In this document: positions 1 through 64,000 of the stretch, piece by piece
How positions within the stretch are numbered: the first letter of the stretch is position 1
How the letters are laid out: every line of letters starts with the position of its first letter
Origin: an uncultured Actinomycetes bacterium
Lineage (GTDB): Bacteria > Actinomycetota > Thermoleophilia > Gaiellales > JAICJC01
DNA: 64,000 nt
Reading direction: 5' to 3'
NCBI GenBank assembly: GCA_963746115.1
Contig: CAVVAA010000004.1
Span: 431,218-495,217, forward strand
Notes under the pieces: generated by a model
The model's input: only the letters and a program-made list of their open reading frames with translations
Told to the model about the DNA's origin: nothing
Databases searched by the model: none
Position numbers and translations under genes: made by a program

Positions 1-1948
1 GAGGTTCCCGAGGGCGATCAGCGCCGAGATGCGCCACTCCATCGCCTCTGCCTGAAGCTCGGTGTCGCCGAGCTCGCCGGCGAGGTCGCGCGACTCGGTC
101 AGCATGTCGAGGATCTCGTCCAGGCCGGTCGTGCCCCGGGCCCAGTACGCCCGCATCAGCACTGTCGCGAGCGCCGGACGGTCGCCGATCCGGCGGGCCA
201 TCTCGATCGACTCGTGCCGAAGCAGGGCGCTGCGATCGTGGTCGCCGAGGAAGGCGCATGCGCGGGCGAGGCCGGAGAGCACCATCACGCGCAGACCGGA
301 GTCCTCGGCGCCGAGCATCGCCGCCGCCTCGTTGAGGAACTCGAGGGCGCCGGCATCGACCGCCGCCATCCGCCAGCACGAGTTCTCGAAGCCGACCGCC
401 GCGCGGGCGAAGAGCTCGCCGTCGCCCTGCTCGCGGGCGATGTCGGCGACGCCGCGGTAGGCGTCCAGGGCCTCCGAGCCGCGGCCGGCGCGGTAGCACA
501 CGGTGCCGAGCGCGAGCTCGACCTCGGCCCGCTCGCGGCGGTCGGCGATGCCGAGCCGAAGCGCCGTCCGCAGGGCGGCAACGGCCTCGTCGAACGCGAG
601 CGCGGCTGTCGCCGCCTCGGCCGCGCGCAGGTTGTACTCCACGGCGCGTCCGCCCTCCCAGCGGCGCCGCGGCGGTGAAGTGGTAGGCAAGGTCCGCCAG
701 GGTGCGTGCGGACGGCTCCGGCGAGATCGCCTCGAGCGCCTCGCCCGCGCGCAGGTGGAGCTCGACCCGCCGCGCCGCGGGCAGGCGATCGTAGAGCGCC
801 CGCCGCACGAGCTCGTGGGCGAAGCGGTAGACGAGCGGCCGCTCCGGCAGGTCGGCCACCATGCCGCTGCGGAGGGCAAGGTCGATCGACCCGAGCAGCT
901 CGGCCTCGTCTCTTCCGGTGCCGCGGGCGAGGACGGCGAGGTCGAAGTCGGGGCCGATCACCGCGGCGAGCTCGAGCACCGCGGTCGTGTCCTCGCCCAG
1001 CCGGGCGACGCGCTCGGTGACCACCTCACGCACGGTGTCCGGCGTGCCGAGCTCCTCGGGCGCCCGGGTCAGGCGGGCGCGCCCGTCGGCGAGGACGAGC
1101 GTCCCGGTCTCGACGAGCGCGCGCCACAGCTCGATCACCAGGAACGCGTTCCCCTCGGTGAGCTCGTGGATCGATGCGGCCAGCCGGGGCAGCTCGGCGC
1201 CGAGGTCGCCCCCGGCCGCCTGGCTCACGAGCTCCGCGATCTCGGCGCTCGTGAGCCCGGTCAGGCGGATCGGCACGACGCCCTCCGTGCGGCGCAGGTC
1301 GACGAGGGCGGAGGAGAGCTCCGTCGGCATGTCCGCCTCGAGGTCGCGGAACGTCGCGACGAGCAGCATGCGGGCGTCGGCGGCGGCCCGTGACAGGTGG
1401 CGCAGGAGGTTCAACGTCGGGTTGTCGGCCCAGTGGGCGTCCTCGAGGATCACGAGCAGCGGCCGCCGACGGGAGGTGTTCACGAGCAGCTCTGCGACGG
1501 CCTGGTGGAGGCGGTGGCGCTCGGTGTCCTGATCGGCCGTCACCGGTTCGGGAAGCGACCCCACGCGGGCGGCCAGGTCGGGGATCAGCCGGGTGAGCTC
1601 GCCGCCTGCTGCCCCGAGGTCCTGGCGCAGCTGCCCGGGCTCGGTCACGCGTGTCAGGTGGCCGAGCGCCTCTGCGATGGGCTGGTAGGGGATGTGCACG
1701 ACGGCGTCGCAGGCTCCGTAGAGGACCAGCACGCCGTCGCCGGCGGCCTCGTGGGCGAACTCGCGCACGAGCCGGCTCTTGCCCGAGCCCGCCTCCCCGG
1801 CGACGAGCGCGACGCGGCGGCCCTCGCCGCCCGCGCGGGGCATCAACGAGCGCAGGAGTGCGAGCTCGCGGGGCCTGCCGACGAACGGAAACGACGGCGT
1901 CAGCCGCAGCGAGCCGGGAAGCTCAGCTGCAGGGTCGAGCGCCGGCAT
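1..1948 (-). CDS. Large P-loop ATPase transcriptional regulator (LuxR/LAL- or SARP-like AAA + TPR-type architecture). N-terminal ~649 aa only; the C-terminus lies beyond the left edge.
   Basis: Own minus-strand translation from ATG (cat 1946-1948): MPALDPAAELPGSLRLTPSFPFVGRPRELALL... Walker A GEAGSGKSRL. Leu/Ala-rich helical repeats run to nt 1. Not in the ORF track because there is no stop in the window. Confidence 0.8.
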   Translation of the reverse strand, partial: MPALDPAAELPGSLRLTPSFPFVGRPRELALLRSLMPRAGGEGRRVALVAGEAGSGKSRLVREFAHEAAGDGVLVLYGACDAVVHIPYQPIAEALGHLTRVTEPGQLRQDLGAAGGELTRLIPDLAARVGSLPEPVTADQDTERHRLHQAVAELLVNTSRRRPLLVILEDAHWADNPTLNLLRHLSRAAADARMLLVATFRDLEADMPTELSSALVDLRRTEGVVPIRLTGLTSAEIAELVSQAAGGDLGAELPRLAASIHELTEGNAFLVIELWRALVETGTLVLADGRARLTRAPEELGTPDTVREVVTERVARLGEDTTAVLELAAVIGPDFDLAVLARGTGRDEAELLGSIDLALRSGMVADLPERPLVYRFAHELVRRALYDRLPAARRVELHLRAGEALEAISPEPSARTLADLAYHFTAAAPLGGRTRRGVQPARGRGGDSRARVRRGRCRPADGASARHRRPPRAGRGRARARHRVLPRRPRLGGPGRLPRRRRHRPRAGRRRALRPRGGRLRELVLADGGGRCRRPRVPQRGGGDARRRGLRSARDGALRPRPRMRLPRRPRSQRPASARVDRDGPPDRRPSGARDSADAGVLGPGHDRPGRDPRHADRVARPRRRARRHRASGRGDGVAHLGADRPREP

Positions 1949-2082
1949 AGTCAGATCTGATCATCCCACGCTCCGCGAGCGCGCGTCGAGAGTGGATCAA
2001 TCCCGGTCATGCGGGCGGCGCGCGGCGCCCGTAACGTCCACGTCTCGAGGGGAACACCTCTCACTGGACAAGGAGATCCACT

Positions 2083-3474
2083 GTGGCAACCACAGCATCA
2101 CTGGCAGATCTCGCCCAGCGCGAGCTGGCCGGCTTCGGCGGCGAGCTGATCGGCCCGGGATCGCCCGGGTACGACGAGGCCCGCGCCGTCTACAACGCGA
2201 TGATCGACCGGCGCCCGGGCCTGATCGCCCGCTGCGCATCGGCCGATGACGTGGCGGCGGCCGTCAACTTCGCCCGCCGGCACGACGTCATCCTGGCGGT
2301 GCGCGGAGGCGGGCACAACGGCGGCGGCCTGGGCACGGTCGACGACGGCGTGGTGATCGACCTCGGCCTGATGCGCGGCATCAAGGTCGACGCCGACAAG
2401 CGCACCGCCCGCGTCGAGGGCGGCTGCACCTTCGGCGAGGTCGACCGGGCAACCCACGAGGCCGGCCTGGCGACCCCGAGCGGGATCATCTCGACCACGG
2501 GCGTCGGCGGCCTGACGCTCGGCGGTGGCATCGGCTACCTCAGCCGCCGGCACGGGCTCACGATCGACAACCTGCTCGAGGCCGAGGTCGTGCTGGCCGA
2601 CGGGTCGCGTGCTCACGCGAGCGCGCGGGAGAACCCGGATCTCTTCTGGGCGATCCGCGGCGGCGGCGGCAACTACGGCGTCGTCACCGCGTTCGTGTTC
2701 CAGCTGCACCCGGTGAGCACGGTCGTCGCCGGCCCGACGTTCTGGCCGATCGAGCAGTCGGGCGAGGTGCTGCGCGCCTACCGTGAGTTCCTGCCCGCCG
2801 CCGATCGCGATCTGAACGGGTTCTTCCTGTTCGGCTCGGTGCCGCCCGCGCCGCCGTTCCCGGAGGAGCTGCACGGCCGCCAGATCTGCGGCATCGTGTG
2901 GTGCCACCTGGGCACGGAGGAGCAGGCGGCGGCCGCGATGGCGCCGATGCTGGCCGTGGGCACGCCGCTCATGCACGGCGCCGGTCCGATGCCGTTCCCG
3001 ATGATCCAGGGGGCGTTCGACGGGCTCTACCCGAAGGGGCACCAGTGGTACTGGCGTGCCGACTTCGTGCGGACGCTCTCCGACGCGGCGATCGCCACCC
3101 ACGGCGACTGGGGCCCGCAGATGCCGACCGGGCAGTCGACGATGCACCTCTACCCGATCGACGGCGCGGTGCACGACGTCGCCGAGGACGCGACGCCGTT
3201 CAGCTACCGCGACGTCACGTGGGCCGAGGTGATCGTGGGCGTCGACCCCGATCCGGCGAACGCTGCGGCGATCACCGCCTGGACGAAGGGCTACTGGGAC
3301 GCGACGCACCCGCACTCGGCGGGCGGCGCCTACGTCAACTTCATGATGGACGAGGGTCAGGAGCGCGTGCGTGCCACCTACCGGGGCAACTACGAGCGGC
3401 TGACGAAGATCAAGGCCGACTACGACCCGGAGAACCTCTTCCGCGTGAACCAGAACATCCAGCCGGCGGCCTAG
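2083..3474 (+). CDS. FAD-linked oxidase (VAO/PCMH fold with berberine-bridge-enzyme-like C-terminal domain)
   Basis: 463-aa ORF. FAD-binding region LAVRGGGHNGGG...GVGGLTLGGGIGYLSRRHG. BBE-like tail YVNFMMDEG...NYERLTKIKADYDPENLFRVNQNI. Confidence 0.85.
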   Translation: MATTASLADLAQRELAGFGGELIGPGSPGYDEARAVYNAMIDRRPGLIARCASADDVAAAVNFARRHDVILAVRGGGHNGGGLGTVDDGVVIDLGLMRGIKVDADKRTARVEGGCTFGEVDRATHEAGLATPSGIISTTGVGGLTLGGGIGYLSRRHGLTIDNLLEAEVVLADGSRAHASARENPDLFWAIRGGGGNYGVVTAFVFQLHPVSTVVAGPTFWPIEQSGEVLRAYREFLPAADRDLNGFFLFGSVPPAPPFPEELHGRQICGIVWCHLGTEEQAAAAMAPMLAVGTPLMHGAGPMPFPMIQGAFDGLYPKGHQWYWRADFVRTLSDAAIATHGDWGPQMPTGQSTMHLYPIDGAVHDVAEDATPFSYRDVTWAEVIVGVDPDPANAAAITAWTKGYWDATHPHSAGGAYVNFMMDEGQERVRATYRGNYERLTKIKADYDPENLFRVNQNIQPAA

Positions 3475-3481
3475 CGGCCGG

Positions 3482-3973
3482 CTAGGGCGGCCTGACCAAC
3501 CACCGGCGCTGGGCGTGCCAGCGCTGGATTGTCCGCCGGCTGGGCGGGCGGGCGGGACAGGCCGCATATCGGGCACGCACGGCGGGCGCGACCTCCGCAG
3601 GGGTCGCGCCCGCCGCGTATCCGTGTTCGACGGTGCGGCGCAGGTCGGGCCAGGCGTAGCTGCCGGGGCGGGGCCGGTGGGGTGCGGGGTCGCGCAGGCG
3701 CTCGAGGTGTGCCCTGAGCGCCCGGTCGCGGGCGGTGGTGAGGCAGTCGTTCGCCTTCCAGATGGCGGCCAGGGTGGTGACGAAGTCGCGGCCGCTGCGA
3801 CGCGTCTGAAACTCGCGGCTGGCGTGATCTGCGCAGAGCCATACCGACACGCGATGGGTCAGCTGCAGGCGCTGCGTCGTTCCGCGGGTGCGATCCACGC
3901 AGATCGCACACACCGGCTGCTTGGTCGGCACCTGGCGTGCCTTGTACAAGGTGGGCGGCGAGATCCACGGCAT
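3482..3973 (-). CDS. Hypothetical protein, 163 aa, Cys-rich (possible zinc ribbon) N-terminus
   Basis: Last 163 codons of track ORF 3482..5440(-), from ATG (cat 3971-3973): MPWISPPTLYKARQVPTKQPVCAICVDRTRG...WLCADH. The rest of that ORF is antisense to the aldo/keto reductase and was discarded. Confidence 0.45.
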   Translation of the reverse strand: MPWISPPTLYKARQVPTKQPVCAICVDRTRGTTQRLQLTHRVSVWLCADHASREFQTRRSGRDFVTTLAAIWKANDCLTTARDRALRAHLERLRDPAPHRPRPGSYAWPDLRRTVEHGYAAGATPAEVAPAVRARYAACPARPPSRRTIQRWHAQRRWLVRPP

Positions 3974-4408
3974 GGGTTTGAGTGTGGCGGTCAAGGTGTG
4001 CCCGGTGGGTGTCGAGGTGTTGGGGGTTTGTCGGGGAAGTGCAAATGACACATGTCGCACACGCCAAATGGCGCCTCCCCCAAGAACCACCCGCCACCCC
4101 ACCGCATGCCCGCCGGCGCCGACCGGCCAGCTCTCCCAAGGAGCGCCGCCCGCCGCCGGCCAAAACGGAAACGTCTTGAACGGCTGCCGCTCCCGCCCCG
4201 TCGCGACGTGCGGCCCTGGGACGCCGCGGAGCCGCTCCCGACGGTGACCCGTCGGATCCACCGGTCGGTCGCCGTTGGGCCTGCACGGCGACGAGGCCCA
4301 CGATCGTTGCGGTGCCGCGTACGAGCCCGTGTCGATGCCGGCCTCACCCGCCGCCCCGACCGGCTCGCCGTGACTACCGTTCGCCCCATCCGGGAAGAGG
4401 AGGTCGCG

Positions 4409-5383
4409 ATGCAGAAGGTGGCGCTCGGCAGTCAGGGGTTGACGGTGTCCCGGCAGGGGCTGGGGTGCATGGGGATGTCGGAGTTCTACGGGCCGCGGGA
4501 TGATGCGGAGTCGATCGCGACGATCCATCGCGCGCTCGAGCTCGGCGTCACGCTGCTCGACACGGCCGACGTCTACGGGCCGCACACGAACGAGCGCCTG
4601 GTCGGACGGGCGATCGCCGATCGCCGCGAGCGGGTGGTGCTGGCGACGAAGTTCGGGATCGTGCGCGACCCGGACAACCCGGCGGCCCGCGGCGTGAACG
4701 GGCGGCCCGAGTACGTGAAGGCTCGCTGCGACGACTCGCTCGAGCGCCTCGGCATCGACCACATCGACCTCTACTACCAGCATCGCGTCGACCCGAACGT
4801 CGCGATCGAGGAGACGGTCGGCGCGATGGCGGAGCTCGTGGCCGCCGGGAAGGTGCGCTTCCTCGGCCTCTCGGAGGCCGCCCCGGAGACGATCCGGCGC
4901 GCGCACGCGGTGCACCCGATCTCGGCGCTCCAGACCGAGTACTCGCTGTTCGCCCGCGACCCCGAGGCCGAGGTCCTGCCGACGGTGCGCGAGCTGGGCA
5001 TCGGGTTCGTGCCCTACAGCCCGCTCGGGCGCGGCTTCCTGACCGGGTCGTTCACGACGCTCGACGACCTCGACCCCGACGACTTCCGCCGGGGGCAGCC
5101 CCGGTTCCAGGGCGAGAACCTCGACCCGAACCTCGCCATCGTCGAGCGTGTGCGTGCCGTCGCCGAGGCTCACGGGGCGACGCCGGCCCAGGCAGCGCTG
5201 GCCTGGGTGCACGCCCAGGGCGAGGACGTCGTCCCGATCCCCGGCACGAAGCGGCGCCGCTACCTCGAGGACAACGTGGCCGCGCTCGACATCGCCCTCA
5301 CCGCCGGCGACCTCGCCGCGCTCGAGGAGGTGGGCGTCGCCCAGGGCGAGCGCTACGCCGACATGTCCGGCGTGAACCGCTGA
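4409..5383 (+). CDS. Aldo/keto reductase
   Basis: Track ORF 4052..5383 trimmed to ATG 4409, which is preceded by [38 protein letters not shown]...[13 protein letters not shown]...[10 protein letters not shown]. Full-length AKR pattern. Confidence 0.9.
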
Positions 5384-5387
5384 GCAG

Positions 5388-6203
5388 CTACCCGCCGGCG
5401 ACGTCGCGGCGCAGGAACACCAGGTACGCCGCGAGACCAAGCGGCACGGCGTAGACCGCGCACACCCAGGCCGCGCGGCCGATCGGCAGCCAGTCGGTCG
5501 GATCCTGGAAGAACCCCTGCCAGGCCTGGAACTGCGTCGTCAGCAGGTAGGGCTCGGCGCCGCCCAGCCCGGGCAGGATCCCGATCAGCTGCATGAGGAG
5601 CGCGGCCATCAGCGTCCCCACGACCGCCGCCGCGCTGTTCCGGGTGACGGCGGAGAGGAAGAGGCCGATGCAGACGACGGCGACCGTCGGCATCAGGTAG
5701 ACGGCGAAGCTCGCCAGCACGAGCAGCAGCCCGTGGGTCGCCGAGACGTGCGTGCCCGACAGGCTGACGAGGCCGTTGAAGCCCGACTTCGCGGTGCCCG
5801 CGACGAGCGCCGTCCCGCCCATCAGCACGAGGGCGAGCAGCGCATACGTGACGGCGGCGAGCAGCTTCCCGGCGAAGATCTGGCCGCGGTCGAGCGAGCG
5901 GGTGAAGATCGTCTTCAGCGTGCCGTTGTGGTGCTCGGACGCGATGATGTCGCCCGCGACGAGCGCCGTCACGAGCGGGAACAGCCACACCGACGCGAAC
6001 AGCAGCAGCACGAGCGGGATGGCGAGCCCCGACTCGCGCACGTACTTGCCGAACGCGACGTCGTTGGGCGAGCCGCTCTGGAGCGCGAGGGCCGTGACGA
6101 AGATGATCGGCACGGCGACCGCCGCCCCCAGGCCGAGGTACGTGCGCTTCTGCGACCACAGCTTGCGCAGCTCCCACCGGTACGCGGTCAGGAACGTCGG
6201 CAT
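5388..6203 (-). CDS. ABC-2 type transporter permease
   Basis: 271-aa C-terminal part of track ORF 5388..6851(-). ATG at 6203 overlaps the upstream stop (ATGA). Multiple hydrophobic spans. MPTFLTAYRWELRKLWSQKRTYLGLGAAVAVPIIF... Confidence 0.8.
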   Translation of the reverse strand: MPTFLTAYRWELRKLWSQKRTYLGLGAAVAVPIIFVTALALQSGSPNDVAFGKYVRESGLAIPLVLLLFASVWLFPLVTALVAGDIIASEHHNGTLKTIFTRSLDRGQIFAGKLLAAVTYALLALVLMGGTALVAGTAKSGFNGLVSLSGTHVSATHGLLLVLASFAVYLMPTVAVVCIGLFLSAVTRNSAAAVVGTLMAALLMQLIGILPGLGGAEPYLLTTQFQAWQGFFQDPTDWLPIGRAAWVCAVYAVPLGLAAYLVFLRRDVAGG

Positions 6204-7180
6204 CAGGCGACCGGCTCCAGCCGAGGCGCCGGCTCGGACGGGACGGCCCCGTCGGACTCGGTCAGGTCGAAGAAGACCTGCTCGAGCGTCGCCTGCTGCG
6301 GCACCAGCGCGCGCACCCCGATCCCCTCCTTGCCCAGCGCGATCATGAACCGCTCGACGACGGGCTCCTCGGCGCTGAAGCGCAGCTCGCCGTCCGCGAC
6401 CGAGACGTCGCCGAGCGCGAACTCCTCGGCGACCCGGCGCGCGCCCTCGACATCCGATGTCCGCAGCCCGTACCAGCTCCCCACCGAGCGCTTCAGGTCG
6501 ACGACCGGCCCCTCGTACAGGATCCGGCCCTTGTTGATGATCGCGACCCGGTTGCACAGCTCCTCGACGTCGGCCATCTGGTGGCTCGAGAGCATCACCG
6601 TGATCCCCTCCGACGACAGCCGGCGCACGAGCGTCTTCATGTCGCGCATCCCGGCCGGGTCGAGCCCGGTGGTGGGCTCGTCGAGCAGGAGCAGCTGCGG
6701 CCGGCGCAGCAGCGCGGCGGCGATGCCGAGCCGCTGCTTCATGCCGTGGGAGTAGTTGCCCACCCGGTCGCCGCCCCGCTCGGCCAGGTCGACGGTTGCG
6801 AGCATCTCGTCGACCAGCGAGCGGGCGTCGCCGCCGTCGTAGGCGGCGCACAGCTCGAGGTTCTTGCGCCCGGTCAGGTAGGGGTAGAACTGGGGCGCCT
6901 CGACGAACCCGGCCACGCCCTGGAGCGCGCGGCGGCCGAGCCGCACCGGGTCACGCCCGAACAGGTGGGCCGTGCCCTCGCTGGGGCGGATCAGCCCGAG
7001 CAGCATGCGCAGGGACGTCGTCTTGCCGGCGCCGTTCGGCCCCAGGTATCCGTACACGTCGCCGTGCTCGACCGTGAGGTCGACGTGATCGACGGCGACC
7101 AGGCGCCCGTAACGCTTGACGAGCCCGCGGGCCGCGACCGGGCGGTCGGTGCCCGCGGGCTCGGCGTTCTCCGCCGTCAC
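6203..7180 (-). CDS. ABC transporter ATP-binding protein
   Basis: 325-aa ORF. Walker A GPNGAGKTT, signature SHGMKQRLGIA, Walker B LLLLDEPTTGLD. Confidence 0.92.
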   Translation of the reverse strand: MTAENAEPAGTDRPVAARGLVKRYGRLVAVDHVDLTVEHGDVYGYLGPNGAGKTTSLRMLLGLIRPSEGTAHLFGRDPVRLGRRALQGVAGFVEAPQFYPYLTGRKNLELCAAYDGGDARSLVDEMLATVDLAERGGDRVGNYSHGMKQRLGIAAALLRRPQLLLLDEPTTGLDPAGMRDMKTLVRRLSSEGITVMLSSHQMADVEELCNRVAIINKGRILYEGPVVDLKRSVGSWYGLRTSDVEGARRVAEEFALGDVSVADGELRFSAEEPVVERFMIALGKEGIGVRALVPQQATLEQVFFDLTESDGAVPSEPAPRLEPVA

Positions 7181-7181
7181 C

Positions 7182-8354
7182 TCAGCCGATCCCCCGCGCG
7201 GCGATGATCGCCGCGGCGGAGGGCAGCGAGCCCACGACGGTGTAGCGCACGCCGTTCCGGTCGAACTGGATCAGTGTCCCGAGGGCGGTGTCGAGCTCGT
7301 GGCCGGACGCGCCGTCGATCGAGACGCGCGGCAGCGCGGCGAGCGGCGAGTGGTCGGCGCCGGCCGGCGTCCGCTGCTCGAGGACGGCGATCGCGCCCAG
7401 GCCCTGGCCGTACACCGCGACGGCGGCCGGCGTGCCCGACCAGTCGATCAGCCGCACGGACTTCCGCGGCAGGCCGACGAGCGAGCCCGGCGCGCTCAGC
7501 CGGAACGGCAGCGCCCGCGCGACGGCGGCCATGCCACTGACGTCGGGATGGTGGGCCGGTCGCATGCCGGCGGGCCGGGCCATGTGCTTCGGCGGGTGCA
7601 CGCGCACGATCTTCGTGCCGGGAGCGAGGTGCACCGCCAGGTCGGAGCTCGACACGGCGCCGTAGCTGATGTCGGTCACGGTCAGGGACAGCACGGGCGA
7701 GGAGTCCGTGCGGCTGTAGACGGCGATGCGCAGCGGGATCCCGTGGGCGGCGTCCCAGGCGAGCTGCACGGATCCGAGCAGGCCGCCGCTGTGACGCGGC
7801 GAGACCCGCACCGTGTACGCGGGCCGGCCGGCGATGTCGCCCGGGATCGCGCCGCTCAGATCGACGTGCTGCGTGACCTTCGCGAGCGCCCGCTGGATCT
7901 GGGAGATGCTCGGCACGGCGTGGCCGTGCATGTCCGATCCCGCGCCGTGGTCGTGGTGGCGGATCGGCATGACGTAGGCGGTGCCGGAGGAGACGTCGTA
8001 CAGGGTCGCGGTCGTCCCGTCGATACCGATCTCGGTGTCGCCGGCCGAGGACTGCAGCTCGAGGCGCAGCTTCCCGCCGCCGGCCCAGACGCGTCCCGTC
8101 GCGCCCGTGATGAGCGGTGAGCTCGAGCCGAGCGAGCTGTTCGCGACCAGGTGGTCCGTGAACTGCACCCGCGCCGTCACGCCCGAGACGGGCCGGGCGG
8201 CCGCGGCATCGTGGATCGCGGCTGCGAGCGAGCGGTGCGGCGGCTTGGGGCTGTCGCCGCCTGCGAGGGCGACGGCGCTCCCGGCCGCGACCGCCACCAC
8301 GACGATGATCGCGATGATGAGCTGTCTGGTCGATGCCCTTCGCAGAATGTTCAT
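7182..8354 (-). CDS. Membrane-anchored LolA-like / lipoprotein-sorting-fold protein (DUF2092/DUF4367-like)
   Basis: 390-aa ORF with N-terminal anchor LIIAIIVVVAVAAGSAVALAG followed by a beta-rich ectodomain. It sits between the histidine kinase and the ABC ATPase with 1-4 nt spacing. The family name is from memory and was not searched. Confidence 0.5.
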   Translation of the reverse strand: MNILRRASTRQLIIAIIVVVAVAAGSAVALAGGDSPKPPHRSLAAAIHDAAAARPVSGVTARVQFTDHLVANSSLGSSSPLITGATGRVWAGGGKLRLELQSSAGDTEIGIDGTTATLYDVSSGTAYVMPIRHHDHGAGSDMHGHAVPSISQIQRALAKVTQHVDLSGAIPGDIAGRPAYTVRVSPRHSGGLLGSVQLAWDAAHGIPLRIAVYSRTDSSPVLSLTVTDISYGAVSSSDLAVHLAPGTKIVRVHPPKHMARPAGMRPAHHPDVSGMAAVARALPFRLSAPGSLVGLPRKSVRLIDWSGTPAAVAVYGQGLGAIAVLEQRTPAGADHSPLAALPRVSIDGASGHELDTALGTLIQFDRNGVRYTVVGSLPSAAAIIAARGIG

Positions 8355-9745
8355 GGTCCGTTCCCTCCAGGTCCGTCACGCCGAGTTCTATCCGCGTCGC
8401 CTGAAAGGCGTCTGAGAGCGGGCAGGACGATGGCGATGCGGGGGCCGGCGATCTCGAGCCGGCCGCCGTGGCGCTCCGCGGTCGCCCGGACGAGCGCCAG
8501 GCCGAGGCCGGAGCCCGGCCGCGCCCGCGCATCCTCGCCGCGCCAGAAGCGCGTCGTCGCCGCCTCGACCTGGTCGGGCGGGATGCCCGGCCCGGTGTCG
8601 GTGACGGTGAGCCGCACCTCGTCGCCGGCGCGGGTCACGGCGACCTCGACCGGGCCGTCCTCCGGGCCGTGAGCGAGCGCGTTTGCGACCAGGTTTCTGA
8701 GCGCCCGTTCGAGCGCCTGCTCGTCGCCGCGCACGATCCCGGGATCGTGCGCCTCCGCGCGGACGCGGCCGCCCGCTGAGGCCAGCGCCAGGGCGTCCAG
8801 GCGCACCTCGGCGTCAGGGACGGCGGCGGCGTCCTCGCGGGCCAGCGCGAGCAGCTCGTCGACGAGGCGGCTGAGCCGGTCGGCGTCCGCCTGCAGGTCG
8901 GCGAGCGCCTCGCGGTCGGCGCCGTGGCGGGCGAGGTATTCGGCGTTCCCGCGCAGCGCGGCGAGCGGGTTTCGCAGCTCGTGCGAGGCGTCGGCGACGA
9001 AGCGCCGCTCCCCTTCTCGCGAGCGCTCGAGCGCGGCCAGCATGCGGTTCAGCGTCTCGGCCAGGCGGGCGACGTCGTCCGGGGTGCGGCCGCCGTCGGC
9101 CGCCGGCAGGCGCAGCGAGGGATCGCCGCGGCGTTCGATCACCTCGGCGCCCTCGGCCAGGGCCTGCAGCGGGCGCAGGGCGCGGCCGGTGAGGACGTAC
9201 GCGATCGGCGCGACGAGCAGCGCGGCCGCGAACGCGCAGGCGACGATCAGCGTGCGCGACTCGTGCAGGGTGGAGTCGACCTCGTCGGTCGTCGACGCCA
9301 CGACCACTGCCCCGCCCGAGGCGGGCCCGCCGAGGGCGGCGAGCGGCGCGGCGTAGAGGCGCAGGCGCTCGCCGGCGAGCGTGCCGTCGCCGTACACCCC
9401 GCGGCCGCCGCGGATCGCCCGCCGCGCGAGCGTCCCGCCGGGCAGCGTCGTTCCCGCCAGCTTGCGGCCGTGCCGGTCGACGACCTCGACCTCCAGGCGG
9501 CGGGCCTCGACCGACGCCTCGAGCACCGGCGGGGAGGTGAGCAGCGCCGGCGCGGTGGCCGCGAGCTGGGCCACCTGCGCGGCCCGGTCGCGGAGGGTGC
9601 TGTCGAGCGCCTGATGCAGGTGGCGGGAGAGCAGCACCTGCACGGCCGCCCCGAGGACGACGACGGCGGCCACGATCGAGATCGTCGCGGCCGCCACGAC
9701 GCGGGTGCGCAGACGCGGGGCCCGCGTGCGCAGGCGTCCCGTCAT
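8351..9745 (-). CDS. Sensor histidine kinase (HAMP-HisKA-HATPase, OmpR-partner type)
   Basis: Track ORF 8351..9868 trimmed to ATG 9745, which overlaps the response-regulator stop (ATGA). H-box FVADASHELRNPL. ATPase motifs TDTGPGIP and GSGLGLALV. Confidence 0.9.
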   Translation of the reverse strand: MTGRLRTRAPRLRTRVVAAATISIVAAVVVLGAAVQVLLSRHLHQALDSTLRDRAAQVAQLAATAPALLTSPPVLEASVEARRLEVEVVDRHGRKLAGTTLPGGTLARRAIRGGRGVYGDGTLAGERLRLYAAPLAALGGPASGGAVVVASTTDEVDSTLHESRTLIVACAFAAALLVAPIAYVLTGRALRPLQALAEGAEVIERRGDPSLRLPAADGGRTPDDVARLAETLNRMLAALERSREGERRFVADASHELRNPLAALRGNAEYLARHGADREALADLQADADRLSRLVDELLALAREDAAAVPDAEVRLDALALASAGGRVRAEAHDPGIVRGDEQALERALRNLVANALAHGPEDGPVEVAVTRAGDEVRLTVTDTGPGIPPDQVEAATTRFWRGEDARARPGSGLGLALVRATAERHGGRLEIAGPRIAIVLPALRRLSGDADRTRRDGPGGNGP

Positions 9746-10404
9746 CGCCGCAGGACGAACCCGGCGCCCCTGATCGTGTGGATCAGCGGCGGGTCGCCGA
9801 GCTTGCGGCGCAGGTACGCCACGTAGCGGTCGACCACGTTCTCGGTCGATGCGGAGCCGTCGCTCCACACGGACGCGAGCGCGACCCGGCGAGAGACGAC
9901 CCGGCCGGGGTGGTGCAGCAGCAGCTCGAGCAGGGCAGCCTCACGGCCGGTGAGCTCGATCGCGCGCCCGCCTCGGACGGCGGTGCGCGAGCCCGTGTCG
10001 AGCGAGAGGTCGGCGAACTGGAGCAGGGGCGTCTCGCTCCCCCGCCGCAGCAGCGCTCGCAGCCGGGCCAGCAGCTCCTCCGTCGCGAACGGCTTCACCA
10101 GGTAGTCGTCGGCGCCCGCGTCGAGCCCGGCCACCCGGTCGGCCACGGTATCGCGGGCCGTAAGCATGAGGATGGGCACGGGCACGCCCTTCTCGCGCAG
10201 GCGCCGCGCCACCGCAAGGCCGTCCAGCCCGGGCATGATCGCGTCGAGGACGATGGCGTCGGGCGGGTCGCGCTCGACCTCGACCAGCGCGGCCCCGCCG
10301 TCGGACGCAAGGGCGGTCTCGTAGCCCTCGGCGCCGAGCGTCCGCGCGAGCGTCCGCCGCACCGGCCCGTCGTCGTCCACGATCAGCACCCTGGTCTTCA
10401 CCAT
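9742..10404 (-). CDS. OmpR-family response regulator
   Basis: Track ORF 9742..10776 trimmed to ATG 10404: MVKTRVLIVDDDGPVRRTL...DAIMPGLDG...LTARD. Winged-helix tail IHTIRGAGFVLRR. Confidence 0.92.
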   Translation of the reverse strand: MVKTRVLIVDDDGPVRRTLARTLGAEGYETALASDGGAALVEVERDPPDAIVLDAIMPGLDGLAVARRLREKGVPVPILMLTARDTVADRVAGLDAGADDYLVKPFATEELLARLRALLRRGSETPLLQFADLSLDTGSRTAVRGGRAIELTGREAALLELLLHHPGRVVSRRVALASVWSDGSASTENVVDRYVAYLRRKLGDPPLIHTIRGAGFVLRR

Positions 10405-10457
10405 CGTCCGTTCCCTTGCAGCGTACGGCGTGCGCGCCGCTCGCGTACCATCGCGGG

Positions 10458-11633
10458 GTGCGCGAGGGCTTGCCGTTCCCCGTCGAGGAGTACCGCGGCC
10501 GCGCCGAGCGCGTCCGGGCGCGGATGCGGGAGCGCGGGGTCGACGTCCTGTTCGTGACCAGCCCGGCGAACCTGTGCTACCTGACCGGGTTCGAGTCGGT
10601 CTGGTACCCGCCCCGGGCGCCCGTCGGCGTCGTCGTGTGCGCCGCCGACGAGCGGCTCGTGTTCTGCGACTACGAGCGCCACGAGACGCTCGTGCGGGAG
10701 ACGGCCCACTACGACGACGCGGTCTTCTACCGCTACGAGGACGTCCTCGACAAAATCGCGGACTCGTTCCGCGCACGGGGATGGCTCGACGGCGCGATCG
10801 GGCTCGAGCGCTGGTCGCCGGCGCCGGGCGCGCCGCTGCTCGACGCCCTCGCCGCCCGGCTCGGCCAGCTCGGCGGGCAGATCGTTGCCGGAGACTGGGT
10901 CGTCGACCGGGTACGGCTGGTGAAGTCGCCCGCCGAGGTCGAGTGCGTGCGCCGCGCGGGCGCCATCGTCGACGCGGCGTTCGACGACCTCGTCGAGTAC
11001 CTGCGGCCGGGGCAGACCGAGCTCGAGATCGCGGCCCGCCTGGACACGGTCATGGCCGAGCAGGGCGGCGAGCGGGCCGCGATCCAGACGATGGTCTCGG
11101 CTGGGCCCGGCGTCTGGTGCCGCACCCACGCGCCGCCGTCGCCGCGGCCGGTCGGGGTCGGCGACGTCATGTACGTCGACGCGTGCGGCGTGGTCAACCG
11201 CTACCACGCGGACGTGTGCCGGACGTTTGCGATCGGCCGCGACCATCCCGAGGCCCGGGCGATCCTCGACGTGACGGCCGGGAGCGTGGACGAGGTGCGC
11301 CGCGCGGTGAGGCCCGGCGATCCGCTCGACGTCGCCCAGCGCGCGGCCGAGGAGTTCGTGTTCTCCCGCTTCCCACGCGAGCAGGTGTGGTGGGTGGGCG
11401 GCTACGCGCTCGGGATCGCCATGGCGCCGAACTGGGTCGGGCACACGTACCTGTCGAACGACGCGTTCGAGCAGTTCACCTGGGAGCCGGGGTACGTCAC
11501 GAACTACGAGAACATCCTGTTCGACCGCGATGCGGGGTTCACGGCGAGCTACATGGAGACGCTGCTCATGACCGAGGACGGCATCGAGGTGCTCTCCCGG
11601 CGGCCGCGTACGTTGACCGTGCTTCCGGGGTAA
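10458..11633 (+). CDS. M24-family metallopeptidase (Xaa-Pro aminopeptidase / creatinase-like)
   Basis: Track ORF 10416..11633 (TTG start). GTG 10458 gives the typical N-terminus VREGLPFPVEEYRGRAERVRARMRERGVDVLFVTSPANLCYLTGF. The pita-bread domain follows. The start is uncertain within +/-42 nt. Confidence 0.8.
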   Translation: MREGLPFPVEEYRGRAERVRARMRERGVDVLFVTSPANLCYLTGFESVWYPPRAPVGVVVCAADERLVFCDYERHETLVRETAHYDDAVFYRYEDVLDKIADSFRARGWLDGAIGLERWSPAPGAPLLDALAARLGQLGGQIVAGDWVVDRVRLVKSPAEVECVRRAGAIVDAAFDDLVEYLRPGQTELEIAARLDTVMAEQGGERAAIQTMVSAGPGVWCRTHAPPSPRPVGVGDVMYVDACGVVNRYHADVCRTFAIGRDHPEARAILDVTAGSVDEVRRAVRPGDPLDVAQRAAEEFVFSRFPREQVWWVGGYALGIAMAPNWVGHTYLSNDAFEQFTWEPGYVTNYENILFDRDAGFTASYMETLLMTEDGIEVLSRRPRTLTVLPG

Positions 11634-11634
11634 C

Positions 11635-11658
11635 GGCCAAGCACCCGGCCCTGGCACC
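11635..11658. repeat. Degenerate family-B pair (GGCCAAGCACC-c-GGCCCTGGCACC)
   Basis: Starts 2 nt after the M24 peptidase stop. CTGGCACCGCGAC matches the 47618 copy with its spacer. This copy is diverged. Confidence 0.35.
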
Positions 11659-11765
11659 GCGACTACGCGCCCTCGCCCAAACCGACCAGTCGGCCGGGCA
11701 CCGATGAATTTCAGGGCGGGAGTGGCGTCTGACCCCCAGACGACCCGAGAGCAAGGAGTTCTGAG

Positions 11766-12338
11766 ATGCGGAAGCTGATGGCGTTGGTGTTCCACTACTC
11801 GCTCAACGGCCTTGTGGCCGACGAGGGCACCGAGTACCTCAAGTTCTGCTTCGAGCTGCTCGACGAGGGTGGCGGCCCGAGCGACGATCAGGAGTCCATC
11901 GACTTTCTGCAGGGCGCGGACGCGCACATCATGGGCCGCAACGCGTACGAGGGCATGGCCGCGAGTCTCCCGTCCAACCCCGACCATCCGTGGTCAGACA
12001 TCATGAACGCCGGGCGTAAGGTCGTCTTCTCGCGGACGCTGAAGACGGCCGACTGGGCCAACACCACCATCGCCGCCGGTGACACGACGGAGGAGATCGA
12101 CAAGCTCAGGCAGGGCGGCGACGGCCACATCGTGGTGTGGGGCGGCGTCAGCCTGTGGCGGTCGCTGATGCGGCTCGACCTGATCGACGAGTGGCACCTG
12201 GGCCTACACCCCTACGTTGCCGACGAGGGCACCCTGCTGTTCGACAACGTCCCCAAGTCCTACCGGCTCGATCTGATCTCCAGCACCCCCTTCGGGTCGA
12301 CCGGGGTCCTCGAGCTGCAGTACCGGCGACACCGTTAA
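11766..12338 (+). CDS. Dihydrofolate-reductase-family protein (RibD C-terminal domain type)
   Basis: 190-aa ORF preceded by AAGGAG. MRKLMALVFHYSLNGLVADEG...IMGRNAYEGM...HIVVWGGVSLWRSLMRLDLIDEWHL. Confidence 0.75.
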   Translation: MRKLMALVFHYSLNGLVADEGTEYLKFCFELLDEGGGPSDDQESIDFLQGADAHIMGRNAYEGMAASLPSNPDHPWSDIMNAGRKVVFSRTLKTADWANTTIAAGDTTEEIDKLRQGGDGHIVVWGGVSLWRSLMRLDLIDEWHLGLHPYVADEGTLLFDNVPKSYRLDLISSTPFGSTGVLELQYRRHR

Positions 12339-12406
12339 TCAGCGGACCAGGCCGCAAGGAGGACTGTGATGGAGGGCCTGATCTCCGGTCGCGGTACCCT
12401 GGGCTG

Positions 12407-12835
12407 GTGCCCAAGGCACCGATCCCCGATGTGGTCGGCGAGTTCCTCGCCCGGCCGAACCCCGCGGTCATCGCGACGATCCGTCCCGACGGCTTCCCGC
12501 ACACAGCCGCCACGTGGTACGTGTGGGAGGATGGCCGCGTGCTCGTGAACATGGACGAGACCCGCCGCCGACTCGATTACATGCGCCGCGACCCGCGCGT
12601 GTCGCTGACCGCGCTCTCCGAGGACGAGTGGTACCGGCAGGTGACGCTCATCGGCGAGGTCGTGTCGATCGAGCCCGACCCGGACCTCCACGACATCGAC
12701 CGCCTCTCCACGCACTACAGCGGCAACCCCTTCGGCGCCCGCCACCAGCATCGCTGGAGCGCGTGGGTGCGGATCGACCGCTGGTTCGGCTGGGACGGCG
12801 GCACGTCGTGGCCGCCGCGCGGGGCCGCCTCGTGA
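12407..12835 (+). CDS. PPOX-class (pyridoxamine-5-phosphate-oxidase-fold), probably F420-dependent, oxidoreductase
   Basis: In-frame GTG 12407 within track ORF 12137..12835: VPKAPIPDVVGEFLARPNPAVIATIRPDGFPHTAATWYVWEDGRVLVNMDETRRRLDYMRRDPRVSL. GTG 12430 is an alternative start. Confidence 0.7.
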   Translation: MPKAPIPDVVGEFLARPNPAVIATIRPDGFPHTAATWYVWEDGRVLVNMDETRRRLDYMRRDPRVSLTALSEDEWYRQVTLIGEVVSIEPDPDLHDIDRLSTHYSGNPFGARHQHRWSAWVRIDRWFGWDGGTSWPPRGAAS

Positions 12836-13191
12836 AGGGCCTCGAGCTCGTGAGCCTGGACGCGCCGACCGAGGTGCGGACGTTCGAGAAGGGCCGGTTC
12901 GAGGTCTACGGCGTCGGGCCGATGACGCTCGGCCGGGCCACCTACGAGCCGGGCTGGCGCTGGTCGACCCACGTGGGCGCCAAGACGGGCGAGGCGTCCT
13001 GCCAGGTCGAGCACGTCGGGCTCGTGCTGAGCGGCCAGGCGATGGCGGCGATGGACGACGGCACCGAGCGGGTCATGCGGGCGGGCGAGTTCTTCTACGT
13101 GCCGCCGGGCCATGACAGCTGGGTCGTAGGCGACGAGCCATACGTGTCGCTGCACATCATGGGCAGCGAGGGCTACGCCGCCGCCGAATAG
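12832..13191 (+). CDS. Cupin-domain protein
   Basis: GTG 12832 overlaps the upstream stop (GTGA). VKGLELVSLDAPTEVRTFEKGRFEVYG...AGEFFYVPPGHDSWVVGDEP. This is the C-terminal part of track ORF 12514..13191. Confidence 0.7.
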   Translation: MKGLELVSLDAPTEVRTFEKGRFEVYGVGPMTLGRATYEPGWRWSTHVGAKTGEASCQVEHVGLVLSGQAMAAMDDGTERVMRAGEFFYVPPGHDSWVVGDEPYVSLHIMGSEGYAAAE

Positions 13192-13200
13192 AGCGCGACC

Positions 13201-13233
13201 GGTGCCAGGCACCGCGGCGAGGTGCCAGGCACC
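13201..13233. repeat. Palindromic 13-mer pair, family B (GGTGCCAGGCACC-gcggcga-GGTGCCAGGCACC)
   Basis: Two exact copies 7 nt apart, between the convergent cupin (stop 13191) and fae (stop 13265). Confidence 0.9.
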
Positions 13234-13264
13234 GACCTTCGCCAACCTCCGTCGTCGACGGGCG

Positions 13265-13798
13265 TCAGCTGCCGGAGTAGTACGGGTTGCGCACGGTCTC
13301 GCGGCGCCCGGCCAGGTCGCGCGCGGCATCCGGATCGCGGCCGGATACCGCCATGCCGACGGCCTTGCGCGTCGCCTTCCGCGCGGCCACCCGGACGGCC
13401 GTCTCGTCGGCTGCGCCGGTGTCGATCCACACGGCGACGAAGACGATGGTCTCGTCGGTCGGCGGGAGCAGGTCATCGGCGACGGCGTCGAGCACGCCCT
13501 GGCCGACGCCGAGCTGCGTCGCGCCATAGGTGATCTTGGCGTGGCGGTCGCCGGCGAGCGTCGACTTGTTCATCATCACGGTCGGCGGCCAGATCGGCTC
13601 GTAGTGATCCTTGTCCGGGCCGACGCACACGAGGATCGGGCTGTGGCCCTGACGCGGCGTGGTGAACGCCGTCATCAGCGCCGCGGCGGTCGTGCCGCCC
13701 CGGCGGGCGAGGATCACGTTGACGTGGCAGCCGTCGGGATCGGTGCCCGACCAGCCCTCCCCGATCGCCCCGTCGAGCGAGCGCTCCTCGATTCCCAT
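13265..13798 (-). CDS. fae: Formaldehyde-activating enzyme (Fae) family protein
   Basis: 177-aa ORF. IGEGWSGTDPDGCHVNVILARRGG...PTVMMNKSTL...GATQLGVGQGVLDAV...VFVAVWIDTGAADE aligns by eye with Fae of methylotrophs (VGEALVG...HIDLIIGPRGS...FGPAQ...VGVFIHWEAADD). Confidence 0.75.
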   Translation of the reverse strand: MGIEERSLDGAIGEGWSGTDPDGCHVNVILARRGGTTAAALMTAFTTPRQGHSPILVCVGPDKDHYEPIWPPTVMMNKSTLAGDRHAKITYGATQLGVGQGVLDAVADDLLPPTDETIVFVAVWIDTGAADETAVRVAARKATRKAVGMAVSGRDPDAARDLAGRRETVRNPYYSGS

Positions 13799-13905
13799 CC
13801 ACCCTCCTTGACTCGTGGTCGTCCTCCGCCGCGCCAGGGTCGTCAGGCGCGAAACACGCTGGTAGGCTAGAGCGAGAACGTGTCAAGGCGGGAGGTGGGG
13901 CTCGT

Positions 13906-15066
13906 ATGGGTGCAGGAGGGCGACGCGTGCGCGCGTCTGCGGCCGCGGCCGTCGTGCTGGCGGCGGCGGGGGTCGGCGTGCTCGGCGGCGGGAGCGCCGT
14001 GGCGGCGAATCCGGGCGTGATGGTGGCGTGGGGCAGCGACGCCGACGGCCAGCTTGGGAACGGGGCCGCGGGCGGCCATCTCAAGGCCGGGGCGGTGCCC
14101 GGGATGACGGGTGTGGTCCAGATGGACGGCGGCCGCGAGCACGTCATCGTGCTGAAGCAGAACGGCACCGTCTGGGCCTGGGGCATGAACAACGATGGCC
14201 AGGTCGGCGACGGGACGAAGATCAACCGCCAGGCGCCCGTCCAGGTCGAAGGCCTGACCAACGTCCGCGACGTCGCCACGGGCCACTACTCGAGCATCGC
14301 CCTGAAGAAGGACGGCACGGTGTGGTGCTGGGGCCTGAACAACTTCGGCCAGCTCGGCAACGACACCACGAAGACGAGCGCCGTGCCCGTGCGGGCCAAG
14401 GGGCTCACGAACGTGATCCGCATCGCCGGCGCGCGCGACCACACGCTCGCGGTGAAGTCCGACGGGACGGTCTGGGCGTGGGGCGACAACCAGTTCGGGA
14501 ACCTGGGGAACGGCACGACCACGAACAGCGACGTCCCCGTGCAGGTGAAGGGCCTCGCGAACGTGATCTTCGTCGCCGGCGGCCGCGACCACAGCCTCGC
14601 CATCGAGAAGAACGGCTCGGTGTGGGCGTGGGGCTGGAACCAGTACGGCCAGCTCGGCGACGGGACGAAGACGAACCGGCTCGTGCCCGTCCGCGTGCAG
14701 GGGATCACCGGCGCGGTGCAGGTCGCCGCGGGCGCCAACCACAGCGTCGCCCGGCTCTCGAACGGCACCGTGTGGGCCTGGGGTCAGAACAGCTTCGGCC
14801 AGGTCGGCGACGGCACCGGCGTGAGCCGCCTCGTGCCGGTCAGGGTGCCCGGTATCGCGAACGCCATCAACATCGGCGCCGGCCGCCTGCACTCGCTCGC
14901 GATCGAGAAGGACCGGTCGGTGTGGGCGTGGGGCGACAACGACTTCGGCCAGCTGGGCGACGGCACGACGACGGACCGGTTGCGGCCGGTGCGCGTCCCC
15001 GGGGTGACCGGGGGCGAGGAGGTCGCCGGCGGCCGCGACTACAGCGTCGCGCTCGTCCAGCCCTAG
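13906..15066 (+). CDS. Secreted RCC1-repeat (seven-bladed beta-propeller) protein
   Basis: 386-aa ORF with signal-like N-terminus AAAVVLAAAGVGVLGGGSAVA. Seven repeats of the (V/W)WAWG-N-(D/Q)GQ(L/V)G(D/N)GT pattern. Confidence 0.88.
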   Translation: MGAGGRRVRASAAAAVVLAAAGVGVLGGGSAVAANPGVMVAWGSDADGQLGNGAAGGHLKAGAVPGMTGVVQMDGGREHVIVLKQNGTVWAWGMNNDGQVGDGTKINRQAPVQVEGLTNVRDVATGHYSSIALKKDGTVWCWGLNNFGQLGNDTTKTSAVPVRAKGLTNVIRIAGARDHTLAVKSDGTVWAWGDNQFGNLGNGTTTNSDVPVQVKGLANVIFVAGGRDHSLAIEKNGSVWAWGWNQYGQLGDGTKTNRLVPVRVQGITGAVQVAAGANHSVARLSNGTVWAWGQNSFGQVGDGTGVSRLVPVRVPGIANAINIGAGRLHSLAIEKDRSVWAWGDNDFGQLGDGTTTDRLRPVRVPGVTGGEEVAGGRDYSVALVQP

Positions 15067-15077
15067 CCGCTGCAATC

Positions 15078-15107
15078 GGGGACTGTCCCCGCACGGGGAC
15101 AGTCCCC
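15078..15107. repeat. Palindromic 13-mer pair, family A (GGGGACTGTCCCC-gcac-GGGGACAGTCCCC)
   Basis: Exact copies, between the convergent RCC1 gene (stop 15066) and the MFS gene (stop 15113). Confidence 0.9.
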
Positions 15108-15112
15108 ATCCG

Positions 15113-16357
15113 TTACGCGTCGGCCGAGACCGGCTCGGGGCTGAGGTCGTCGAAGCGGTCGATCCGGCGCAGCTCCGGGAACCGCCACGCCCACACGATC
15201 GCGACGGCGATCGATGCGACTCCGCCCAGGACGACCGCCGGCACGGCGCCGATGATGGCGGCGGCGGCACCGGACTCGAACGCGCCGAGCTCGTTCGAGG
15301 CGCCGATGAAGACCCGCTCGACGGCGCTCACCCGGCCGCGGAGCGCCGGCGGCGTGAGCAGCGGCGAGAGGGTGCTGCGCACCACCATGCTGATCATGTC
15401 CGCGCCCGCCAGCGCGGCGAGCGCGAACAGCGAGAGCACGAAGCTGCGCGACAGCCCGAACACGATCGTGAACACGCCGAACAGCGCGACGACGCAGAAC
15501 AGGGTCTCGCCCACCCGTCGGCGCAGGGGCCGGGCCGAGATGAGGGCGCCGACGACGACCGCCCCCACACCGGGCGCGGCCCGCAGCACGCCGTTCCCGG
15601 CCGCCCCGACGTGCAGGATGTCGCGGGCAAACACGGGCAGGAGCGCCGTCGCGCCCCCGAACAGCACGGCCATCAGGTCGAGCGAGATCGCGCCGAGCAG
15701 TGGCCGGCTGCGGAAGATCAGGCGCACGCCGTCGAGCACGTCGGCGAGCCGGGGCTCGTGGTCGCCGACATGGGCGACGCCGATCGCCGACGGGACCATC
15801 GGCAGGAGCGCCGCCCCGGCGCCGGAGCACGCCGCCGCGAAGAGGTAGGGCGCCGGCGCGCCGATCGTCTGCAGGATGCCGCCGATCGCCGGGCCGGCGA
15901 TCATCGCCGCCTGGCCGGCCGATGTGACGACCGCGAACGTCTGCGACAGGTTCTCGGCGGCCACGCCCGCGGCGAGCAGCGGCCCGAGCGTCGGGCCGAC
16001 GAAGGCGTTCCCGATCCCCCAGCCGAACGCGAGCAGGTAGAGCGGCCACACCGCCGTGTCCCCCGCGGCCGCGTCGAGCGCAAGGACGATCGCGATCACC
16101 GTGCCCCAGACGAGCCCGAGGCCCGCGACGACGCGGCGGTCGTGGTGGTCGATCACATGCCCGGCGGGCAGGGCCAGCAGGACGGCCGGGACGAACTCCG
16201 CCAGGCCGAGCAGCCCCAGCACGAGCGGGTCGTGCACGCGGGCGTACGCCTGCCATCCGATGGCGGTTGCCGTCGCCCCCAGCGCGAGGCTGGTGAGGAT
16301 CTCGACAAGCACCATCACGGTGACGATGCGGTTTCCCCGCCGGAACATCGGACGCAT
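15113..16357 (-). CDS. MFS transporter
   Basis: C-terminal ~414 aa of track ORF 15113..17029(-): MRPMFRRGNRIVTVMVLVEILTSLALG..., about 12 hydrophobic spans. In-frame ATGs at 16390, 16357 and 16348 are all possible starts. Confidence 0.8.
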   Translation of the reverse strand: MRPMFRRGNRIVTVMVLVEILTSLALGATATAIGWQAYARVHDPLVLGLLGLAEFVPAVLLALPAGHVIDHHDRRVVAGLGLVWGTVIAIVLALDAAAGDTAVWPLYLLAFGWGIGNAFVGPTLGPLLAAGVAAENLSQTFAVVTSAGQAAMIAGPAIGGILQTIGAPAPYLFAAACSGAGAALLPMVPSAIGVAHVGDHEPRLADVLDGVRLIFRSRPLLGAISLDLMAVLFGGATALLPVFARDILHVGAAGNGVLRAAPGVGAVVVGALISARPLRRRVGETLFCVVALFGVFTIVFGLSRSFVLSLFALAALAGADMISMVVRSTLSPLLTPPALRGRVSAVERVFIGASNELGAFESGAAAAIIGAVPAVVLGGVASIAVAIVWAWRFPELRRIDRFDDLSPEPVSADA

Positions 16358-16494
16358 GCTCGCCGATCCGGGCGGGCGCACGGGCCGCATGCGATCCGAC
16401 CGGTAATACCTGGAAAAACCCCCCAGGCTGCGGAGGCCGTGTACGCCGTTTCGGGGAGGGTCGGCGTCCGCGTGGCGATCTAGCATCCCGGACC

Positions 16495-17751
16495 ATGAAC
16501 GGGACCACGACCGAGGACGCCAGGTCGCCGCTGCCGGCGCGCGATCCGGTCGTCTCCGCGCGCCGGATCGGCGCGGCCGCCGGCGATGCCGCCGCCGGCC
16601 GCGTGCGGCTGCTGCTGGTCGACGCCGACGAGGTCGCCGCCCACCAGCTGCAGCGTCAACTGCATGACTTCGGCGCCGGGTTCGAGGTCGCCGTCGCCGG
16701 ACGCCTGAGCACGGCGCTCGCCCACCTTGCGACCGCGCCGACCGACGCCGTCGTGGCCGACCTGTCGCTGCCCGACGCCGGGGGCCTCGAGACGCTCGGA
16801 CGGCTCCGCGCGGGCGCCTCCGACCTGCCGATCCTCGTGCTGGCCGGCCGCGACGAGGAGGAGCTGGCGCTCGCGGCGCTCGGCGCCGGCGCGAGCGACT
16901 ACCTCCTGAAGGGACGGACAACTCGCGATCTGGTCGCCCGTGCGGTGCAGTACGCGATCGAGCGCGAGCGGCTGCTCGTCTCCGAGCGCGAGAGCCGCCG
17001 CGACGCCGAGGTAGCCCGCTCGAGCGCACTGCGCAGCCAGCGGGCGCTCGAGGCGAGCGAGAAGCGGCGCCGGTCGCTGCTCGGCTCGATGCTGCGGGCC
17101 GAGGAGGCCGAGCGCCAGCGGATCGCGGTCGAGCTCCACGACGACACGGTGCAGGTGATGGTGGCCGCGCTCGTCGGCATGGACGCCTGCCAGGCGACGA
17201 TCGACCGCGATGACCCCGGCGGTGCGGTCGAGAGCATGGCCCGGGCGCGGGCCACGTTGTCGGAGGCGGTCGACCGGGTGCGCCGGATGAGCTTCGAGCT
17301 GCGGCCGCCGCTGCTGGACGCCCAGGGCCTCGGGCCCGCCGTCACCGACCTCGTGGACGAGGTCGCGGCGGAGTGCGGCCTCGAGCGCCGCGTCGACGTC
17401 TCGCTGCGCCGCTATTCCCCCGAGATCGAGATCCTCACCTACCGCACCGTCCGCGAGCTGATCGCGAACGTGCGCAAGCACGCCCGGGCCGGGCGGGTCG
17501 AGGTCGACCTGCACGAGGAGCGCTCGGCGGTCGTGTGCACGCTGCGCGACGACGGCGTCGGGTTCGACGCGGGCGGGATCGAGCGGGCCACCGGGCGGCG
17601 GGGAATGCGGCTCCACCTCGGGCTCGACGCGACCATCGAGCGCGTCCGCGTGGCCGGCGGCACCTTCGCGATCGAGTCGACGCCGGGCGGGGGCACGTCG
17701 GTGCGCTTCACCGTCCCCATCCACCGCCAGGGAGACGTCCGCCCGCGCTAG
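16495..17751 (+). CDS. Hybrid receiver (REC) - HisKA_3 - HATPase sensor kinase
   Basis: 418-aa ORF. REC: RLLLVDAD...VVADLSLPDAGG...DYLLKG. HisKA_3 H-box ERQRIAVELHDDTVQ. ATPase LRDDGVGFD...GGTFAIESTPGGGTSV. Confidence 0.85.
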   Translation: MNGTTTEDARSPLPARDPVVSARRIGAAAGDAAAGRVRLLLVDADEVAAHQLQRQLHDFGAGFEVAVAGRLSTALAHLATAPTDAVVADLSLPDAGGLETLGRLRAGASDLPILVLAGRDEEELALAALGAGASDYLLKGRTTRDLVARAVQYAIERERLLVSERESRRDAEVARSSALRSQRALEASEKRRRSLLGSMLRAEEAERQRIAVELHDDTVQVMVAALVGMDACQATIDRDDPGGAVESMARARATLSEAVDRVRRMSFELRPPLLDAQGLGPAVTDLVDEVAAECGLERRVDVSLRRYSPEIEILTYRTVRELIANVRKHARAGRVEVDLHEERSAVVCTLRDDGVGFDAGGIERATGRRGMRLHLGLDATIERVRVAGGTFAIESTPGGGTSVRFTVPIHRQGDVRPR

Positions 17752-17861
17752 CGGGTTATTGGAGCCGGGTTGGCGGGCGGTTTGCGCCTCCCGTGATGCC
17801 TCCTACCCTTGGCCCTGGCGCGGAGGCAGCGCGCCGGTGTCGTTCCAGACGTGGGAGGGTC

Positions 17862-19022
17862 ATGTCGAGGTCGTCCGTATGCACGCTCGTCGTTGCGCTT
17901 GCAGCCGTGGGGGCCGCGGCGCCGGCGCCCGCCTCCGCCGTTCCGGCCGCCGGCCCGCAGAGCGCGCCGCTTGCGACCTGGCAGGCCCAGGGCCGGGTGC
18001 GGGCGCTCGCGATCGCAAACGGCGTCGTCTACCTCGGCGGCTCCTTCACGACCCTGTTCTCGCACGGGACACGCGACACGATCGTGCGTCACCACCTGGC
18101 GGCGATGAACGAGGCCACCGGAGCCCCGACGGCCTGGAACCCGAACGTCAACGGCAACGTGCAGACGATCCGCGTGATCGGCAAGCGCGTCTACATCGGC
18201 GGGAGCTTCACGTCGGTCGGCGGGCGGCGGGTGCGCAACGTGGCGGCGATCGGCCGGGCCGGCGGTCGCGTCGTGGCCGGCTTCCACGGCTCCGCCAACG
18301 CGACGGTGAACACGCTGGCGGCATCGAGCTCGACGCTCTATCTCGGCGGCGCGTTCACCCGGGTCGACGGCATTGCCCGGCGCAGCCTGGGGGCGGTGTC
18401 GCTCGCCACCGGTGCGCTGCGCGGGCGCTTCCGCGCGAGCACGAGCGGTGTCGTGAACACGCTTCTCGGCGATGCGAGCACGGGCCGTCTCTACGTGGGC
18501 GGCAACTTCGCTCGGATCGACGGCCTGTCGCGGCCGTTTCTGGGCGCCGTCGGCGAGCGTCGCGGTGCCGCGTTCCGGTGGTCGAGCGCGCCGCTCGGAC
18601 AGGTGTGGTCGCTCGCGCTCGACCCGGGCGGGCCGCTCTACGCCGCCGTCGGCGGGCACCTCGGCGGCCAGCTCGACTCCTACACGGCCGCGACCGGCAC
18701 GCGCCGCTGGCACCGGTTCGCCGACGGCGACGTCCAGGCGGTCGCCCTGGCCGGCGGGGAGGTGCTGGCGGGCGGCCACTTCCTGAACGCCTGCGGCACG
18801 AACCAGGGCGGCGGCAGCCCGTGGGTGTGCACCGTCCCGGTGCAGCGCGACCGCTTCTTCGCCACCAACGCGGCCGGGACGATCCAGCCGTGGAACCCGG
18901 GCGCGAACAGCCTCTACGGGGTCTGGGCGCTGCGGGCCGACGCGCACCACATCGTCGCCGGCGGCGACTTCACGACCGTCGCCGGTAACCACCAGGCCCG
19001 CTTTGCGGAGTTCCTCCGCTGA
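17862..19022 (+). CDS. Secreted beta-propeller repeat protein (delta-60/DUF5122-like repeats)
   Basis: ATG 17862 (preceded by GGGAGGG) within track ORF 17373..19022. Signal peptide MSRSSVCTLVVALAAVGAAAPAPASA. Repeated VY(L/I)GG(S/A/N)FT..(D/G)G motifs. Paralogous to the N-terminal part of 25557..28239(-). Confidence 0.75.
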   Translation: MSRSSVCTLVVALAAVGAAAPAPASAVPAAGPQSAPLATWQAQGRVRALAIANGVVYLGGSFTTLFSHGTRDTIVRHHLAAMNEATGAPTAWNPNVNGNVQTIRVIGKRVYIGGSFTSVGGRRVRNVAAIGRAGGRVVAGFHGSANATVNTLAASSSTLYLGGAFTRVDGIARRSLGAVSLATGALRGRFRASTSGVVNTLLGDASTGRLYVGGNFARIDGLSRPFLGAVGERRGAAFRWSSAPLGQVWSLALDPGGPLYAAVGGHLGGQLDSYTAATGTRRWHRFADGDVQAVALAGGEVLAGGHFLNACGTNQGGGSPWVCTVPVQRDRFFATNAAGTIQPWNPGANSLYGVWALRADAHHIVAGGDFTTVAGNHQARFAEFLR

Positions 19023-19035
19023 CAGACCGGAACCA

Positions 19036-19062
19036 GGGGACTGTCCCATGGGGACAGTCCCC
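19036..19062. repeat. Palindromic 13-mer pair, family A (GGGGACTGTCCC-at-GGGGACAGTCCCC; first copy lacks its last C)
   Basis: Between the convergent beta-propeller gene (stop 19022) and the choline-kinase-like gene (stop 19072). Confidence 0.85.
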
Positions 19063-19071
19063 GCTTCCTCT

Positions 19072-19983
19072 TCAGTCCTCGCGCACGACCTCGTCCAGGA
19101 GCCGGTCGAAGTCGGGCCCGTCGAACTCGGCGAGGGCGCGCTCGTACTTCTCCATGCCCCACGACCAGAAGTCGAAGTCGATGTCCGAGACGCCGTCCTG
19201 GATCGATGCCCAGAGCGTCCACCCGTACTTGGACATGAGGCCCCACAGGCGGGCCCGCGCGATCCGGTTTCGCAGCCTCTGGCCGTAGTAGTGGGTGACG
19301 AGCTCCTCGAGCTGATCGAGCGAGAGGTTCGACTCGCTCCAGACGTTTCCGAGCTCGAAGCAGGCATCGTTCATGCCCGAGTACTCGTAGTCGATCAGCC
19401 GGAACTCGCCGCCGGTGTCGATGAAGTTCTCCGCCAGGAGGTCGTTGTTGCAGGGCACCGTGCCCTCGTCCCGGAGGGCCATCGCCGCCTCGATGCGGCG
19501 CACCTGCGGCTCGAACTCCAGGTAGCGCTCGGGCAGCCGGAAGCCGCGCTCCTGCACGAGCTTCAGGTACCGGCGCTGGATCTGGAACATGTTGAAGTCG
19601 TCCCGGAACGGCGCCGCGGCATGCAGCCGCCGGCAGGCCGCGGCGACCGCCTCGAGCTTGTCGCCCCGGCGCAGGTCCTCCGCGCTCTGGGTGGAGCCCT
19701 CGATGAACTCGAGCACGAGCAGCGAGTGCTCCGGCACGTAGTCGACGACCTTCGCGCCGACCCCCGCCTCGGCCGCCGAGACGCTGTTTCGGTACTCGTT
19801 CTCGCGGTCGATCGCGAGCAGCCCGGCGTCCTTGGCAGAGACGCGCATCACGTACGCCCCGGCGCCGGTGACGACCTTGTAGTTCGTGTTCGTGAGCCCG
19901 CCCGCGAGCTCGGCCACGGTGCGCTCGCCGCGCAGCGCCGGAACCATGTCGAGCAGCTCTCGAAGCGCCGGATCTTCGGCCAC
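19072..19983 (-). CDS. Choline/ethanolamine-kinase-family phosphotransferase (APH fold)
   Basis: 303-aa ORF with GTG start and GAGGAGG 5 nt upstream. GGLTNTNYKV. Brenner-type PCNNDLLAENFI and choline-kinase motif LIDYEYSGMND. Confidence 0.8.
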   Translation of the reverse strand: MAEDPALRELLDMVPALRGERTVAELAGGLTNTNYKVVTGAGAYVMRVSAKDAGLLAIDRENEYRNSVSAAEAGVGAKVVDYVPEHSLLVLEFIEGSTQSAEDLRRGDKLEAVAAACRRLHAAAPFRDDFNMFQIQRRYLKLVQERGFRLPERYLEFEPQVRRIEAAMALRDEGTVPCNNDLLAENFIDTGGEFRLIDYEYSGMNDACFELGNVWSESNLSLDQLEELVTHYYGQRLRNRIARARLWGLMSKYGWTLWASIQDGVSDIDFDFWSWGMEKYERALAEFDGPDFDRLLDEVVRED

Positions 19984-20017
19984 CGGAACCTCCTCGGTCC
20001 GTCGTCGGGCCGCCCAC

Positions 20018-20023
20018 TATAGT
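20018..20023 (+). promoter_or_regulatory. Candidate -10 hexamer TATAGT, 8 nt upstream of ATG 20032, implying a leaderless mRNA
   Basis: cactTATAGTcaccgccaATG sits in a 48-bp divergent intergenic region. There is no room for an SD upstream of 20032. Confidence 0.3.
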
Positions 20024-20031
20024 CACCGCCA

Positions 20032-22456
20032 ATGCAGCCGCAGCGGGCAAGCGTGGTCGTGATCGGCGGCGGCGTCACCGGCTGCAGCGTCGCGTACCAC
20101 CTGGCCGCGGCGGGCGTGCGCGACGTGCTGCTGGTCGAGAAGGACGAGCTCACGAGCGGCTCCACCTGCCACGCCGCCGGGCTCGTCACCCAGTTCAACC
20201 CGTCGCCGGCGATGATGGCGTTCCGCCGCTACAGCGTCGAGCTCTACAACCGCCTCGGCGTGTTCGACGGCATCGGCAGCCTGCGCATCGCCTCGACGCC
20301 GGAGAGCCTGGTCGAGCTGCGCCGCGGCGCCAGCCGGGCGCGCGGGATCGGCCTCGACGTCGAGGTGATCGGCCCGGCCGAGGCCGTCGCGCTGATGCCG
20401 GCCGCGTCGCCGGAGTCGCTGCACGGCGCCGTCTGGATCGCGGACGACGGCTGTGTCGACCCGCACACCGCCACGTACGCCCTCGCGAACGCCGCCCGCG
20501 ACCTCGGCGCGGGCATCCTCACCCACACGCGCGTCACCGGGATCGAGCTCGGGCCGGGCCGGCGCGTCCGGGCCGTCGCCACCGACGCGGGCCGGATCGA
20601 GACGGAGATGATCGTGAACGCGTGCGGGATGTGGGCGCCGCAGGTGGCCGCGATGGTGGGCGCGTTCGCCCCGTCCGTCCCCGTCGACCACCAGCACATC
20701 GCCCTCCATGCCGTGGCCGGCCACGAGCTCGACCGCGACATGCCCTGCTTCCGCGACACCGACAACCTGGTCTACGGGCGGTCGGAGGCGGGCGGCGTCC
20801 TCTTCGGCGGCTACGAGCCGAACCCGGTCGCGCGGTGGGTGGACGGCGTGCCATGGGGCCACGCCGGCACGACCCTGCCCGCGGATCCCGAGCGGTTCGC
20901 GCAGCTGATGGAGGGCGCGGCCCGGCGGTTCCCGTTCCTCGACGACGCCGGCGTGGTCGCGCTCGTCTGCCACCCCGACGCGATGACTCCGGACGGCAAT
21001 CCGCTCCTCGGCCCGATGCCGGGCGTGCCCGGGTTCTGGATGGCGGCCGGGCTTTCGCTGAACGGGTTCGGCGGCGCCGGCGGCATCGGCAAGACGATCG
21101 CCGAGTGGATCACCGCCGGCGAGACCGAGTGGGACGTGCACGGCTACCGGGCCTGGCGGTTCGGCGAGGCGCACCGGCACCCTGACGCGCTCGAGGCGGC
21201 CGGGCGCGAGACCTACAAGTACTACTACCGCCTCCGCTATCCGCTGGACACGTCCGAGTGGGGCCGCCCCGGCCGCGTCTCGCCCCTGCACGGCCCCACC
21301 CAGGACCTCGGCGCGGTCTACGGCGCGAAGAACGGCTGGGAGCGGCCGGACTACTACCGGCCCGGGCAGGCCTGGCGGCGCGCGGGCGAAGACCAGCGCG
21401 CCTACGGGTGGACGCGCCCGCCCGAGCTCGCACGCCTTGCGGTCGAGCACGAGGCCTTCCGCGAGCGGGTCGGCATCATCGACATGACGTCGTTCGGCAA
21501 GATCGAGGTCGAGGGGCCCGACGCGCTGGCCCTGCTCGACCGGGTGTGCGCGAACCGGATCGACCGGCCGCCGGGGAGCGTCATCTACACGCAGTGGTGC
21601 GACCGGCGCGGCGGCATCGTCGCCGACGTGACGGTCACCCGCCTCGGCGACGAGCGCTTCCGCGTCGTCACCGGGGCGGGCGTGGTCGACTCCGACCTCG
21701 GCTGGCTTCTGCTCAACCGTCGCGACGGCGAGCACGTCCGCCTGCGCGAGGCGAGCGCCGAGCTGGCCGTGATCGGGATCTGGGGGCCGCGGGCGCGCGA
21801 CGTGCTCGCCGCGTGCACGGCCGACGACTGTCGGCGCGGACGCGCTGCCGTTTCGCCGCGCCGCCGAGATCGGCCTCGGCCCCGCGCCGGTGCTGGCGCA
21901 GCGGATCACCTACGTCGGCGAGCTCGGGTTCGAGCTCTACGTTGCGCCCGAGTGGGCCGTCCAGGCCTGGGACGCGCTCCTCGCCGCCGGCCGCCAGCAT
22001 GGCATCGAGCCCGGCGGCTACCGGGTGCTCGAGTCGCTGCGGATGGAGAAGGGCTACCGCTACATGGGCACCGACATCTCCGCGGGCGACACGCCCTACG
22101 ACGCCGGCCTCGGCTTCTGCGTCGCCCTCGACAAGGGCGAGTTCAACGGCCGCGAGGCGCTCGCCGCCGCGGCGGCGAAGCCACGCAAGCGCGCCCTGCG
22201 GACGCTCGTCGTCGGCGGCGACGAGTACCTGCCGCTCTACGGCGGCGAGGCCGTGCGGGTGGACGGCCGCACCGCCGGCCGGGTCCGCAGCTGCGCCTAC
22301 GGCTTCACGGTGGGGCGCAACATCGCCTACGCCTATCTCCCGGCCGAGCTGGGCGAGGGGACGGCGGTCGAGGTCGAGGTGCTGGGCGAGCCGGTCGCCG
22401 CCCGGGTCGCGGCCGACGTGCTCTACGACCCCGAGCACCTGCGCGTGCGCGGCTGA
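20032..22456 (+). pseudogene. Dimethylglycine/sarcosine oxidase-dehydrogenase family protein (FAD DAO domain + GcvT-like folate-binding domain), with one +1 frame break near 21826-21832
   Basis: N-terminal VVVIGGGVTGCSVAYHLA. The frame changes from ...IWGPRARDVLAACTADD to ...ADALPFRRAAEIGLGPAPVLAQRITYVGELGFELYV (track ORF 21890..22456). Length 2425 nt = 3n+1. Confidence 0.8.
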
Positions 22457-22474
22457 GCCGATACGGTCCCGCGC

Positions 22475-23944
22475 GTGGCCGCGCCGTCCGTGATCCTCGC
22501 CCTCGACCAGGGCAGCTCGAGCACCCGCTGCATCGCCTACGACGCGCGCCTGAGCCAGGTCGCAACGGCGGTGTCGCGGGTCGAGACGTCGCGCCCCGGC
22601 CCGGGCATGGTCGAGCACGACCCGGACGCGCTCCTGGCCGGTGCGCTCGGCGCGATCGCCGAGGCGCGCGCTGCCTGCGGGGGCGACGTGGCCGGAATCG
22701 GCGTCGCCAACCAGACCGAGACGTTCGTCCTGTGGGAGCGGGACACGGGGCGCGCGGTCACGCCGCTGATCAGCTGGCAGGACCAGCGGGCCGAGGAGCT
22801 CTGCCGGGCGCTCGCCCCCGAGCCCGCGGCAGAGCGGATCGGGGCCGTGACCGGGCTCGCGCTCGATCCGACCTTCTCGGCGCCGAAGCTGGCGTGGCTC
22901 TTCGGCCGCGACCCGGCGCTGCTCGCGCGGGCGGAGTCGGGCGAGCTCGCGTTCGGCGACGTGGCCTGCTGGCTCGCGTGGCACCTGTCCGGCGGCGCCG
23001 GCCATGTCAGCGAGCCGTCGAACGCCTGCCGCACCCTCGTGCTCGACATCGGGGCGATGGCGTGGGACGACGGCCTGCTCGACCTGTTCGGTGTGCCCGC
23101 GGCGCTGCTGCCCGGAGGTGCGCGACTCCGACGGCTCGGGACTGGTCACCTCGGCGGAGATGGTCGGGTTCGAGGCGCCCGTCGCTGCCATGCTCGGCGA
23201 CCAGCAGTCGGCGCTCTACGGCCAGGGCTGCACCGCTCCGCGGATGGCGGCGCTCACCCTCGGCACCGGCGCCTTCGTGTGGCTCAACGCCGGCCCCGAC
23301 CGGCCCGACCCGTCCGAGGGCGTGCTCGCGACCGTTGCCTGGCAGACGGCCCGGCGAGGGCCGCACCTATGCGCTCGAGGCCTTCGGCGCGAACGCGGGC
23401 AACGCCCTCGGCGTGCTGCGCGGGAGCGGCCTTGTCGATGCGGGCTGGCAGTCACGTGCACCCGATTGGGCCCGCCCGCACCCGGTCGTCGTGCCCGCGC
23501 CGGCCGGCCTCGGGACGCCGCACTGGCACGGCGCCGACCGCGTGACGGTGGTCGGGGCGAGCAGCGCGACGACGGCGGACGACCTCGCCGAGGCATGGGT
23601 GGCCGGCGTCGCCCATCAGGTCGCCGACGCGCTCGCCGCCCAGGAGTCGTCGGGCGGGATCGACGTCCTGCGCGTCGGCGGCGGCCTCGCGGCCGACCGC
23701 GCGCTCCTGCAGGCGGTCGCCGACCTGTCCGGGCGTCGTGCTCGAGGTCGCCGCCGACCTCGAGGCGACGGCGCGCGGGATCGCGACGCTCGCCGCCGCG
23801 TCTGTCGGCGTGCTCGACGCCGGCGCGGCCGGGCACGCGGTGGCCCATCGGGTGGAGCCCGCGCTCGACGCGACCGGCCGCGAGCGCGAGCGGGCGCGGT
23901 GGCGCGACGCGCTCGAGGTGCACATGCGCCCGGAGCCGGGGTGA
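22475..23944 (+). pseudogene. glpK: Glycerol kinase (FGGY family), broken by three +1 frame shifts (~23112, ~23360, ~23735)
   Basis: The pieces read ILALDQGSSSTRC...ISWQDQRA...LLP | EVRDSDGSGLV...AMLGDQQSALYGQGC...TVAWQ | YALEAFGANAGNAL...GLGTPHW...LRVGGGLAADRALLQAVADLSG | VLEVAADLEATARGIATLAA, across four track frames. Confidence 0.8.
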
Positions 23945-25542
23945 GCGACGCCGCGCTCGGGCCCGCCGCGCGCGCCGCGGCGCTCGGGCGGATGCGGGCG
24001 GAGCGGTTCGACCTGCTCGTCGTCGGCGGCGGGATCACCGGCGTCGGCATCGCCCTCGACGCGGCAACGCGCGGCCTGTCGGTCGCCCTCGTCGAGGCGC
24101 ACGACATCGCCGCGGGGACGTCGAGCCGCTCCAGCAAGCTCATCCACGGCGGCCTGCGCTACCTGGAGATGCTCGACTTCGGCCTCGTCCGCGAGGCGCT
24201 GCGCGAGCGCCGGCTGCTGCTGACGACCCTGGCGCCGCACCTCGTCCGTCCCGTGCCGTTCCTGTTCCCGCTGCGGCACCGGCTGTGGGAGCGGCCCTAC
24301 CTGGGCGCCGGGCTTCTGCTCTACGACACCATGGGCGGCGCCCGCCACGTTCCGCGGGCGCAGCACCTGTCGAAGCGGACGGCGCTGCGCTCGGCGCCGG
24401 CGCTGCGCCCGGACTCGCTGGTCGGGGCGGTGCGGTTCCACGACGCGCAGGAGGACGACGCCCTCTTCGCCGTGCACGTCGCCCGCACGGCGGCCGCGCA
24501 CGGCGCCGCGATCGCGACGCGAGCGGCGGTCACGGCGTTCGCGCGCGACGAGCGCGGACGGGTCGCCGGCGCGCGCGTCCGCGACGGCCTCGCCGGCGGC
24601 GAGCTCGACGTGCGCGCTCGCCACACGATCGTCGCCGTCGGCGTTGGCACCGACCGCGTGCTCGAGCTTGCGACCGGAAGCCCGCACCACGCCCTGCGCC
24701 CGTCGAAGGGCGATCCACCTGCTCGTGCCGCGCGCGGCGATCCCGATGCGGACGGGGCTCTTCATGCGCACCGAGAAGAGCATCTTCCACGCCATCCCGT
24801 GGGGCGACGGAGCACTGGCTGCTGGGCGATACGGACACCGAGTGGGACGGCGACGCCGGACGCGCCCGTGGCCAACCGGGCCGACGTCGACTACGTGCTC
24901 GCGAAGGTGAACAGCGTGCTCGTGCGGCCGGTCCAGAAGGCGCAGGTCTGCGGCGTCTACGCGGGCCTGCGCCCGCTCGTCGCGGCCCAGGGGGCGGCGA
25001 CGACGACCCGCCTCTCCCGCGAGCACCGGCTGTTCGCGCCGCTGCCGGGGCTGACCGCGATCGCCGGCGGCAAGTACACCACCTACCGGGTGATGGCCCG
25101 CGATGCGGTCGATGCGGCGGCCCGCGACCTCGGTGGCGCTGCGCCCTCGCGGACGCACGAGGTTCCGCTGGTCGACGCCGCGGGCGAGGTCGACGCGCTG
25201 GTCGCCGCCGACCCGGCGCTGGGGGAGCCGATCGCGGGCACCCGGCACAGGGCCGCCGACGCCGTCCACGCGTGCACGCACGAGGGCGCGCTCGACCTGG
25301 ACGACGTCCTCACCCGGCGGCTGCGGGTCTCGATCGAGGTGCCCGACCGCGGCCGGGCGGCCGCCGCCGAGGTTGCCCCGCTCGTCGCGCCCGCGCTGGA
25401 CTGGTCGGACGCGCGGGTGGCTGACGAGATCGCCCGCTACGTCCGGCTCCGCGACGCCGAGGCTGCCGCCGAGGACGCGCCCGACGACGCCACCGCCCGC
25501 GCACGCTACCGGGCCGTGCTCGGCGCACCAGACGGGGTCTGA
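23941..25542 (+). pseudogene. glpD: Glycerol-3-phosphate dehydrogenase (FAD-dependent, GlpD type), with three +1 frame shifts (~24711, ~24808, ~24852)
   Basis: GTG 23941 overlaps the glpK stop (GTGA). FDLLVVGGGITGVGIALDAATRG...SSRSSKLIHGGLRYL. Middle section RPSKG | IHLLVPRAAIPMRTGLFMRTEKSIFHAIPWGD | HWLLGDTDTEWDGD | ANRADVDYVLAKVN lies in three frames. Start and end share one frame. Confidence 0.8.
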
Positions 25543-25546
25543 CCCC
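25534..25546. repeat. Palindromic 13-mer, family C (GGGGTCTGACCCC), single copy
   Basis: Exact palindrome. Its central TGA (25540-25542) is the glpD stop codon. It lies between convergent glpD and the adhesin-like gene. Confidence 0.7.
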
Positions 25547-25556
25547 ACCTGGCGCG

Positions 25557-28239
25557 TCAGAACATCGTCTGGGTCTTCGTGAACGAGCCGCCCGCCGGGT
25601 TCCCCGCTGGGTCGGTGATCGTCGGCGCCGGCGTGTAGGTGACCGTGACGTTCTTGACGGTGCCGAGGGCGGTGCAGCCGGCACCTGCGCAGGCCCGAAG
25701 ATGCGGGCGGTCAGCGACACCTGAGCGCTCGAGTAGGAGAGCACCGACGACGCCCAGCTCGCGCTCGTGCCGTCGGCGGTCAGGTAGCCGTCGCTACCCA
25801 GATCCAGCGACCCGGCGATGAAGCTCCCGATCGTGAGCGTGTCGTTGCCCGGTCCCGTGGGATCGGTGATCGTGATTGTCGTCGTCGCCGGGATCGACGA
25901 CGGCAGGAGCGACTCGCTCCACTCGGCGTGATCTCGTCGCAGGCCTCGGGAACGCCCGCCGTGTTCACCGTCCCCGCGCAGGCACCCTCGTGTTGTGCTG
26001 GTGGCGGAAGCCGACCGCCACCGGCCCGGCACCGTCGGCCGGGGCGACGCGGCGAAGGACGCGCGGTTCCCGCCCATGTCCTGGATGCTCGTTCCCCGAC
26101 TGCAGCCCGACCTGGAACAGGCTCGACCGCGTGTCGGGCTGATCCGTCCAGGCGCCGATGACGAGCGTCGCGGTGTTCCCGCTGTGCTCACGGACTGCAG
26201 CGACGCCGCCGGGGCACGTTCGGTCAGCGTCCAGCCCTGGCCGTGCAGGGCGCGGCACAGGTGGCCAGCGGCTCGTTGAACGTGACCGCGACCCGGTCGA
26301 CGAAGCCGTCCTCGTCCGTGGTCGAGCATGTCATGCCGGTCAGGCGGGCGGGGTCTTGTCGCCGACCGCCGACGGATCGCGGTCACCGACGTCGCGTGAC
26401 GGAGTTGTTGTTGCCCGACACCGCGTCGAACTGCGTGCCGGCGACGAGGCGGGTTGATCAGCGTCTGCGGCGAGCCGGGCGCCGTCATCGGGATGGTGAT
26501 CGTGACGGAGTCGCCCGAGGTCAGCGCCCCGAGGTTGCAGCTGACGGTCGTCGTGCCGAGCACGACCCGGCCGTCGTGGTGACGCTCCGGCAGCGGAGTC
26601 GTCGGCAGCGTGTCGCGTGAACGTCGCGTCCGGCTCGGGGCCGGGCCGTGGTTGACGACCGTGAGCATGTAGGCGAAGCCGGCGCCCTGGTCGACCTTCG
26701 CGGACACCGCCGTGGAGACGCCGAGGTCGGCGCCGCCGCGCGCGGTGACGGTCGTGGTGGCCGAGGCGGAGTTGTTCGCTCGCGTCCGGGTCGGCCGTCG
26801 TCGACGAGACCGACGCGGTGTTCGCGATCGTGCCCGCGGTGTCGCGGTCGCGGGTGATCGCGACGCTCGCGCCCGGCGGTCTCACGGCACCCAGGGTGCA
26901 GCTCACGGTGCGGCGGGATCGTTGTAGCTGCAGCCAGGCGCGCTCTGCGAACGTGAGGCCGGCGGGGAGGACGTCGGTGACCGTCGTGCCGGCGCGGTGT
27001 CCGGGCCGGCGTTGGCGACGCTTGCCGTGAACGTCACCTGCTCGCCGACGTCCAGGCTCGACGGGGAGCCGGCGAGCGACAGCGAGAGGTCGGCGGAGGC
27101 CGCGGCCGCCGAGTCGGTGAACTGGGCGAAGTTGGCCGCTTCTGATCCTGCACGCGGGTGAAGTCGCCGCCGACGTAGAGCTTGTTGGAGCCCTCCCCGT
27201 CGACTGCGAAGACGCCCAGGAACCCGGCCGTCACGGCGGGCAGCCAGCTCGTGTCCAGGGCGCCGGTGGACGCGTTGGCGCGCACGAGCTGGTTGACCAC
27301 GGTGCTCTTGTACTTGAGGAAGTGGCCGCCGAAGTAGGGGACGTCCGCGAGCACTGCGACCGCCTGGACGTTGCCGTCCGTCGTCTGCTCCCAGACCTTG
27401 GCGCCGGTGGTCAGGCTGACCGCGAGCGCTTTGCCGCCGCTGCCACCACCCCCGCCGTACAGCCGGGTGCTGCCCGGGGCCAGCGCCAGCACGGGGTAGG
27501 TCGGGTGGTAGACGCCGGAGATCGAGGCGCCGGTGGTCGGGTTCACGGCGGTCAGGCTCTTCTGGGACGTGCCGTTGACGGTGGCGAAGTTGCCGGCCAG
27601 ATACAGCCGGGTGGACGTCAGCACGAGCGCGCGCACGAGGTTGTCGGCGCTCGTGGTGAACCCGGGCGTGAACGAGCCGTCGGCGGCGTTCAGCTCGTCG
27701 ACCCGCGACACGGCCGTCTGGCCGATCTTGGTGAACGCGCCGCCGATGTAGACGGTGCTGGGGCCGACGGCGATCGCCCGGATGACGTTGTTCGGCCAGC
27801 CGCCCGTGGGCTTCCACGCGATCAGGGCTCCGGTGGCGGTGTTGAAGACCGCGATCTTCTTCTGCGTCTTGCCGTTCACGGTGTTGAAGTTCCCGCCGAC
27901 GTAGAGGCGGGAGCCGTCCGGCGATGCGGCCAGGGCGAATACCTCGGCGTCCACCGTCGGCGCGAAGCCGGTCGGCTGGCCGGTGGTTGCGTCGATCCCG
28001 GCCAGGTTGGACGCGGGCGCCGTGGCCGTGCTCGCCGTGTCGTCCAGCTCGGTGAACGTCCCGCCGAGGTAGATCGTGCTGCCGACCCGGAGCACGACGT
28101 CGACCTTGCCGTTCGTCCCCCACGTGACGTCGGGGACGAGCGGGAGGGCGGCGACCGCCTGGGATTCGCCCACCGTGAGGAGCGCCATGCCGATTCCGGC
28201 GAGGACGAGCAGGCGGCGGACGCGGCACCTTGTCACCAT
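25557..28239 (-). pseudogene. Large secreted beta-propeller + DUF11-repeat (conserved repeat domain) surface/adhesin-like protein, fragmented over many frames
   Basis: N-terminal MVTRCRVRRLLVLAGIGMALLTVGESQAVA plus propeller repeats (track ORF 27034..28272). Continuations lie in other frames: ADLSLSLAGSPSSLDVGEQVTFTASVANAGPDTA, SCTLGAVRPPGASVAITRDRDTAGTIANTASV, FAYMLTVVNHGP, TTVSCNLGALTSGDSVTITIPMTA. Own translation of the tail: ...GTVKNVTVTYTPAPTITDPAGNPAGGSFTKTQTMF*, with stop at 25557. Confidence 0.65.
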
Positions 28240-28375
28240 ACGCGCAACCTTACACATTATTGGCAGTGACACGCGTTACGGCCGGGTTCACCCATCTGAC
28301 GCAGGATCGTCACCCCGCCTTGATCCGCCGCCTCGTACGCTGAATCCAGAGCGGTCAATCGAACAGGAGGCGGTC

Positions 28376-28918
28376 ATGCAGATGATGTGGGAACGACGGG
28401 CGGCGAAGCTCGGGGCGGTGCTGGTGGCGGCGGCTGCGGTCGGCGCGGCCGGCGCCGCCGAGGCCCACGCCGCGGCGGGATCTGCCGCAAGCGTGCCCCG
28501 CTGCCGGCTGAGCCAGCTCGCGCTGGCACAGCCCAAGTCGAGCGGTGCGGCCGGGAGCGTTCGGATGCGGTTCGTGTTCACGAATGTGAGCGGGGCGACG
28601 TGCAAGCTCTTCGGCTTCGCAGGGATGGAGCTCCTGAACGCACGCAACGCTCCCCTTCCGACGTACGTCCACCGCGGCACGAGCAGCGTCGTCCCGCCCG
28701 AGCCCGAGGCCGACGTCGTCATGACGCCCGGACAGCACGGGTCGTTCTACGCCGGCTACTCCGATGTCCCAACCGGCGCGCAGACGTGCCGCGTCTCGAC
28801 CTCCGTCGAGGTGACGCCGCCGAACGACGCCAACCACTTCACGCTGAAGCTCGCCATCGCGCCGTGTGGCGGGACGATCACGGTCTCACCCGTCGTGCAC
28901 GGCCGGCTGCCGCTCTGA
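28376..28918 (+). CDS. Secreted DUF4232-like protein
   Basis: ATG 28376 after CAGGAGG, within track ORF 28076..28918. Signal AKLGAVLVAAAAVGAAGAAEAHA. CRLSQL...FVFTNVSGATCKLFGFAGMELL...TCRVSTSVEVTPPND...LAIAPCGG. Confidence 0.65.
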   Translation: MQMMWERRAAKLGAVLVAAAAVGAAGAAEAHAAAGSAASVPRCRLSQLALAQPKSSGAAGSVRMRFVFTNVSGATCKLFGFAGMELLNARNAPLPTYVHRGTSSVVPPEPEADVVMTPGQHGSFYAGYSDVPTGAQTCRVSTSVEVTPPNDANHFTLKLAIAPCGGTITVSPVVHGRLPL

Positions 28919-28934
28919 CGGCAGGTCGGGCCGA

Positions 28935-30107
28935 TCAGGCTCGCGCGCCTGGCCCGTAGGCCAGGCGCAGCAGCCGGCCGGCGGCGAACCGACCCGGGCG
29001 CAGCTCGGAGACGTCGACCGGCGGCGTCCGCCCGGTCACCTCGGCCGCGACCACCTCGCCGACGGCGGGGGAGAGCTTGAACCCGTGGCCGCTCCAGCCG
29101 ACCGCCAGATACAGGCCGTCGATGCCGGGGCACGGGCCCAGGATCGGGTTCCAGTCCGGCGTAATGTCGTACGGCCCCGCCCACGCCCGCTCGACGGCGA
29201 AGTCGGCCAGGCGGGGGTAGCGCACGGCCACCGCCTTGCGGACGATGTCGGCGTACCCGGCCGACGCCTCGTGGTCGCAGTCGTCGGCCCGGTCGAGCGG
29301 ATCCTCGCCGGCGTAGGCGACGGCGCAGAACCGGCGGCCGCGGTCGGGGCGCACGACGACGTTCGTGACGCCGTCCGAGCACACCGCCGAGGGCAGCGGC
29401 GCGCCCGGCTCGCGGCGGGCGACGACCACCTGCAGCCGGCGCAGCTCGATCGGCTGCTCGGCGCCGATCGGGCGCAGTAGGTCGTTCGTCCACGCGCCGG
29501 TCGCGAGGACGACCGTGCCGGCGGCGGTGAGCCCGCGGTCGGTCTCGACCCCGGTCACGCGCCCGTTCTCGACGCGCAGCCCGCGGACGGCGCATCCGAG
29601 CTCGTGGCGCAAACCTCGCGACGACGCGGCCGCGAACCAGCCCAGGCACATCTTCTGCGCGTCGGCGAAGCCGCCGTCCGGCTCGTACGCCGCCCCGGCG
29701 ACCCCGTCGAGCGAGAGCTCGGGCTCGACCTCGCCGATCTCGTCCGGCTCGAGAAAGTGTGTCTCGAGGCCGATCCGCTGCAGCCGGGCGACGTTGTCGC
29801 GGCAGGCAGCTGCGAGCCGCTCGGGCACCGTCAGCAGATAGCCGCAGCGTACGTAGCCGGCGTCGGCGACGCCGACCTCGTTCTCCCAGTCGGCGATCGT
29901 GCGCGTGCCGGCCATGGCCAGGCGAGCGGTGACGGCGTTCGAGTAGTGGCGGCGCACCATCGAGAACGAGCGGCCGGAGTCGCCCGAGCCGGGCCAGCCG
30001 CGGTCGAAGAGGGCGACGCCCCGGTGGCCGTCACGGGTGAGCGCATGCGCCGTCGCGAGGCCGGTGATCCCGGCGCCGACGATGGCGATGTCGGTCGAGT
30101 CGGGCAC
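28935..30107 (-). CDS. FAD-dependent oxidoreductase (DAO family: glycine/D-amino-acid/sarcosine-oxidase-beta-like)
   Basis: Track ORF 28935..30194 trimmed to GTG 30107: VPDSTDIAIVGAGITGLATAHAL. The longer N-terminus would translate the palindromic repeat at 30142-30173. Transcribed divergently from the BMC operon. Confidence 0.8.
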   Translation of the reverse strand: MPDSTDIAIVGAGITGLATAHALTRDGHRGVALFDRGWPGSGDSGRSFSMVRRHYSNAVTARLAMAGTRTIADWENEVGVADAGYVRCGYLLTVPERLAAACRDNVARLQRIGLETHFLEPDEIGEVEPELSLDGVAGAAYEPDGGFADAQKMCLGWFAAASSRGLRHELGCAVRGLRVENGRVTGVETDRGLTAAGTVVLATGAWTNDLLRPIGAEQPIELRRLQVVVARREPGAPLPSAVCSDGVTNVVVRPDRGRRFCAVAYAGEDPLDRADDCDHEASAGYADIVRKAVAVRYPRLADFAVERAWAGPYDITPDWNPILGPCPGIDGLYLAVGWSGHGFKLSPAVGEVVAAEVTGRTPPVDVSELRPGRFAAGRLLRLAYGPGARA

Positions 30108-30141
30108 GGCGGCAACGCTACACCCGCCGACTTCTGCGATG

Positions 30142-30173
30142 GGTGCCTGGCACCGCGTCCGGTGCCAGGCACC
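30142..30173. repeat. Palindromic 13-mer pair, family B (GGTGCCTGGCACC-gcgtcc-GGTGCCAGGCACC)
   Basis: Two exact 13-nt palindromes 6 nt apart, in the divergent control region between the FAD oxidoreductase and the BMC operon. Confidence 0.9.
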
Positions 30174-30187
30174 GGTGCGCCATCGGC

Positions 30188-30233
30188 AGACCAATACGCC
30201 CGATTTGCTTTTTGGTCTGGTATTCGGTACGTT
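30188..30233 (+). promoter_or_regulatory. Candidate promoter/operator of the BMC operon: everted half-sites AGACCA (30188-30193) and TGGTCT (30213-30218), -35-like TTGCTT (30205-30210), -10-like TACGTT (30228-30233)
   Basis: This is the most AT-rich stretch of the intergenic region. The half-sites equal the two halves of the HutC/DasR-type TGGTCTAGACCA motif but in swapped order, 19 nt apart. ATG at 30248. Confidence 0.3.
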
Positions 30234-30247
30234 CCGCCGCGATCGGG

Positions 30248-31540
30248 ATGTACGACTACGGCTTCTTCTCCTACGAGTCCAAGGACGAGTTCCTCGACCG
30301 GTCGCGGCAGTTCTGGAACCCGGACAAGACCGACTTCTGGCAGGACGCCGGGGTCGACCTCGTCATCGACCGCCGCGAGGGCTACTTCTTCTGGGACATG
30401 GCCGGGCGGCGCCTGGTCGACCTGCACCTGAACGGCGGCACGTACAACCTGGGCCACCGCAATCCCGAGCTGATCGCGACGCTCGAGCAGGCGATGCAGC
30501 GCTTCGACATCGGCAACCACCACTTCCCGGCGCTCGCCCGCACCGCCCTGGCCGAGGCGCTCGTGAAGACGTGCGCCCCGAACATGCGCCGGGTGGTCTA
30601 CGGCGCGGGCGGCGGCGAGGCCACCGACATCGCGATCAAGACCGCCCGCCACACCCGCCAGCGGCGCAAGATCGTCTCGATCCTCAAGGGCTACCACGGC
30701 CACACCGGCCTCGCGGTCTCCGCCGGGGACGACCGCTTCTCGAAGCTCTTCCTGGCCGACCGCCCCGACGAGTTCGTGCAGGTGCCGTTCAACGACCTCG
30801 GCGCCATGGAGGGTGCGCTGCGCGCGGGCGACGTGGCCGCCGTGCTGCTCGAGACCATCCCCGCCACGTACGGCTTCCCGCTGCCCGACCCCGGCTACCT
30901 CCAGGGGGTGAAACGGCTCTGCGAGCGGTTCGGCGCCCTCTACATCGCCGACGAGGTGCAGACCGGGCTCATGCGCACGGGCGAGATGTGGGGCATCTCC
31001 AAGGCCGGCGTCGAGCCGGACATCATGGTGATCGGCAAGGGCATCACCGGCGGCATGTACCCGATCTCGTGCGTCGTCCTCTCGGAGGAGTGCTCGGCGT
31101 GGCTGAAGGAGGACGGCTTCGGCCACATCTCCACCGGCGGCGGGGCCGAGCTCGGCTGTGTCGTCGCCCTCAAGGTGCTCGAGATCTGCGGCCGGCCGGA
31201 GGTGCGCTCGATGGTGCACTACATCTCCGACCGCTTCGGCCGCGGCCTGCGCGCGATCCAGGAGCTCTACCCCGACTGGTTCGTCGGCATCCGCCAGGAC
31301 GGCGTGGTCATGGGGCTCGAGTTCGACCATCCCCAGGGCGCGAAGATCGTGATGAAGCAGCTGTACGAGAACGGCGTGTGGGCGATCTTCTCGACGCTCG
31401 ACCCGCGCGTGCTCCAGTTCAAGCCGGGGATCCTGCTCGGCCCGGAGCTGGTGGACGAGGTGCTCGACCGCACCGAGGTGTCGATCGGGCAGGCGCTCGC
31501 CGAGGTGCGCGGCGGCCGGGCCGCGGTGGGGGCGCGATGA
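30248..31540 (+). CDS. Class-III aminotransferase-fold PLP enzyme. In RMM-type BMC loci this is the 1-amino-2-propanol O-phosphate phospho-lyase.
   Basis: ATG 30248 within track ORF 30143..31540. MYDYGFFSYESKDEFLDRSRQFWNP...LNGGTYNLGHRNPE...IADEVQTGLMRTGEMWG...PDIMVIGKGITGGMYP (PLP Lys). Confidence 0.8.
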   Translation: MYDYGFFSYESKDEFLDRSRQFWNPDKTDFWQDAGVDLVIDRREGYFFWDMAGRRLVDLHLNGGTYNLGHRNPELIATLEQAMQRFDIGNHHFPALARTALAEALVKTCAPNMRRVVYGAGGGEATDIAIKTARHTRQRRKIVSILKGYHGHTGLAVSAGDDRFSKLFLADRPDEFVQVPFNDLGAMEGALRAGDVAAVLLETIPATYGFPLPDPGYLQGVKRLCERFGALYIADEVQTGLMRTGEMWGISKAGVEPDIMVIGKGITGGMYPISCVVLSEECSAWLKEDGFGHISTGGGAELGCVVALKVLEICGRPEVRSMVHYISDRFGRGLRAIQELYPDWFVGIRQDGVVMGLEFDHPQGAKIVMKQLYENGVWAIFSTLDPRVLQFKPGILLGPELVDEVLDRTEVSIGQALAEVRGGRAAVGAR

Positions 31541-33042
31541 GCGCCGTCGCCGCCGAGCCGGCCGGCGTCCCCCGGGCGCGGATGATGCTCCAGCGCGCCC
31601 ACTGGGCCGCCACGGCGTTCGCCGCGTACGACCACGAGCGCACCCGCCGCATCGTCGAGGCAGTCGCCGAGGAGGCATACCGAAACGCCGAAAGGTATGC
31701 CGAGTGGGCGGTCACGGAGACCGGCATGGGCGTGGTCGAGCACAAGCGGCGCAAGAACGAGGCCTGCTCGCGCGGGCTGCTCGAGTGGTACGGCGGCCGC
31801 GACTACGTGAGCGCCCGGGTCGATCCCGAGGCGAAGATCGTCGAGCTGCCCCGGCCGGCCGGCGTCGTCCTCGCCCTGACGCCGTCGACGAACCCGATCG
31901 CCACCGTCTACTTCAAGGTGCTGCTGGCGCTGATGACCCGCAACGCCGTCGTCGTCAGCCCGCATCCGCTCGCGCGCGAGTCGTCGGCCGACGCCGCCCA
32001 CCGCCTGGCGGCGGCCGCCGTCGAGGCGGGCGCCCCCGACGGGTGCGTGCAGGCCGTGGAGGAGCCGACGATCCCGCTGATCGAGGCGCTCATGAGCGAC
32101 CCGACGACCGACGTCATCCTGGCGACGGGCGGCGTCGCGGTCGTCCGGGCCGCCTACCGCTCCGGCAACCCGGCGATCGGCGTCGGCCCGGGCAACGTGC
32201 CCGCGCTCGTCGATCACACCGCCGACCTGGCCGCGGCCGCCGAACGGCTGATGGACTCGAAGTGCTTCGACAACTCGATCCTGTGCACGAACGAGTCGTG
32301 CGCGATCGTCGAGGAGCGCTGCGCCGCGGAGTTCGAGCGCGAGCTGGCCCGCCACGGCGGCCACGTGGTCGCGCCGGACGAGGTGGCGGCGGTGCGCGAG
32401 AAGCTCTACCCGGAGGGCCGCATCCGGGTCGACCTGGCCGGGCGCGACGCGGCCCGGCTGGCGGAGGAGTGCGGGATCCGCGTGCCGGCGAAGACGCGCG
32501 TCCTGGTCGCGCCGTTCCCGCTCGTCGTCCCCGAGGAGCCGCTCGCGCGCGAGAAGCTCTTCCCGCTGCTCGGGCTCGTGCGGGTGCCGGACGCGCGCCG
32601 CGGCATCGACGCCGCGTGCGCCATGCTGCGCATCGGCGGGGCCGGCCATTCGGCGGTGATCCACTCGCGCGACCCGCGCACGATCATGGCCTACGGCGCC
32701 GCGGTGAAGGTGCTGCGGGTGGCCGTGAACGTCGGCGGCAGCACCGGCTCGGCGGGCCTCGACACGAACCTCGCGCCGACGATGACGATCGGCACGGGCT
32801 TCTTCGGGCGGTCGTCGCTCGGCGAGAACCTGGAGCCGCGGCATCTGATCAACATGACCCGGGTCGCCTATTCCTCCGACCCGTCCGAGGCCTTCGGCGA
32901 CTTCGCCGACCTCGAGCCGTGGAGCGCCGCGCCCGAGGCCGCACCCGTCGCGGCGCCGGAGCGTCCGGCGGCCGTCGCCGAGGCCCGCGACGAGATCCGC
33001 CGGATCGTGCTCGAGGAGCTGCGGGAGCTGGTGAGACGTTGA
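31537..33042 (+). CDS. CoA-acylating aldehyde dehydrogenase (EutE/PduP-like) with C-terminal amphipathic extension
   Basis: ATG 31537 overlaps the upstream stop (ATGA). Lies in the frame of track ORF 30037..33042. LTPSTNP...ATGGVAVVRAAYRSGNPAIGVGPGN...KCFDNSILCTNE (catalytic Cys). Tail PEAAPVAAPERPAAVAEARDEIRRIVLEELRELVRR. Confidence 0.88.
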   Translation: MSAVAAEPAGVPRARMMLQRAHWAATAFAAYDHERTRRIVEAVAEEAYRNAERYAEWAVTETGMGVVEHKRRKNEACSRGLLEWYGGRDYVSARVDPEAKIVELPRPAGVVLALTPSTNPIATVYFKVLLALMTRNAVVVSPHPLARESSADAAHRLAAAAVEAGAPDGCVQAVEEPTIPLIEALMSDPTTDVILATGGVAVVRAAYRSGNPAIGVGPGNVPALVDHTADLAAAAERLMDSKCFDNSILCTNESCAIVEERCAAEFERELARHGGHVVAPDEVAAVREKLYPEGRIRVDLAGRDAARLAEECGIRVPAKTRVLVAPFPLVVPEEPLAREKLFPLLGLVRVPDARRGIDAACAMLRIGGAGHSAVIHSRDPRTIMAYGAAVKVLRVAVNVGGSTGSAGLDTNLAPTMTIGTGFFGRSSLGENLEPRHLINMTRVAYSSDPSEAFGDFADLEPWSAAPEAAPVAAPERPAAVAEARDEIRRIVLEELRELVRR

Positions 33043-33647
33043 TGGCCGAGCTCAGATCGTTCATCTTCATCGACCAGCTCCAGCCGCAGACGATGTGCTA
33101 CCTCGGCACGTGGATCCGCGGCCGGCTCCCGCGCACGAACATGGCGGCGCAGATCATCGAGATCGCGCCCGGCCTGGACATCGAGCCGCTGACCGACGTC
33201 GCGCTCAAGTCGACCGAGGTGCAGGCGGGCATCCTGGTCGTCGAGCGCCAGTTCGGCTACCTCGAGATCCACTCCCGCTCGACCGCCGAGGTGCACGCCG
33301 CGAGCAGCGCCGTGCTCGAGGCGCTCGGCGCGACGGCCGCCGACGCGACCCGGCCGCAGATCCTGGCGTCGGAGCTGATCACCCGGCTCGACCACCAGCA
33401 CGCCTTCCTGATCAACCGCAACAAGCTCGGGTCGATGGCGCTTCCCGGCGAGTCGCTCTTCGTGCTCGAGATGCAGCCCGCCTCCTACGCGATCCTCGCC
33501 ACGAACGAGGCCGAGAAGGCGGCGCGGATCAAGGTGGTCGACTACCGCATGATCGGCGCCACCGGCCGGGTGTACCTGGCCGGCATGGAGGCCGACGTGC
33601 GCACGGCCGGCGACGCCGCCGTCGCGGCGCTGGGAGGTGCGGTGTGA
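33042..33647 (+). CDS. BMC shell protein, ~200 aa, tandem-domain (BMC-T-like), paralogue 1
   Basis: ATG 33042 overlaps the ALDH stop. MAELRSFIFIDQLQPQTMCYLGTW...VVERQFGYLEIHSRS...INRNKLGSMALPGESLFVLEMQPASYAILATNEAEKAA...GATGRVYLAG. Paralogous to 34802..35443. Position matches the ~200-aa shell genes of RMM loci (from memory). Confidence 0.65.
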   Translation: MAELRSFIFIDQLQPQTMCYLGTWIRGRLPRTNMAAQIIEIAPGLDIEPLTDVALKSTEVQAGILVVERQFGYLEIHSRSTAEVHAASSAVLEALGATAADATRPQILASELITRLDHQHAFLINRNKLGSMALPGESLFVLEMQPASYAILATNEAEKAARIKVVDYRMIGATGRVYLAGMEADVRTAGDAAVAALGGAV

Positions 33648-34270
33648 GCACCCCGGAAGACGCCGACGTGCTGCGCAGCGTCACTCGCGAGGTGCTGGCC
33701 GACCTCCTGCCCGAGCTGCTGTCGGAGGCGCTGACGACGTCGAACGGGAATGGGCATGGGGACAGTCCCCATCCGGGGACTGTCCCCGATTCTCGGCCAG
33801 GCACCGTCCCCCAGGTGCCGGGGCCGCCGATCGCCGCCGTGCATCGCCCCGCCGGGTGGCGTCCGCCGCCCGAGTCGGATACGACCCGGCCGCAGCCCGC
33901 GGCACCGGCGCCCGTGTCGGCGCAGACGGATGCCGGCGCGGCCGTCGAGCGGGTCGACCTGCGCAGCGACGCCGACCTGGACGCGTTCGTGCGCTCGCTC
34001 GTGCACCGGTTCGAGAACCCGCGCGACCGCATGGCGATCCGGTCCGGCAAGCTGCGCTTCCGGCTGGGCGCGACGGCCGAGACGACCTCGCAGCCTGCGT
34101 CCGCGCCGGCGATCCGGATCGAGCGCGGCGCCGTCACCGAGCGGGCCGTGCGCGACGCGGCCGCCCAGGGCGCCCGGCTCGTGCTGGCGCCGCGGGCGGT
34201 GCTGACGCCGATGGCGCGCGACCGCGCCCGGAGCCTGGGAGTCGAGATCGAGAAGGAGCGACCATGCTGA
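33644..34270 (+). CDS. BMC-associated protein of unknown function, 208 aa. Has an N-terminal amphipathic helix and a Pro-rich linker that contains an in-frame palindromic repeat.
   Basis: GTG 33644 overlaps the upstream stop (GTGTGA). [30 protein letters not shown]...[26 protein letters not shown]...[47 protein letters not shown]. Confidence 0.6.
33758..33787. repeat. Palindromic 13-mer pair, family A (GGGGACAGTCCCC-atcc-GGGGACTGTCCCC), inside a CDS
   Basis: Exact copies. Translated in frame as [10 protein letters not shown] within the linker of gene 33644..34270. Confidence 0.9.
33795..33822. repeat. Degenerate family-B pair (GGCCAGGCACC ... GGTGCCGGGG), inside the same CDS
   Basis: 10/13 and about 9/13 matches to GGTGCCWGGCACC, 7 nt downstream of the family-A pair. 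Translated as [10 protein letters not shown]. Confidence 0.4.
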
Positions 34271-34506
34271 GAGCGACCGTCACCGGCGCTGTGTGGGCGA
34301 CCAAGCGGGTCGACCGGATCCCGAACGGCGCGTTCCTCGAGGTCGAGATGGACGGCGGCGGCCGCGCGGTCGCGTTCGACGTGCTCGGAAGCGGCGTCGG
34401 CGAGCGCGTGCTGGTCGCAACCGGCTCGGTCGCCTCGAGCTGGCTCGGGGACGACCATCCGCCCATCGACGCACTCATCATCGGATCCATCGACGAGAAC
34501 GAGTAA
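34264..34506 (+). CDS. BMC vertex pentamer (BMC-P, EutN/CcmL family)
   Basis: ATG 34264 overlaps the upstream stop. 80 aa: [57 protein letters not shown]...[11 protein letters not shown]. Matches the EutN pattern by eye. Confidence 0.85.
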
Positions 34507-34517
34507 GAGGAGGAGTC

Positions 34518-34796
34518 ATGGCACAGAACGCAATCGGCATGATCGAGACCAAGGGGTACGTGGCGGCAATCGCTGCCGCGGACGCAATGGTCAAGGCCGC
34601 GAACGTCACGATCGTGGCCCGCGAGCAGGTCGGCGACGGCCTCGTGTCCGTCGTGATCCAGGGCGACGTCGGGGCCGTGAAGGCCGCCACGGAGGCGGGC
34701 GCCGAGACCGCCTCGAGCGTCGGCGACCTCGTGTCGGTGCACGTCATCCCGCGCCCGCACTCCGAGCTCGACAAGCACTTCGTGCACGCGGGCTAG
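34518..34796 (+). CDS. BMC hexamer shell protein (BMC-H, PduA/EutM-like, Pfam BMC domain)
   Basis: ATG 34518 after AGGAGGAG. 92 aa: [81 protein letters not shown]. Confidence 0.93.
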
Positions 34797-34801
34797 CGGG
34801 G

Positions 34802-35443
34802 ATGGAGAACTCCGCAGTCCAGCTGCGGGTCTACCTGCCGATCCCGAGGCTCGGCCGCCAGTTCGCGGCCTATCTGGGGACGCCCACGCGTGCCCGTGGA
34901 TACCCGCCGATCGAGGGCGACCACGCGCTGATCGTCGAGGTGGCGCCGGCGCTCGCGATCGAGCGGGTGACCGACCTCGCGCTGCGGTCGGTGCCGGAGA
35001 TCGAGCCGGGCATCCTCTACGTCGAGCGCCAGTTCGGCGTGCTCGAGGTGCACCACCGGGACAAGGCGCTCGTCGACCGGGCCGGCGCGGCCATCCTCGA
35101 CGGGATCGGGGCGACGGCCGCGGACGCGCTGCGGCCGCGTATCCTCTACGCCGACGTGATCGAGGACATCACCGACCAGCACGCGGTGATCATCAACCGC
35201 AACCGCGAGGCGTCGATGGTGCTGCCGGGCGAGACGCTGCTCGTGTACGAGGTGGTGCCCGCGCTGCACGCCGCCATGGCCGCCAACGCCGCCGAGCGGG
35301 CCGCGCCGGAGGCGACGCTCGTCACCGTCTCGATGATCGGCGCCGCCGGCCGCATCTACATGTCCGGCGACACGGAGAGCGTCGTGCGCGCCCGCGACGA
35401 GATCACGCGCGTGCTCGAGTCGGTGGAGGGCCGTGAGCACTGA
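34802..35443 (+). CDS. BMC shell protein, ~213 aa, tandem-domain (BMC-T-like), paralogue 2
   Basis: 213-aa ORF. YVERQFGVLEVHHRD...INRNREASMVLPGETLLVYEVVPALHAAMAANAAERAA...GAAGRIYMSG. Collinear with 33042..33647. Confidence 0.65.
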   Translation: MENSAVQLRVYLPIPRLGRQFAAYLGTPTRARGYPPIEGDHALIVEVAPALAIERVTDLALRSVPEIEPGILYVERQFGVLEVHHRDKALVDRAGAAILDGIGATAADALRPRILYADVIEDITDQHAVIINRNREASMVLPGETLLVYEVVPALHAAMAANAAERAAPEATLVTVSMIGAAGRIYMSGDTESVVRARDEITRVLESVEGREH

Positions 35444-36419
35444 CCAGGCTGCGATCGACCGCCTGGCCCAGGCCGCGCTGCCCGCGTACGACCTCGACCC
35501 GGCGGCCACGGTCGCCCTGATCAACGTGTCCGAGAACTGGACGTACCGGATCGAGGAGCCGGGCGGCCGCGCGTTCGCGCTGCGCGTCCACCGGCCGACG
35601 TACCACACGGCCGAGGAGATCGCCTCGGAGCTCGACTGGATCGACGCGCTGCGCGATGACGGCGTGGTGGAGACGGCGCATGCCGTCGCCGGCCGGGGCG
35701 GGGACCGCGTCTGCCAGGTGCGCACCGACGAGCTCGGCGAGCGCAACGTCGTGCTGTTCGACTGGCTCGCGGGCGAGATGCCCGACGCCGACGCGCACGA
35801 CCTCATGCCCGGGTTCCGCACGCTCGGCGCCGTCTCGGCCCGGATGCACCGCCATTCCCGCAGCTGGGCGCCGCCGTCGGGGTTCGCCCGCTTCCGCTGG
35901 GAGTACGACACGACGCTCGGCGCGAACGGCCACTGGGGCCGGTGGCAGGACGGCCTCGGGATGGGATCGGAGGAGCTCGCGCTGCTCGGCCGGCTCGACG
36001 CCACGCTACGGCAACGGCTCGACGCCTACGGCCAGGGGGCCGAGCGGTTCGGCCTCGTCCATGCCGACATCCGCCTCGCCAACCTGCTCGTCGACGGCGA
36101 GCACGTGCGCGTGATCGACTTCGACGACTGCGGCTGGTCGTGGTTCATGTACGACTTCGCCACGACCGTGTCGTTCATCGAGGACCACCCGGACGTGCCC
36201 CGGCTGAAGGCCGCCTGGGTGGAGGGCTACCGCTCCGCCGCCGAGCTCGACCCGGCCGACGAGGCCGAGCTGGACACCTTCGTCATGCTGCGCCGGCTCC
36301 TGCTCGTGGCCTGGATCGGCTCGCACCACCAGTTCGCCACCGAGGCCGCCGAGCTCGGCGCCGGATTCACCGCCGGCACCTGCGCGCTCGCCGAGCGGTA
36401 CCTCTCCGCATACGGCTGA
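35433..36419 (+). CDS. APH-fold phosphotransferase. In RMM-type loci this is the 1-amino-2-propanol kinase.
   Basis: 328-aa ORF with GTG start, overlapping the upstream gene by 11 nt. INVSENWTYRIE...FGLVHADIRLANLLVDGEHVRVIDFDDCGW. Confidence 0.82.
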   Translation: MSTDQAAIDRLAQAALPAYDLDPAATVALINVSENWTYRIEEPGGRAFALRVHRPTYHTAEEIASELDWIDALRDDGVVETAHAVAGRGGDRVCQVRTDELGERNVVLFDWLAGEMPDADAHDLMPGFRTLGAVSARMHRHSRSWAPPSGFARFRWEYDTTLGANGHWGRWQDGLGMGSEELALLGRLDATLRQRLDAYGQGAERFGLVHADIRLANLLVDGEHVRVIDFDDCGWSWFMYDFATTVSFIEDHPDVPRLKAAWVEGYRSAAELDPADEAELDTFVMLRRLLLVAWIGSHHQFATEAAELGAGFTAGTCALAERYLSAYG

Positions 36420-36424
36420 GCCGG

Positions 36425-36772
36425 CTACTTGATGCTGACCACGAGCCGCAGGCGACCCGCATGTGGGACGTGGATCACGTGTGGCACGGTCACCGGTGGT
36501 AGGCCGCCCGTCCTGATGCTGACCGTGTACGTCCCGGGAGCCACGTCGAAGGCGAACCGGCCCTGTCGGTCGGTGCGGACGTCGGCCGACTCGCCATCAC
36601 CCTCGATCTCCAGGCGCACACCGGGCATCGCGACCGGCCCGCCCGCTGCAGGGCCGCCGATGCGCACGAGCGTGCCGTGCGTGTGGACCGGCCTGGAGCT
36701 CGCGGTCGATCCGCTTCCACATGCGGAGACGAGGAGGACGGCGAGCAGCACGACCGCGCGGGACCAATTCAT
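36425..36772 (-). CDS. Small lipoprotein with carboxypeptidase-regulatory-like (Ig-like beta-sandwich) domain
   Basis: Last 115 codons of track ORF 36425..37972(-), from ATG 36772. MNWSRAVVLLAVLLVSACGSG (lipobox LVSAC). VRLEIEGDGESADVRTDRQGRFAFDVAPGTYTVSI. Confidence 0.6.
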   Translation of the reverse strand: MNWSRAVVLLAVLLVSACGSGSTASSRPVHTHGTLVRIGGPAAGGPVAMPGVRLEIEGDGESADVRTDRQGRFAFDVAPGTYTVSIRTGGLPPVTVPHVIHVPHAGRLRLVVSIK

Positions 36773-36791
36773 GGCATTTGGACCGTAGAAT
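36761..36791 (+). promoter_or_regulatory. Candidate operator/promoter upstream of the SDR-GntR genes: everted GGACCA (36761-36766) / TGGACC (36779-36784), then -10-like TAGAAT (36786-36791)
   Basis: Same everted GACCA...TGG(A/T)C arrangement as at 30188-30218. Sits in a 54-bp divergent gap. Confidence 0.25.
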
Positions 36792-36826
36792 GGGCCGCCC
36801 GGTTCCACCGATCGCACGAGGAGGAG

Positions 36827-37612
36827 ATGATGTTCACCCCACTCACCGGCCGGACGGTGCTCGTCACCGGCGGCACCAAGGGCATCGGCAAGGGCATCGC
36901 GGGCGAGTTCGCAGCTGCGGGCTGCAACGTCGCCCTGAGCGGCCGCGGCGAACATGCCGGCGAGCAGGCGGTGCTCGACCTCGAAGCGCGCGGCGGCCAC
37001 GTCTCCTTCTACAAGGGCGACGTCGCCAGGGCCGACGACTGCGAGCGGGTGGCGTCCGAGGTCGCCTCGCGCTACGGCGGCATCGACATCGTCTGCGCCA
37101 ACGCCGGCGTCTTCCCCGACGTCAAGCTGGCGGACATGACCGAGGACGACATCGACACGATCTTCGCGACCAACGTCAAGGGCACCATGCTGACGGTGAA
37201 GGCCTGCCTGCCCCACCTGGAGCGCTCCGGCCACGGCCGGGTGATCCTGACGAGCTCGATCACCGGCCCGATCACCGGGTTCCCGGGCTGGTCGCACTAC
37301 GGCGCGACGAAGGCGGCCCAGCTCGGCTTTCTGCGCACCGCCTGCATCGAGCTCGCGCCGAAGCGGATCACGGTGAACGCCGTCCTGCCGGGCAACGTCG
37401 AGTCGGAGGGGATGGACGAGCTCGGCCCCGAGTACCGGGCATCGATGGAGGCGTCGATCCCGCTCGGCCGCCTCGGCTACCCGTCGGAGATCGGGGCGGC
37501 GGCGGTGTTCCTGGCGACCGACGAGGCGGGCTACATCACCGGCCAGACCATCGTGGTCGACGGCGGCCAGATACAGCCCGAGTCGCTGGCCGCGCTCGAG
37601 GCCGCCCGGTAG
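36827..37612 (+). CDS. Short-chain dehydrogenase/reductase (FabG-like). In RMM-type loci this is the aminopropanol/aminoacetone dehydrogenase.
   Basis: ATG 36827 after GAGGAGGAG, within track ORF 36677..37612. VLVTGGTKGIGKGIA...NAGV...SSITG...YGATKAA. Confidence 0.88.
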   Translation: MMFTPLTGRTVLVTGGTKGIGKGIAGEFAAAGCNVALSGRGEHAGEQAVLDLEARGGHVSFYKGDVARADDCERVASEVASRYGGIDIVCANAGVFPDVKLADMTEDDIDTIFATNVKGTMLTVKACLPHLERSGHGRVILTSSITGPITGFPGWSHYGATKAAQLGFLRTACIELAPKRITVNAVLPGNVESEGMDELGPEYRASMEASIPLGRLGYPSEIGAAAVFLATDEAGYITGQTIVVDGGQIQPESLAALEAAR

Positions 37613-37619
37613 GGGCGCC

Positions 37620-38414
37620 GTGACCGAGCCCGTCCCCGGACTGCCCGCCGCCTTCGCGCCGCTCGGGCCGGCGGCGGCGGGCCTGCGCGACCGCCTCGCC
37701 GCCGAGATCGAGTCCGGCGCGCCAGGCCCGGGCGAGCGCCTGGGCGCCGAGCGCGAGCTCGCCGCCCGGCTGGGGGTGAGCCGCTCGACGCTGCGCGCCG
37801 CCCTGGATGCGCTCGAGACGGCGGGGGTCGTGCACCGCGTCCGCGGCCGGTCGGGCGGCATCTTCGTCTCGGAGCGGCGGGTCGAGCGCGACCTGACGAG
37901 CCTCACCAGCCTGCCGGCGTACATGCGCCGCCAGGGGTTCCAGTCCGGCGCCCGCGTGCTCTCGACGGCCACGGTCGGCGCCGACGCCGAGGCAGCCGCG
38001 GCCCTCGACGTGCCCGAGGGCGCGCTCGTGCTCGAGGTCGTCCGCGTCCGCCTCGCCGACGAGCAGCCGATCTCGCTCGAGCGGGCCCGCTTCCCCGCCG
38101 ACCGTTTCCCCGGGCTGCTCGACCGCTCGCTGTCGGGATCGCTGTACGAGCTGCTCGAGTCCGGCTACGGCCTGCGCCCGAGCGAGGCCGAGGAGCGGGT
38201 CGAGGTGGTCGGCGCGACGGCCGCCGAGGCCCGCGTGCTCGAGGTGCGCGCGGGCGCGCCGCTGGTGTCGATCGCCCGCACGGCCTGGTCGGAGGACGGC
38301 CGCCCGTTCGAGCGCTCGAACGACCTGTTCCGGGCCGACCGGGTGCGCATCGTCGTGCGCGTGCGCACGCGCGACCCGCATTCGCTGGGAAGCGCCGTCG
38401 AGGTCGTCCGCTAG
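37620..38414 (+). CDS. GntR-family transcriptional regulator, HutC subfamily (UTRA effector domain)
   Basis: 264-aa ORF. GERLGAERELAARLGVSRSTLRAALDALETAGVVHRVRGRSGGIFV, followed by a UTRA-like C-terminal half. Confidence 0.85.
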   Translation: MTEPVPGLPAAFAPLGPAAAGLRDRLAAEIESGAPGPGERLGAERELAARLGVSRSTLRAALDALETAGVVHRVRGRSGGIFVSERRVERDLTSLTSLPAYMRRQGFQSGARVLSTATVGADAEAAAALDVPEGALVLEVVRVRLADEQPISLERARFPADRFPGLLDRSLSGSLYELLESGYGLRPSEAEERVEVVGATAAEARVLEVRAGAPLVSIARTAWSEDGRPFERSNDLFRADRVRIVVRVRTRDPHSLGSAVEVVR

Positions 38415-38425
38415 CAGGGGCGTGG

Positions 38426-38923
38426 GTGGTGACCGAGTTACAGCAACTGCGAGCCGACCATGCAGTGGCGGTTCTCGCCTTCGAGCTGGCAAACCGCGCG
38501 TACTTCGCTGCGTCGATCTCCGACCGGGGCGATGCGTTCTTTGACGAGTTCACCGCACGGCACCGCGCCCTGCTGGACGAGCAGGACGCCGGCATCGGCG
38601 CGTTCTACGTGCTCGTCGCCGAAGATGGCTCGGTCCTGGGCCGGTTCAACCTGGTCTTTGTCGACCATGGGACGGCGGAGCTCGGGTACCGGGTCGCGCA
38701 GCACGTCGCCGGACGCGGCGTGGCGACAGAGACCGTGCGGGAACTCTGCCGGCTGGCCGCGACCCGTCACGGCCTGCGGAGGCTCAGGGCAGCCACCGCC
38801 TGTGAGAATGTCGCCTCCCGGAAGGTGCTGGCCAACGCCGGGTTCGTCGCGGTCGGCCCGGCCGATCCAGCCGACATCGGCGGAAAGCCGGGCACCTGGT
38901 ACGAGCGCGCCATCGCTGAATAA
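38426..38923 (+). CDS. GNAT-family N-acetyltransferase (RimJ/RimL-like)
   Basis: 165-aa ORF. ELGYRVAQHVAGRGVATETVRELCRLA...RLRAATACENVASRKVLANAGF. Confidence 0.8.
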   Translation: MVTELQQLRADHAVAVLAFELANRAYFAASISDRGDAFFDEFTARHRALLDEQDAGIGAFYVLVAEDGSVLGRFNLVFVDHGTAELGYRVAQHVAGRGVATETVRELCRLAATRHGLRRLRAATACENVASRKVLANAGFVAVGPADPADIGGKPGTWYERAIAE

Positions 38924-38949
38924 ACGGGGTCTGACCCCGTTTATTCAGC
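38915..38949. terminator. Extended family-C palindrome (35-nt perfect inverted repeat around GGGGTCTGACCCC), a putative bidirectional terminator hairpin
   Basis: GCTGAATAAACGGGGTC-T-GACCCCGTTTATTCAGC. The TAA stop of the GNAT gene (38921-38923) lies inside the left arm. There is no obvious U-tract. Confidence 0.55.
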
Positions 38950-39070
38950 TGGGGGGCGCCAGGCGGCCTGGGAGCGGGCCACGCAGCAGGAGCGGCCGAC
39001 GCGGCAGATGAGCCGGTCGAGCGTGCGCAGGATGCGGGCGGCGGTCGCCATCCGTCCACGGTAGCCCAAA

Positions 39071-40045
39071 GTGCCATACTCCCCGGAAGCGATGGCCGAG
39101 CACGTCATCACCCGCGACGCGCCCACCCACCGCAGCTGGGACGTGGACACGGAGCCGGTCGTGCGGATCCGGCCCGGCGACGTCGTCACCGCCGAGACCG
39201 ACGACTTCGCGGGCGGCCAGATCACCCGCACCTCCACCGCGGCCGACCTGCCCCGGCTCGACTTCGACCTGATCTACCCGCTCGCCGGGCCGATCTACGT
39301 CGAAGGCGCCGAGCCCGGCGACGCGGTCGCGATCGAGTTCCTCGAGTTCGAGCTCCCCGAGTGGGGCTGGGCCTGCATCATCCCCGGCCTCGGGCTGCTC
39401 CCGCCGGGCGAGTTCACCGATCCGTACATCAAGTTCTTCGACCTGACCGGCGGCGCCGAGATGGACTTCGCGCCCGGCGTGCGCCTGCCGATCGAGCCGT
39501 TCTGCGGCACGACGGGGGTGCCCGGCGCCGGGATGCACGGCGTGCCCATCCCGCCGCCGCACGCCGGTGGCGGCAACATCGACTGCCGCCACCTGACGAA
39601 GGGGACGACGCTGTACCTGCCCGTCGGCGCGCCGGGCGCGCTCGTCTCGCTGGGCGACGCCCACGCCGCCCAGGGCGACGGCGAGGTGGCGATCTCCGGC
39701 GTCGAGTGCGCGATGCGGACGACGCTGCGGATCACCGTCGAGCGGGGCATGAACCTGCGCGCCCCGGCGCTGCGGCGGCGGCCCGGTCCGCTGACTCCGC
39801 GCGTCGACCGCGGCGGCTGGTTCGCGACGACCGGCGTCGAGCCCGACCTGATGGAGGCGTCCCGCTCGGCCGTCCGCGCGATGATCGAGCACCTGGTCGC
39901 ACGCCGCGGCCTCACACGTGAGGACGCTTACATGTTGTGCTCGCTTGCGGGTGATCTGAAGGTCACCGAGGTCGTCGATGCGCCAAACTGGATGGTGGGC
40001 TGCTTCATGCCCGACGCGGTGTTCACCAACCAGGAGGTCGCGTGA
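39071..40045 (+). CDS. Acetamidase/formamidase-family amidohydrolase
   Basis: 324-aa ORF. PLAGPIYVEGAEPGDAVAIEFLE...WGWACIIPGLGLL...GGNIDCRHLTKGTTLYLPV...LVSLGDAHAAQGDGEV. Confidence 0.85.
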   Translation: MPYSPEAMAEHVITRDAPTHRSWDVDTEPVVRIRPGDVVTAETDDFAGGQITRTSTAADLPRLDFDLIYPLAGPIYVEGAEPGDAVAIEFLEFELPEWGWACIIPGLGLLPPGEFTDPYIKFFDLTGGAEMDFAPGVRLPIEPFCGTTGVPGAGMHGVPIPPPHAGGGNIDCRHLTKGTTLYLPVGAPGALVSLGDAHAAQGDGEVAISGVECAMRTTLRITVERGMNLRAPALRRRPGPLTPRVDRGGWFATTGVEPDLMEASRSAVRAMIEHLVARRGLTREDAYMLCSLAGDLKVTEVVDAPNWMVGCFMPDAVFTNQEVA

Positions 40046-40488
40046 TGCACGACGTGGCGATGAGAGAGTCCCTCGAGCGGCTGGCGGAGCACGACGGCGG
40101 GAGGCGGCTTCTGCAGCTCGCCCTCCGCAGCATCGAGCGCGGCGACCACGAGCTCGTCTCCGGCTGCTGGACGCGCAAGGGCGACGCCGGATGCCTGTTC
40201 CAGCACGCCTACTGGCAGGGCGTGGCCGACGGCGTCTTCGCCGACGACGGCCGTGCCCGGGCCTGGGTCAGCGGCGTCGCCGGCAAGGACTACGACCGTG
40301 TGATCGACGTGATCGCGGCCTTCGACAAGCTCGCGCGGGCGGAGTACGCCGTCGAGCAGCGCCGCTTCCGGCCGCCCGTGCTCGACCGTGAGCGCTGGCG
40401 CGAGCGCGTCTCCGCGCTGCTCGTCGAGGTGCTCGGCGCGGGCGGCGACCGCACTCCGGGAGCCCTGCTCGACCCCGTCACGGCCTAG
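40042..40488 (+). CDS. Hypothetical protein, 148 aa, translationally coupled to the amidase
   Basis: GTGATG overlap with the amidase stop (40043-40045). No family recognised. Contains CWTRKGDAGCLFQHAYW. Confidence 0.5.
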   Translation: MMHDVAMRESLERLAEHDGGRRLLQLALRSIERGDHELVSGCWTRKGDAGCLFQHAYWQGVADGVFADDGRARAWVSGVAGKDYDRVIDVIAAFDKLARAEYAVEQRRFRPPVLDRERWRERVSALLVEVLGAGGDRTPGALLDPVTA

Positions 40489-40505
40489 CAGCCCCTCTGC
40501 AGGGC

Positions 40506-40556
40506 TTGACCTCCGCGCGCCGTAAATGGTACAAACGGCTCCATAGCTGTCTGACA
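40506..40556 (+). promoter_or_regulatory. Candidate promoter/operator upstream of the permease: TTGACC (40506-40511) and palindrome TGTCTGACA (40548-40556)
   Basis: The lowest-GC stretch between 40489 and 40602. GTCTGAC resembles a compact GntR/HutC GT-N-AC core. RBS GAGGGAGGTGG precedes ATG 40603. Confidence 0.25.
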
Positions 40557-40602
40557 ACTTCCGGCGGGCTTGAGGCCGGAACACCTAGAGGGAGGTGGTC
40601 GA

Positions 40603-42190
40603 ATGAGCAGTGAAGGCGGAGGCATGCACGAGCATCACGAGGGCATGCTTCCCGTGGTCGACAGCGTCGACGTTTCGGCGCGCGATGACGTCCACAAGCT
40701 GCACGGCGGCGCGATCGGTCTCTGGGGGGTGCTCTTCCTCACAGTGACCGGATCGGCGCCGATCTCGGCGATGCTCTTCAACACGCCGATCTCGATGGGC
40801 TTCGGAAACGGCCTCGGCACACCGGCCGGCTTCATGATCGCCACCGTCGTGCTGACCATCTTCTCGGTCGGCTACGTGGCGATGGCCCGCAAGGTCACCG
40901 CCGCGGGCGGCTTCTACAGCTTCATCAGCCACGGCCTCGGCCGTGAGCTCGGGATGGCGTCGGGACTGTCCATGGTCGTGGCGTACTCCGTGTTCGAGGT
41001 ATCGCTCATCGGCGGGTTCGCCTACTTCGCGACGCTCAAGCTGAACCAGTACGGCTACAACCCGTCGTGGTACTGGCCCGCGCTGTTCATGATCGTCCTG
41101 ATCTCGGTGCTCGCCTACTTCGACGTGCACATCTCCGCCCGGGTGCTGGGCGTGGCGCTGATCTGCGAGATCGTGCTCCTGCTGGTGTTCGACCTGGTCG
41201 TCTTCGGCCACGGCGGCAACAACATCCAGCTCGCCGCGATCAACCCGGTCAACGCGTTCAAGGGGCTCGGAGCCAGCGGCTCCGGCAACACGGCCGTCGC
41301 CGCCGGCGCCGCCGGGATCGGCATCTTCTTCGCCTTCTGGTCGTGGGTCGGCTTCGAGATGGCCCCGAACTACGGCGAGGAGTCGAAGAACCCCAAGAAG
41401 ATCGTGCCGAGGGCGATGTACATCTCGGTGATCGGCCTCGGGATCTTCTACACGGTCACCTCATGGGCCGCGATCTCGGGGTATCACTCCACCCAGGAAG
41501 CGGCCTTCGTGGCCCAGAACCAGTCGGCCGAGTTCTTCTTCATCCCGGCGAAGGAGTTCGGGAACGAGTTCCTGAAGGACGCGCTCAGCTGGTTCATCAT
41601 CACCGGCTCGTTCGCCTGCGGGATGGCGTTCCACAACACGACCGCGCGGTACATGTACTCGCTCGGCCGTGAGGGCGTCCTGCCCCGCGCGCTCGGGCGC
41701 ACGCACCCCAAGCACCGCAGTCCGCACATCGCATCGATCACGCAGTCGGTGATCGCGCTGATCATCGTGCGTGCTGTTCGTGACGCTGGCGAGCACCGGC
41801 GGCGACCCTGCGTCGTTCTCCGTCGCCTACCTGCAGGTGTACGGCCTGATGGCGGTGATGGGGGTCGTCTCGATCCTGGCCATCCAGGCGCTCGTCTCGA
41901 TCGCGATCGTGAACTACTTCCGCACCCACCATGCGGGCGACCATCACTGGTGGACGACGATGACCGCGCCGATCATCGCCGCGGTCACGCAGGCCTACGT
42001 GCTCTACCTGGCCATCGACAACCTCACGTTCCTGGGCGCCGGCTACTGGTACGCGAAGTGGCTGTGCTGGGCCGATCTCGCCATCTTCCTCGGCGGTATC
42101 GCCTACGCGTTCTACGTGAAGTCGAACGACCGGGCCAAGTACGAGGTGATCGGCCGTCTGATCAACGACGGCATGGACACTGCCGACTAG
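40603..42190 (+). pseudogene. APC-superfamily amino-acid/amine permease, one +1 frame break near 41770
   Basis: ATG 40603. MSSEGGGMHEHH...GLWGVLFLTVTGSAPISAM...FWSWVGFEMAPNYGEESKNPKK...SITQSVIALIIV | VLFVTLASTGGDPASFSVAYLQVYGLMAV... (track ORFs 40570..42324 and 41771..42190). Confidence 0.8.
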
Positions 42191-42223
42191 GCAGCCCACG
42201 CGGTGGTGTGGGGGCTTGCGCCC

Positions 42224-42896
42224 CTACACCACCGCCGCGGCGGCGTCGAGCGCGCAGCGCAGCTGCTCGTCGAGCGAGCCGCCCTCGACCAGACGGCCGT
42301 CCAGCGCGGCGGTGCCGATCGTGAAGGCCCACACGCCCCGCTCGGCCAGCGCCTGGATCCGGGCCGGCGAGTCGACCGAGCCGGCCGCGATCACGGGCAG
42401 CGACGTCGCGCCGACCACGGCCTCGACGAGCGCGTCGACGTCGCTTGTCGTAGCGGTAGGCGAGCAGGTTGATGCCGTCGACGCCGAGGCTCTCGGCCCT
42501 GCGGGCGTCCTCGGCGATGTCCTCGATCGAGCCGCGCAGGAGGCAGGGGTGGCCGACGATCTGGCCGACGTAGGGGAAGAACTTGATGCCCGTGCCGGCG
42601 ATGATCTCCTGCACCGGCTCGATCAGCGTGCCGCCGATCAGGTAGTCGGGGCCGATCTGCGCGGCCGCTCGGGCGGACTTGAGCGTATCCTCGGGCGTCT
42701 CGGACACGACCTCGAGGTGGGTCGTGTGGCCGTTTCGGCGGATGTCGTCCATGAGCGCGGAGAGCTCGTCGCGGGGCAGGCCCACGTCCTTGCAGCCGAC
42801 GTGGGTGACGCCGCTCTGGGCGATCGAGGCGTACACGGCTCTGGCGTCCGTGAGCGTCAGGTCGTCCCGCGTGAGCATGAAGATGAACTCGATCAC
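42224..42896 (-). pseudogene. TIM-barrel-like protein of uncertain family (phosphate-binding barrel, NanE/ThiE-like by eye), one frame break near 42445
   Basis: GTG 42896 with GGAGGA 6 nt upstream. VIEFIFMLTRDDLTLTDARAVYASIAQSGVTHVGCKDVGL...GINLLAYRYD | DVDALVEAVVGATSLPVIAAGSVDSPARIQALAERGVWAFTIGTA. Length 673 nt = 3n+1. Confidence 0.5.
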
Positions 42897-42908
42897 CAGA
42901 TCCTCCAA

Positions 42909-42931
42909 GTTGTAGGACAACTCGGTATGAT
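42909..42931. promoter_or_regulatory. Candidate GntR operator GTTGTAGGACAAC (42909-42921) plus -10-like TATGAT (42926-42931)
   Basis: Inverted repeat GTTGT-N3-ACAAC fits the generic GntR GT-Nx-AC pattern. It lies in the 75-bp divergent region between 42896(-) and 42972(+). A GntR gene lies two genes downstream. Confidence 0.35.
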
Positions 42932-42971
42932 ACTGGCTCACGACAACGGTGTGTGACGACGGGAGGGTGGA

Positions 42972-44030
42972 GTGCGAGCAGCGATCTGGGACGGCCCGGG
43001 CACGATGTCGGTGGGCACGGTGCCCGACGCCCGCTGCGCCGACGACGGCGTCCTCCTGCGTGTGACCGCCTGCGGCATCTGCGGGACCGACGTGCGCACC
43101 TTCTACAACGGCGACCGCCGCATCTCGCCGCCGTGGGTGCTGGGCCACGAGATCAGCGGCGAGCTGGTCGAGATCGGGGCGCGCGCCGCCGCCGAGATCG
43201 GCCAGATGGGGCTCTCGGTCGGCGACCGGGTGCACTGCATCTCGACGCTCTGGTGTGGCCGCTGCCGCCTCTGCCGCAGCGGCAACGAGCACCTGTGCGG
43301 GAACGGCGGGCTGATGGGGTTCGACTACCAGGGCGCCTACGCCGAGCTGGTCGCCATCCCGGAGGTCGCGCTCAAGAACCTCTTCCGCATCCCCGACGGC
43401 CTCTCCGACGTGCACGCCACGTTCACCGACCCGCTCTCGGACGCGATCTGCGGCCACAAGGACATCGCCGTCGGCCTGGACGACACCGTCGCCGTCATCG
43501 GCGCCGGCCCGGTGGGGACGGCCCACGCCGCCATCGCCCGGCTCGAGGGCGCCGGCCAGGTGCTGCTCGTCGAGACGGCCGCGGCCCGGCTCGACCTGGC
43601 CCGGGAGATCCTCGGCGACGAGCGCATGGCCTATGTCGACACGTCGAGCACCGACGGGCTCGCGGCGGTGCGCGCCGCGACGGAGGACATCGGCGCCGAC
43701 GTCGTCATCGTGGCGTGCTCGAGCGATGCCGCCCAGGAGGAGGCCATGGAGATGGCCGCGCCGCGCGGGCGGGTGCTCTTCTTCGGCGGCCTGCCCAAGG
43801 GCACGACCCATATCAACTTCCCCTCGAACGTCCTGCACTACCGGGAGGTGCAGGTGCACGGCTCCTACGCCTCCCGCCACCGCGACCAGGTGCACGCGCT
43901 CGACATGCTCGCGGACGACATCGGCGGCCTGCGCTCCGTTGTCTCGGACGTCGTCGACCTCGACAGCGCCCCGGCCGCGTTCGGACGCATCCGCGCCGGC
44001 GAGGTGCTGAAGGTCGTCGTGGAGCCCTGA
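42972..44030 (+). CDS. Zinc-dependent medium-chain alcohol dehydrogenase (threonine/sorbitol dehydrogenase-like)
   Basis: 352-aa ORF with GTG start after GGGAGGG. Catalytic Zn ACGICGTDV...GHE. Structural Zn CGRCRLCRSGNEHLC. Rossmann VIGAGPVG. Confidence 0.88.
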   Translation: MRAAIWDGPGTMSVGTVPDARCADDGVLLRVTACGICGTDVRTFYNGDRRISPPWVLGHEISGELVEIGARAAAEIGQMGLSVGDRVHCISTLWCGRCRLCRSGNEHLCGNGGLMGFDYQGAYAELVAIPEVALKNLFRIPDGLSDVHATFTDPLSDAICGHKDIAVGLDDTVAVIGAGPVGTAHAAIARLEGAGQVLLVETAAARLDLAREILGDERMAYVDTSSTDGLAAVRAATEDIGADVVIVACSSDAAQEEAMEMAAPRGRVLFFGGLPKGTTHINFPSNVLHYREVQVHGSYASRHRDQVHALDMLADDIGGLRSVVSDVVDLDSAPAAFGRIRAGEVLKVVVEP

Positions 44031-44049
44031 GGGCCGTAGGATCCCGGCG

Positions 44050-44799
44050 ATGACCACCCTGAACCGCCGCTCGCTGCGCCACTCGATCGCCGAGGGGCTG
44101 CGCGAGCGGGTGGTGGCGGGCGAGTTCGGGCCCGGCGACCGCCTCCCCGGCGAGCCGGAGCTGGCCCGCAGCCTCGGTGTGTCGCGCAGCTCGCTGCGGG
44201 CGGCGATCGCGCTGCTCGAGGAGGACGGCCTCGTCCGCCGGCTGCACGGGTCGGGCACCTACGTCACCGACCGGCCGCTGCTGCGGAACGACCTCAGCCG
44301 CAACTTCGGCGTCTCGTCCATGATCGCGGCGATGGGCCTCGAGCCGGGCACCGTCGACGAGACCTGCGCCGCCGAGCCGGCATCGCCCGAGGTCGCGACG
44401 GCGCTCGGGATCGAGCTCGGCGCGCCGACGAGCATGCTGCGCCGCGTCCGCACCGCGGGCGGTCGCCGGGTCGTCGACGAGACGGACTGGTGCCGCAGCG
44501 ACCTGCTCTCGCCGCCCGCGATGGCGGCCGCGGCGCAGGGCTCGGTGTACGCCGCGCTGGCCGAGCGGGGCGCGACCGTGCACCACGGCGTTGCGACGAT
44601 CACCCCCGACATCGCCATGGGCGACGTCGCCCTGCGGCTGGGGGTGCCCCGGGGCACGTTGCTCCTCACGCTCTGGCAGGTCGACAGCACCTCCGACGGC
44701 GCGGTCGCCATGGTCTCGCGCGAGCACCACCTGGCCGACGCGTTCGAGATCTCCGTCTACCGGCGCGGGCCGGGCGACGGCGCCGAGGACCCGCGGTGA
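44050..44799 (+). CDS. GntR-family transcriptional regulator (UTRA-type C-terminal domain)
   Basis: 249-aa ORF. GDRLPGEPELARSLGVSRSSLRAAIALLEEDGLVRRLHGSGTYV. Confidence 0.85.
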   Translation: MTTLNRRSLRHSIAEGLRERVVAGEFGPGDRLPGEPELARSLGVSRSSLRAAIALLEEDGLVRRLHGSGTYVTDRPLLRNDLSRNFGVSSMIAAMGLEPGTVDETCAAEPASPEVATALGIELGAPTSMLRRVRTAGGRRVVDETDWCRSDLLSPPAMAAAAQGSVYAALAERGATVHHGVATITPDIAMGDVALRLGVPRGTLLLTLWQVDSTSDGAVAMVSREHHLADAFEISVYRRGPGDGAEDPR

Positions 44800-46307
44800 G
44801 CGACGCCGATCTCGTCGTCGGCGTCGACGTCGGCTCGCAGGGCACCTGCGCCCAGGCCATCGCCGCCGACGGGACGCACATCGCCACGAGCTACGTCCCC
44901 CACACGCTCTCCTACCCGCACCCGGGCTGGGCCGAGCAGGACGCGCGCGAGTGGCTCGGCGCGGTCGCGCAGGCGCTGGCCGAGATCCGCCGCGAGGTCG
45001 GAAACCGGCCGCTGCGGGCGATCTCGTTCGGCTCGCAGCTCGACGGGATGGTGCCGGCCGACGCCTCCGGCGAGCCGCTCGGGCCGGCGCTGATCTGGAT
45101 GGACCGGCGCGCGGGCGCCGAGTGCGCCGCCGCCGAGGAGCGGATCGAGCCCGCGCGGCTGCGCGCGCTCACCGGGTGCAACCTCGACCCCGGCCACGTG
45201 GCCGCAAAGATCGCCTGGCTTGCGGGCAACCAGCCCGACCAGCACGCCGCCGCCCGCTGGTTCCTGCTGCCGGGGTCGTTCGTCGCCTGGCGGGCCTCCG
45301 GCGAGGTGGCCGTCGACCACTCCAACGCCTCGTCGTCGATGCTGCTCGACGTCGAGACGGGGGACTGGTGCGGCGAGGCGTGTGCGGCGTTCGGAATCGA
45401 TCCCGGCTCGCTCGCCCCGGTGCGCCCGTCCGACTCGGTGCTCGGCCCCGTCGCGCCCTGGCTGCGCGAGGCGGCCGGCCTCGACCCTTCGACCCTCGTC
45501 GTCCTCGGCTGCGGCGACGAGATGGCGGCGACGCTCGGCGCAGGCGTCGTCGACCCGGGCGCCGTGTGCGACGTCATGGGCACGGCCGAACCGGTGTGCG
45601 CCGTCGCGCCCGGGCCCGCGCTCGACCCGGACGGCGTCACCGAGCTGCATCCGCACGCCGACCCCGGCGGCTGGCTGCTCGAGAACCCCGGCTGGCTCTC
45701 CGGCGGGGCGTACCGGTGGTTCCGCGACGAGCTCGGCTCGGTCGAGGCGGCGCGCGCCGCAGCGACTGGCACCGACGTCTACGAGCTCCTGAACGATCTC
45801 GCCGAGGGCGTGCCCGCCGGGGCGGACGGCGTCCTGTGGGTGCCGGCGCTGGCCGGTGCGATGGCGCCCGAGTGGAACGCCGATGCTCGCGCCGGCTGGT
45901 TCGGCCTCACGGCTGCCCATGGCCGGGCGCACATGGCCCGCGCGCTGCTCGAGGGCAACGCCTATGCGCTGCGCGACGTGCTCGAGGCGATGGGCGCCGC
46001 CGGCCTGCGCGCGACCGAGCTCGTCTGCGTCGCCGGCGGTGCGCGCGGCGGCCTCCTGCGCCAGATCCGGGCGGACGTCACAGGCCTTCCCGTCACCCGC
46101 CCCTACGACGTCGAGACGACCGCCCGCGGCGCCGCGATGCTGGCCGCATCGGGGGCTGGTCTGCACCCGGACGCCCGCACGGCCAGCCTGGCGATGGCCG
46201 GGCCCCGCGTCGAGCCGGCCCTGCCCGACCCGGAACGGCGCGGGCTCTACGACGACCTGCACGCGCGCCACCGGCGCCTCTACGCTGCTCTCAAGCCGCT
46301 CTTCTAG
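44796..46307 (+). CDS. FGGY-family carbohydrate kinase (xylulokinase-like)
   Basis: GTG 44796 overlaps the GntR stop (GTGA). Lies in track ORF 44490..46307. VVGVDVGSQGTCAQ...WMDRRA...CGDEMAATLGAG...VAGGARGGLLRQIRADVTGLPV...ETTARGAAMLA. Confidence 0.88.
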   Translation: MSDADLVVGVDVGSQGTCAQAIAADGTHIATSYVPHTLSYPHPGWAEQDAREWLGAVAQALAEIRREVGNRPLRAISFGSQLDGMVPADASGEPLGPALIWMDRRAGAECAAAEERIEPARLRALTGCNLDPGHVAAKIAWLAGNQPDQHAAARWFLLPGSFVAWRASGEVAVDHSNASSSMLLDVETGDWCGEACAAFGIDPGSLAPVRPSDSVLGPVAPWLREAAGLDPSTLVVLGCGDEMAATLGAGVVDPGAVCDVMGTAEPVCAVAPGPALDPDGVTELHPHADPGGWLLENPGWLSGGAYRWFRDELGSVEAARAAATGTDVYELLNDLAEGVPAGADGVLWVPALAGAMAPEWNADARAGWFGLTAAHGRAHMARALLEGNAYALRDVLEAMGAAGLRATELVCVAGGARGGLLRQIRADVTGLPVTRPYDVETTARGAAMLAASGAGLHPDARTASLAMAGPRVEPALPDPERRGLYDDLHARHRRLYAALKPLF

Positions 46308-46316
46308 GAGGACCCT

Positions 46317-47610
46317 ATGAAGACTGACGCCGTCGACGCGGCCCTGGCCGAGCTGGCCCGGTTCCCGCTCCTCGACTCGCTCTACGGCCGCCGCTCGCGC
46401 CGCTTCCCGATGGGCGGCAGCATCCCCGACGGCCCGCTCGCCTATGCCTCGCAGCACGAGCACGTCCCCCTGAGCGAGCTCGAGACGCTGCTCATCCTGA
46501 CCGCCATGGCGGGCACGACCGGGTGGCACTACGGCATCACCCGCCACGCCCGCTACGCGCCGCACTTCGCCAACTACAACGGCGCCGCCGCCGGCCGCAC
46601 CATCCCCTCGGCGGCCGGGTTCCACACGAGCGAGCTCTTCTACACCGACGACTCCGGCCTCTACTACTTTCCGACCCGCGACGCCGGCGCCCTGGTCGAC
46701 CCGGCCGAGGAGGAGATCACGCCGGCGCTCATGATCGAGCGCCACCGCGACCGGATCGTGAAGCTCTCGGGCGAGCGTCTGCACCTGCCCCGCGAGGAGC
46801 CCTACCTCGAGGGCCACAACACCTGGATCGCGAACGAGCCCGGCTCGCTCCTCGCCATCCCGGTCGCCGACATCGCCCAGCACCACATCGCCAACATCTG
46901 CTTCTTCACCCAGAACGGCTTCTGCCTGGTCGACGACCTGCACGGCCGCCCGATCCCGGGGATCGAGCAGTTCGAGGGCCTCGTCGACACGACGCAGCCC
47001 GTGCCGCTCTCGTTCGTCGAGCAGTACTCGCTCACCGAGGCGACCGCCGAGCTCATGGTGTCGAGCTACAACGGCGCGCTGCTGCTCCAGGCGATGGGCC
47101 TCGGCGGCTGGTCGTACGACGGGATCGAGCACATGGCGCTCCTGGGCGCGTCGGGCGAGCCGGACGTGCCCGGCCTGGGCTTCCGCTTCGACACCGACCC
47201 GCGCTGGGGCACGCCCAACCCGACCGGGCGCACCGACGGCACCTTCCACGCGTTCTGCCCACCGCACTTCCCGACGATGGCCGCCGCGGTCGAGGCGTTC
47301 GCCGAGCGCAAGTTCGGCCCCGGCGGGCCGTACCACCCGGACACGCCCGGGGCGTGGACCGAGTCGTCGGCGATCCGGGCATCGGCGGAGCCATATTCGG
47401 AGGAGTTCAAGGCGTGCGTGACGCTCCAGTGCGACTACACGCTCGAGACGTGGGGCAAGTTCCCCGGCACCGTCCCCAGCGTGTGGGTGATGAACGTGCT
47501 CCAGGCGCAGCACCTCGACCTCGATTTCTACGACCGGTTCTTCCGGCCGGGCGCCGTCCTCGACACGCACCGGCGCCACTTCGACGTCTGGCACCGCAGA
47601 CGACGGGTGA
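46317..47610 (+). CDS. Conserved-looking protein of unknown function (~430 aa), possibly nitroreductase/SagB-like fold. The 3' end is unresolved.
   Basis: ATG 46317. LYGRRSRRFPMGG (an RRSxRxF-type motif). The track ORF runs on to 48515 through the family-B repeat and the next gene. A TGA at 47608-47610 lies in the +1 frame just before the repeat, so the listed end is provisional. Confidence 0.5.
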
Positions 47611-47617
47611 GAGGGCC

Positions 47618-47650
47618 GGTGCCTGGCACCGCGACGCGGTGCCAGGCACC
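47618..47650. repeat. Palindromic 13-mer pair, family B (GGTGCCTGGCACC-gcgacgc-GGTGCCAGGCACC)
   Basis: Exact copies 7 nt apart, between co-directional genes, 15 nt upstream of GTG 47665. Confidence 0.9.
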
Positions 47651-47664
47651 TGTAGAGTCGGGCC

Positions 47665-48783
47665 GTGGGAGGCACGGCGATCGCGCGGGTCGAGGTCTAC
47701 GGCTACGAGCTGACGTACGTCGGCGAGGAGTACGTGATGTCGGGCGGGCGCTCGATCGCGTCGCTCGACTCGACGGTCGTGCGCGTGGTCACCGAGGACG
47801 GGGTCGAGGGCTACGGCGAGACGTGCCCGCTCGGGAGCACCTATCTGGCCGCGCACGCCGAGGGCGCGCGGGCCGCGCTGCGCGAGCTCGCGCCCGCGGT
47901 GGTCGGTGCCGACCCGGCCGGGTTCCTCGCCCTCGGCGACCGCATGGACGCCGCCCTGACCGGGCACGAGTACGCCAAGAGCGCGATCGATGTCGCCTGC
48001 TGGGATGCGGCCGCCCGCGCCCAGGGCGTCTCGGTGACGACCCTCCTCGGCGGCCTCCGCAACGAGTCGTTCCCGCTCTACGTCGCGATCCCGCTCGGAG
48101 ACCCGGCGGCGATGGCCGACCACGTCGCGGCGCTGCGGGCCGAGGGCATCACGCGGTTCCAGCTCAAGGTCGGGGACAGTCCCCGGGTCGACGCCGAGCG
48201 CGTCCGGGCGGTGCTCCCCAGGTGCGGGCCGGACGACGTCGTGATCGCCGATGCGAACGGGCGCTACACGACGCAGGAGGGCGTCGCGGCCGTCGGCCTG
48301 CTGGCAGGGCTCGACCGCGTGTACGTCGAGCAGCCCTGCCCCACGCTCGAGGCCTGCCGGTACGTGCGCGAGCGCTCGGCGCTCCCGTTCGTCCTCGACG
48401 AGTGCATCTCCGACGTCCCGTCGCTCGTGCGCGCGCACGACGCGCGGGCGATGGAGGCGTTCAACCTCAAGATCTCGAAAGTGGGCGGTCTGACAAAGGC
48501 ACGCCAGATGCGTGACCTGGCCGACGCGCTCGGCCTCTCGGTCACGATCGAGGACACGTGGGGCGGCGATCTCGTGACGGCGGCCGTTTCGCACCTTGCG
48601 GCCAGCACGAGGGCACGTACGCTCTTCACGGTGTCGTTCATGAACGACTGGACCAACGAGCACGTGGCCGGGTACGAGCCCCGGTCTTCGGCTGGGCGCG
48701 GGTCGGCGCCGGCCGGCCCCGGGCTGGGGGTCGACGTGGATCTGGGCAGGTTGGGGGCGCCACTCTGGAGCACTGCGGAATGA
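47665..48783 (+). CDS. Enolase-superfamily enzyme (mandelate racemase / muconate lactonizing enzyme family)
   Basis: 372-aa ORF. KSAIDVACWD...FQLKVG...ADANGRYT...YVEQPC...LDECI...FNLKISKVGGLT. Confidence 0.88.
   Translation: MGGTAIARVEVYGYELTYVGEEYVMSGGRSIASLDSTVVRVVTEDGVEGYGETCPLGSTYLAAHAEGARAALRELAPAVVGADPAGFLALGDRMDAALTGHEYAKSAIDVACWDAAARAQGVSVTTLLGGLRNESFPLYVAIPLGDPAAMADHVAALRAEGITRFQLKVGDSPRVDAERVRAVLPRCGPDDVVIADANGRYTTQEGVAAVGLLAGLDRVYVEQPCPTLEACRYVRERSALPFVLDECISDVPSLVRAHDARAMEAFNLKISKVGGLTKARQMRDLADALGLSVTIEDTWGGDLVTAAVSHLAASTRARTLFTVSFMNDWTNEHVAGYEPRSSAGRGSAPAGPGLGVDVDLGRLGAPLWSTAE
48172..48184. repeat. Single family-A 13-mer (GGGGACAGTCCCC) inside the enolase-superfamily CDS
   Basis: Exact match, translated as GDSP in KVGDSPRVD. 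May be coincidental because it is unpaired. Confidence 0.35.
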
Positions 48784-48784
48784 C

Positions 48785-49798
48785 GTGAGCGGCCCGCCGA
48801 GCCTCAGCCTGCGCGAGGTCGCCGACCGCGCCGGAGTGGCGATGTCGTCGGTCTCGCGCGTCCTCTCGGGGCATCCGGACGTGAGCGTGGCGATGCGCGC
48901 GCGGGTGATGGCCGTCGTGGAGGAGCTGGGCTACGAGCCGAACATGCTCGCCGCCAGCCTGCGCCGGGGCTCGACCATGACGGTCGCGGCGATGGTGCGC
49001 GACGTCTCGGCGCCCTTCTATGCGGCCATGGCGCTCGCGGCCGAGGGCGGTCTGCGCGAGGCGGGGTACGCGATGCTCGTGTCGAGCTCGCAGGGCTCGC
49101 CGGAGCTGGACGCCGCACAGATCGTCCAGTTCCGGCGCCGGCGCGTGGACGGCCTCCTGCTCTCGGTCGCCGACGAGTCCGACGCGGCGACGCAGGAGGA
49201 GGTACGGCGTCTGCAGGCGCCGGTCGTCCTCGTCGACTGCGAGCTGGCCGGGGTGGCGGGGACGAGCGCGGTCCTGTGCGACCACGCGGCGGGCATCGAG
49301 CGCGTCGTGGAGCAGCTGCGCGGGCTCGGCCACCGCCGGATCGCGCTCGTCGCCGGGCGGGTGGCGTCGCGGCCGGCCCGGGAGCTGGCACGCGCCTTCG
49401 AGACCACCTGCGGCTGGCTCTCGATCGCTGCGACGGTGGAGCGCGACGTGGTCGACCCGGCCGCTGCGGAGACCGCGACGGCGCGGGTGCTCGACCGGTC
49501 CGACCGGCCGACCGCGGTCGTCTCCGGCTCGGCGGCGATCCTGCCCGGCGTCCTGCACGCCGCCCGCGCGCGGGGGCTTCGCGTCCCGGCCGACCTCTCG
49601 GTGGTGACGTTCGACGACGCGCCGCTGCTCGAGGCCGTGGAGCCGCCCATCGCCGCGTTCGACCGCGACCCGGTGGCGGTCGGGCGGGAGGCGGCTCGCC
49701 TGCTCCTCGCCCGCATCGGCGGTGGGCCGCCGGAGACGTCGTCGGTCGCGATCCAGTTCACCCCGCGGGCGAGCTGCGCGCCGGCCCCCGGAGTCTGA
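48785..49798 (+). CDS. LacI-family transcriptional regulator
   Basis: 337-aa ORF. HTH SLREVADRAGVAMSSVSRVLSG, followed by a periplasmic-binding-protein-like sugar-binding domain. Confidence 0.9.
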   Translation: MSGPPSLSLREVADRAGVAMSSVSRVLSGHPDVSVAMRARVMAVVEELGYEPNMLAASLRRGSTMTVAAMVRDVSAPFYAAMALAAEGGLREAGYAMLVSSSQGSPELDAAQIVQFRRRRVDGLLLSVADESDAATQEEVRRLQAPVVLVDCELAGVAGTSAVLCDHAAGIERVVEQLRGLGHRRIALVAGRVASRPARELARAFETTCGWLSIAATVERDVVDPAAAETATARVLDRSDRPTAVVSGSAAILPGVLHAARARGLRVPADLSVVTFDDAPLLEAVEPPIAAFDRDPVAVGREAARLLLARIGGGPPETSSVAIQFTPRASCAPAPGV

Positions 49799-49803
49799 CC
49801 CGG

Positions 49804-50616
49804 CTAAGCGGCGTCGAACAGCAGCCGGTCGAGGCCGCGCACGAGCCCGGCCCGCTCGCGGACGCGGCGGGCGGCGAGCAGCGAGCCGGCCACGAAGATG
49901 GCGGAGTCGCCCTGCTCGTCATGGCGGAGGATCAGGCGTTCGCCCGGCAGCCCGAACACGACCTCGACGGCGGGATTCGATCCGGCCAGCCGCACCGAGT
50001 GCACCCGGGCGCCGCCGATCTCGGCGCCGCGCGCCTCCGGTGGGCCGACCGGCTCGGCGACCGCCGGCGTGGGCTCGCCGGCGCGCTCGTGCGCGAGCAG
50101 CTCGGCCAGCTCCCGGGCGGTGCCGCTGGGCGCGTCCGGCTTGGCGGCCGAGCCGTACTCGATGATCTCCCAGTCGGGGACGTGCCGGGCCGCGAAGCGG
50201 GCCAGGTGCTGCATCAGCGCCGCGGTGACCGAGAAGTTGCCGGTCGCCACGCCGACGCCGGCGGCGCGGGCGGCGGCGTCGATCCGGTCGAAGTCCGCGT
50301 CCGTGAGGCCGGTCGTCCCGATCACCACCGGCACCGATCGCTCGAGGGCGAGGTCGACGTTGCGGCGGACGACTGCCGGGTGCGTGTAGTCGATCAGGAC
50401 GTCGGGGCGGCGGTCGAGGGCGCGGGCGAGGTCGTCCTCGACCGCGACGCCGACGGGCGCGCCGAGCACGACCTCGCCGACGTCGCGCCCGATCTCGCGC
50501 CGGGCGACGGCCGAATGCAGCCGGTACCCGGCGGTGGCGACGACCCCGGCGACGAGCTCGCGGCCGACGGCGCCGAGGGCACCCGAGACACAGACCTCGA
50601 TGTCGCGACCCGTCAC
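49804..50616 (-). CDS. Dihydrodipicolinate-reductase (DapB)-like NAD(P)-binding protein with an atypical active-site motif
   Basis: Track ORF 49804..50766 trimmed to GTG 50616. VCVSGALGAVGREL...VIGTTGLT...EIIEYGSAAKPDAPSGTA. Canonical DapB has E-x-H-H-x-x-K-x-DAPSGTA; here the His-His pair is Tyr-Gly. Confidence 0.65.
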   Translation of the reverse strand: MTGRDIEVCVSGALGAVGRELVAGVVATAGYRLHSAVARREIGRDVGEVVLGAPVGVAVEDDLARALDRRPDVLIDYTHPAVVRRNVDLALERSVPVVIGTTGLTDADFDRIDAAARAAGVGVATGNFSVTAALMQHLARFAARHVPDWEIIEYGSAAKPDAPSGTARELAELLAHERAGEPTPAVAEPVGPPEARGAEIGGARVHSVRLAGSNPAVEVVFGLPGERLILRHDEQGDSAIFVAGSLLAARRVRERAGLVRGLDRLLFDAA

Positions 50617-50687
50617 CGGCGCGGATGGTACCCGGGGACGTGATCGTTGCCCGCGCGCCTCGGCGGGAGAAGCCGTACACTCGGGGC

Positions 50688-52559
50688 ATGCTGAGTGTGC
50701 AGGCCACGCCGCCCGCCCATGTCGATGCGCGGCCGGCGATCGTCCGGGTGGCCTGCCCCCGGACACGGCCCCTGGGCGAGTGCGGGTTCCTGCGCGTCCC
50801 GCTCAACCGCCGCCACCCGAACGGGCGCACGATCCGGATCTACTTCGAGCGCTACTTCCGCACGCAGCGGTCGCGGCCGCAGACGTCGACGGTGCTCTCG
50901 ATCGAGGGCGGCCCCGGGTTCTCGACCACCGCCGACCGGGCGGCGCGCCTGCAGCTCTGGCGGCCCGTCTCGGCCCGTCGCGACCTGCTGCTCGTCGACC
51001 TGCGCGGCACGGGCCGCTCGGGCGCGCTCAACTGCCCGGCGTTTCGGCGCCACATCCTGCCGTACGTCGTCCGCGCCGGCCGGTGTGCGGCCCAGATCGG
51101 GCCGAAGCGGGACGACTACGACACCTCGCAGTCCGTGCAGGACCTGAGGGCCGTGGTCGCCGCGCTCGGCATCCACCGCCTCGACGTGTACGGCGACTCG
51201 TACGGGTCGTACGCCGCGCAGGCGTTCGCGATCCGATATCCGCACCTGCTGCGCTCCCTCGTCCTCGACGGCACCTACCAGCTGCCCGGGTCAGACCCCG
51301 CGCTGGCCGACCTCGCCGAGAGCACGCAGAGCTCGCTGCGGCTGGCATGCGAGCGCCGCCCGGGCTGCCCCGCCGGCCGCCATCCGCTGGCCCTGCTCGG
51401 CAGGCTCCTGCGGCAGGTGCGCCGCCACCCGATCGTGGGCACGGCCCCCGACGCCGACGGGACGATGACCCACGTCCGCGCCGATCCCGACACGCTCGGG
51501 CAGCTCGTCCAGTCCGGCTTCTACTACCAGGGCGTGTGGCGCGACATCTTCGCTGCCACGCGCTCCGCCTTCGCCGGGGACACGCAGCCGCTGCTCCGGC
51601 TCGTCGCCGAGACCGAGACGACCGACGGCCCGAACGGGGACCCGCGCGAGTTCACCGAGTCGCTCTACCTGTCGGTGATCTGCCACGACTATCCCGAGCT
51701 GTGGCCGATGGGGACGCCCGTCTCCCAGCGCGCGCCCTTCATCCGCTCCGCGCTCGCCGCCTACCCGCCGGGGACGTTCGCGCCGTTCACCGCGAAGGAG
51801 TGGACCGGGCTCGACTACGAGGGCGCGCTCGCGTGTCTGAACTGGCCGCCGGCCGCGTTCCCCGACCCGCCGGTCTCGCCGTCGGCGCCATACCCCCACG
51901 TGCCGACGCTGATCCTGAACGGCGACCTCGACAACATCACGCCGCTCGCCGACGCCCGCGTCGTCGCGTCGCGGTTCCCCGACAGCACGCTCGTGGTCAT
52001 GCAGAACAGCGGCCACGTCACCGCGCTCCTCGACCAGAACGACTGCGCGTCGCTGATCTACGAGCGCTTCGTGCGCGATCGAAGCCCGGGCGACACGTCC
52101 TGCGCCCACCGCACGCCCGAGGTGCGGGTGGTGCCGTCGTTCCCGCTCACGCTCGCGGGGATGGCTGCCGCGCATCGCTCTCCGGGCGACCAGTCGACCC
52201 TGAACGACCGCCGCATCGCCGCTGCGAGCGCGTCCGCGGTCGCCGATGTGCTGCAGCGGTGGTGGGCGAACCTGAGCGGCAGCGGGGTCGGCCTGCGCGG
52301 CGGCCGCTGGTCCTACTCGGGGGGCGACCTGACCACCTTCACCCTCCACGACGTCGCCTTCGTCCCCGGCGTGAAGGTGAGCGGCACCGTCCGCTGGCGC
52401 TACTCCACCGGCCGTGTGCGCGCGACCGTGGTCACCCGTGCCGGCGGCACGGTCGAGCGGCTGCGGATGGCGTGGTCGCTGCAGGTGCGCGCGGCCCGCG
52501 GGCGGCTGGTCGGCAGCGAGGGCGGCCGCACGCTGCGCCTGCACATGCTCGCCCCCTGA
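50688..52559 (+). CDS. Alpha/beta hydrolase (tripeptidyl-aminopeptidase/TAP-like)
   Basis: ATG 50688 within track ORF 50625..52559. SIEGGPGFS...nucleophile elbow VYGDSYGSY...NGDLDNITP...NSGHV. Confidence 0.75.
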   Translation: MLSVQATPPAHVDARPAIVRVACPRTRPLGECGFLRVPLNRRHPNGRTIRIYFERYFRTQRSRPQTSTVLSIEGGPGFSTTADRAARLQLWRPVSARRDLLLVDLRGTGRSGALNCPAFRRHILPYVVRAGRCAAQIGPKRDDYDTSQSVQDLRAVVAALGIHRLDVYGDSYGSYAAQAFAIRYPHLLRSLVLDGTYQLPGSDPALADLAESTQSSLRLACERRPGCPAGRHPLALLGRLLRQVRRHPIVGTAPDADGTMTHVRADPDTLGQLVQSGFYYQGVWRDIFAATRSAFAGDTQPLLRLVAETETTDGPNGDPREFTESLYLSVICHDYPELWPMGTPVSQRAPFIRSALAAYPPGTFAPFTAKEWTGLDYEGALACLNWPPAAFPDPPVSPSAPYPHVPTLILNGDLDNITPLADARVVASRFPDSTLVVMQNSGHVTALLDQNDCASLIYERFVRDRSPGDTSCAHRTPEVRVVPSFPLTLAGMAAAHRSPGDQSTLNDRRIAAASASAVADVLQRWWANLSGSGVGLRGGRWSYSGGDLTTFTLHDVAFVPGVKVSGTVRWRYSTGRVRATVVTRAGGTVERLRMAWSLQVRAARGRLVGSEGGRTLRLHMLAP

Positions 52560-52589
52560 ATACACGGGGTCTGACCCCGGTTATTCGGG
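52555..52589. terminator. Extended family-C palindrome (imperfect copy of the 38915 element), a putative bidirectional terminator hairpin
   Basis: CCTGAATACACGGGGTC-T-GACCCCGGTTATTCGGG. Contains the TGA stop of the hydrolase (52557-52559) and the TAA stop of the convergent kinase (tta 52581-52583). Confidence 0.55.
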
Positions 52590-53921
52590 CAGGGGGACGT
52601 GGAACTCGAGCGTCGTCCCCTCCCCCGGAGTGGAGGTGACCTGGAGCGCGCCGCCGGCCGCGCGCAGGCGCTCGCGGGTCGTCTCGAGGCCGATGTGCAT
52701 CGCCCGGCGCGAGCGGCGCTGGTTCGTGCGGAAGCCGCGGCCGTCGTCGGCGACGCGCCCGTGCAGCGCGCCGCGGCGCTCGCCCAGCCGGATCACGACG
52801 TGGGTGGCGCGGGCGTGGCGGCGGACGTTGATGAGCGCCTCGCGCACCGTCCGGTAGACGAGCGTCTCGACCTCGTCGGGGTAGCGGCGCGAGCGCGTGC
52901 GCACGCTCACCTCGGCGCCGGTCTCGCGGGCGAGCGCCGCGGCCAGGTCGCGCACGGCCGCCGAGAGGCCGGCCGCCTCGAGCAGCTGCGGACGCAGCTC
53001 GAAGGTGAGCCGGCGGGTGCGCTCGGTCGCGTCGGCGAGCACCTTGCGGGCCGCGGCGATCGCCTCGCGGGCGGCATCGGCGTCGCCCTGGCGCAGGTGG
53101 CGGTCGCAGCGGTCGAGCTCGAGCAGCGACGCCGTCATCACCTGGATCGTGTCGTCGTGCAGCTCGGCGGCGATCCGGCCGCGCTCCTCGTCCTCGGCCC
53201 TGATCATGCTCTCGAGCAGCGCCTGGCGGCGGCTCTCGGCCTCGCGCAGCTGCCGCGACATGTCCCGTTCGACCGTGACGTCGCGATAGTTCAGGACGAT
53301 CCCGCGCACCGCCGGATCGTGCAGCAGGTTGGTGGCGACGCCCGCGACGGTGCGCCAGCTGCCGTCGCGGTGGCGGAGGCGGAACTCGGCCTGGATCTGC
53401 TCGCCGGGGCGCTCGTGCAGCTCGGCCAGGATCTCGCGGGCGCGGGCGGCGTCCTCGGGCCCCATCAGGTCGAGCGGCGTGCGGCCCTCGAACCACTCCG
53501 GCGGGCGGCCGACGACGGCCCCCATGCTCGGGTTCTGGTAGACGACGATCCCGCGCTCGTTCACGATCGTCACCGCCTCGCCCGCGTGCTCGACGAGCGC
53601 CTTGAAGAGCCGGCCCGCCCGGTCGGCGATCTCGTAGGACGTGCGCTCATCGGTGACGTCGACGATGATCCCGTGGACGAGCGGCTCCGCGTCGGGATCC
53701 GGCCGCAGCAGCAGCGAGCGCTCGTGGATCCAGCGCTCGCGGCCGTCGGGCAGGACGACCCGGTACTCGTCGCTCGGCGGCCCGCCGGTGCGCATGAACT
53801 CCTCGCTCTTGGCCACCACCCGCTGGCGGTCGTCGGGGTGGATGCGCTGCGACCAGACTGCGTAGCCGCTCGCCCACTCGGCCCGCGTGCACCCGACGAC
53901 GGCCTCGATCTGCGGGCTCAC
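52581..53921 (-). CDS. PAS-domain sensor histidine kinase (HisKA_3 / NarL-partner type)
   Basis: 446-aa ORF with GTG start. Two PAS-like segments. H-box ERGRIAAELHDDTIQ. ATPase VADDGRGF...GGALQVTSTPGEGTTL. PAS-like sequence continues in frame upstream of the start (see findings). Confidence 0.85.
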   Translation of the reverse strand: MSPQIEAVVGCTRAEWASGYAVWSQRIHPDDRQRVVAKSEEFMRTGGPPSDEYRVVLPDGRERWIHERSLLLRPDPDAEPLVHGIIVDVTDERTSYEIADRAGRLFKALVEHAGEAVTIVNERGIVVYQNPSMGAVVGRPPEWFEGRTPLDLMGPEDAARAREILAELHERPGEQIQAEFRLRHRDGSWRTVAGVATNLLHDPAVRGIVLNYRDVTVERDMSRQLREAESRRQALLESMIRAEDEERGRIAAELHDDTIQVMTASLLELDRCDRHLRQGDADAAREAIAAARKVLADATERTRRLTFELRPQLLEAAGLSAAVRDLAAALARETGAEVSVRTRSRRYPDEVETLVYRTVREALINVRRHARATHVVIRLGERRGALHGRVADDGRGFRTNQRRSRRAMHIGLETTRERLRAAGGALQVTSTPGEGTTLEFHVPLPE

Positions 53922-54114
53922 CCATACCGACGTGCCGTCGAGGCGGTCGATGTAGAAGGCGGCCGGGAGCGTCTCGATCAGGGCGGCCCAGGGCGGTTCC
54001 GGGTCGCCCGATGGTGTGCCGGAATCGTCGTCCAGGGATCCGTGCGGGTGATGATCGGTCGTGGCGGCCGCCTCGTCGGCGTGTCATGTTCTCACGGGCC
54101 GGACGGCGCCGCAA

Positions 54115-55045
54115 TCACCCGGAGCGAGGAGTGGGTGCCGCCGGCAGCCCGCCCGCCGGCAGGCGGCGCCGGGCCACCGCCGCCGGGTGGGGACGGCGCA
54201 CGTCCCAGGCGAGGCCGGCCCGCTCGAGCCCGCGGATGACGAGGCCCGTGACGTCCGGCCCGGAGCCCATGCCGTGGTAGGCGGCGGCCGGGAAGGCGTG
54301 GTGGTTGTTGTGCCACCCCTCGCCGAATGCGAGGACGGCGATCAGGCGGTTGTTCCGGCTCTCGTCGCCGGTGGCGAACGGCTGCGACCCGAACGTGTGG
54401 CAGATCGAGTTGACCGCGAACATGGAGTGGTTGTGGATGGCCATCCGCACGATGCCGCCCCAGAGCAGCCCCCGCCACCCATCCACGAGGGCGGGCACCG
54501 CCAGCCCGAGCGCGAGCCACAGCACCGACGTGCGCTCGATCGCCATCACCACGGGGTCGTTCATCAGGCGGCGGCAGTAGCGGTCGCGCTTGGCCGGGCT
54601 GACCGCGAACATCCAGCCGACATGGGCGTGGAGCAACCCGTCGACCGGGCTGTGCGGATCGCCTTCGCGGTCGGCGTGGGCGTGGTGCTCGAGGTGGCGG
54701 GCGGCCCAGTCGATCGGGCGGCTGGGGACGGCCATCGCGCCCGCGGCGAGCGCGGCTCCGGCGATCCACGGCGTGGTGCGGAAGCTGCGATGGGTGAGCA
54801 GGCGGTGGTAGCCGAGCGACGTCCCCAGGCCGGTGATGACGGCGAACGTCGACCAGGAGCACGAGGTCGACCGGCGCGAACGCCCGCTGCCACAGCGCCC
54901 ACATCGCGTAGGCGGCGGCGAGCAGCGGGCCGATCACGAACACCGCGATCGCGGCTCGCACGACGACGGGGGCGAGCCGCCGCTCGAGCGTCTTCACCGC
55001 GGCGAGCACGGCCAGCACGGCGACGACGGGAATGACCGTCGTCAT
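54115..55045 (-). pseudogene. Acyl-CoA (stearoyl-CoA-type, delta-9-like) fatty-acid desaturase, one frame break near 54848
   Basis: ATG 55045 overlaps the upstream stop (ATGA). MTTVIPVVAVLAVLAAV...DLVLLV | FAVITGLGTSLGYHRLLTHRSF...HLEHHAHADREGDPHSP...WHNNHHAFP (three His boxes). Length 931 nt = 3n+1. Confidence 0.8.
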
Positions 55046-55434
55046 GCCGTCTGCCGCTGCACGCGCATCGCGACGATTCCGAGCGCGAGCGTGATCGGCC
55101 CGACCAGGAGGTGGAACACGTTCTCGCCCCGGTCGAGCCGGAGGCCGAACGGGTGGTGGACGGCGAGCCCGAGCACCGCGAGCGCCGTGTAGAAGACGCC
55201 GAAGGCGAGCGTGAGCTGGGCGTACCCGCGCTCGCTCATCCCCCGGCCGGCCAGCACCAGCATCACGGCCCCCCAGGCCACGTGGATGAAGGCATGCCGG
55301 GGATCCGAGTTGGCGAAGCGGTTGGGGAGCTGGTTCGAGGCGTTGCCGCTCCAGTCGAGCGCCCACGACACGAGGCCCTGGCCGAGGAGCGTGGCGCCGA
55401 GGATGATGAGGTAGGGCCGAAGGGTCGGCGTCAC
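55042..55434 (-). CDS. Small integral membrane protein (DUF4383-like)
   Basis: Last 130 codons of track ORF 55042..57681(-), from GTG 55434, which overlaps the upstream stop (GTGA). Four hydrophobic spans. HVAWGAVMLVLAG...ENVFHLLVGPITLALG. Confidence 0.55.
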   Translation of the reverse strand: MTPTLRPYLIILGATLLGQGLVSWALDWSGNASNQLPNRFANSDPRHAFIHVAWGAVMLVLAGRGMSERGYAQLTLAFGVFYTALAVLGLAVHHPFGLRLDRGENVFHLLVGPITLALGIVAMRVQRQTA

Positions 55435-56228
55435 GTCGGCTCCACGTCCCGCCGAAGCGAGGCCGCGCCGGCCGCCGTGAACCCGGCCAGGCCCGCGGCC
55501 AGCCCGGCCGCCCAGACCCAGGTCGACGGGCCGCCGTCGAACTTTGCGTGGTGGACGAGCGAGGCGACCGCCGCCGTGGCGACGAGGACGAGCGAGCTGA
55601 GCGCGAACGGCCGCACCGCCTCGGGGCGGGACTCGTTGGCGGCGAGCGCCGCCCCGAGCGCGAACGCCAGGAAGATCGCGGCGTAGGTGCGGGCGAGCAC
55701 CGCGGTGAGCGCCCACGGCCACATCCGCACGGCCAGGCTCGGCGCCGCGGCAAGGATGACGCCGAGCAGCCCGAATACGACGGCCTGGGCGATGAACACC
55801 GGGGTCGTGCGATGCCGGCCGGGTCGGGCCGGACGGGCGAGGTGCAGGGCGCGCAGGATCGCGACCCCGGCGATCGGCTCGAGCACGTAGGACAGCAGCC
55901 ACGGATAGGGGATGCCGTCCGCCGTGTAGGTCGACCAGTACCAGATGGTGGCGGCCAGCAGCAGCGTCGTCACGGCGACGAAGCCGAACAGGTAGATGCG
56001 GGCGTCCACCGCCCGGCGCACGACGGCGGATGCGATCAGCCCGGCCGCCCCGGCCAGGTAGAACGAGGCGACGAACCGGGTGTTGAGCGGGGTCGTCTGC
56101 AACGGGAACCCGACCACGTGCGCCGGGCGGAACAGGCCCGTCAGCCCGATCGCGAGGCCCTGCACCGCGCCGATCAGGAGGTACGCGCGGAGCCACCAGG
56201 GGACGCCAGTTGGTGATGGTTGCAACAT
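55431..56228 (-). CDS. Integral membrane protein of unknown function (~265 aa, about 8 hydrophobic spans)
   Basis: Track ORF 55431..56255(-). ATG 56228 (MLQPSPTGVPWWLRAYLLIGAVQGL) or the track start 56255. No family recognised. Confidence 0.6.
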   Translation of the reverse strand: MLQPSPTGVPWWLRAYLLIGAVQGLAIGLTGLFRPAHVVGFPLQTTPLNTRFVASFYLAGAAGLIASAVVRRAVDARIYLFGFVAVTTLLLAATIWYWSTYTADGIPYPWLLSYVLEPIAGVAILRALHLARPARPGRHRTTPVFIAQAVVFGLLGVILAAAPSLAVRMWPWALTAVLARTYAAIFLAFALGAALAANESRPEAVRPFALSSLVLVATAAVASLVHHAKFDGGPSTWVWAAGLAAGLAGFTAAGAASLRRDVEPT

Positions 56229-57609
56229 GATCGCCGGCTGGCGACAATACCGCACCTTGGTGCACGATCACCGTCTTCCGCCGGGGCCGGGACCCGCAGG
56301 ATCGCTGCGCGTCATGGCCGGCCTCCACCGCGACCCCCTTGCCGTGATGTCGGGCCTGCAACGGCGCCACGGCGACCTGGTGCATTTCCGGATCGGCCCG
56401 CAGCACGTCTTCGTCGTCCTGCGGGCCGACCTGATCCGGGCGGTGCTGGTCAACCACCAGAAGTCGTTCAAGAAGGGGCCCGGGTTCGAGGCGGCGCGGA
56501 TCGTGCTCGGGGACGGGCTCCTGACCAGCGAGGGCGACTTCCATCTGCGCCAGCGGCGGATGCTGCAGCCGGCCTTCCATCGCCGGCGGGTGGCCGCCTA
56601 CGCCGGCATCATGGTCGAGGAGGCGGCCCGCGTCGGGGATGCGTGGAGCGACGGCGAGGTGCGCAACGTCGCCGTCGACATGAGCGGCCTCGCGCTGCGC
56701 GTGGTGACGCGGGCGCTCTTCGGCGCCGAGCTCGACGACGACGCCCGCGACATCGGCCGCGCGGTCGCCGAGGTGGGCGAGTTCTTCGACTACCTGACGA
56801 TCGCGCTCCTGCCGGTGCTGCTGCGGACGCCGCTGCCGCGCGTGCGCCGGTTCCGGCGCGGCATCGACGACCTCGAGGGGGCGACGGCGCGCGTGATCGC
56901 CGGCCGCCGGTCGGCGGACGCCGGCGCGGACGGCGACCTGCTCTCGATCCTGCTCGCCGCTCGCGACGTCGAGGGCGACGGCACCGGCATGAGCGACGAG
57001 CAGGTCCGCGACGAGGCGCTGACGCTGATCACGGCCGGCCACGAGACGACCGCCAACGGCCTCACCTGGACGTGGCACCTGCTGGCGGGGCATCCGCAGG
57101 TCGAGGAGCGGTTCCACGCCGAGCTCGCGCGGGTGCTGGGAGGCCGTTCGCCGGGGGTCGACGACGCGGCCTCCCTGGAGTACACCGAGGCGGTCCTGCT
57201 CGAGTCGATGCGGCTCTACCCGCCGGCGTGGGGGATCGAGCGCCGGGCTGTGCGCGACCAGGAGATCGGCGGGTACGTCATCCCGGCGGGCGCGGCCGTG
57301 CTGATGCCGACGTTCGTCACCAACCGCGACCCGCGGCTCTACCCCGATCCGCTCCGGTTCGACCCGGAGCGATTCCTCGGCGCCCCTGCCGCGGCCCGGC
57401 CCGACTGGGCCTATCCGCTCTTCGGCGCGGGCACGCGCAAGTGCATCGGCGTCGGCTTCGCGATGCTCGAGGCGGTGCTCGTGATGGCGGAGCTGGGGCG
57501 GCGCTTCCGGCTGCGCCCCGATCCGGGCCACGCGGTCGTGCCGCAGGCGCGCGTCTCGCTGCGCCCCCGCGACGGCCTGTGGATGCGGCCCGAGGCGAGG
57601 GCGGCGTGA
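56227..57609 (+). CDS. Cytochrome P450
   Basis: ATG 56227 within track ORF 56080..57609. PPGPG near the N-terminus. I-helix AGHETTA. EXXR ESMRLYPP. Heme loop FGAGTRKCIGVGFA. Confidence 0.9.
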   Translation: MIAGWRQYRTLVHDHRLPPGPGPAGSLRVMAGLHRDPLAVMSGLQRRHGDLVHFRIGPQHVFVVLRADLIRAVLVNHQKSFKKGPGFEAARIVLGDGLLTSEGDFHLRQRRMLQPAFHRRRVAAYAGIMVEEAARVGDAWSDGEVRNVAVDMSGLALRVVTRALFGAELDDDARDIGRAVAEVGEFFDYLTIALLPVLLRTPLPRVRRFRRGIDDLEGATARVIAGRRSADAGADGDLLSILLAARDVEGDGTGMSDEQVRDEALTLITAGHETTANGLTWTWHLLAGHPQVEERFHAELARVLGGRSPGVDDAASLEYTEAVLLESMRLYPPAWGIERRAVRDQEIGGYVIPAGAAVLMPTFVTNRDPRLYPDPLRFDPERFLGAPAAARPDWAYPLFGAGTRKCIGVGFAMLEAVLVMAELGRRFRLRPDPGHAVVPQARVSLRPRDGLWMRPEARAA

Positions 57610-58549
57610 CCGCCGGCTCGCATGGTCCCGGCCTCCGCGAGGCGCTCTGGGCGTGGGCGATCTGGGGCGTGGTCGCCGCAACGGTGTTCGTGACCTACTC
57701 CCGCCTGCCGTCGCGGGACTTCTACAACGTCACGGGGACAGGCGTCTGGTCGGGGGCGGCCCGCGTGCTCGTCCTCGCGGGCTGGCCGATCTCGCTGGCG
57801 GCGGTCGCGCTCATGGCGGTGGCGGTCGATCGGCTGCTCGCCGCCCGGCTCGATCAGGGCCTGCGCCGGGCGGTGACGGCGGCCGCGGTCGCGGCGACGG
57901 TGCTGTGCGCGACGATTGCGCTTCCGGGCGTGATCAAGCAGTCAGACCTCGACGCGAAACCCGCCAACCTGCTCGCGGGGATCGGTGTCCTTCGGCCCTC
58001 GGGCTGACGCTGTTCGCCCTGCGCCGCACCGGCGCCGGGCCCCCGGCCGAGCGCGGTCGAGGTGACCGGATCGCGCTCTGGGTCGCAGCGGTCTACGCGC
58101 TCGCCGCCCTGCCCTGGATCTTCGCGAACCTCGGCGTCTACGTCGGTGACGTCCCCGGCCTGCACCCCGTCTTCATGTCCAGGGAGGTCCTGCCCGAGCC
58201 GGGGCATCCGCATCTGCACGCCGTCCACCTCGGAAACCACGAGGGTCTCGACGGCTGGCTGCTCGCCGTCACGGCGCTGCTTCTGCGGCCGGTGCTCGTG
58301 CGGATGCGGCCGACGCGGCTGCGCCCGGTCCTCGGCGCATACCTCGCGCTCCTGCTCGGCTACGGCGTGATGGTGTCGGCGAACGACGGCTGGAACGAGC
58401 AGATCGTCAAGCGGCGGTGGACATCCCACGGCCTTCCGGACGTGCTCACCCCGAACCTGAGCGTCGGCTGGGCGATCCTGATCGCCGCCACCGTCGTCCT
58501 CTATCTCGTCGCCTTCCGGGTGCGGCCGGCGACGCCCGTCGCCGCTTGA
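57606..58549 (+). pseudogene. Integral membrane protein of unknown function, one -1 frame break near 57990
   Basis: GTG 57606 overlaps the P450 stop (GTGA). ...ANLLAGIGV | SALGLTLFALRRTG...ALPWIFANLGVYVGDVPGLHPVFMS. Adding one T to the tt run at 57991-57992 restores a single frame. Length 944 nt = 3n+2. Confidence 0.55.
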
Positions 58550-58583
58550 CCGCGCCCGCGGCCTTCGGCACGATGCTCCCGGC

Positions 58584-59945
58584 ATGAGCGACCGCATCGA
58601 CCCCGTCCTCGTCCACGCCGCCGAGTCGGCCGTCTTCCACCGCGAGCTCGACCGCGGCTACCCGCTGATCGAGCGGGGCGAGGGGATGTGGCTCATCGAC
58701 GCCGACGGCAACCGCTACCTGGACGCGGTCGGGGGCGGGGCGATGGTTGCCTCGCTCGGCGCCGGGGCGGCCGACGTGGTCGCGGCCGCCGCCGCCCAGC
58801 TGGGCGAGCTCGCGTTCATCTACAACCAGCAGTTCACGAGCCCGGCCCAGGAGCGGCTGGCCCGGGAGCTGATCGCGCTGGCGCCCGGATTCGCGCGCGT
58901 CCACTTCACGAGCGGCGGCGCCGAGGCGAACGAGACGCTGCTGCGGCTCGCCCGCGCCTACCACGTCGAGCGCGGTGAGCCGGAGCGCTGGAACGTGATC
59001 TCGTTCGCGCAGGCCTACCACGGGCCGACGATGGCGACGCTCGCGCTGACGGGGCGGCCGGGTCTCCACGGGCCGAACGGCCCCTACCTGCCCGGGTTCA
59101 TCCACGTTCCGCCGCCCACGCGCCGCTTCGACCCTACGGCTGAGCGCACGCTCGCCGCGATCCGCGACGCGATCGCCGAGCACGGTGCGGGGACGATCGC
59201 GGCGTTCTTCTGCGAGCCGGTCTCGGCCGCGGCGATGCCCGCGTTCCGGCCGCCCGACGCGTTCTGGCTCGGACTGGAGGAGCTGCGCCGCGAGCACGGC
59301 TTCCTGGTCTGCCTGGACGAGGTCGTGACCGGCATGGGGCGCACCGGCACCTGGTTCCACGCCCAGCAGCTGCCGCTGCAGCCGGACATCGTCTCGACGG
59401 CGAAAGGCCTCGGCGCCGGCTATGCCCCGGTCGCGGCAGTGCTCTGTCGCGAGCACGTCTACGCCGCCGTCGCCGGAGGGTCACGCAGCTTCGAGCTCGG
59501 CCATACCTGGGACGGCGCGCCGCTTTCGTGCGCTGTCGGCCTCGCGGTGATCGAGCATCTGCGGCGGGAGGGGCTGGTCGACCGGGTCGCGGCGCGCGGC
59601 CCGGAGCTGCGGGCGGCGCTGGCCGACGCGCTGGCCGGGAGCCCGATGGTGGCCGAGGTGCGCGGCCAGGGCTTCCTGCTCGGTATCGAGTACGCGGACC
59701 CGGCCGACGCCGAGTCGTTCCTCGATCCGGCGCTTCGCATCGCCCCGCGCATCGACCAGGAGGCGCTGCGCCGCGGCCTCATCGTCTACTCCACCCAGCC
59801 CACCGCGGACGGCTACGCCGGCGACCAGACGCTGCTCGCCCCGGCGTTCAACGCCACCGACGCGGAGCTCGAGCAGATGGTCGAGCGGATGCGGGCGACG
59901 GTCGCCGCCGTGCACGCCGAGACGTTCGCCGCCAGCCCCGGCTGA
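58584..59945 (+). CDS. Class-III (omega) aminotransferase family protein
   Basis: 453-aa ORF. FTSGGAEANE...LDEVVTGMGRTGTWF...DIVSTAKGLGAGYAP (PLP Lys). Confidence 0.88.
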   Translation: MSDRIDPVLVHAAESAVFHRELDRGYPLIERGEGMWLIDADGNRYLDAVGGGAMVASLGAGAADVVAAAAAQLGELAFIYNQQFTSPAQERLARELIALAPGFARVHFTSGGAEANETLLRLARAYHVERGEPERWNVISFAQAYHGPTMATLALTGRPGLHGPNGPYLPGFIHVPPPTRRFDPTAERTLAAIRDAIAEHGAGTIAAFFCEPVSAAAMPAFRPPDAFWLGLEELRREHGFLVCLDEVVTGMGRTGTWFHAQQLPLQPDIVSTAKGLGAGYAPVAAVLCREHVYAAVAGGSRSFELGHTWDGAPLSCAVGLAVIEHLRREGLVDRVAARGPELRAALADALAGSPMVAEVRGQGFLLGIEYADPADAESFLDPALRIAPRIDQEALRRGLIVYSTQPTADGYAGDQTLLAPAFNATDAELEQMVERMRATVAAVHAETFAASPG

Positions 59946-59948
59946 CCG

Positions 59949-61179
59949 TCAGGCGCCGGCGGCGTCGGGCTGCGGCACCCGCCACAGGATCCAGGCGATC
60001 GGCGAGACGACGATGATCGTCGCCCCGACCGCCAGCGCGCCCACGCCGGCCGACTCCAGGCCGTAGCCGCCGATCAGGGCCAGGCTGGCTCCGAGCAGTG
60101 CGGCGACCAGGTCGTTGAACCCGAGCAGCTTGCCCCGTTCGCCGGGCGCGGTGCTGTCGGCCATCTGCGCCGTCGCGGCCACGAAGGAGATGTTCCAGCC
60201 GATGCCGAGCCCGAAGAGCAGGAGGGCGGTCATCGGCACGCTCCCGAACCATTGCAGGCAGAGGGTCGATGCGCCCATCACGGCGAGCCCGGCGACTGAG
60301 CGCCGGCGTGCGGCCGATGCGGTCGATCAGGGCGCCGACCACGAGCACGAGCGCGTACATGCCGAGCACGTGCGCGCCGATGATCGGGAAGACGGAGTCC
60401 TGCGAATGGTGGTGCTCCTCGACGACCACGTACCCGGCCAGGTTCATCACCGAGACCATCACGCCGAAGCTGGCCAGGCTCGCGACCATCGCCAGGATCA
60501 CGCCGGGCCGGCGCAGGATCTCGGCGAGCGGCGCCGCGGTGGGCGGAGTCGCTTCCCGGCCCGGTCGCTGAGGAGCTGCGCGATCACCCGCGTGTCCGGG
60601 CGCACGAGCAGGACGACCACGAGCGCGATGAGCGCGATCCCGGCGGCCGAGCCACGGCACCGTCAGCTCGGCGGCGTCGAGCTTGCGGTCGGCGAACATC
60701 GGGCTGAAGACCGCCGGCCCCAGCACGGCTCCGACGACCGCGCCCGAGAGGACGTAGGAGATCCCCCGCGCGCGGTGGGCGGCCGCGTACATGTCGCCCG
60801 CCGCCGCCCGGATCAGGAGCGACGTGGCCTGGCCCATGCCGATCAGGACGAAGCCGGCCAGGAGCACCGGCACCGACGACGTGTGCGTGGCGAGCGCGGT
60901 CAGCGCGCAGCCGGCGGCCGCGGCGACGAAGCCGGCGGCGAGGACGGGCCGGCGCCCGTACCTGTCCATCGTCCGCCCGGCGACGACCGCGGTGAGCCCT
61001 GAGGACGTGAGGAAGATCGCCGGCCCGAGCCCGAGCAGGCCGCGCTCGCCGGTGACGAGCACAAATGTGATCGACGAGACCGCGGATGCCAGCTGCAGCA
61101 CCACGGAGTTCACGGCCGTGACGGTGGCCAGGACGAGCGTGTTCCGGCGGATCGTCCGGTCGAGGTCGGGCACGCACAT
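59949..61179 (-). pseudogene. MFS transporter, at least three frame breaks (~60295, ~60545, ~60655)
   Basis: N-terminal MCVPDLDRTIRRNTLVLATVTAVNSVV...DRYGRRPVLAAGF... . The mid section only reads as TM helix (AAGIALIALVVVLLVRPD) in another frame. C-terminal piece is track ORF 59949..60281. Confidence 0.7.
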
Positions 61180-61226
61180 AGCCTCGCAGATCCCGCGGCG
61201 GCGCCTATGATCGAGGGCGACCGCCC

Positions 61227-62242
61227 ATGCCAGCTTCCACGCCGATCGAGCTCGACGCCGCCGGCCGCACCGTCGCGGTGTCCAACCCGGACAAGGTCTT
61301 CTTCGCCGAGCGCGGCGAGACGAAGCTCGACCTGATCCGCTACTACCTCGCCGTCGAGGACGAGCCGTGATGCGGGCGCTGGGCGGGCGGCCCGTGCTGA
61401 TGGAGCGCTACCCGAACGGGCGCGGGCGGCACGTCGTTCTTCCAGAAGCGCGTGCCCGCGAACGCCCCGGAGTGGCTGCAGACGACGACGCGTGCAGACG
61501 CCGAACGGCACCCCGTCGCGCGCGCTCGTCGTCGCCGACGTCGCCCACCTGGCCTGGGCGGTGAACCTGGGCTGCCTCGGCTTCCACGTGTGGCCGTACC
61601 ACGCCGCCGATCCCGACCACGCCGACGAGCTGCGCATCGATCTCGACCCGTCGCCCGGTGTCACGTTCGCGATGGTGCGCGAGGCCGCCGCCGAGACGAG
61701 GCGCCTGCTGGACGAGCTCGGGTTGGCGTGCGGGCCGAAGACCACCGGCCGAAACGGCATCCACGTGTACGTGCGGCTCGAGCCGCGGTTCGACGCCTTC
61801 GCCGTCCGGGCCGCGGCGGTGGCGCTCGCGCGGGAGCTGGAGCGGCGCCGGCCCGACCTGATCACCGCCGCATGGTGGAAGGAGGAGCGCGGGGACGCGG
61901 GTGTTCTGCGACTTCAACCAGAACGCGCCGCACAAGACGGTGCTCGGGGCGTGGAGCGTGCGCCCGCGGGTCGGCGGCCAGGTGTCGACGCCGTTTCGCT
62001 GGGACGAGCTCGAGACGATCGCGCCCGAGGAGCTCACGCTCGCGAACGTGCCGGCGCGGGTGGCCGGGTCGGGCGATCCCTGGGAGCCGATGTCGGCGAC
62101 GCCGCAGCCGCTCGACCCGCTGCTCGAGTGGCACGAGCGCGACATGGCGGCGGGCCTGCAGGATGCGCCCTGGCCGCCGGTCTACCCGAAGATGCCCAAC
62201 GAGCCCGCCCGGGTCGCGCCCAGCCGGGCGCGCAAGACCTGA
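61227..62242 (+). pseudogene. Stand-alone LigD-type primase-polymerase domain (NHEJ PolDom), at least four frame breaks
   Basis: Pieces MPASTPIELDAAGRTVAVSNPDKVFFAERGETKLDLIRYYLAV | MRALGGRPVLMERYPNG | FFQKRVPANAPEWLQTT | VQTPNGTPSRALVVADVAHLAWAVNLGCLGFHVWP...TTGRNGIHVYVRL | VFCDFNQNAPHKTVLGAWSVRPRVGGQVSTPFRWDEL. Confidence 0.75.
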
Positions 62243-62778
62243 GCGGGCCGCCCCCACCCGACCCGCTGCCGTGGCGGGCCGCCAGGGTCACGCTGCGGCG
62301 ACTTCGCCCTGACGACCTGGCCGGGTTCCAGGCGTATCGCGGAGACCCCGAGGTCGGCCGCTACCAGGGCTGGGAGCCGACGACGGATGCCGCTGCGCGC
62401 GCGCTCATCGCGGAGATGGCCGCGGCGCCCTGCCCGACCCTGGGCGGGTGGGTGCAGATCGCGATCGCGGACGCCGGGAGCGACGCGCTCCTCGGCGACA
62501 TCGGCCTGCACGTGTCCGAGTCGGGAGAGGAGGCGGAGCTCGGCATCACCCTCGCCCGGGCCGCGCAGGGCCGTGGCCTGGCCGAGGAGGCCGCCCGGGC
62601 GCTGATCGCGGGGCTGCGGTCGGACACGGCCGTCCGCCGCCTGATCGGGATCACGGACGTCCGCAACGCTCCCAGCGCGCGTCTGCTGGAGCGGCTCGGG
62701 ATGACGCTCGAAGCGGAGGAGGAGGCGATGTTCCGCGGAGAGCTCTGCCGTGAGTGGCGCTACGGGCTCGTGCTCTAG
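62239..62778 (+). CDS. GNAT-family N-acetyltransferase. No canonical start codon was found.
   Basis: C-terminal part of track ORF 61492..62778: [30 protein letters not shown]...[24 protein letters not shown]...[13 protein letters not shown]. The first in-frame codon after the LigD stop is CTG 62239, so the start coordinate is provisional. Confidence 0.65.
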
Positions 62779-62810
62779 GCAGCGCGGTCGTCGCTACCCT
62801 GCCCGGCGAC

Positions 62811-64000
62811 ATGCAGGCCCGGGCCGACATCCGCAACATCGCGATCATCGCCCACGTCGACCACGGCAAGACGACGCTCGTCGACGCGCTCCTGCGCCAG
62901 TCGGGGACGTTCGCCGCCCACGAGGAGGCCGTCGACCGGGTCATGGACGCCGGGCTCGAGCGCGAGCGCGGCATCACGATCCTGGCCAAGAACACGGCGG
63001 TGCGCTTCGGCGACACGAAGATCAACATCATCGACACCCCCGGCCATGCCGACTTCGGCGGCGAGGTCGAGCGCGGGCTCTCGATGGTCGACGGCGTGCT
63101 GCTGCTGGTCGACGCGAGCGAGGGGCCGCTGCCGCAGACCCGGTTCGTGCTGCGCAAAGCGCTCCAGGGCCGGCTCCCGGTGATCCTCGTGGTGAACAAG
63201 ATCGACCGCCCCGACGCCCGCATCGCCGAGGTCGTCGACGAGGTGTACGCGCTCTTCTTCGACGAGGACGCCGACGAGTCGCAGATCGACTTCCCCATCG
63301 TGTACACGAACGCGCGGCTGGGCACGGCGACCCTCGACCCGGATGTCGCCGGCGAGACAATCCGGCCGCTGCTCGAGCTGATCGTCTCGCACATGCCCGC
63401 GCCGACCTTCGACCCGGGGCACCCCTTCCAGGCCCAGGTCGCGAACCTCGACTCGTCGCCGTATCTCGGCCGGCTCGCCCTGTGCCGCGTGCGCCACGGA
63501 GAGATCGCGCGCGGATCGGCCGTCGCCTGGTGCCGCCGCGACGGCACGCTGACGTCGATCCGGCTGACCGAGCTGCTCGTCGCCGAGGGCCTCGAGCGCG
63601 TCCCGGCCGAGCGGGCGGGGCCGGGCGAGATCATCGCCGTCGCCGGCCTCGACGAGGTGATGATCGGCGAGACCATCGCGGATCCCGACGACCCGCGGCC
63701 GCTGCCGCTGATCGTCGTCGACGAGCCCAGCCTCGCCGTTACGGTCGCGATCAACACGAGCCCGCTCGCGGGTCGCAGCGGCTCGCGCCTGACGGCGCGC
63801 ATGATCAAGGACCGGCTCGACCGCGAGCTGCTCGGAAACGTCGGCCTGCGCGTGCTCGACACCGACCGGCCGGACACATGGGAGGTGCAGGGCCGCGGCG
63901 AGATGCAGTTCGCCGTCCTGGCCGAGATGATGCGCCGCGAGGGCTACGAGATCACCATCGGCAAGCCGCGAGTGGTCACGCGCACCGTCGCCGGGAAGCT
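62811..64000 (+). CDS. typA: Translational GTPase TypA/BipA, N-terminal ~396 aa; continues beyond the right edge
   Basis: Own translation from ATG 62811. [28 protein letters not shown]...[16 protein letters not shown]...VVNKIDRP... . Not in the ORF track because there is no stop in the window. Confidence 0.92.

Follow-up and report, generated by a model that had tools for sequence, protein, structure and literature searches.

A doublet of 13-nt palindromes located in frame inside a gene of a Gaiellales BMC locus is probably a copy of a REP/REPIN-type repeat that is tolerated in the linker of the encoded protein and whose evolution follows the DNA hairpin, not the peptide.

The element and its host gene

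Positions 33758-33787 (plus strand) of the window, the whole 64-kb stretch of DNA that was analysed, read GGGGACAGTCCCC-ATCC-GGGGACTGTCCCC without any deviation over the 30 nt; the sequence given for this site in the initial annotation was therefore right letter for letter. Arm 1 (33758-33770, plus strand) is the 13-nt self-palindromic unit GGGGACAGTCCCC, whose codons GGG GAC AGT CCC (C) encode G D S P. The loop ATCC (33771-33774, plus strand) lies within CAT CCG (H P) and is variable and inverted among orthologues. Arm 2, GGGGACTGTCCCC (33775-33787, plus strand), is the reverse complement of arm 1 and is read (CC)G GGG ACT GTC CCC, giving G T V P. The in-frame placement within the open reading frame 33644-34270 and the 24-residue translation quoted previously were both found to be correct.

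On folding of the 30-mer the two arms formed a perfect 13-bp stem, with energies of -29.1 kcal/mol as RNA (z -6.3) and -16.4 kcal/mol as DNA (z -6.6). The larger segment 33740-33840, for which a strong hairpin had been anticipated, gave -63 kcal/mol (z -4.2), and a stable structure is thus predicted. Codon usage within the arms is atypical: AGT, used in arm 1, represents 0.9% of the Ser codons in the window, and ACT, used in arm 2, 1.7% of the Thr codons. The probability of the observed codon choice given the peptide is ~5e-7. All six frames of the 13-mer unit are free of stop codons, and the unit always reads Gly-x-x-Pro.

The host gene (33644-34270, plus strand; GC3 0.90) starts with a GTG that overlaps the stop codon of the upstream BMC-T gene, and it is annotated in public assemblies as one gene encoding a 208-aa protein of the BMC locus. 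It belongs to a BMC operon (RMM-type locus) in which aminotransferase, ALDH and BMC-T genes lie upstream of the element and BMC-P, BMC-H, BMC-T and kinase genes downstream, the host gene being placed directly before the pentamer gene. The protein begins with an N-terminal amphipathic helix resembling an encapsulation peptide, which a long Pro/Gly-rich linker joins to a small folded C-terminal domain. In the AF2 model these correspond to a helix at residues 4-31, a coil at 32-99 (pLDDT 40-53) and a folded domain at 100-208; the residues encoded by the element fall within the predicted disordered region, in agreement with the earlier proposal of a disordered linker. The protein has 1575 homologues and no Pfam family. 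The only match in sequence searches against Pfam, NCBIfam and PDB was a sub-threshold one with the C-terminal part of TIGR02536 (E = 0.032). Foldseek found no fold match to the AF2 model.

The initial annotation had also described a degenerate GGCCAGGCACC...GGTGCCGGGG unit downstream of the doublet. As a palindromic unit it did not hold up, its 6-bp stem being marginal (-14.4 kcal/mol, z -2.5, with 3 of 200 shuffles equally good), and its right half corresponds to a VPQVPGPP coding motif kept in nearly all orthologues, including those free of the repeat. The left half stood, as a decayed 13-mer: AGGCACCGTCCCC (33799-33811, plus strand) has 3 mismatches to GGGGACTGTCCCC and encodes a second GTVP. 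At this position orthologue L002 has CGG CCG GGG ACT GTC CCC, and an intact third unit is present in L002, L005, L016, L029 and L031. AGGCACCGTCCCC is most plausibly a third 13-mer that has decayed, and the rest of the supposed unit is ordinary conserved coding sequence.

A dispersed palindrome family

A search of both strands of the window for the 13-mer, allowing up to one mismatch, found 13 occurrences against 0.21 expected, a number that 0 of 100 shuffles reached. Exact 13-mer units of the whole family amount to 15, at 10 loci. Four related palindrome types were observed, with GGGGAC, GGGGCC, GGGGTC or GGTGCC half-sites and an A/T centre. In related loci totalling 546 kb, 82 units of the four types were found, 78 of them with an A/T centre against a background of 73% GC, and the GGGGGC half-site type was missing among the 82.

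Eight of the ten window loci are extragenic (binomial P = 2e-4; genes were assigned by a GC3-based caller, which gives 77% coding and misses some genes), and this, together with the excess of copies, bears out the description of a dispersed, mostly intergenic palindromic family. Five loci lie between convergent genes, ~3-52 nt from both gene ends, two lie after a gene end and one between divergent genes. Doublets of the same 13-mer pair as in the host gene are placed between convergent genes at 15078-15107 (GGGGACTGTCCCC GCAC GGGGACAGTCCCC, hairpin of -29.1 kcal/mol) and at 19036-19062 (1 mismatch, 1-nt spacer), so the statement that the element elsewhere marks gene ends was right. A doublet of the related GGTGCCWGGCACC type (30142-30173) occupies the divergent region upstream of the BMC operon; the syntenic site in other genomes carries GGGGAC, GGGGCC or GGGGTC doublets, or none. 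Doublets of the GGTGCC type are located between convergent genes (13201-13233) and, at 47618-47650, 15 nt ahead of a gene whose start is at 47665.

The remaining units are single. Three are of the GGGGTCTGACCCC type. The one at 38926-38938 occupies the middle of a 16-bp hairpin (38915-38949) that directly follows the stop codon of a GNAT gene; its syntenic sites in other genomes have GGGGTC, GGGGCC or GGTGCC cores, and its centre base is T in the window vs A in the 99%-identical L027. The unit at 25534-25546 provides through its TGA (25540-25542) the stop codon of gene 23941-25542, and its syntenic copy in L027 lies between convergent genes. The third (52566-52578) is part of a hairpin between convergent genes. 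One single GGGGACAGTCCCC unit (48172-48184, plus strand) is found within a coding region, where it is read as part of KVGDSPRVD.

The doublets at 15078, 19036, 30142, 33758 and 47618 form perfect stems of 12-15 bp. In the metagenome sample 30% of the doublets are strictly inverted, and the other 70% have one central mismatch because their centres are identical. The spacing between paired units is 1-8 nt. Neither GTAG, CGTC nor any other conserved flanking tag or target site was detected at the window copies or at 102 oriented metagenome doublets; CGTAGG precedes doublets only around the transposase of L090. An Rfam search of the entire window yielded no family at gathering thresholds, blastn of the unit array against plasmids gave zero matches, and the exact 13-mers, 11-mers and encoded tetrapeptides returned only unrelated primer or peptide matches in literature full text.

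Conservation of the palindrome among orthologues

Orthologues from other Gaiellales carry the palindrome at the same codons, either with the rare AGT/ACT codons or in a doubly compensated GGGGCCAGGCCCC...GGGGCCTGGCCCC version that encodes GARP..GPGP, vs GDSP/GTVP. Recoding of the same 10-residue peptide, which the initial annotation had named as the mark of ordinary coding sequence, was never observed: the orthologues have the same rare codons or changes in both arms. Over 18 sequences 91.8% of the cells were paired, two pairs had changed on both sides in 9 cells, and 1 of 500 shuffles scored as high. The arms of the window are identical to those of L004 or L016 at 26 of 26 positions, despite differences of 0.29-0.33 at 4-fold sites, although an RNA hairpin under selection would likewise show perfect arm identity at ~0.3 synonymous divergence. 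Between L004 and L005, whose 4-fold sites differ by only 0.145, the arms nevertheless differ, at exactly the four symmetric positions. The loop is reverse-complemented between species (ATCC in the window vs GGAT in L001; CATGCG in L004 and L016 vs CGCATG in L002), which alters the residues from HP to GM or RM. As the rare codons, the compensatory switching of the arms and the loop inversions show, it is the nucleotide palindrome that is conserved, rather than the peptide it encodes.

The initial annotation had asked whether the element is a lineage-specific insertion. In its narrow form this did not hold, since the element is not confined to the source genome but is common to many species of a Gaiellales subclade; deeper orthologues do not have it, and several lineages show it decayed (L012, L030, L032 and L034). 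It is absent from L007-L011, L013, L015, L021, L025 and L026, all of which have the host gene, preceded by the same ALDH gene in every case where the contig is long enough to show it. In the relative nearest to the window (99% identical), the in-gene element already contains a centre mismatch. Among the best 120 of the homologues the peptide is present in 27, and 58 have no trace of it at the peptide level. An empty site related closely enough to demonstrate insertion was not found. In a neighbour-joining tree of ALDH, a rough guide given that recombination at the locus is possible, the GGGGAC and GGGGCC types are intermixed. A comparison of the in-gene type with the type of the genome's remaining copies gave P = 0.03 when units were counted and 0.23 when sites were counted; a dependence of one on the other is not claimed, because it is suggested by units and not by sites.

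Transposase genes and in-frame copies in other organisms

In two unrelated metagenome contigs, L142 and L090, open reading frames matched Pfam Y1_Tnp (E = 2.6e-11 and 4.5e-15, respectively). Both are bordered by a doublet on each side, and in L090 one doublet is an exact inverted copy of the other. Homologues were found in L087, where the gene adjoins a doublet, and in L141; relatives in Geobacter bemidjiensis and in another contig have flanking repeats that begin with GGGGACAG or GGGGACAT. The transposase-flanking doublets of L090 and L142 and the repeats in L155 and L156 also start with one of these two sequences. GGGGACAG and GGGGTCAG conform to the GGGGWSAS motif, and the GGGGCC and GGTGCC types are off at one position. 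Since Y1/HUH transposase genes in these contigs have the same doublets on either side as inverted repeats, the element probably belongs to the REP/REPIN type, and the earlier claim of a mobile element is upheld at the level of the family, as one of the REP/RAYT kind. From this association, seen in other organisms, we infer mobility in the lineage of the source genome. With tblastn, a RAYT/TIRYT gene was detected neither in the window nor in the Gaiellales loci L001-L034, which comprise ~0.5 Mb, and in a profile search for RAYT homologues no Gaiellales protein was among the best 120 listed.

Doublets also occur in frame in other bacteria, in MnmA and in proteins resembling AlaRS, LeuRS, UvrC and TopA. 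Of 147 doublets, 52 were counted in coding-like open reading frames, a rough figure that contains false positives from contigs of high GC content; in L089, for example, the probable true start lies downstream of the doublet. MnmA and the low-GC cases alone were taken as solid. The presence of the same repeat in frame in unrelated housekeeping genes points to tolerated insertions and not to operon-specific regulation. In MnmA the doublet peptide substitutes for a variable loop and lengthens the protein by a net 1 residue, not 10, and therefore the in-frame element may have originated in situ, rather than by insertion.

Alternative explanations

One important question is whether the hairpin is a selected RNA element that, as the initial annotation had it, sets the ratio of upstream to downstream products of the polycistronic BMC mRNA through ribosome pausing, transcription attenuation or a block to 3'-5' exonucleases. 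The stability of the hairpin (-29.1 kcal/mol), the full retention of its arms at ~0.3 divergence at 4-fold sites, their compensatory double changes and the site immediately before the pentamer gene are all in line with such a role. A precedent exists too, as REPs are reported to stabilise upstream mRNA in other bacteria in the background cited by PMC3733652. However, no terminator-like site or consensus promoter was found between 30000 and 39200, and the tail past the hairpin, GAUUCUCGG, has no U-tract; a transcript terminated within the open reading frame would moreover be left without a stop codon. Deeper orthologues with the same gene, and the same neighbours where seen, do not have the element, several lineages have let it decay, and in the 99%-identical relative its centre is already mismatched. 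The intergenic copies show the same conservation and type switching, and in-frame copies exist in unrelated genes. We therefore consider a selected RNA element unlikely. The hairpin will form in the operon mRNA; that the cell depends on it is unsupported here, and so is a role in tuning expression, because the U-tract is missing and the element is decayed or absent in relatives with the same operon. A bolder version is less likely again: a co-opted operon-internal RNA or DNA hairpin that would set the expression of BMC cargo and BMC-T relative to pentamer and hexamer, combined with a re-typing of the arms, along with the other members of the family in the genome, by the machinery that handles the repeats. 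If true, it would mean that a domesticated transposase system rewrites a protein linker (GDSP/GTVP to GARP/GPGP) with the regulatory structure preserved.

The 13-bp palindromes might instead be operators or sites for nucleoid proteins, the in-gene pair regulating the operon, for example through a GntR/UTRA regulator. Each unit is a perfect dyad, the form favoured by dimeric DNA-binding proteins, and one doublet lies within the divergent promoter region of the operon. Such a function is nevertheless highly improbable: at syntenic sites the cores vary (GGGGAC, GGGGCC, GGGGTC, GGTGCC) or are missing, whereas an adjacent 43-nt operator-like sequence is conserved, the majority of copies lie at 3' ends between convergent genes, the unit spacing ranges from 1 to 8 nt, and the same units surround transposase genes. 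As for ordinary coding sequence, in which the 10-residue peptide would be a selected linker motif and the palindrome incidental, the recurrence of the peptide in 27 of the 120 closest homologues speaks for it. Against this stand the rare codons (P ~5e-7), the GARP..GPGP replacement, non-conservative yet base-pair-preserving, the loop inversions that turn HP into GM or RM, and the identical DNA at intergenic sites; the codon and covariation data rule this explanation out.

Proposed history and significance

Under the preferred reading, a REP/REPIN-type copy tolerated in the linker, the unit is a 13-nt self-palindrome of the form GGGG-N-C-W-G-N'-CCCC or GGTGCC-W-GGCACC, and two inverted units fold, as single-stranded DNA or RNA, into a 13-bp hairpin. 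Such folded single strands would be recognised and spread by a domesticated Y1/HUH tyrosine transposase (RAYT/TIRYT). In the ancestor of the Gaiellales subclade, a doublet and a third unit would have arrived in the linker-coding part of the BMC-locus gene, where they could be tolerated because the sequence has no stop in six frames, always reads Gly-x-x-Pro and encodes part of the disordered stretch that links the N-terminal helix to the C-terminal domain. Afterwards the element would have evolved as a DNA hairpin, with arms changing jointly, loops inverting, centres flipping and some lineages losing it. The likely cause would be hairpin-templated mutation or repair, together with whatever keeps the family palindromic. 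Selection at the protein level seems to have been limited to keeping the frame and avoiding the centre order that encodes Cys or Trp.

The locus thus offers a clean and well-sampled example of a REP-type hairpin evolving within a translated region, in which the peptide would be dictated by the DNA palindrome and the protein would demand only the frame and benign residues. In genome annotation, unusual GxxP..GxxP inserts and rare codons within genes of high GC content may turn out to be repeat copies. The example would extend such repeats, in studies of REPIN/RAYT dynamics, to Thermoleophilia, and with the metagenome sample included one stop-free Gly...Pro 13-mer design recurs in genes of many phyla. 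For BMC engineering, it suggests that the linker of the host protein tolerates arbitrary inserts of 10-18 residues. A new regulatory principle is not revealed by the element alone.

Comparison with known systems

Intrinsic terminators and conserved terminator hairpins of Actinobacteria resemble the window repeats as G+C-rich hairpins right past stop codons, often common to convergent genes. The window repeats, however, lack a U-tract, form discrete sequence families rather than free-form stems, and are also present in 5' regions and inside genes. The very small dispersed repeats of cyanobacteria are nested-palindromic, mobile and tens of nt long, and are found between and within genes with the frame kept. 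They were reportedly described by Elhai et al. in Genome Research in 2008. Short palindromic repeats between and inside genes, with preservation of the frame, are common to both cases, whereas the sequences and the host phylum are others. We know of no demonstrated link of the cyanobacterial repeats to a Y1 transposase. Rickettsia palindromic elements (RPE) have a length of ~100-150 bp. They are longer palindromic insertions, in frame, in genes that are still functional (PMC3733652, PMC10969869). Like the element studied here, they are palindromic repeats that add a peptide segment (at the protein surface in RPE) while gene function is kept, but they are Rickettsia-specific, unrelated in sequence and longer, the Gaiellales insert being 30-54 nt in a disordered linker. 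As size and sequence are plainly different, the resemblance is one of behaviour only.

The closest correspondence is with the REP/REPIN-RAYT (TnpA-REP) literature (Nunvar 2010, PMC2817692; Bertels & Rainey 2011, PMC3116915; Corneloup 2021, PMC8266576). Both are short G+C-rich palindromes in many copies, mainly extragenic near convergent or co-directional 3' ends, with inverted doublets folding into a larger hairpin and several types per genome, and in other contigs the same doublet surrounds Y1/HUH transposase genes. REPs typically measure ~20-40 bp and flank a single-copy Y1/HUH tyrosine transposase gene. The Gaiellales units differ in being just 13 nt long and perfectly self-palindromic with spacers of 1-8 nt, the cognate transposase was not found in the searched Gaiellales loci (window and L001-L034), and the lineage (Gaiellales, Thermoleophilia) and the RMM-type BMC host gene are outside the described cases. 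Unlike the GTAG- and CGTC-tagged REP superfamilies (Di Nocera 2013), the window copies carry neither tag. In 2013, REPs located inside genes were described, as were GGGGWSAS-type repeats that surround tyrosine transposases (Di Nocera, PMC3733652). The GGGGWSAS repeats of TIRYT/TIRtrons flank the transposase in inverted orientation, some being doubly palindromic, and occur as singles, dimers and clusters; intragenic REP dimers in linkers or loops have been proposed to be neutral (PMC3733652). The GGGGACAG and GGGGTCAG units match this published motif, and intragenic dimers in linkers or loops are likewise reported for that class. The element at 33758-33787 is probably of the REP/REPIN type, and its location within a gene is an uncommon case of a kind already described.

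The in-gene hairpin and its host gene

The element at 33758-33787 consists of GGGGACAGTCCCC, the loop ATCC and GGGGACTGTCCCC. Both 13-mers are palindromic about their own centre base and GGGGACTGTCCCC is the reverse complement of GGGGACAGTCCCC, so that the two arms of the 30-mer pair perfectly into a 13-bp hairpin (-29.1 kcal/mol, z -6.3 as RNA; -16.4 kcal/mol, z -6.6 as DNA). The 13-mer, with up to one mismatch, occurs 13 times on both strands of the window against 0.21 expected, a number equalled in none of 100 shuffles. The element forms codons 39-48 of the ORF 33644-34270 and is translated in frame as 10 residues. Sequence, frame, fold and motif count confirm the in-frame palindromic repeat noticed inside this BMC gene in the initial annotation; the degenerate paired unit described next to it is better taken as a third, decayed 13-mer with conserved coding sequence after it.

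The host ORF (GC3 0.90) begins with a GTG that overlaps the stop codon of the upstream gene, and lies in an RMM-type microcompartment operon encoding a class-III aminotransferase (30248-31540), an aldehyde dehydrogenase (ALDH, 31537-33042), a BMC-T protein (33039-33647), the host protein (33644-34270), BMC-P (34264-34506), BMC-H (34539-34796), a second BMC-T (34802-35443), an APH-type kinase (35433-36419), an SDR (36827-37612) and a GntR/UTRA regulator (37620-38414). The co-directional order is broken between the kinase and SDR genes by a small ORF on the opposite strand (36425-36772, - strand), annotated as CarboxypepD_reg in the near-identical contig L027. No Pfam family was found for the host protein. 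Its AlphaFold model, made from 35 orthologues, starts with a helix at the N-terminus (residues 4-31), continues as a coil of low confidence (residues 32-99, pLDDT ~40-53) and ends in a C-terminal folded domain (residues 100-208, pLDDT ~80-89). The repeat-encoded residues fall within the coil, which places the element in a predicted disordered linker.

Conservation of the palindrome in orthologous loci

The source names of homologues and loci place the organism in Gaiellales. Twenty-six orthologous loci from species-level genomes and seven from metagenome contigs were compared, and all states were scored at the exactly equivalent linker position. The identical doublet with identical codons was present in L003, L004 and L016, and with one mismatch in L001, L002, L020 and L027. 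A second version, GGGGCCAGGCCCC-loop-GGGGCCTGGCCCC, encoding GARP..GPGP, was found in L005, L006, L018 and L031 and, with one change, in L014 and L029. Hybrid or decayed forms were seen in L012, L030, L032, L033 and L034, and the element was absent from L007-L011, L013, L015, L021, L025 and L026, where the gene is present, as is the upstream ALDH gene wherever the contig extends that far. The element is confined to one subclade and has decayed in some of its lineages. The translation of the orthologous gene (at about 10001) leaves frame part-way in L017, L020, L021, L024, L025 and L026; most of these loci are long-read 'MFD' MAGs and the frame loss therefore probably reflects assembly indels and not real pseudogenes.

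The codons used are rare in the window (AGT, 0.9% of Ser; ACT, 1.7% of Thr; AGG, 2.3% of Arg; CCT, 1.4% of Pro), and the probability of the codon choice given the peptide is ~5e-7 for either version, which supports a constraint at the nucleotide level. The replacement of GDSP/GTVP by GARP/GPGP keeps every base pair, yet it is non-conservative for the protein. In 18 aligned hairpins 91.8% of cells were paired, and at pairs 5-29 (A-U to C-G) and 9-25 (U-A to G-C) both sides had changed in nine cells. The covariation score was matched by only one of 500 shuffles, and all slid registers scored far lower. Arm sequences of the window and of L004 or L016 agree at 26/26 positions, while divergence at 4-fold sites in the neighbouring ALDH gene amounts to 0.29-0.33; between L004 and L005 these sites differ by only 0.145 and the arms at precisely the four symmetric positions. 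On these alignments it is the nucleotide palindrome, not the peptide, that is conserved, with compensatory switching. The case against a repeat, as the initial annotation put it, was that orthologues might encode the same peptide with different codons; in fact codons were either kept or switched on both arms, and codon usage, covariation and rates together favour a nucleotide-level element.

Signs of hairpin-like behaviour in the DNA

The loop is inverted between species: ATCC in the window is the reverse complement of GGAT in L001, as CATGCG in L004 and L016 is of CGCATG in L002, and HP or HA becomes GM or RM in the protein. L027 shares 99.0% identity with the window over 20.6 kb; the unit at 38926 has T as centre base in the window but A in L027, where the centre of the first in-gene arm has also changed from A to C. 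The GGGGAC, GGGGCC and GGGGTC types, named by their half-site, differ from each other at positions 5 and 9 only, and positions 3 and 11 alone separate GGTGCC from GGGGCC. Hybrid units also occur (GGGGCCTGTCCCC in L032; GGGAACTGTCCCC at L004 6519). Changes probably arise on one arm and reach the opposite one when the folded strand undergoes template switching or repair, which would lead to rapid concerted re-typing of palindromes in place. Such hairpin-templated change, possibly together with selection on the family, would also maintain the in-gene palindrome.

Selection at the protein level was visible in two ways only, frame retention and centre order. Of 15 in-gene copies, 12 have the order 'A then T' and none 'T then A', against one and five of nine, respectively, for copies elsewhere; with T first, Cys or Trp would be encoded. 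Since the in-gene copies share ancestry, this bias is only suggestive of protein-level selection.

The repeat family in the window and related loci

Four types were prominent among all 13-nt palindromes of the window and related loci, GGGGAC (32), GGGGCC (19), GGGGTC (17) and GGTGCC (14), whereas GGGGGC was not found among them. The centre is A or T in 78 of these 82 units despite a G+C content of 73%. Five of the ten window loci lie between convergent genes (13201, 15078, 19036, 25534 and 52566), and two, 38926 and 47618, follow a gene end or precede the next gene. One (30142) stands in the divergent region preceding the BMC operon, and two (33758 and 48172) are coding. This makes eight of ten loci extragenic (P = 2e-4, with the non-coding share taken as 23%). 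The coding unit at 48172-48184 is a single GGGGACAGTCCCC, read as KVGDSPRVD and again using the rare AGT codon; judged by its sequence, it may be a repeat copy or native sequence matching by chance. At 25534-25546 a GGGGTCTGACCCC unit, a type with a stop codon in one of six frames, provides the TGA (25540-25542) of gene 23941-25542.

At syntenic intergenic sites the type differs between genomes or no unit is found. The site at 30142 carries a GGTGCC doublet in the window; in L001 (92% overall identity) the doublet is of the GGGGAC type and its flanks have been swapped as well. GGGGCC is present in L005 and L006, L012 and L014 have GGGGTC pairs separated by 37 nt, and no unit is present in L002 or L018. 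In L016 the 365-nt stretch before the operon is taken up by five GGGGAC units (6273-6533), some forming extended stems of ~23 bp. Directly downstream of the window doublet, an operator-like sequence at 30188-30230 (AGACCAATAC ... TGGTCTGGTATTCGGTAC) is kept in ~12 orthologous loci while the neighbouring palindromes vary; the GntR/UTRA regulator encoded in the operon (37620-38414) plausibly binds here. Elsewhere, intergenic DNA of L013 (5363-5523) contains three GGGGTCAGACCCC units 74 nt apart, each followed by an identical TCCGCGGGGGGCGTT.

In-frame copies in other genes and the question of function

The GGGGAC unit is free of stop codons in all six frames and reads GDSP, GTVP, GQSP, GLSP or GDCP, always Gly-x-x-Pro because of its GGGG...CCCC ends. 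Metagenome contigs were scanned for GGGGACWGTCCCC-N1-8-GGGGACWGTCCCC, and at least 147 doublets were obtained in at least 120 contigs. About a third, by a rough count among the matches listed, lie within coding-like ORFs. Hosts of in-frame doublets identified by eye in long ORFs were AlaRS-like (L126), LeuRS-like (L083), cysteine desulfurase-like (L039), GDP-fucose synthase-like (L102), UvrC-like (L059, two copies) and TopA-like (L105, again GDSPHAGTVP); MnmA (L130) was the one host confirmed by family search, and its Pfam domains are present in all homologues. This MnmA has ARGLSPKGTVPAVLLTGL where the closest repeat-free homologue (79% identical) has ARIEREPNGTARLLAGV; the repeat-encoded peptide fills a loop of variable length and adds one residue net. 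Occurrence in frame within genes is a general trait of the GGGGAC unit.

It had also been proposed that the hairpin, lying within the BMC operon mRNA, tunes shell-to-cargo stoichiometry. A dedicated regulatory role is unsupported: the hairpin has no U-tract, it is missing or has decayed in relatives that carry the host gene and, where seen, the same neighbours, a mismatch is already present in a 99%-identical relative, and copies in intergenic DNA or in unrelated genes show the same behaviour. The hairpin may modestly affect ribosome transit or mRNA decay, and for the protein the element would be neutral.

Transposase association in other contigs and repeat class

Among the matches listed (L035-L154), the G+C content of the contigs ranges from 32% to 77%, and 70% of the doublets have identical centre bases (TT/AA), not inverted. 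Tandem arrays occur in L053 (2303-2491, ~11 copies) and L036 (3663-3769, ~6 copies), with a 4-5-nt spacer, a period of 17-18 nt and one centre base throughout. In two of the listed contigs, L090 and L142, a doublet stands on both sides of an ORF; the left doublet of L090 is GGGGACTGTCCCCAAAGGGGACTGTCCCC and the right one its exact reverse complement. The ORFs of L142 and L090 score above threshold against Pfam Y1_Tnp (IS200-like HUH/tyrosine transposase; E = 2.6e-11 and 4.5e-15, respectively) and contain the motifs MPNHFHL and RY(V/I)ERNPVRA; some sources name their relatives 'REP-associated tyrosine transposase'. A homologue adjoins the doublet in L087 and lies 1.6 kb from it in L141. In Geobacter bemidjiensis and one further contig the transposase gene is flanked by inverted repeats starting GGGGACAGGCTAC... 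or GGGGACATTCTAC...; in the former (L155, CP001124.1 2866900-2868774) long hairpins GGGGACAGGCTACTTTTT...AAAAAGTAGCCTGTCCCC, combining a GGGGACAG start with an internal GTAG, stand on both sides of the Y1_Tnp gene. No GTAG or CGTC tag accompanies the window copies or 102 oriented metagenome doublets, and the Gaiellales DNA examined (window and L001-L034) yielded no transposase gene. The in-gene element would have arrived by transposase-dependent spread of the family.

Inverted repeats that share GGGGWSAS have been described on both sides of tyrosine-transposase genes; some are doubly palindromic, and they occur as singles, dimers or clusters (Di Nocera et al. 2013, PMC3733652). The same study reported intragenic REPs in uvrA, tRNA synthetase and other genes; over half were dimers or grouped repeats, and the authors regarded them as possibly neutral in linkers or loops. 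On the basis of the flanking arrangement in other contigs and that description the window family is filed under REP/REPIN-type repeats of the GGGGWSAS class, with two caveats: no GTAG or CGTC tag on the copies and no transposase gene among the Gaiellales DNA examined. The in-gene element is a member of this REP-type family, in frame in a predicted disordered coil, and the initial annotation was right about its nature and its tolerance in the linker. Intragenic REP-type repeats were already known; the lineage and gene context of the copy at 33758-33787 had not been described before, and it shows with unusual clarity a palindrome dictating a peptide.
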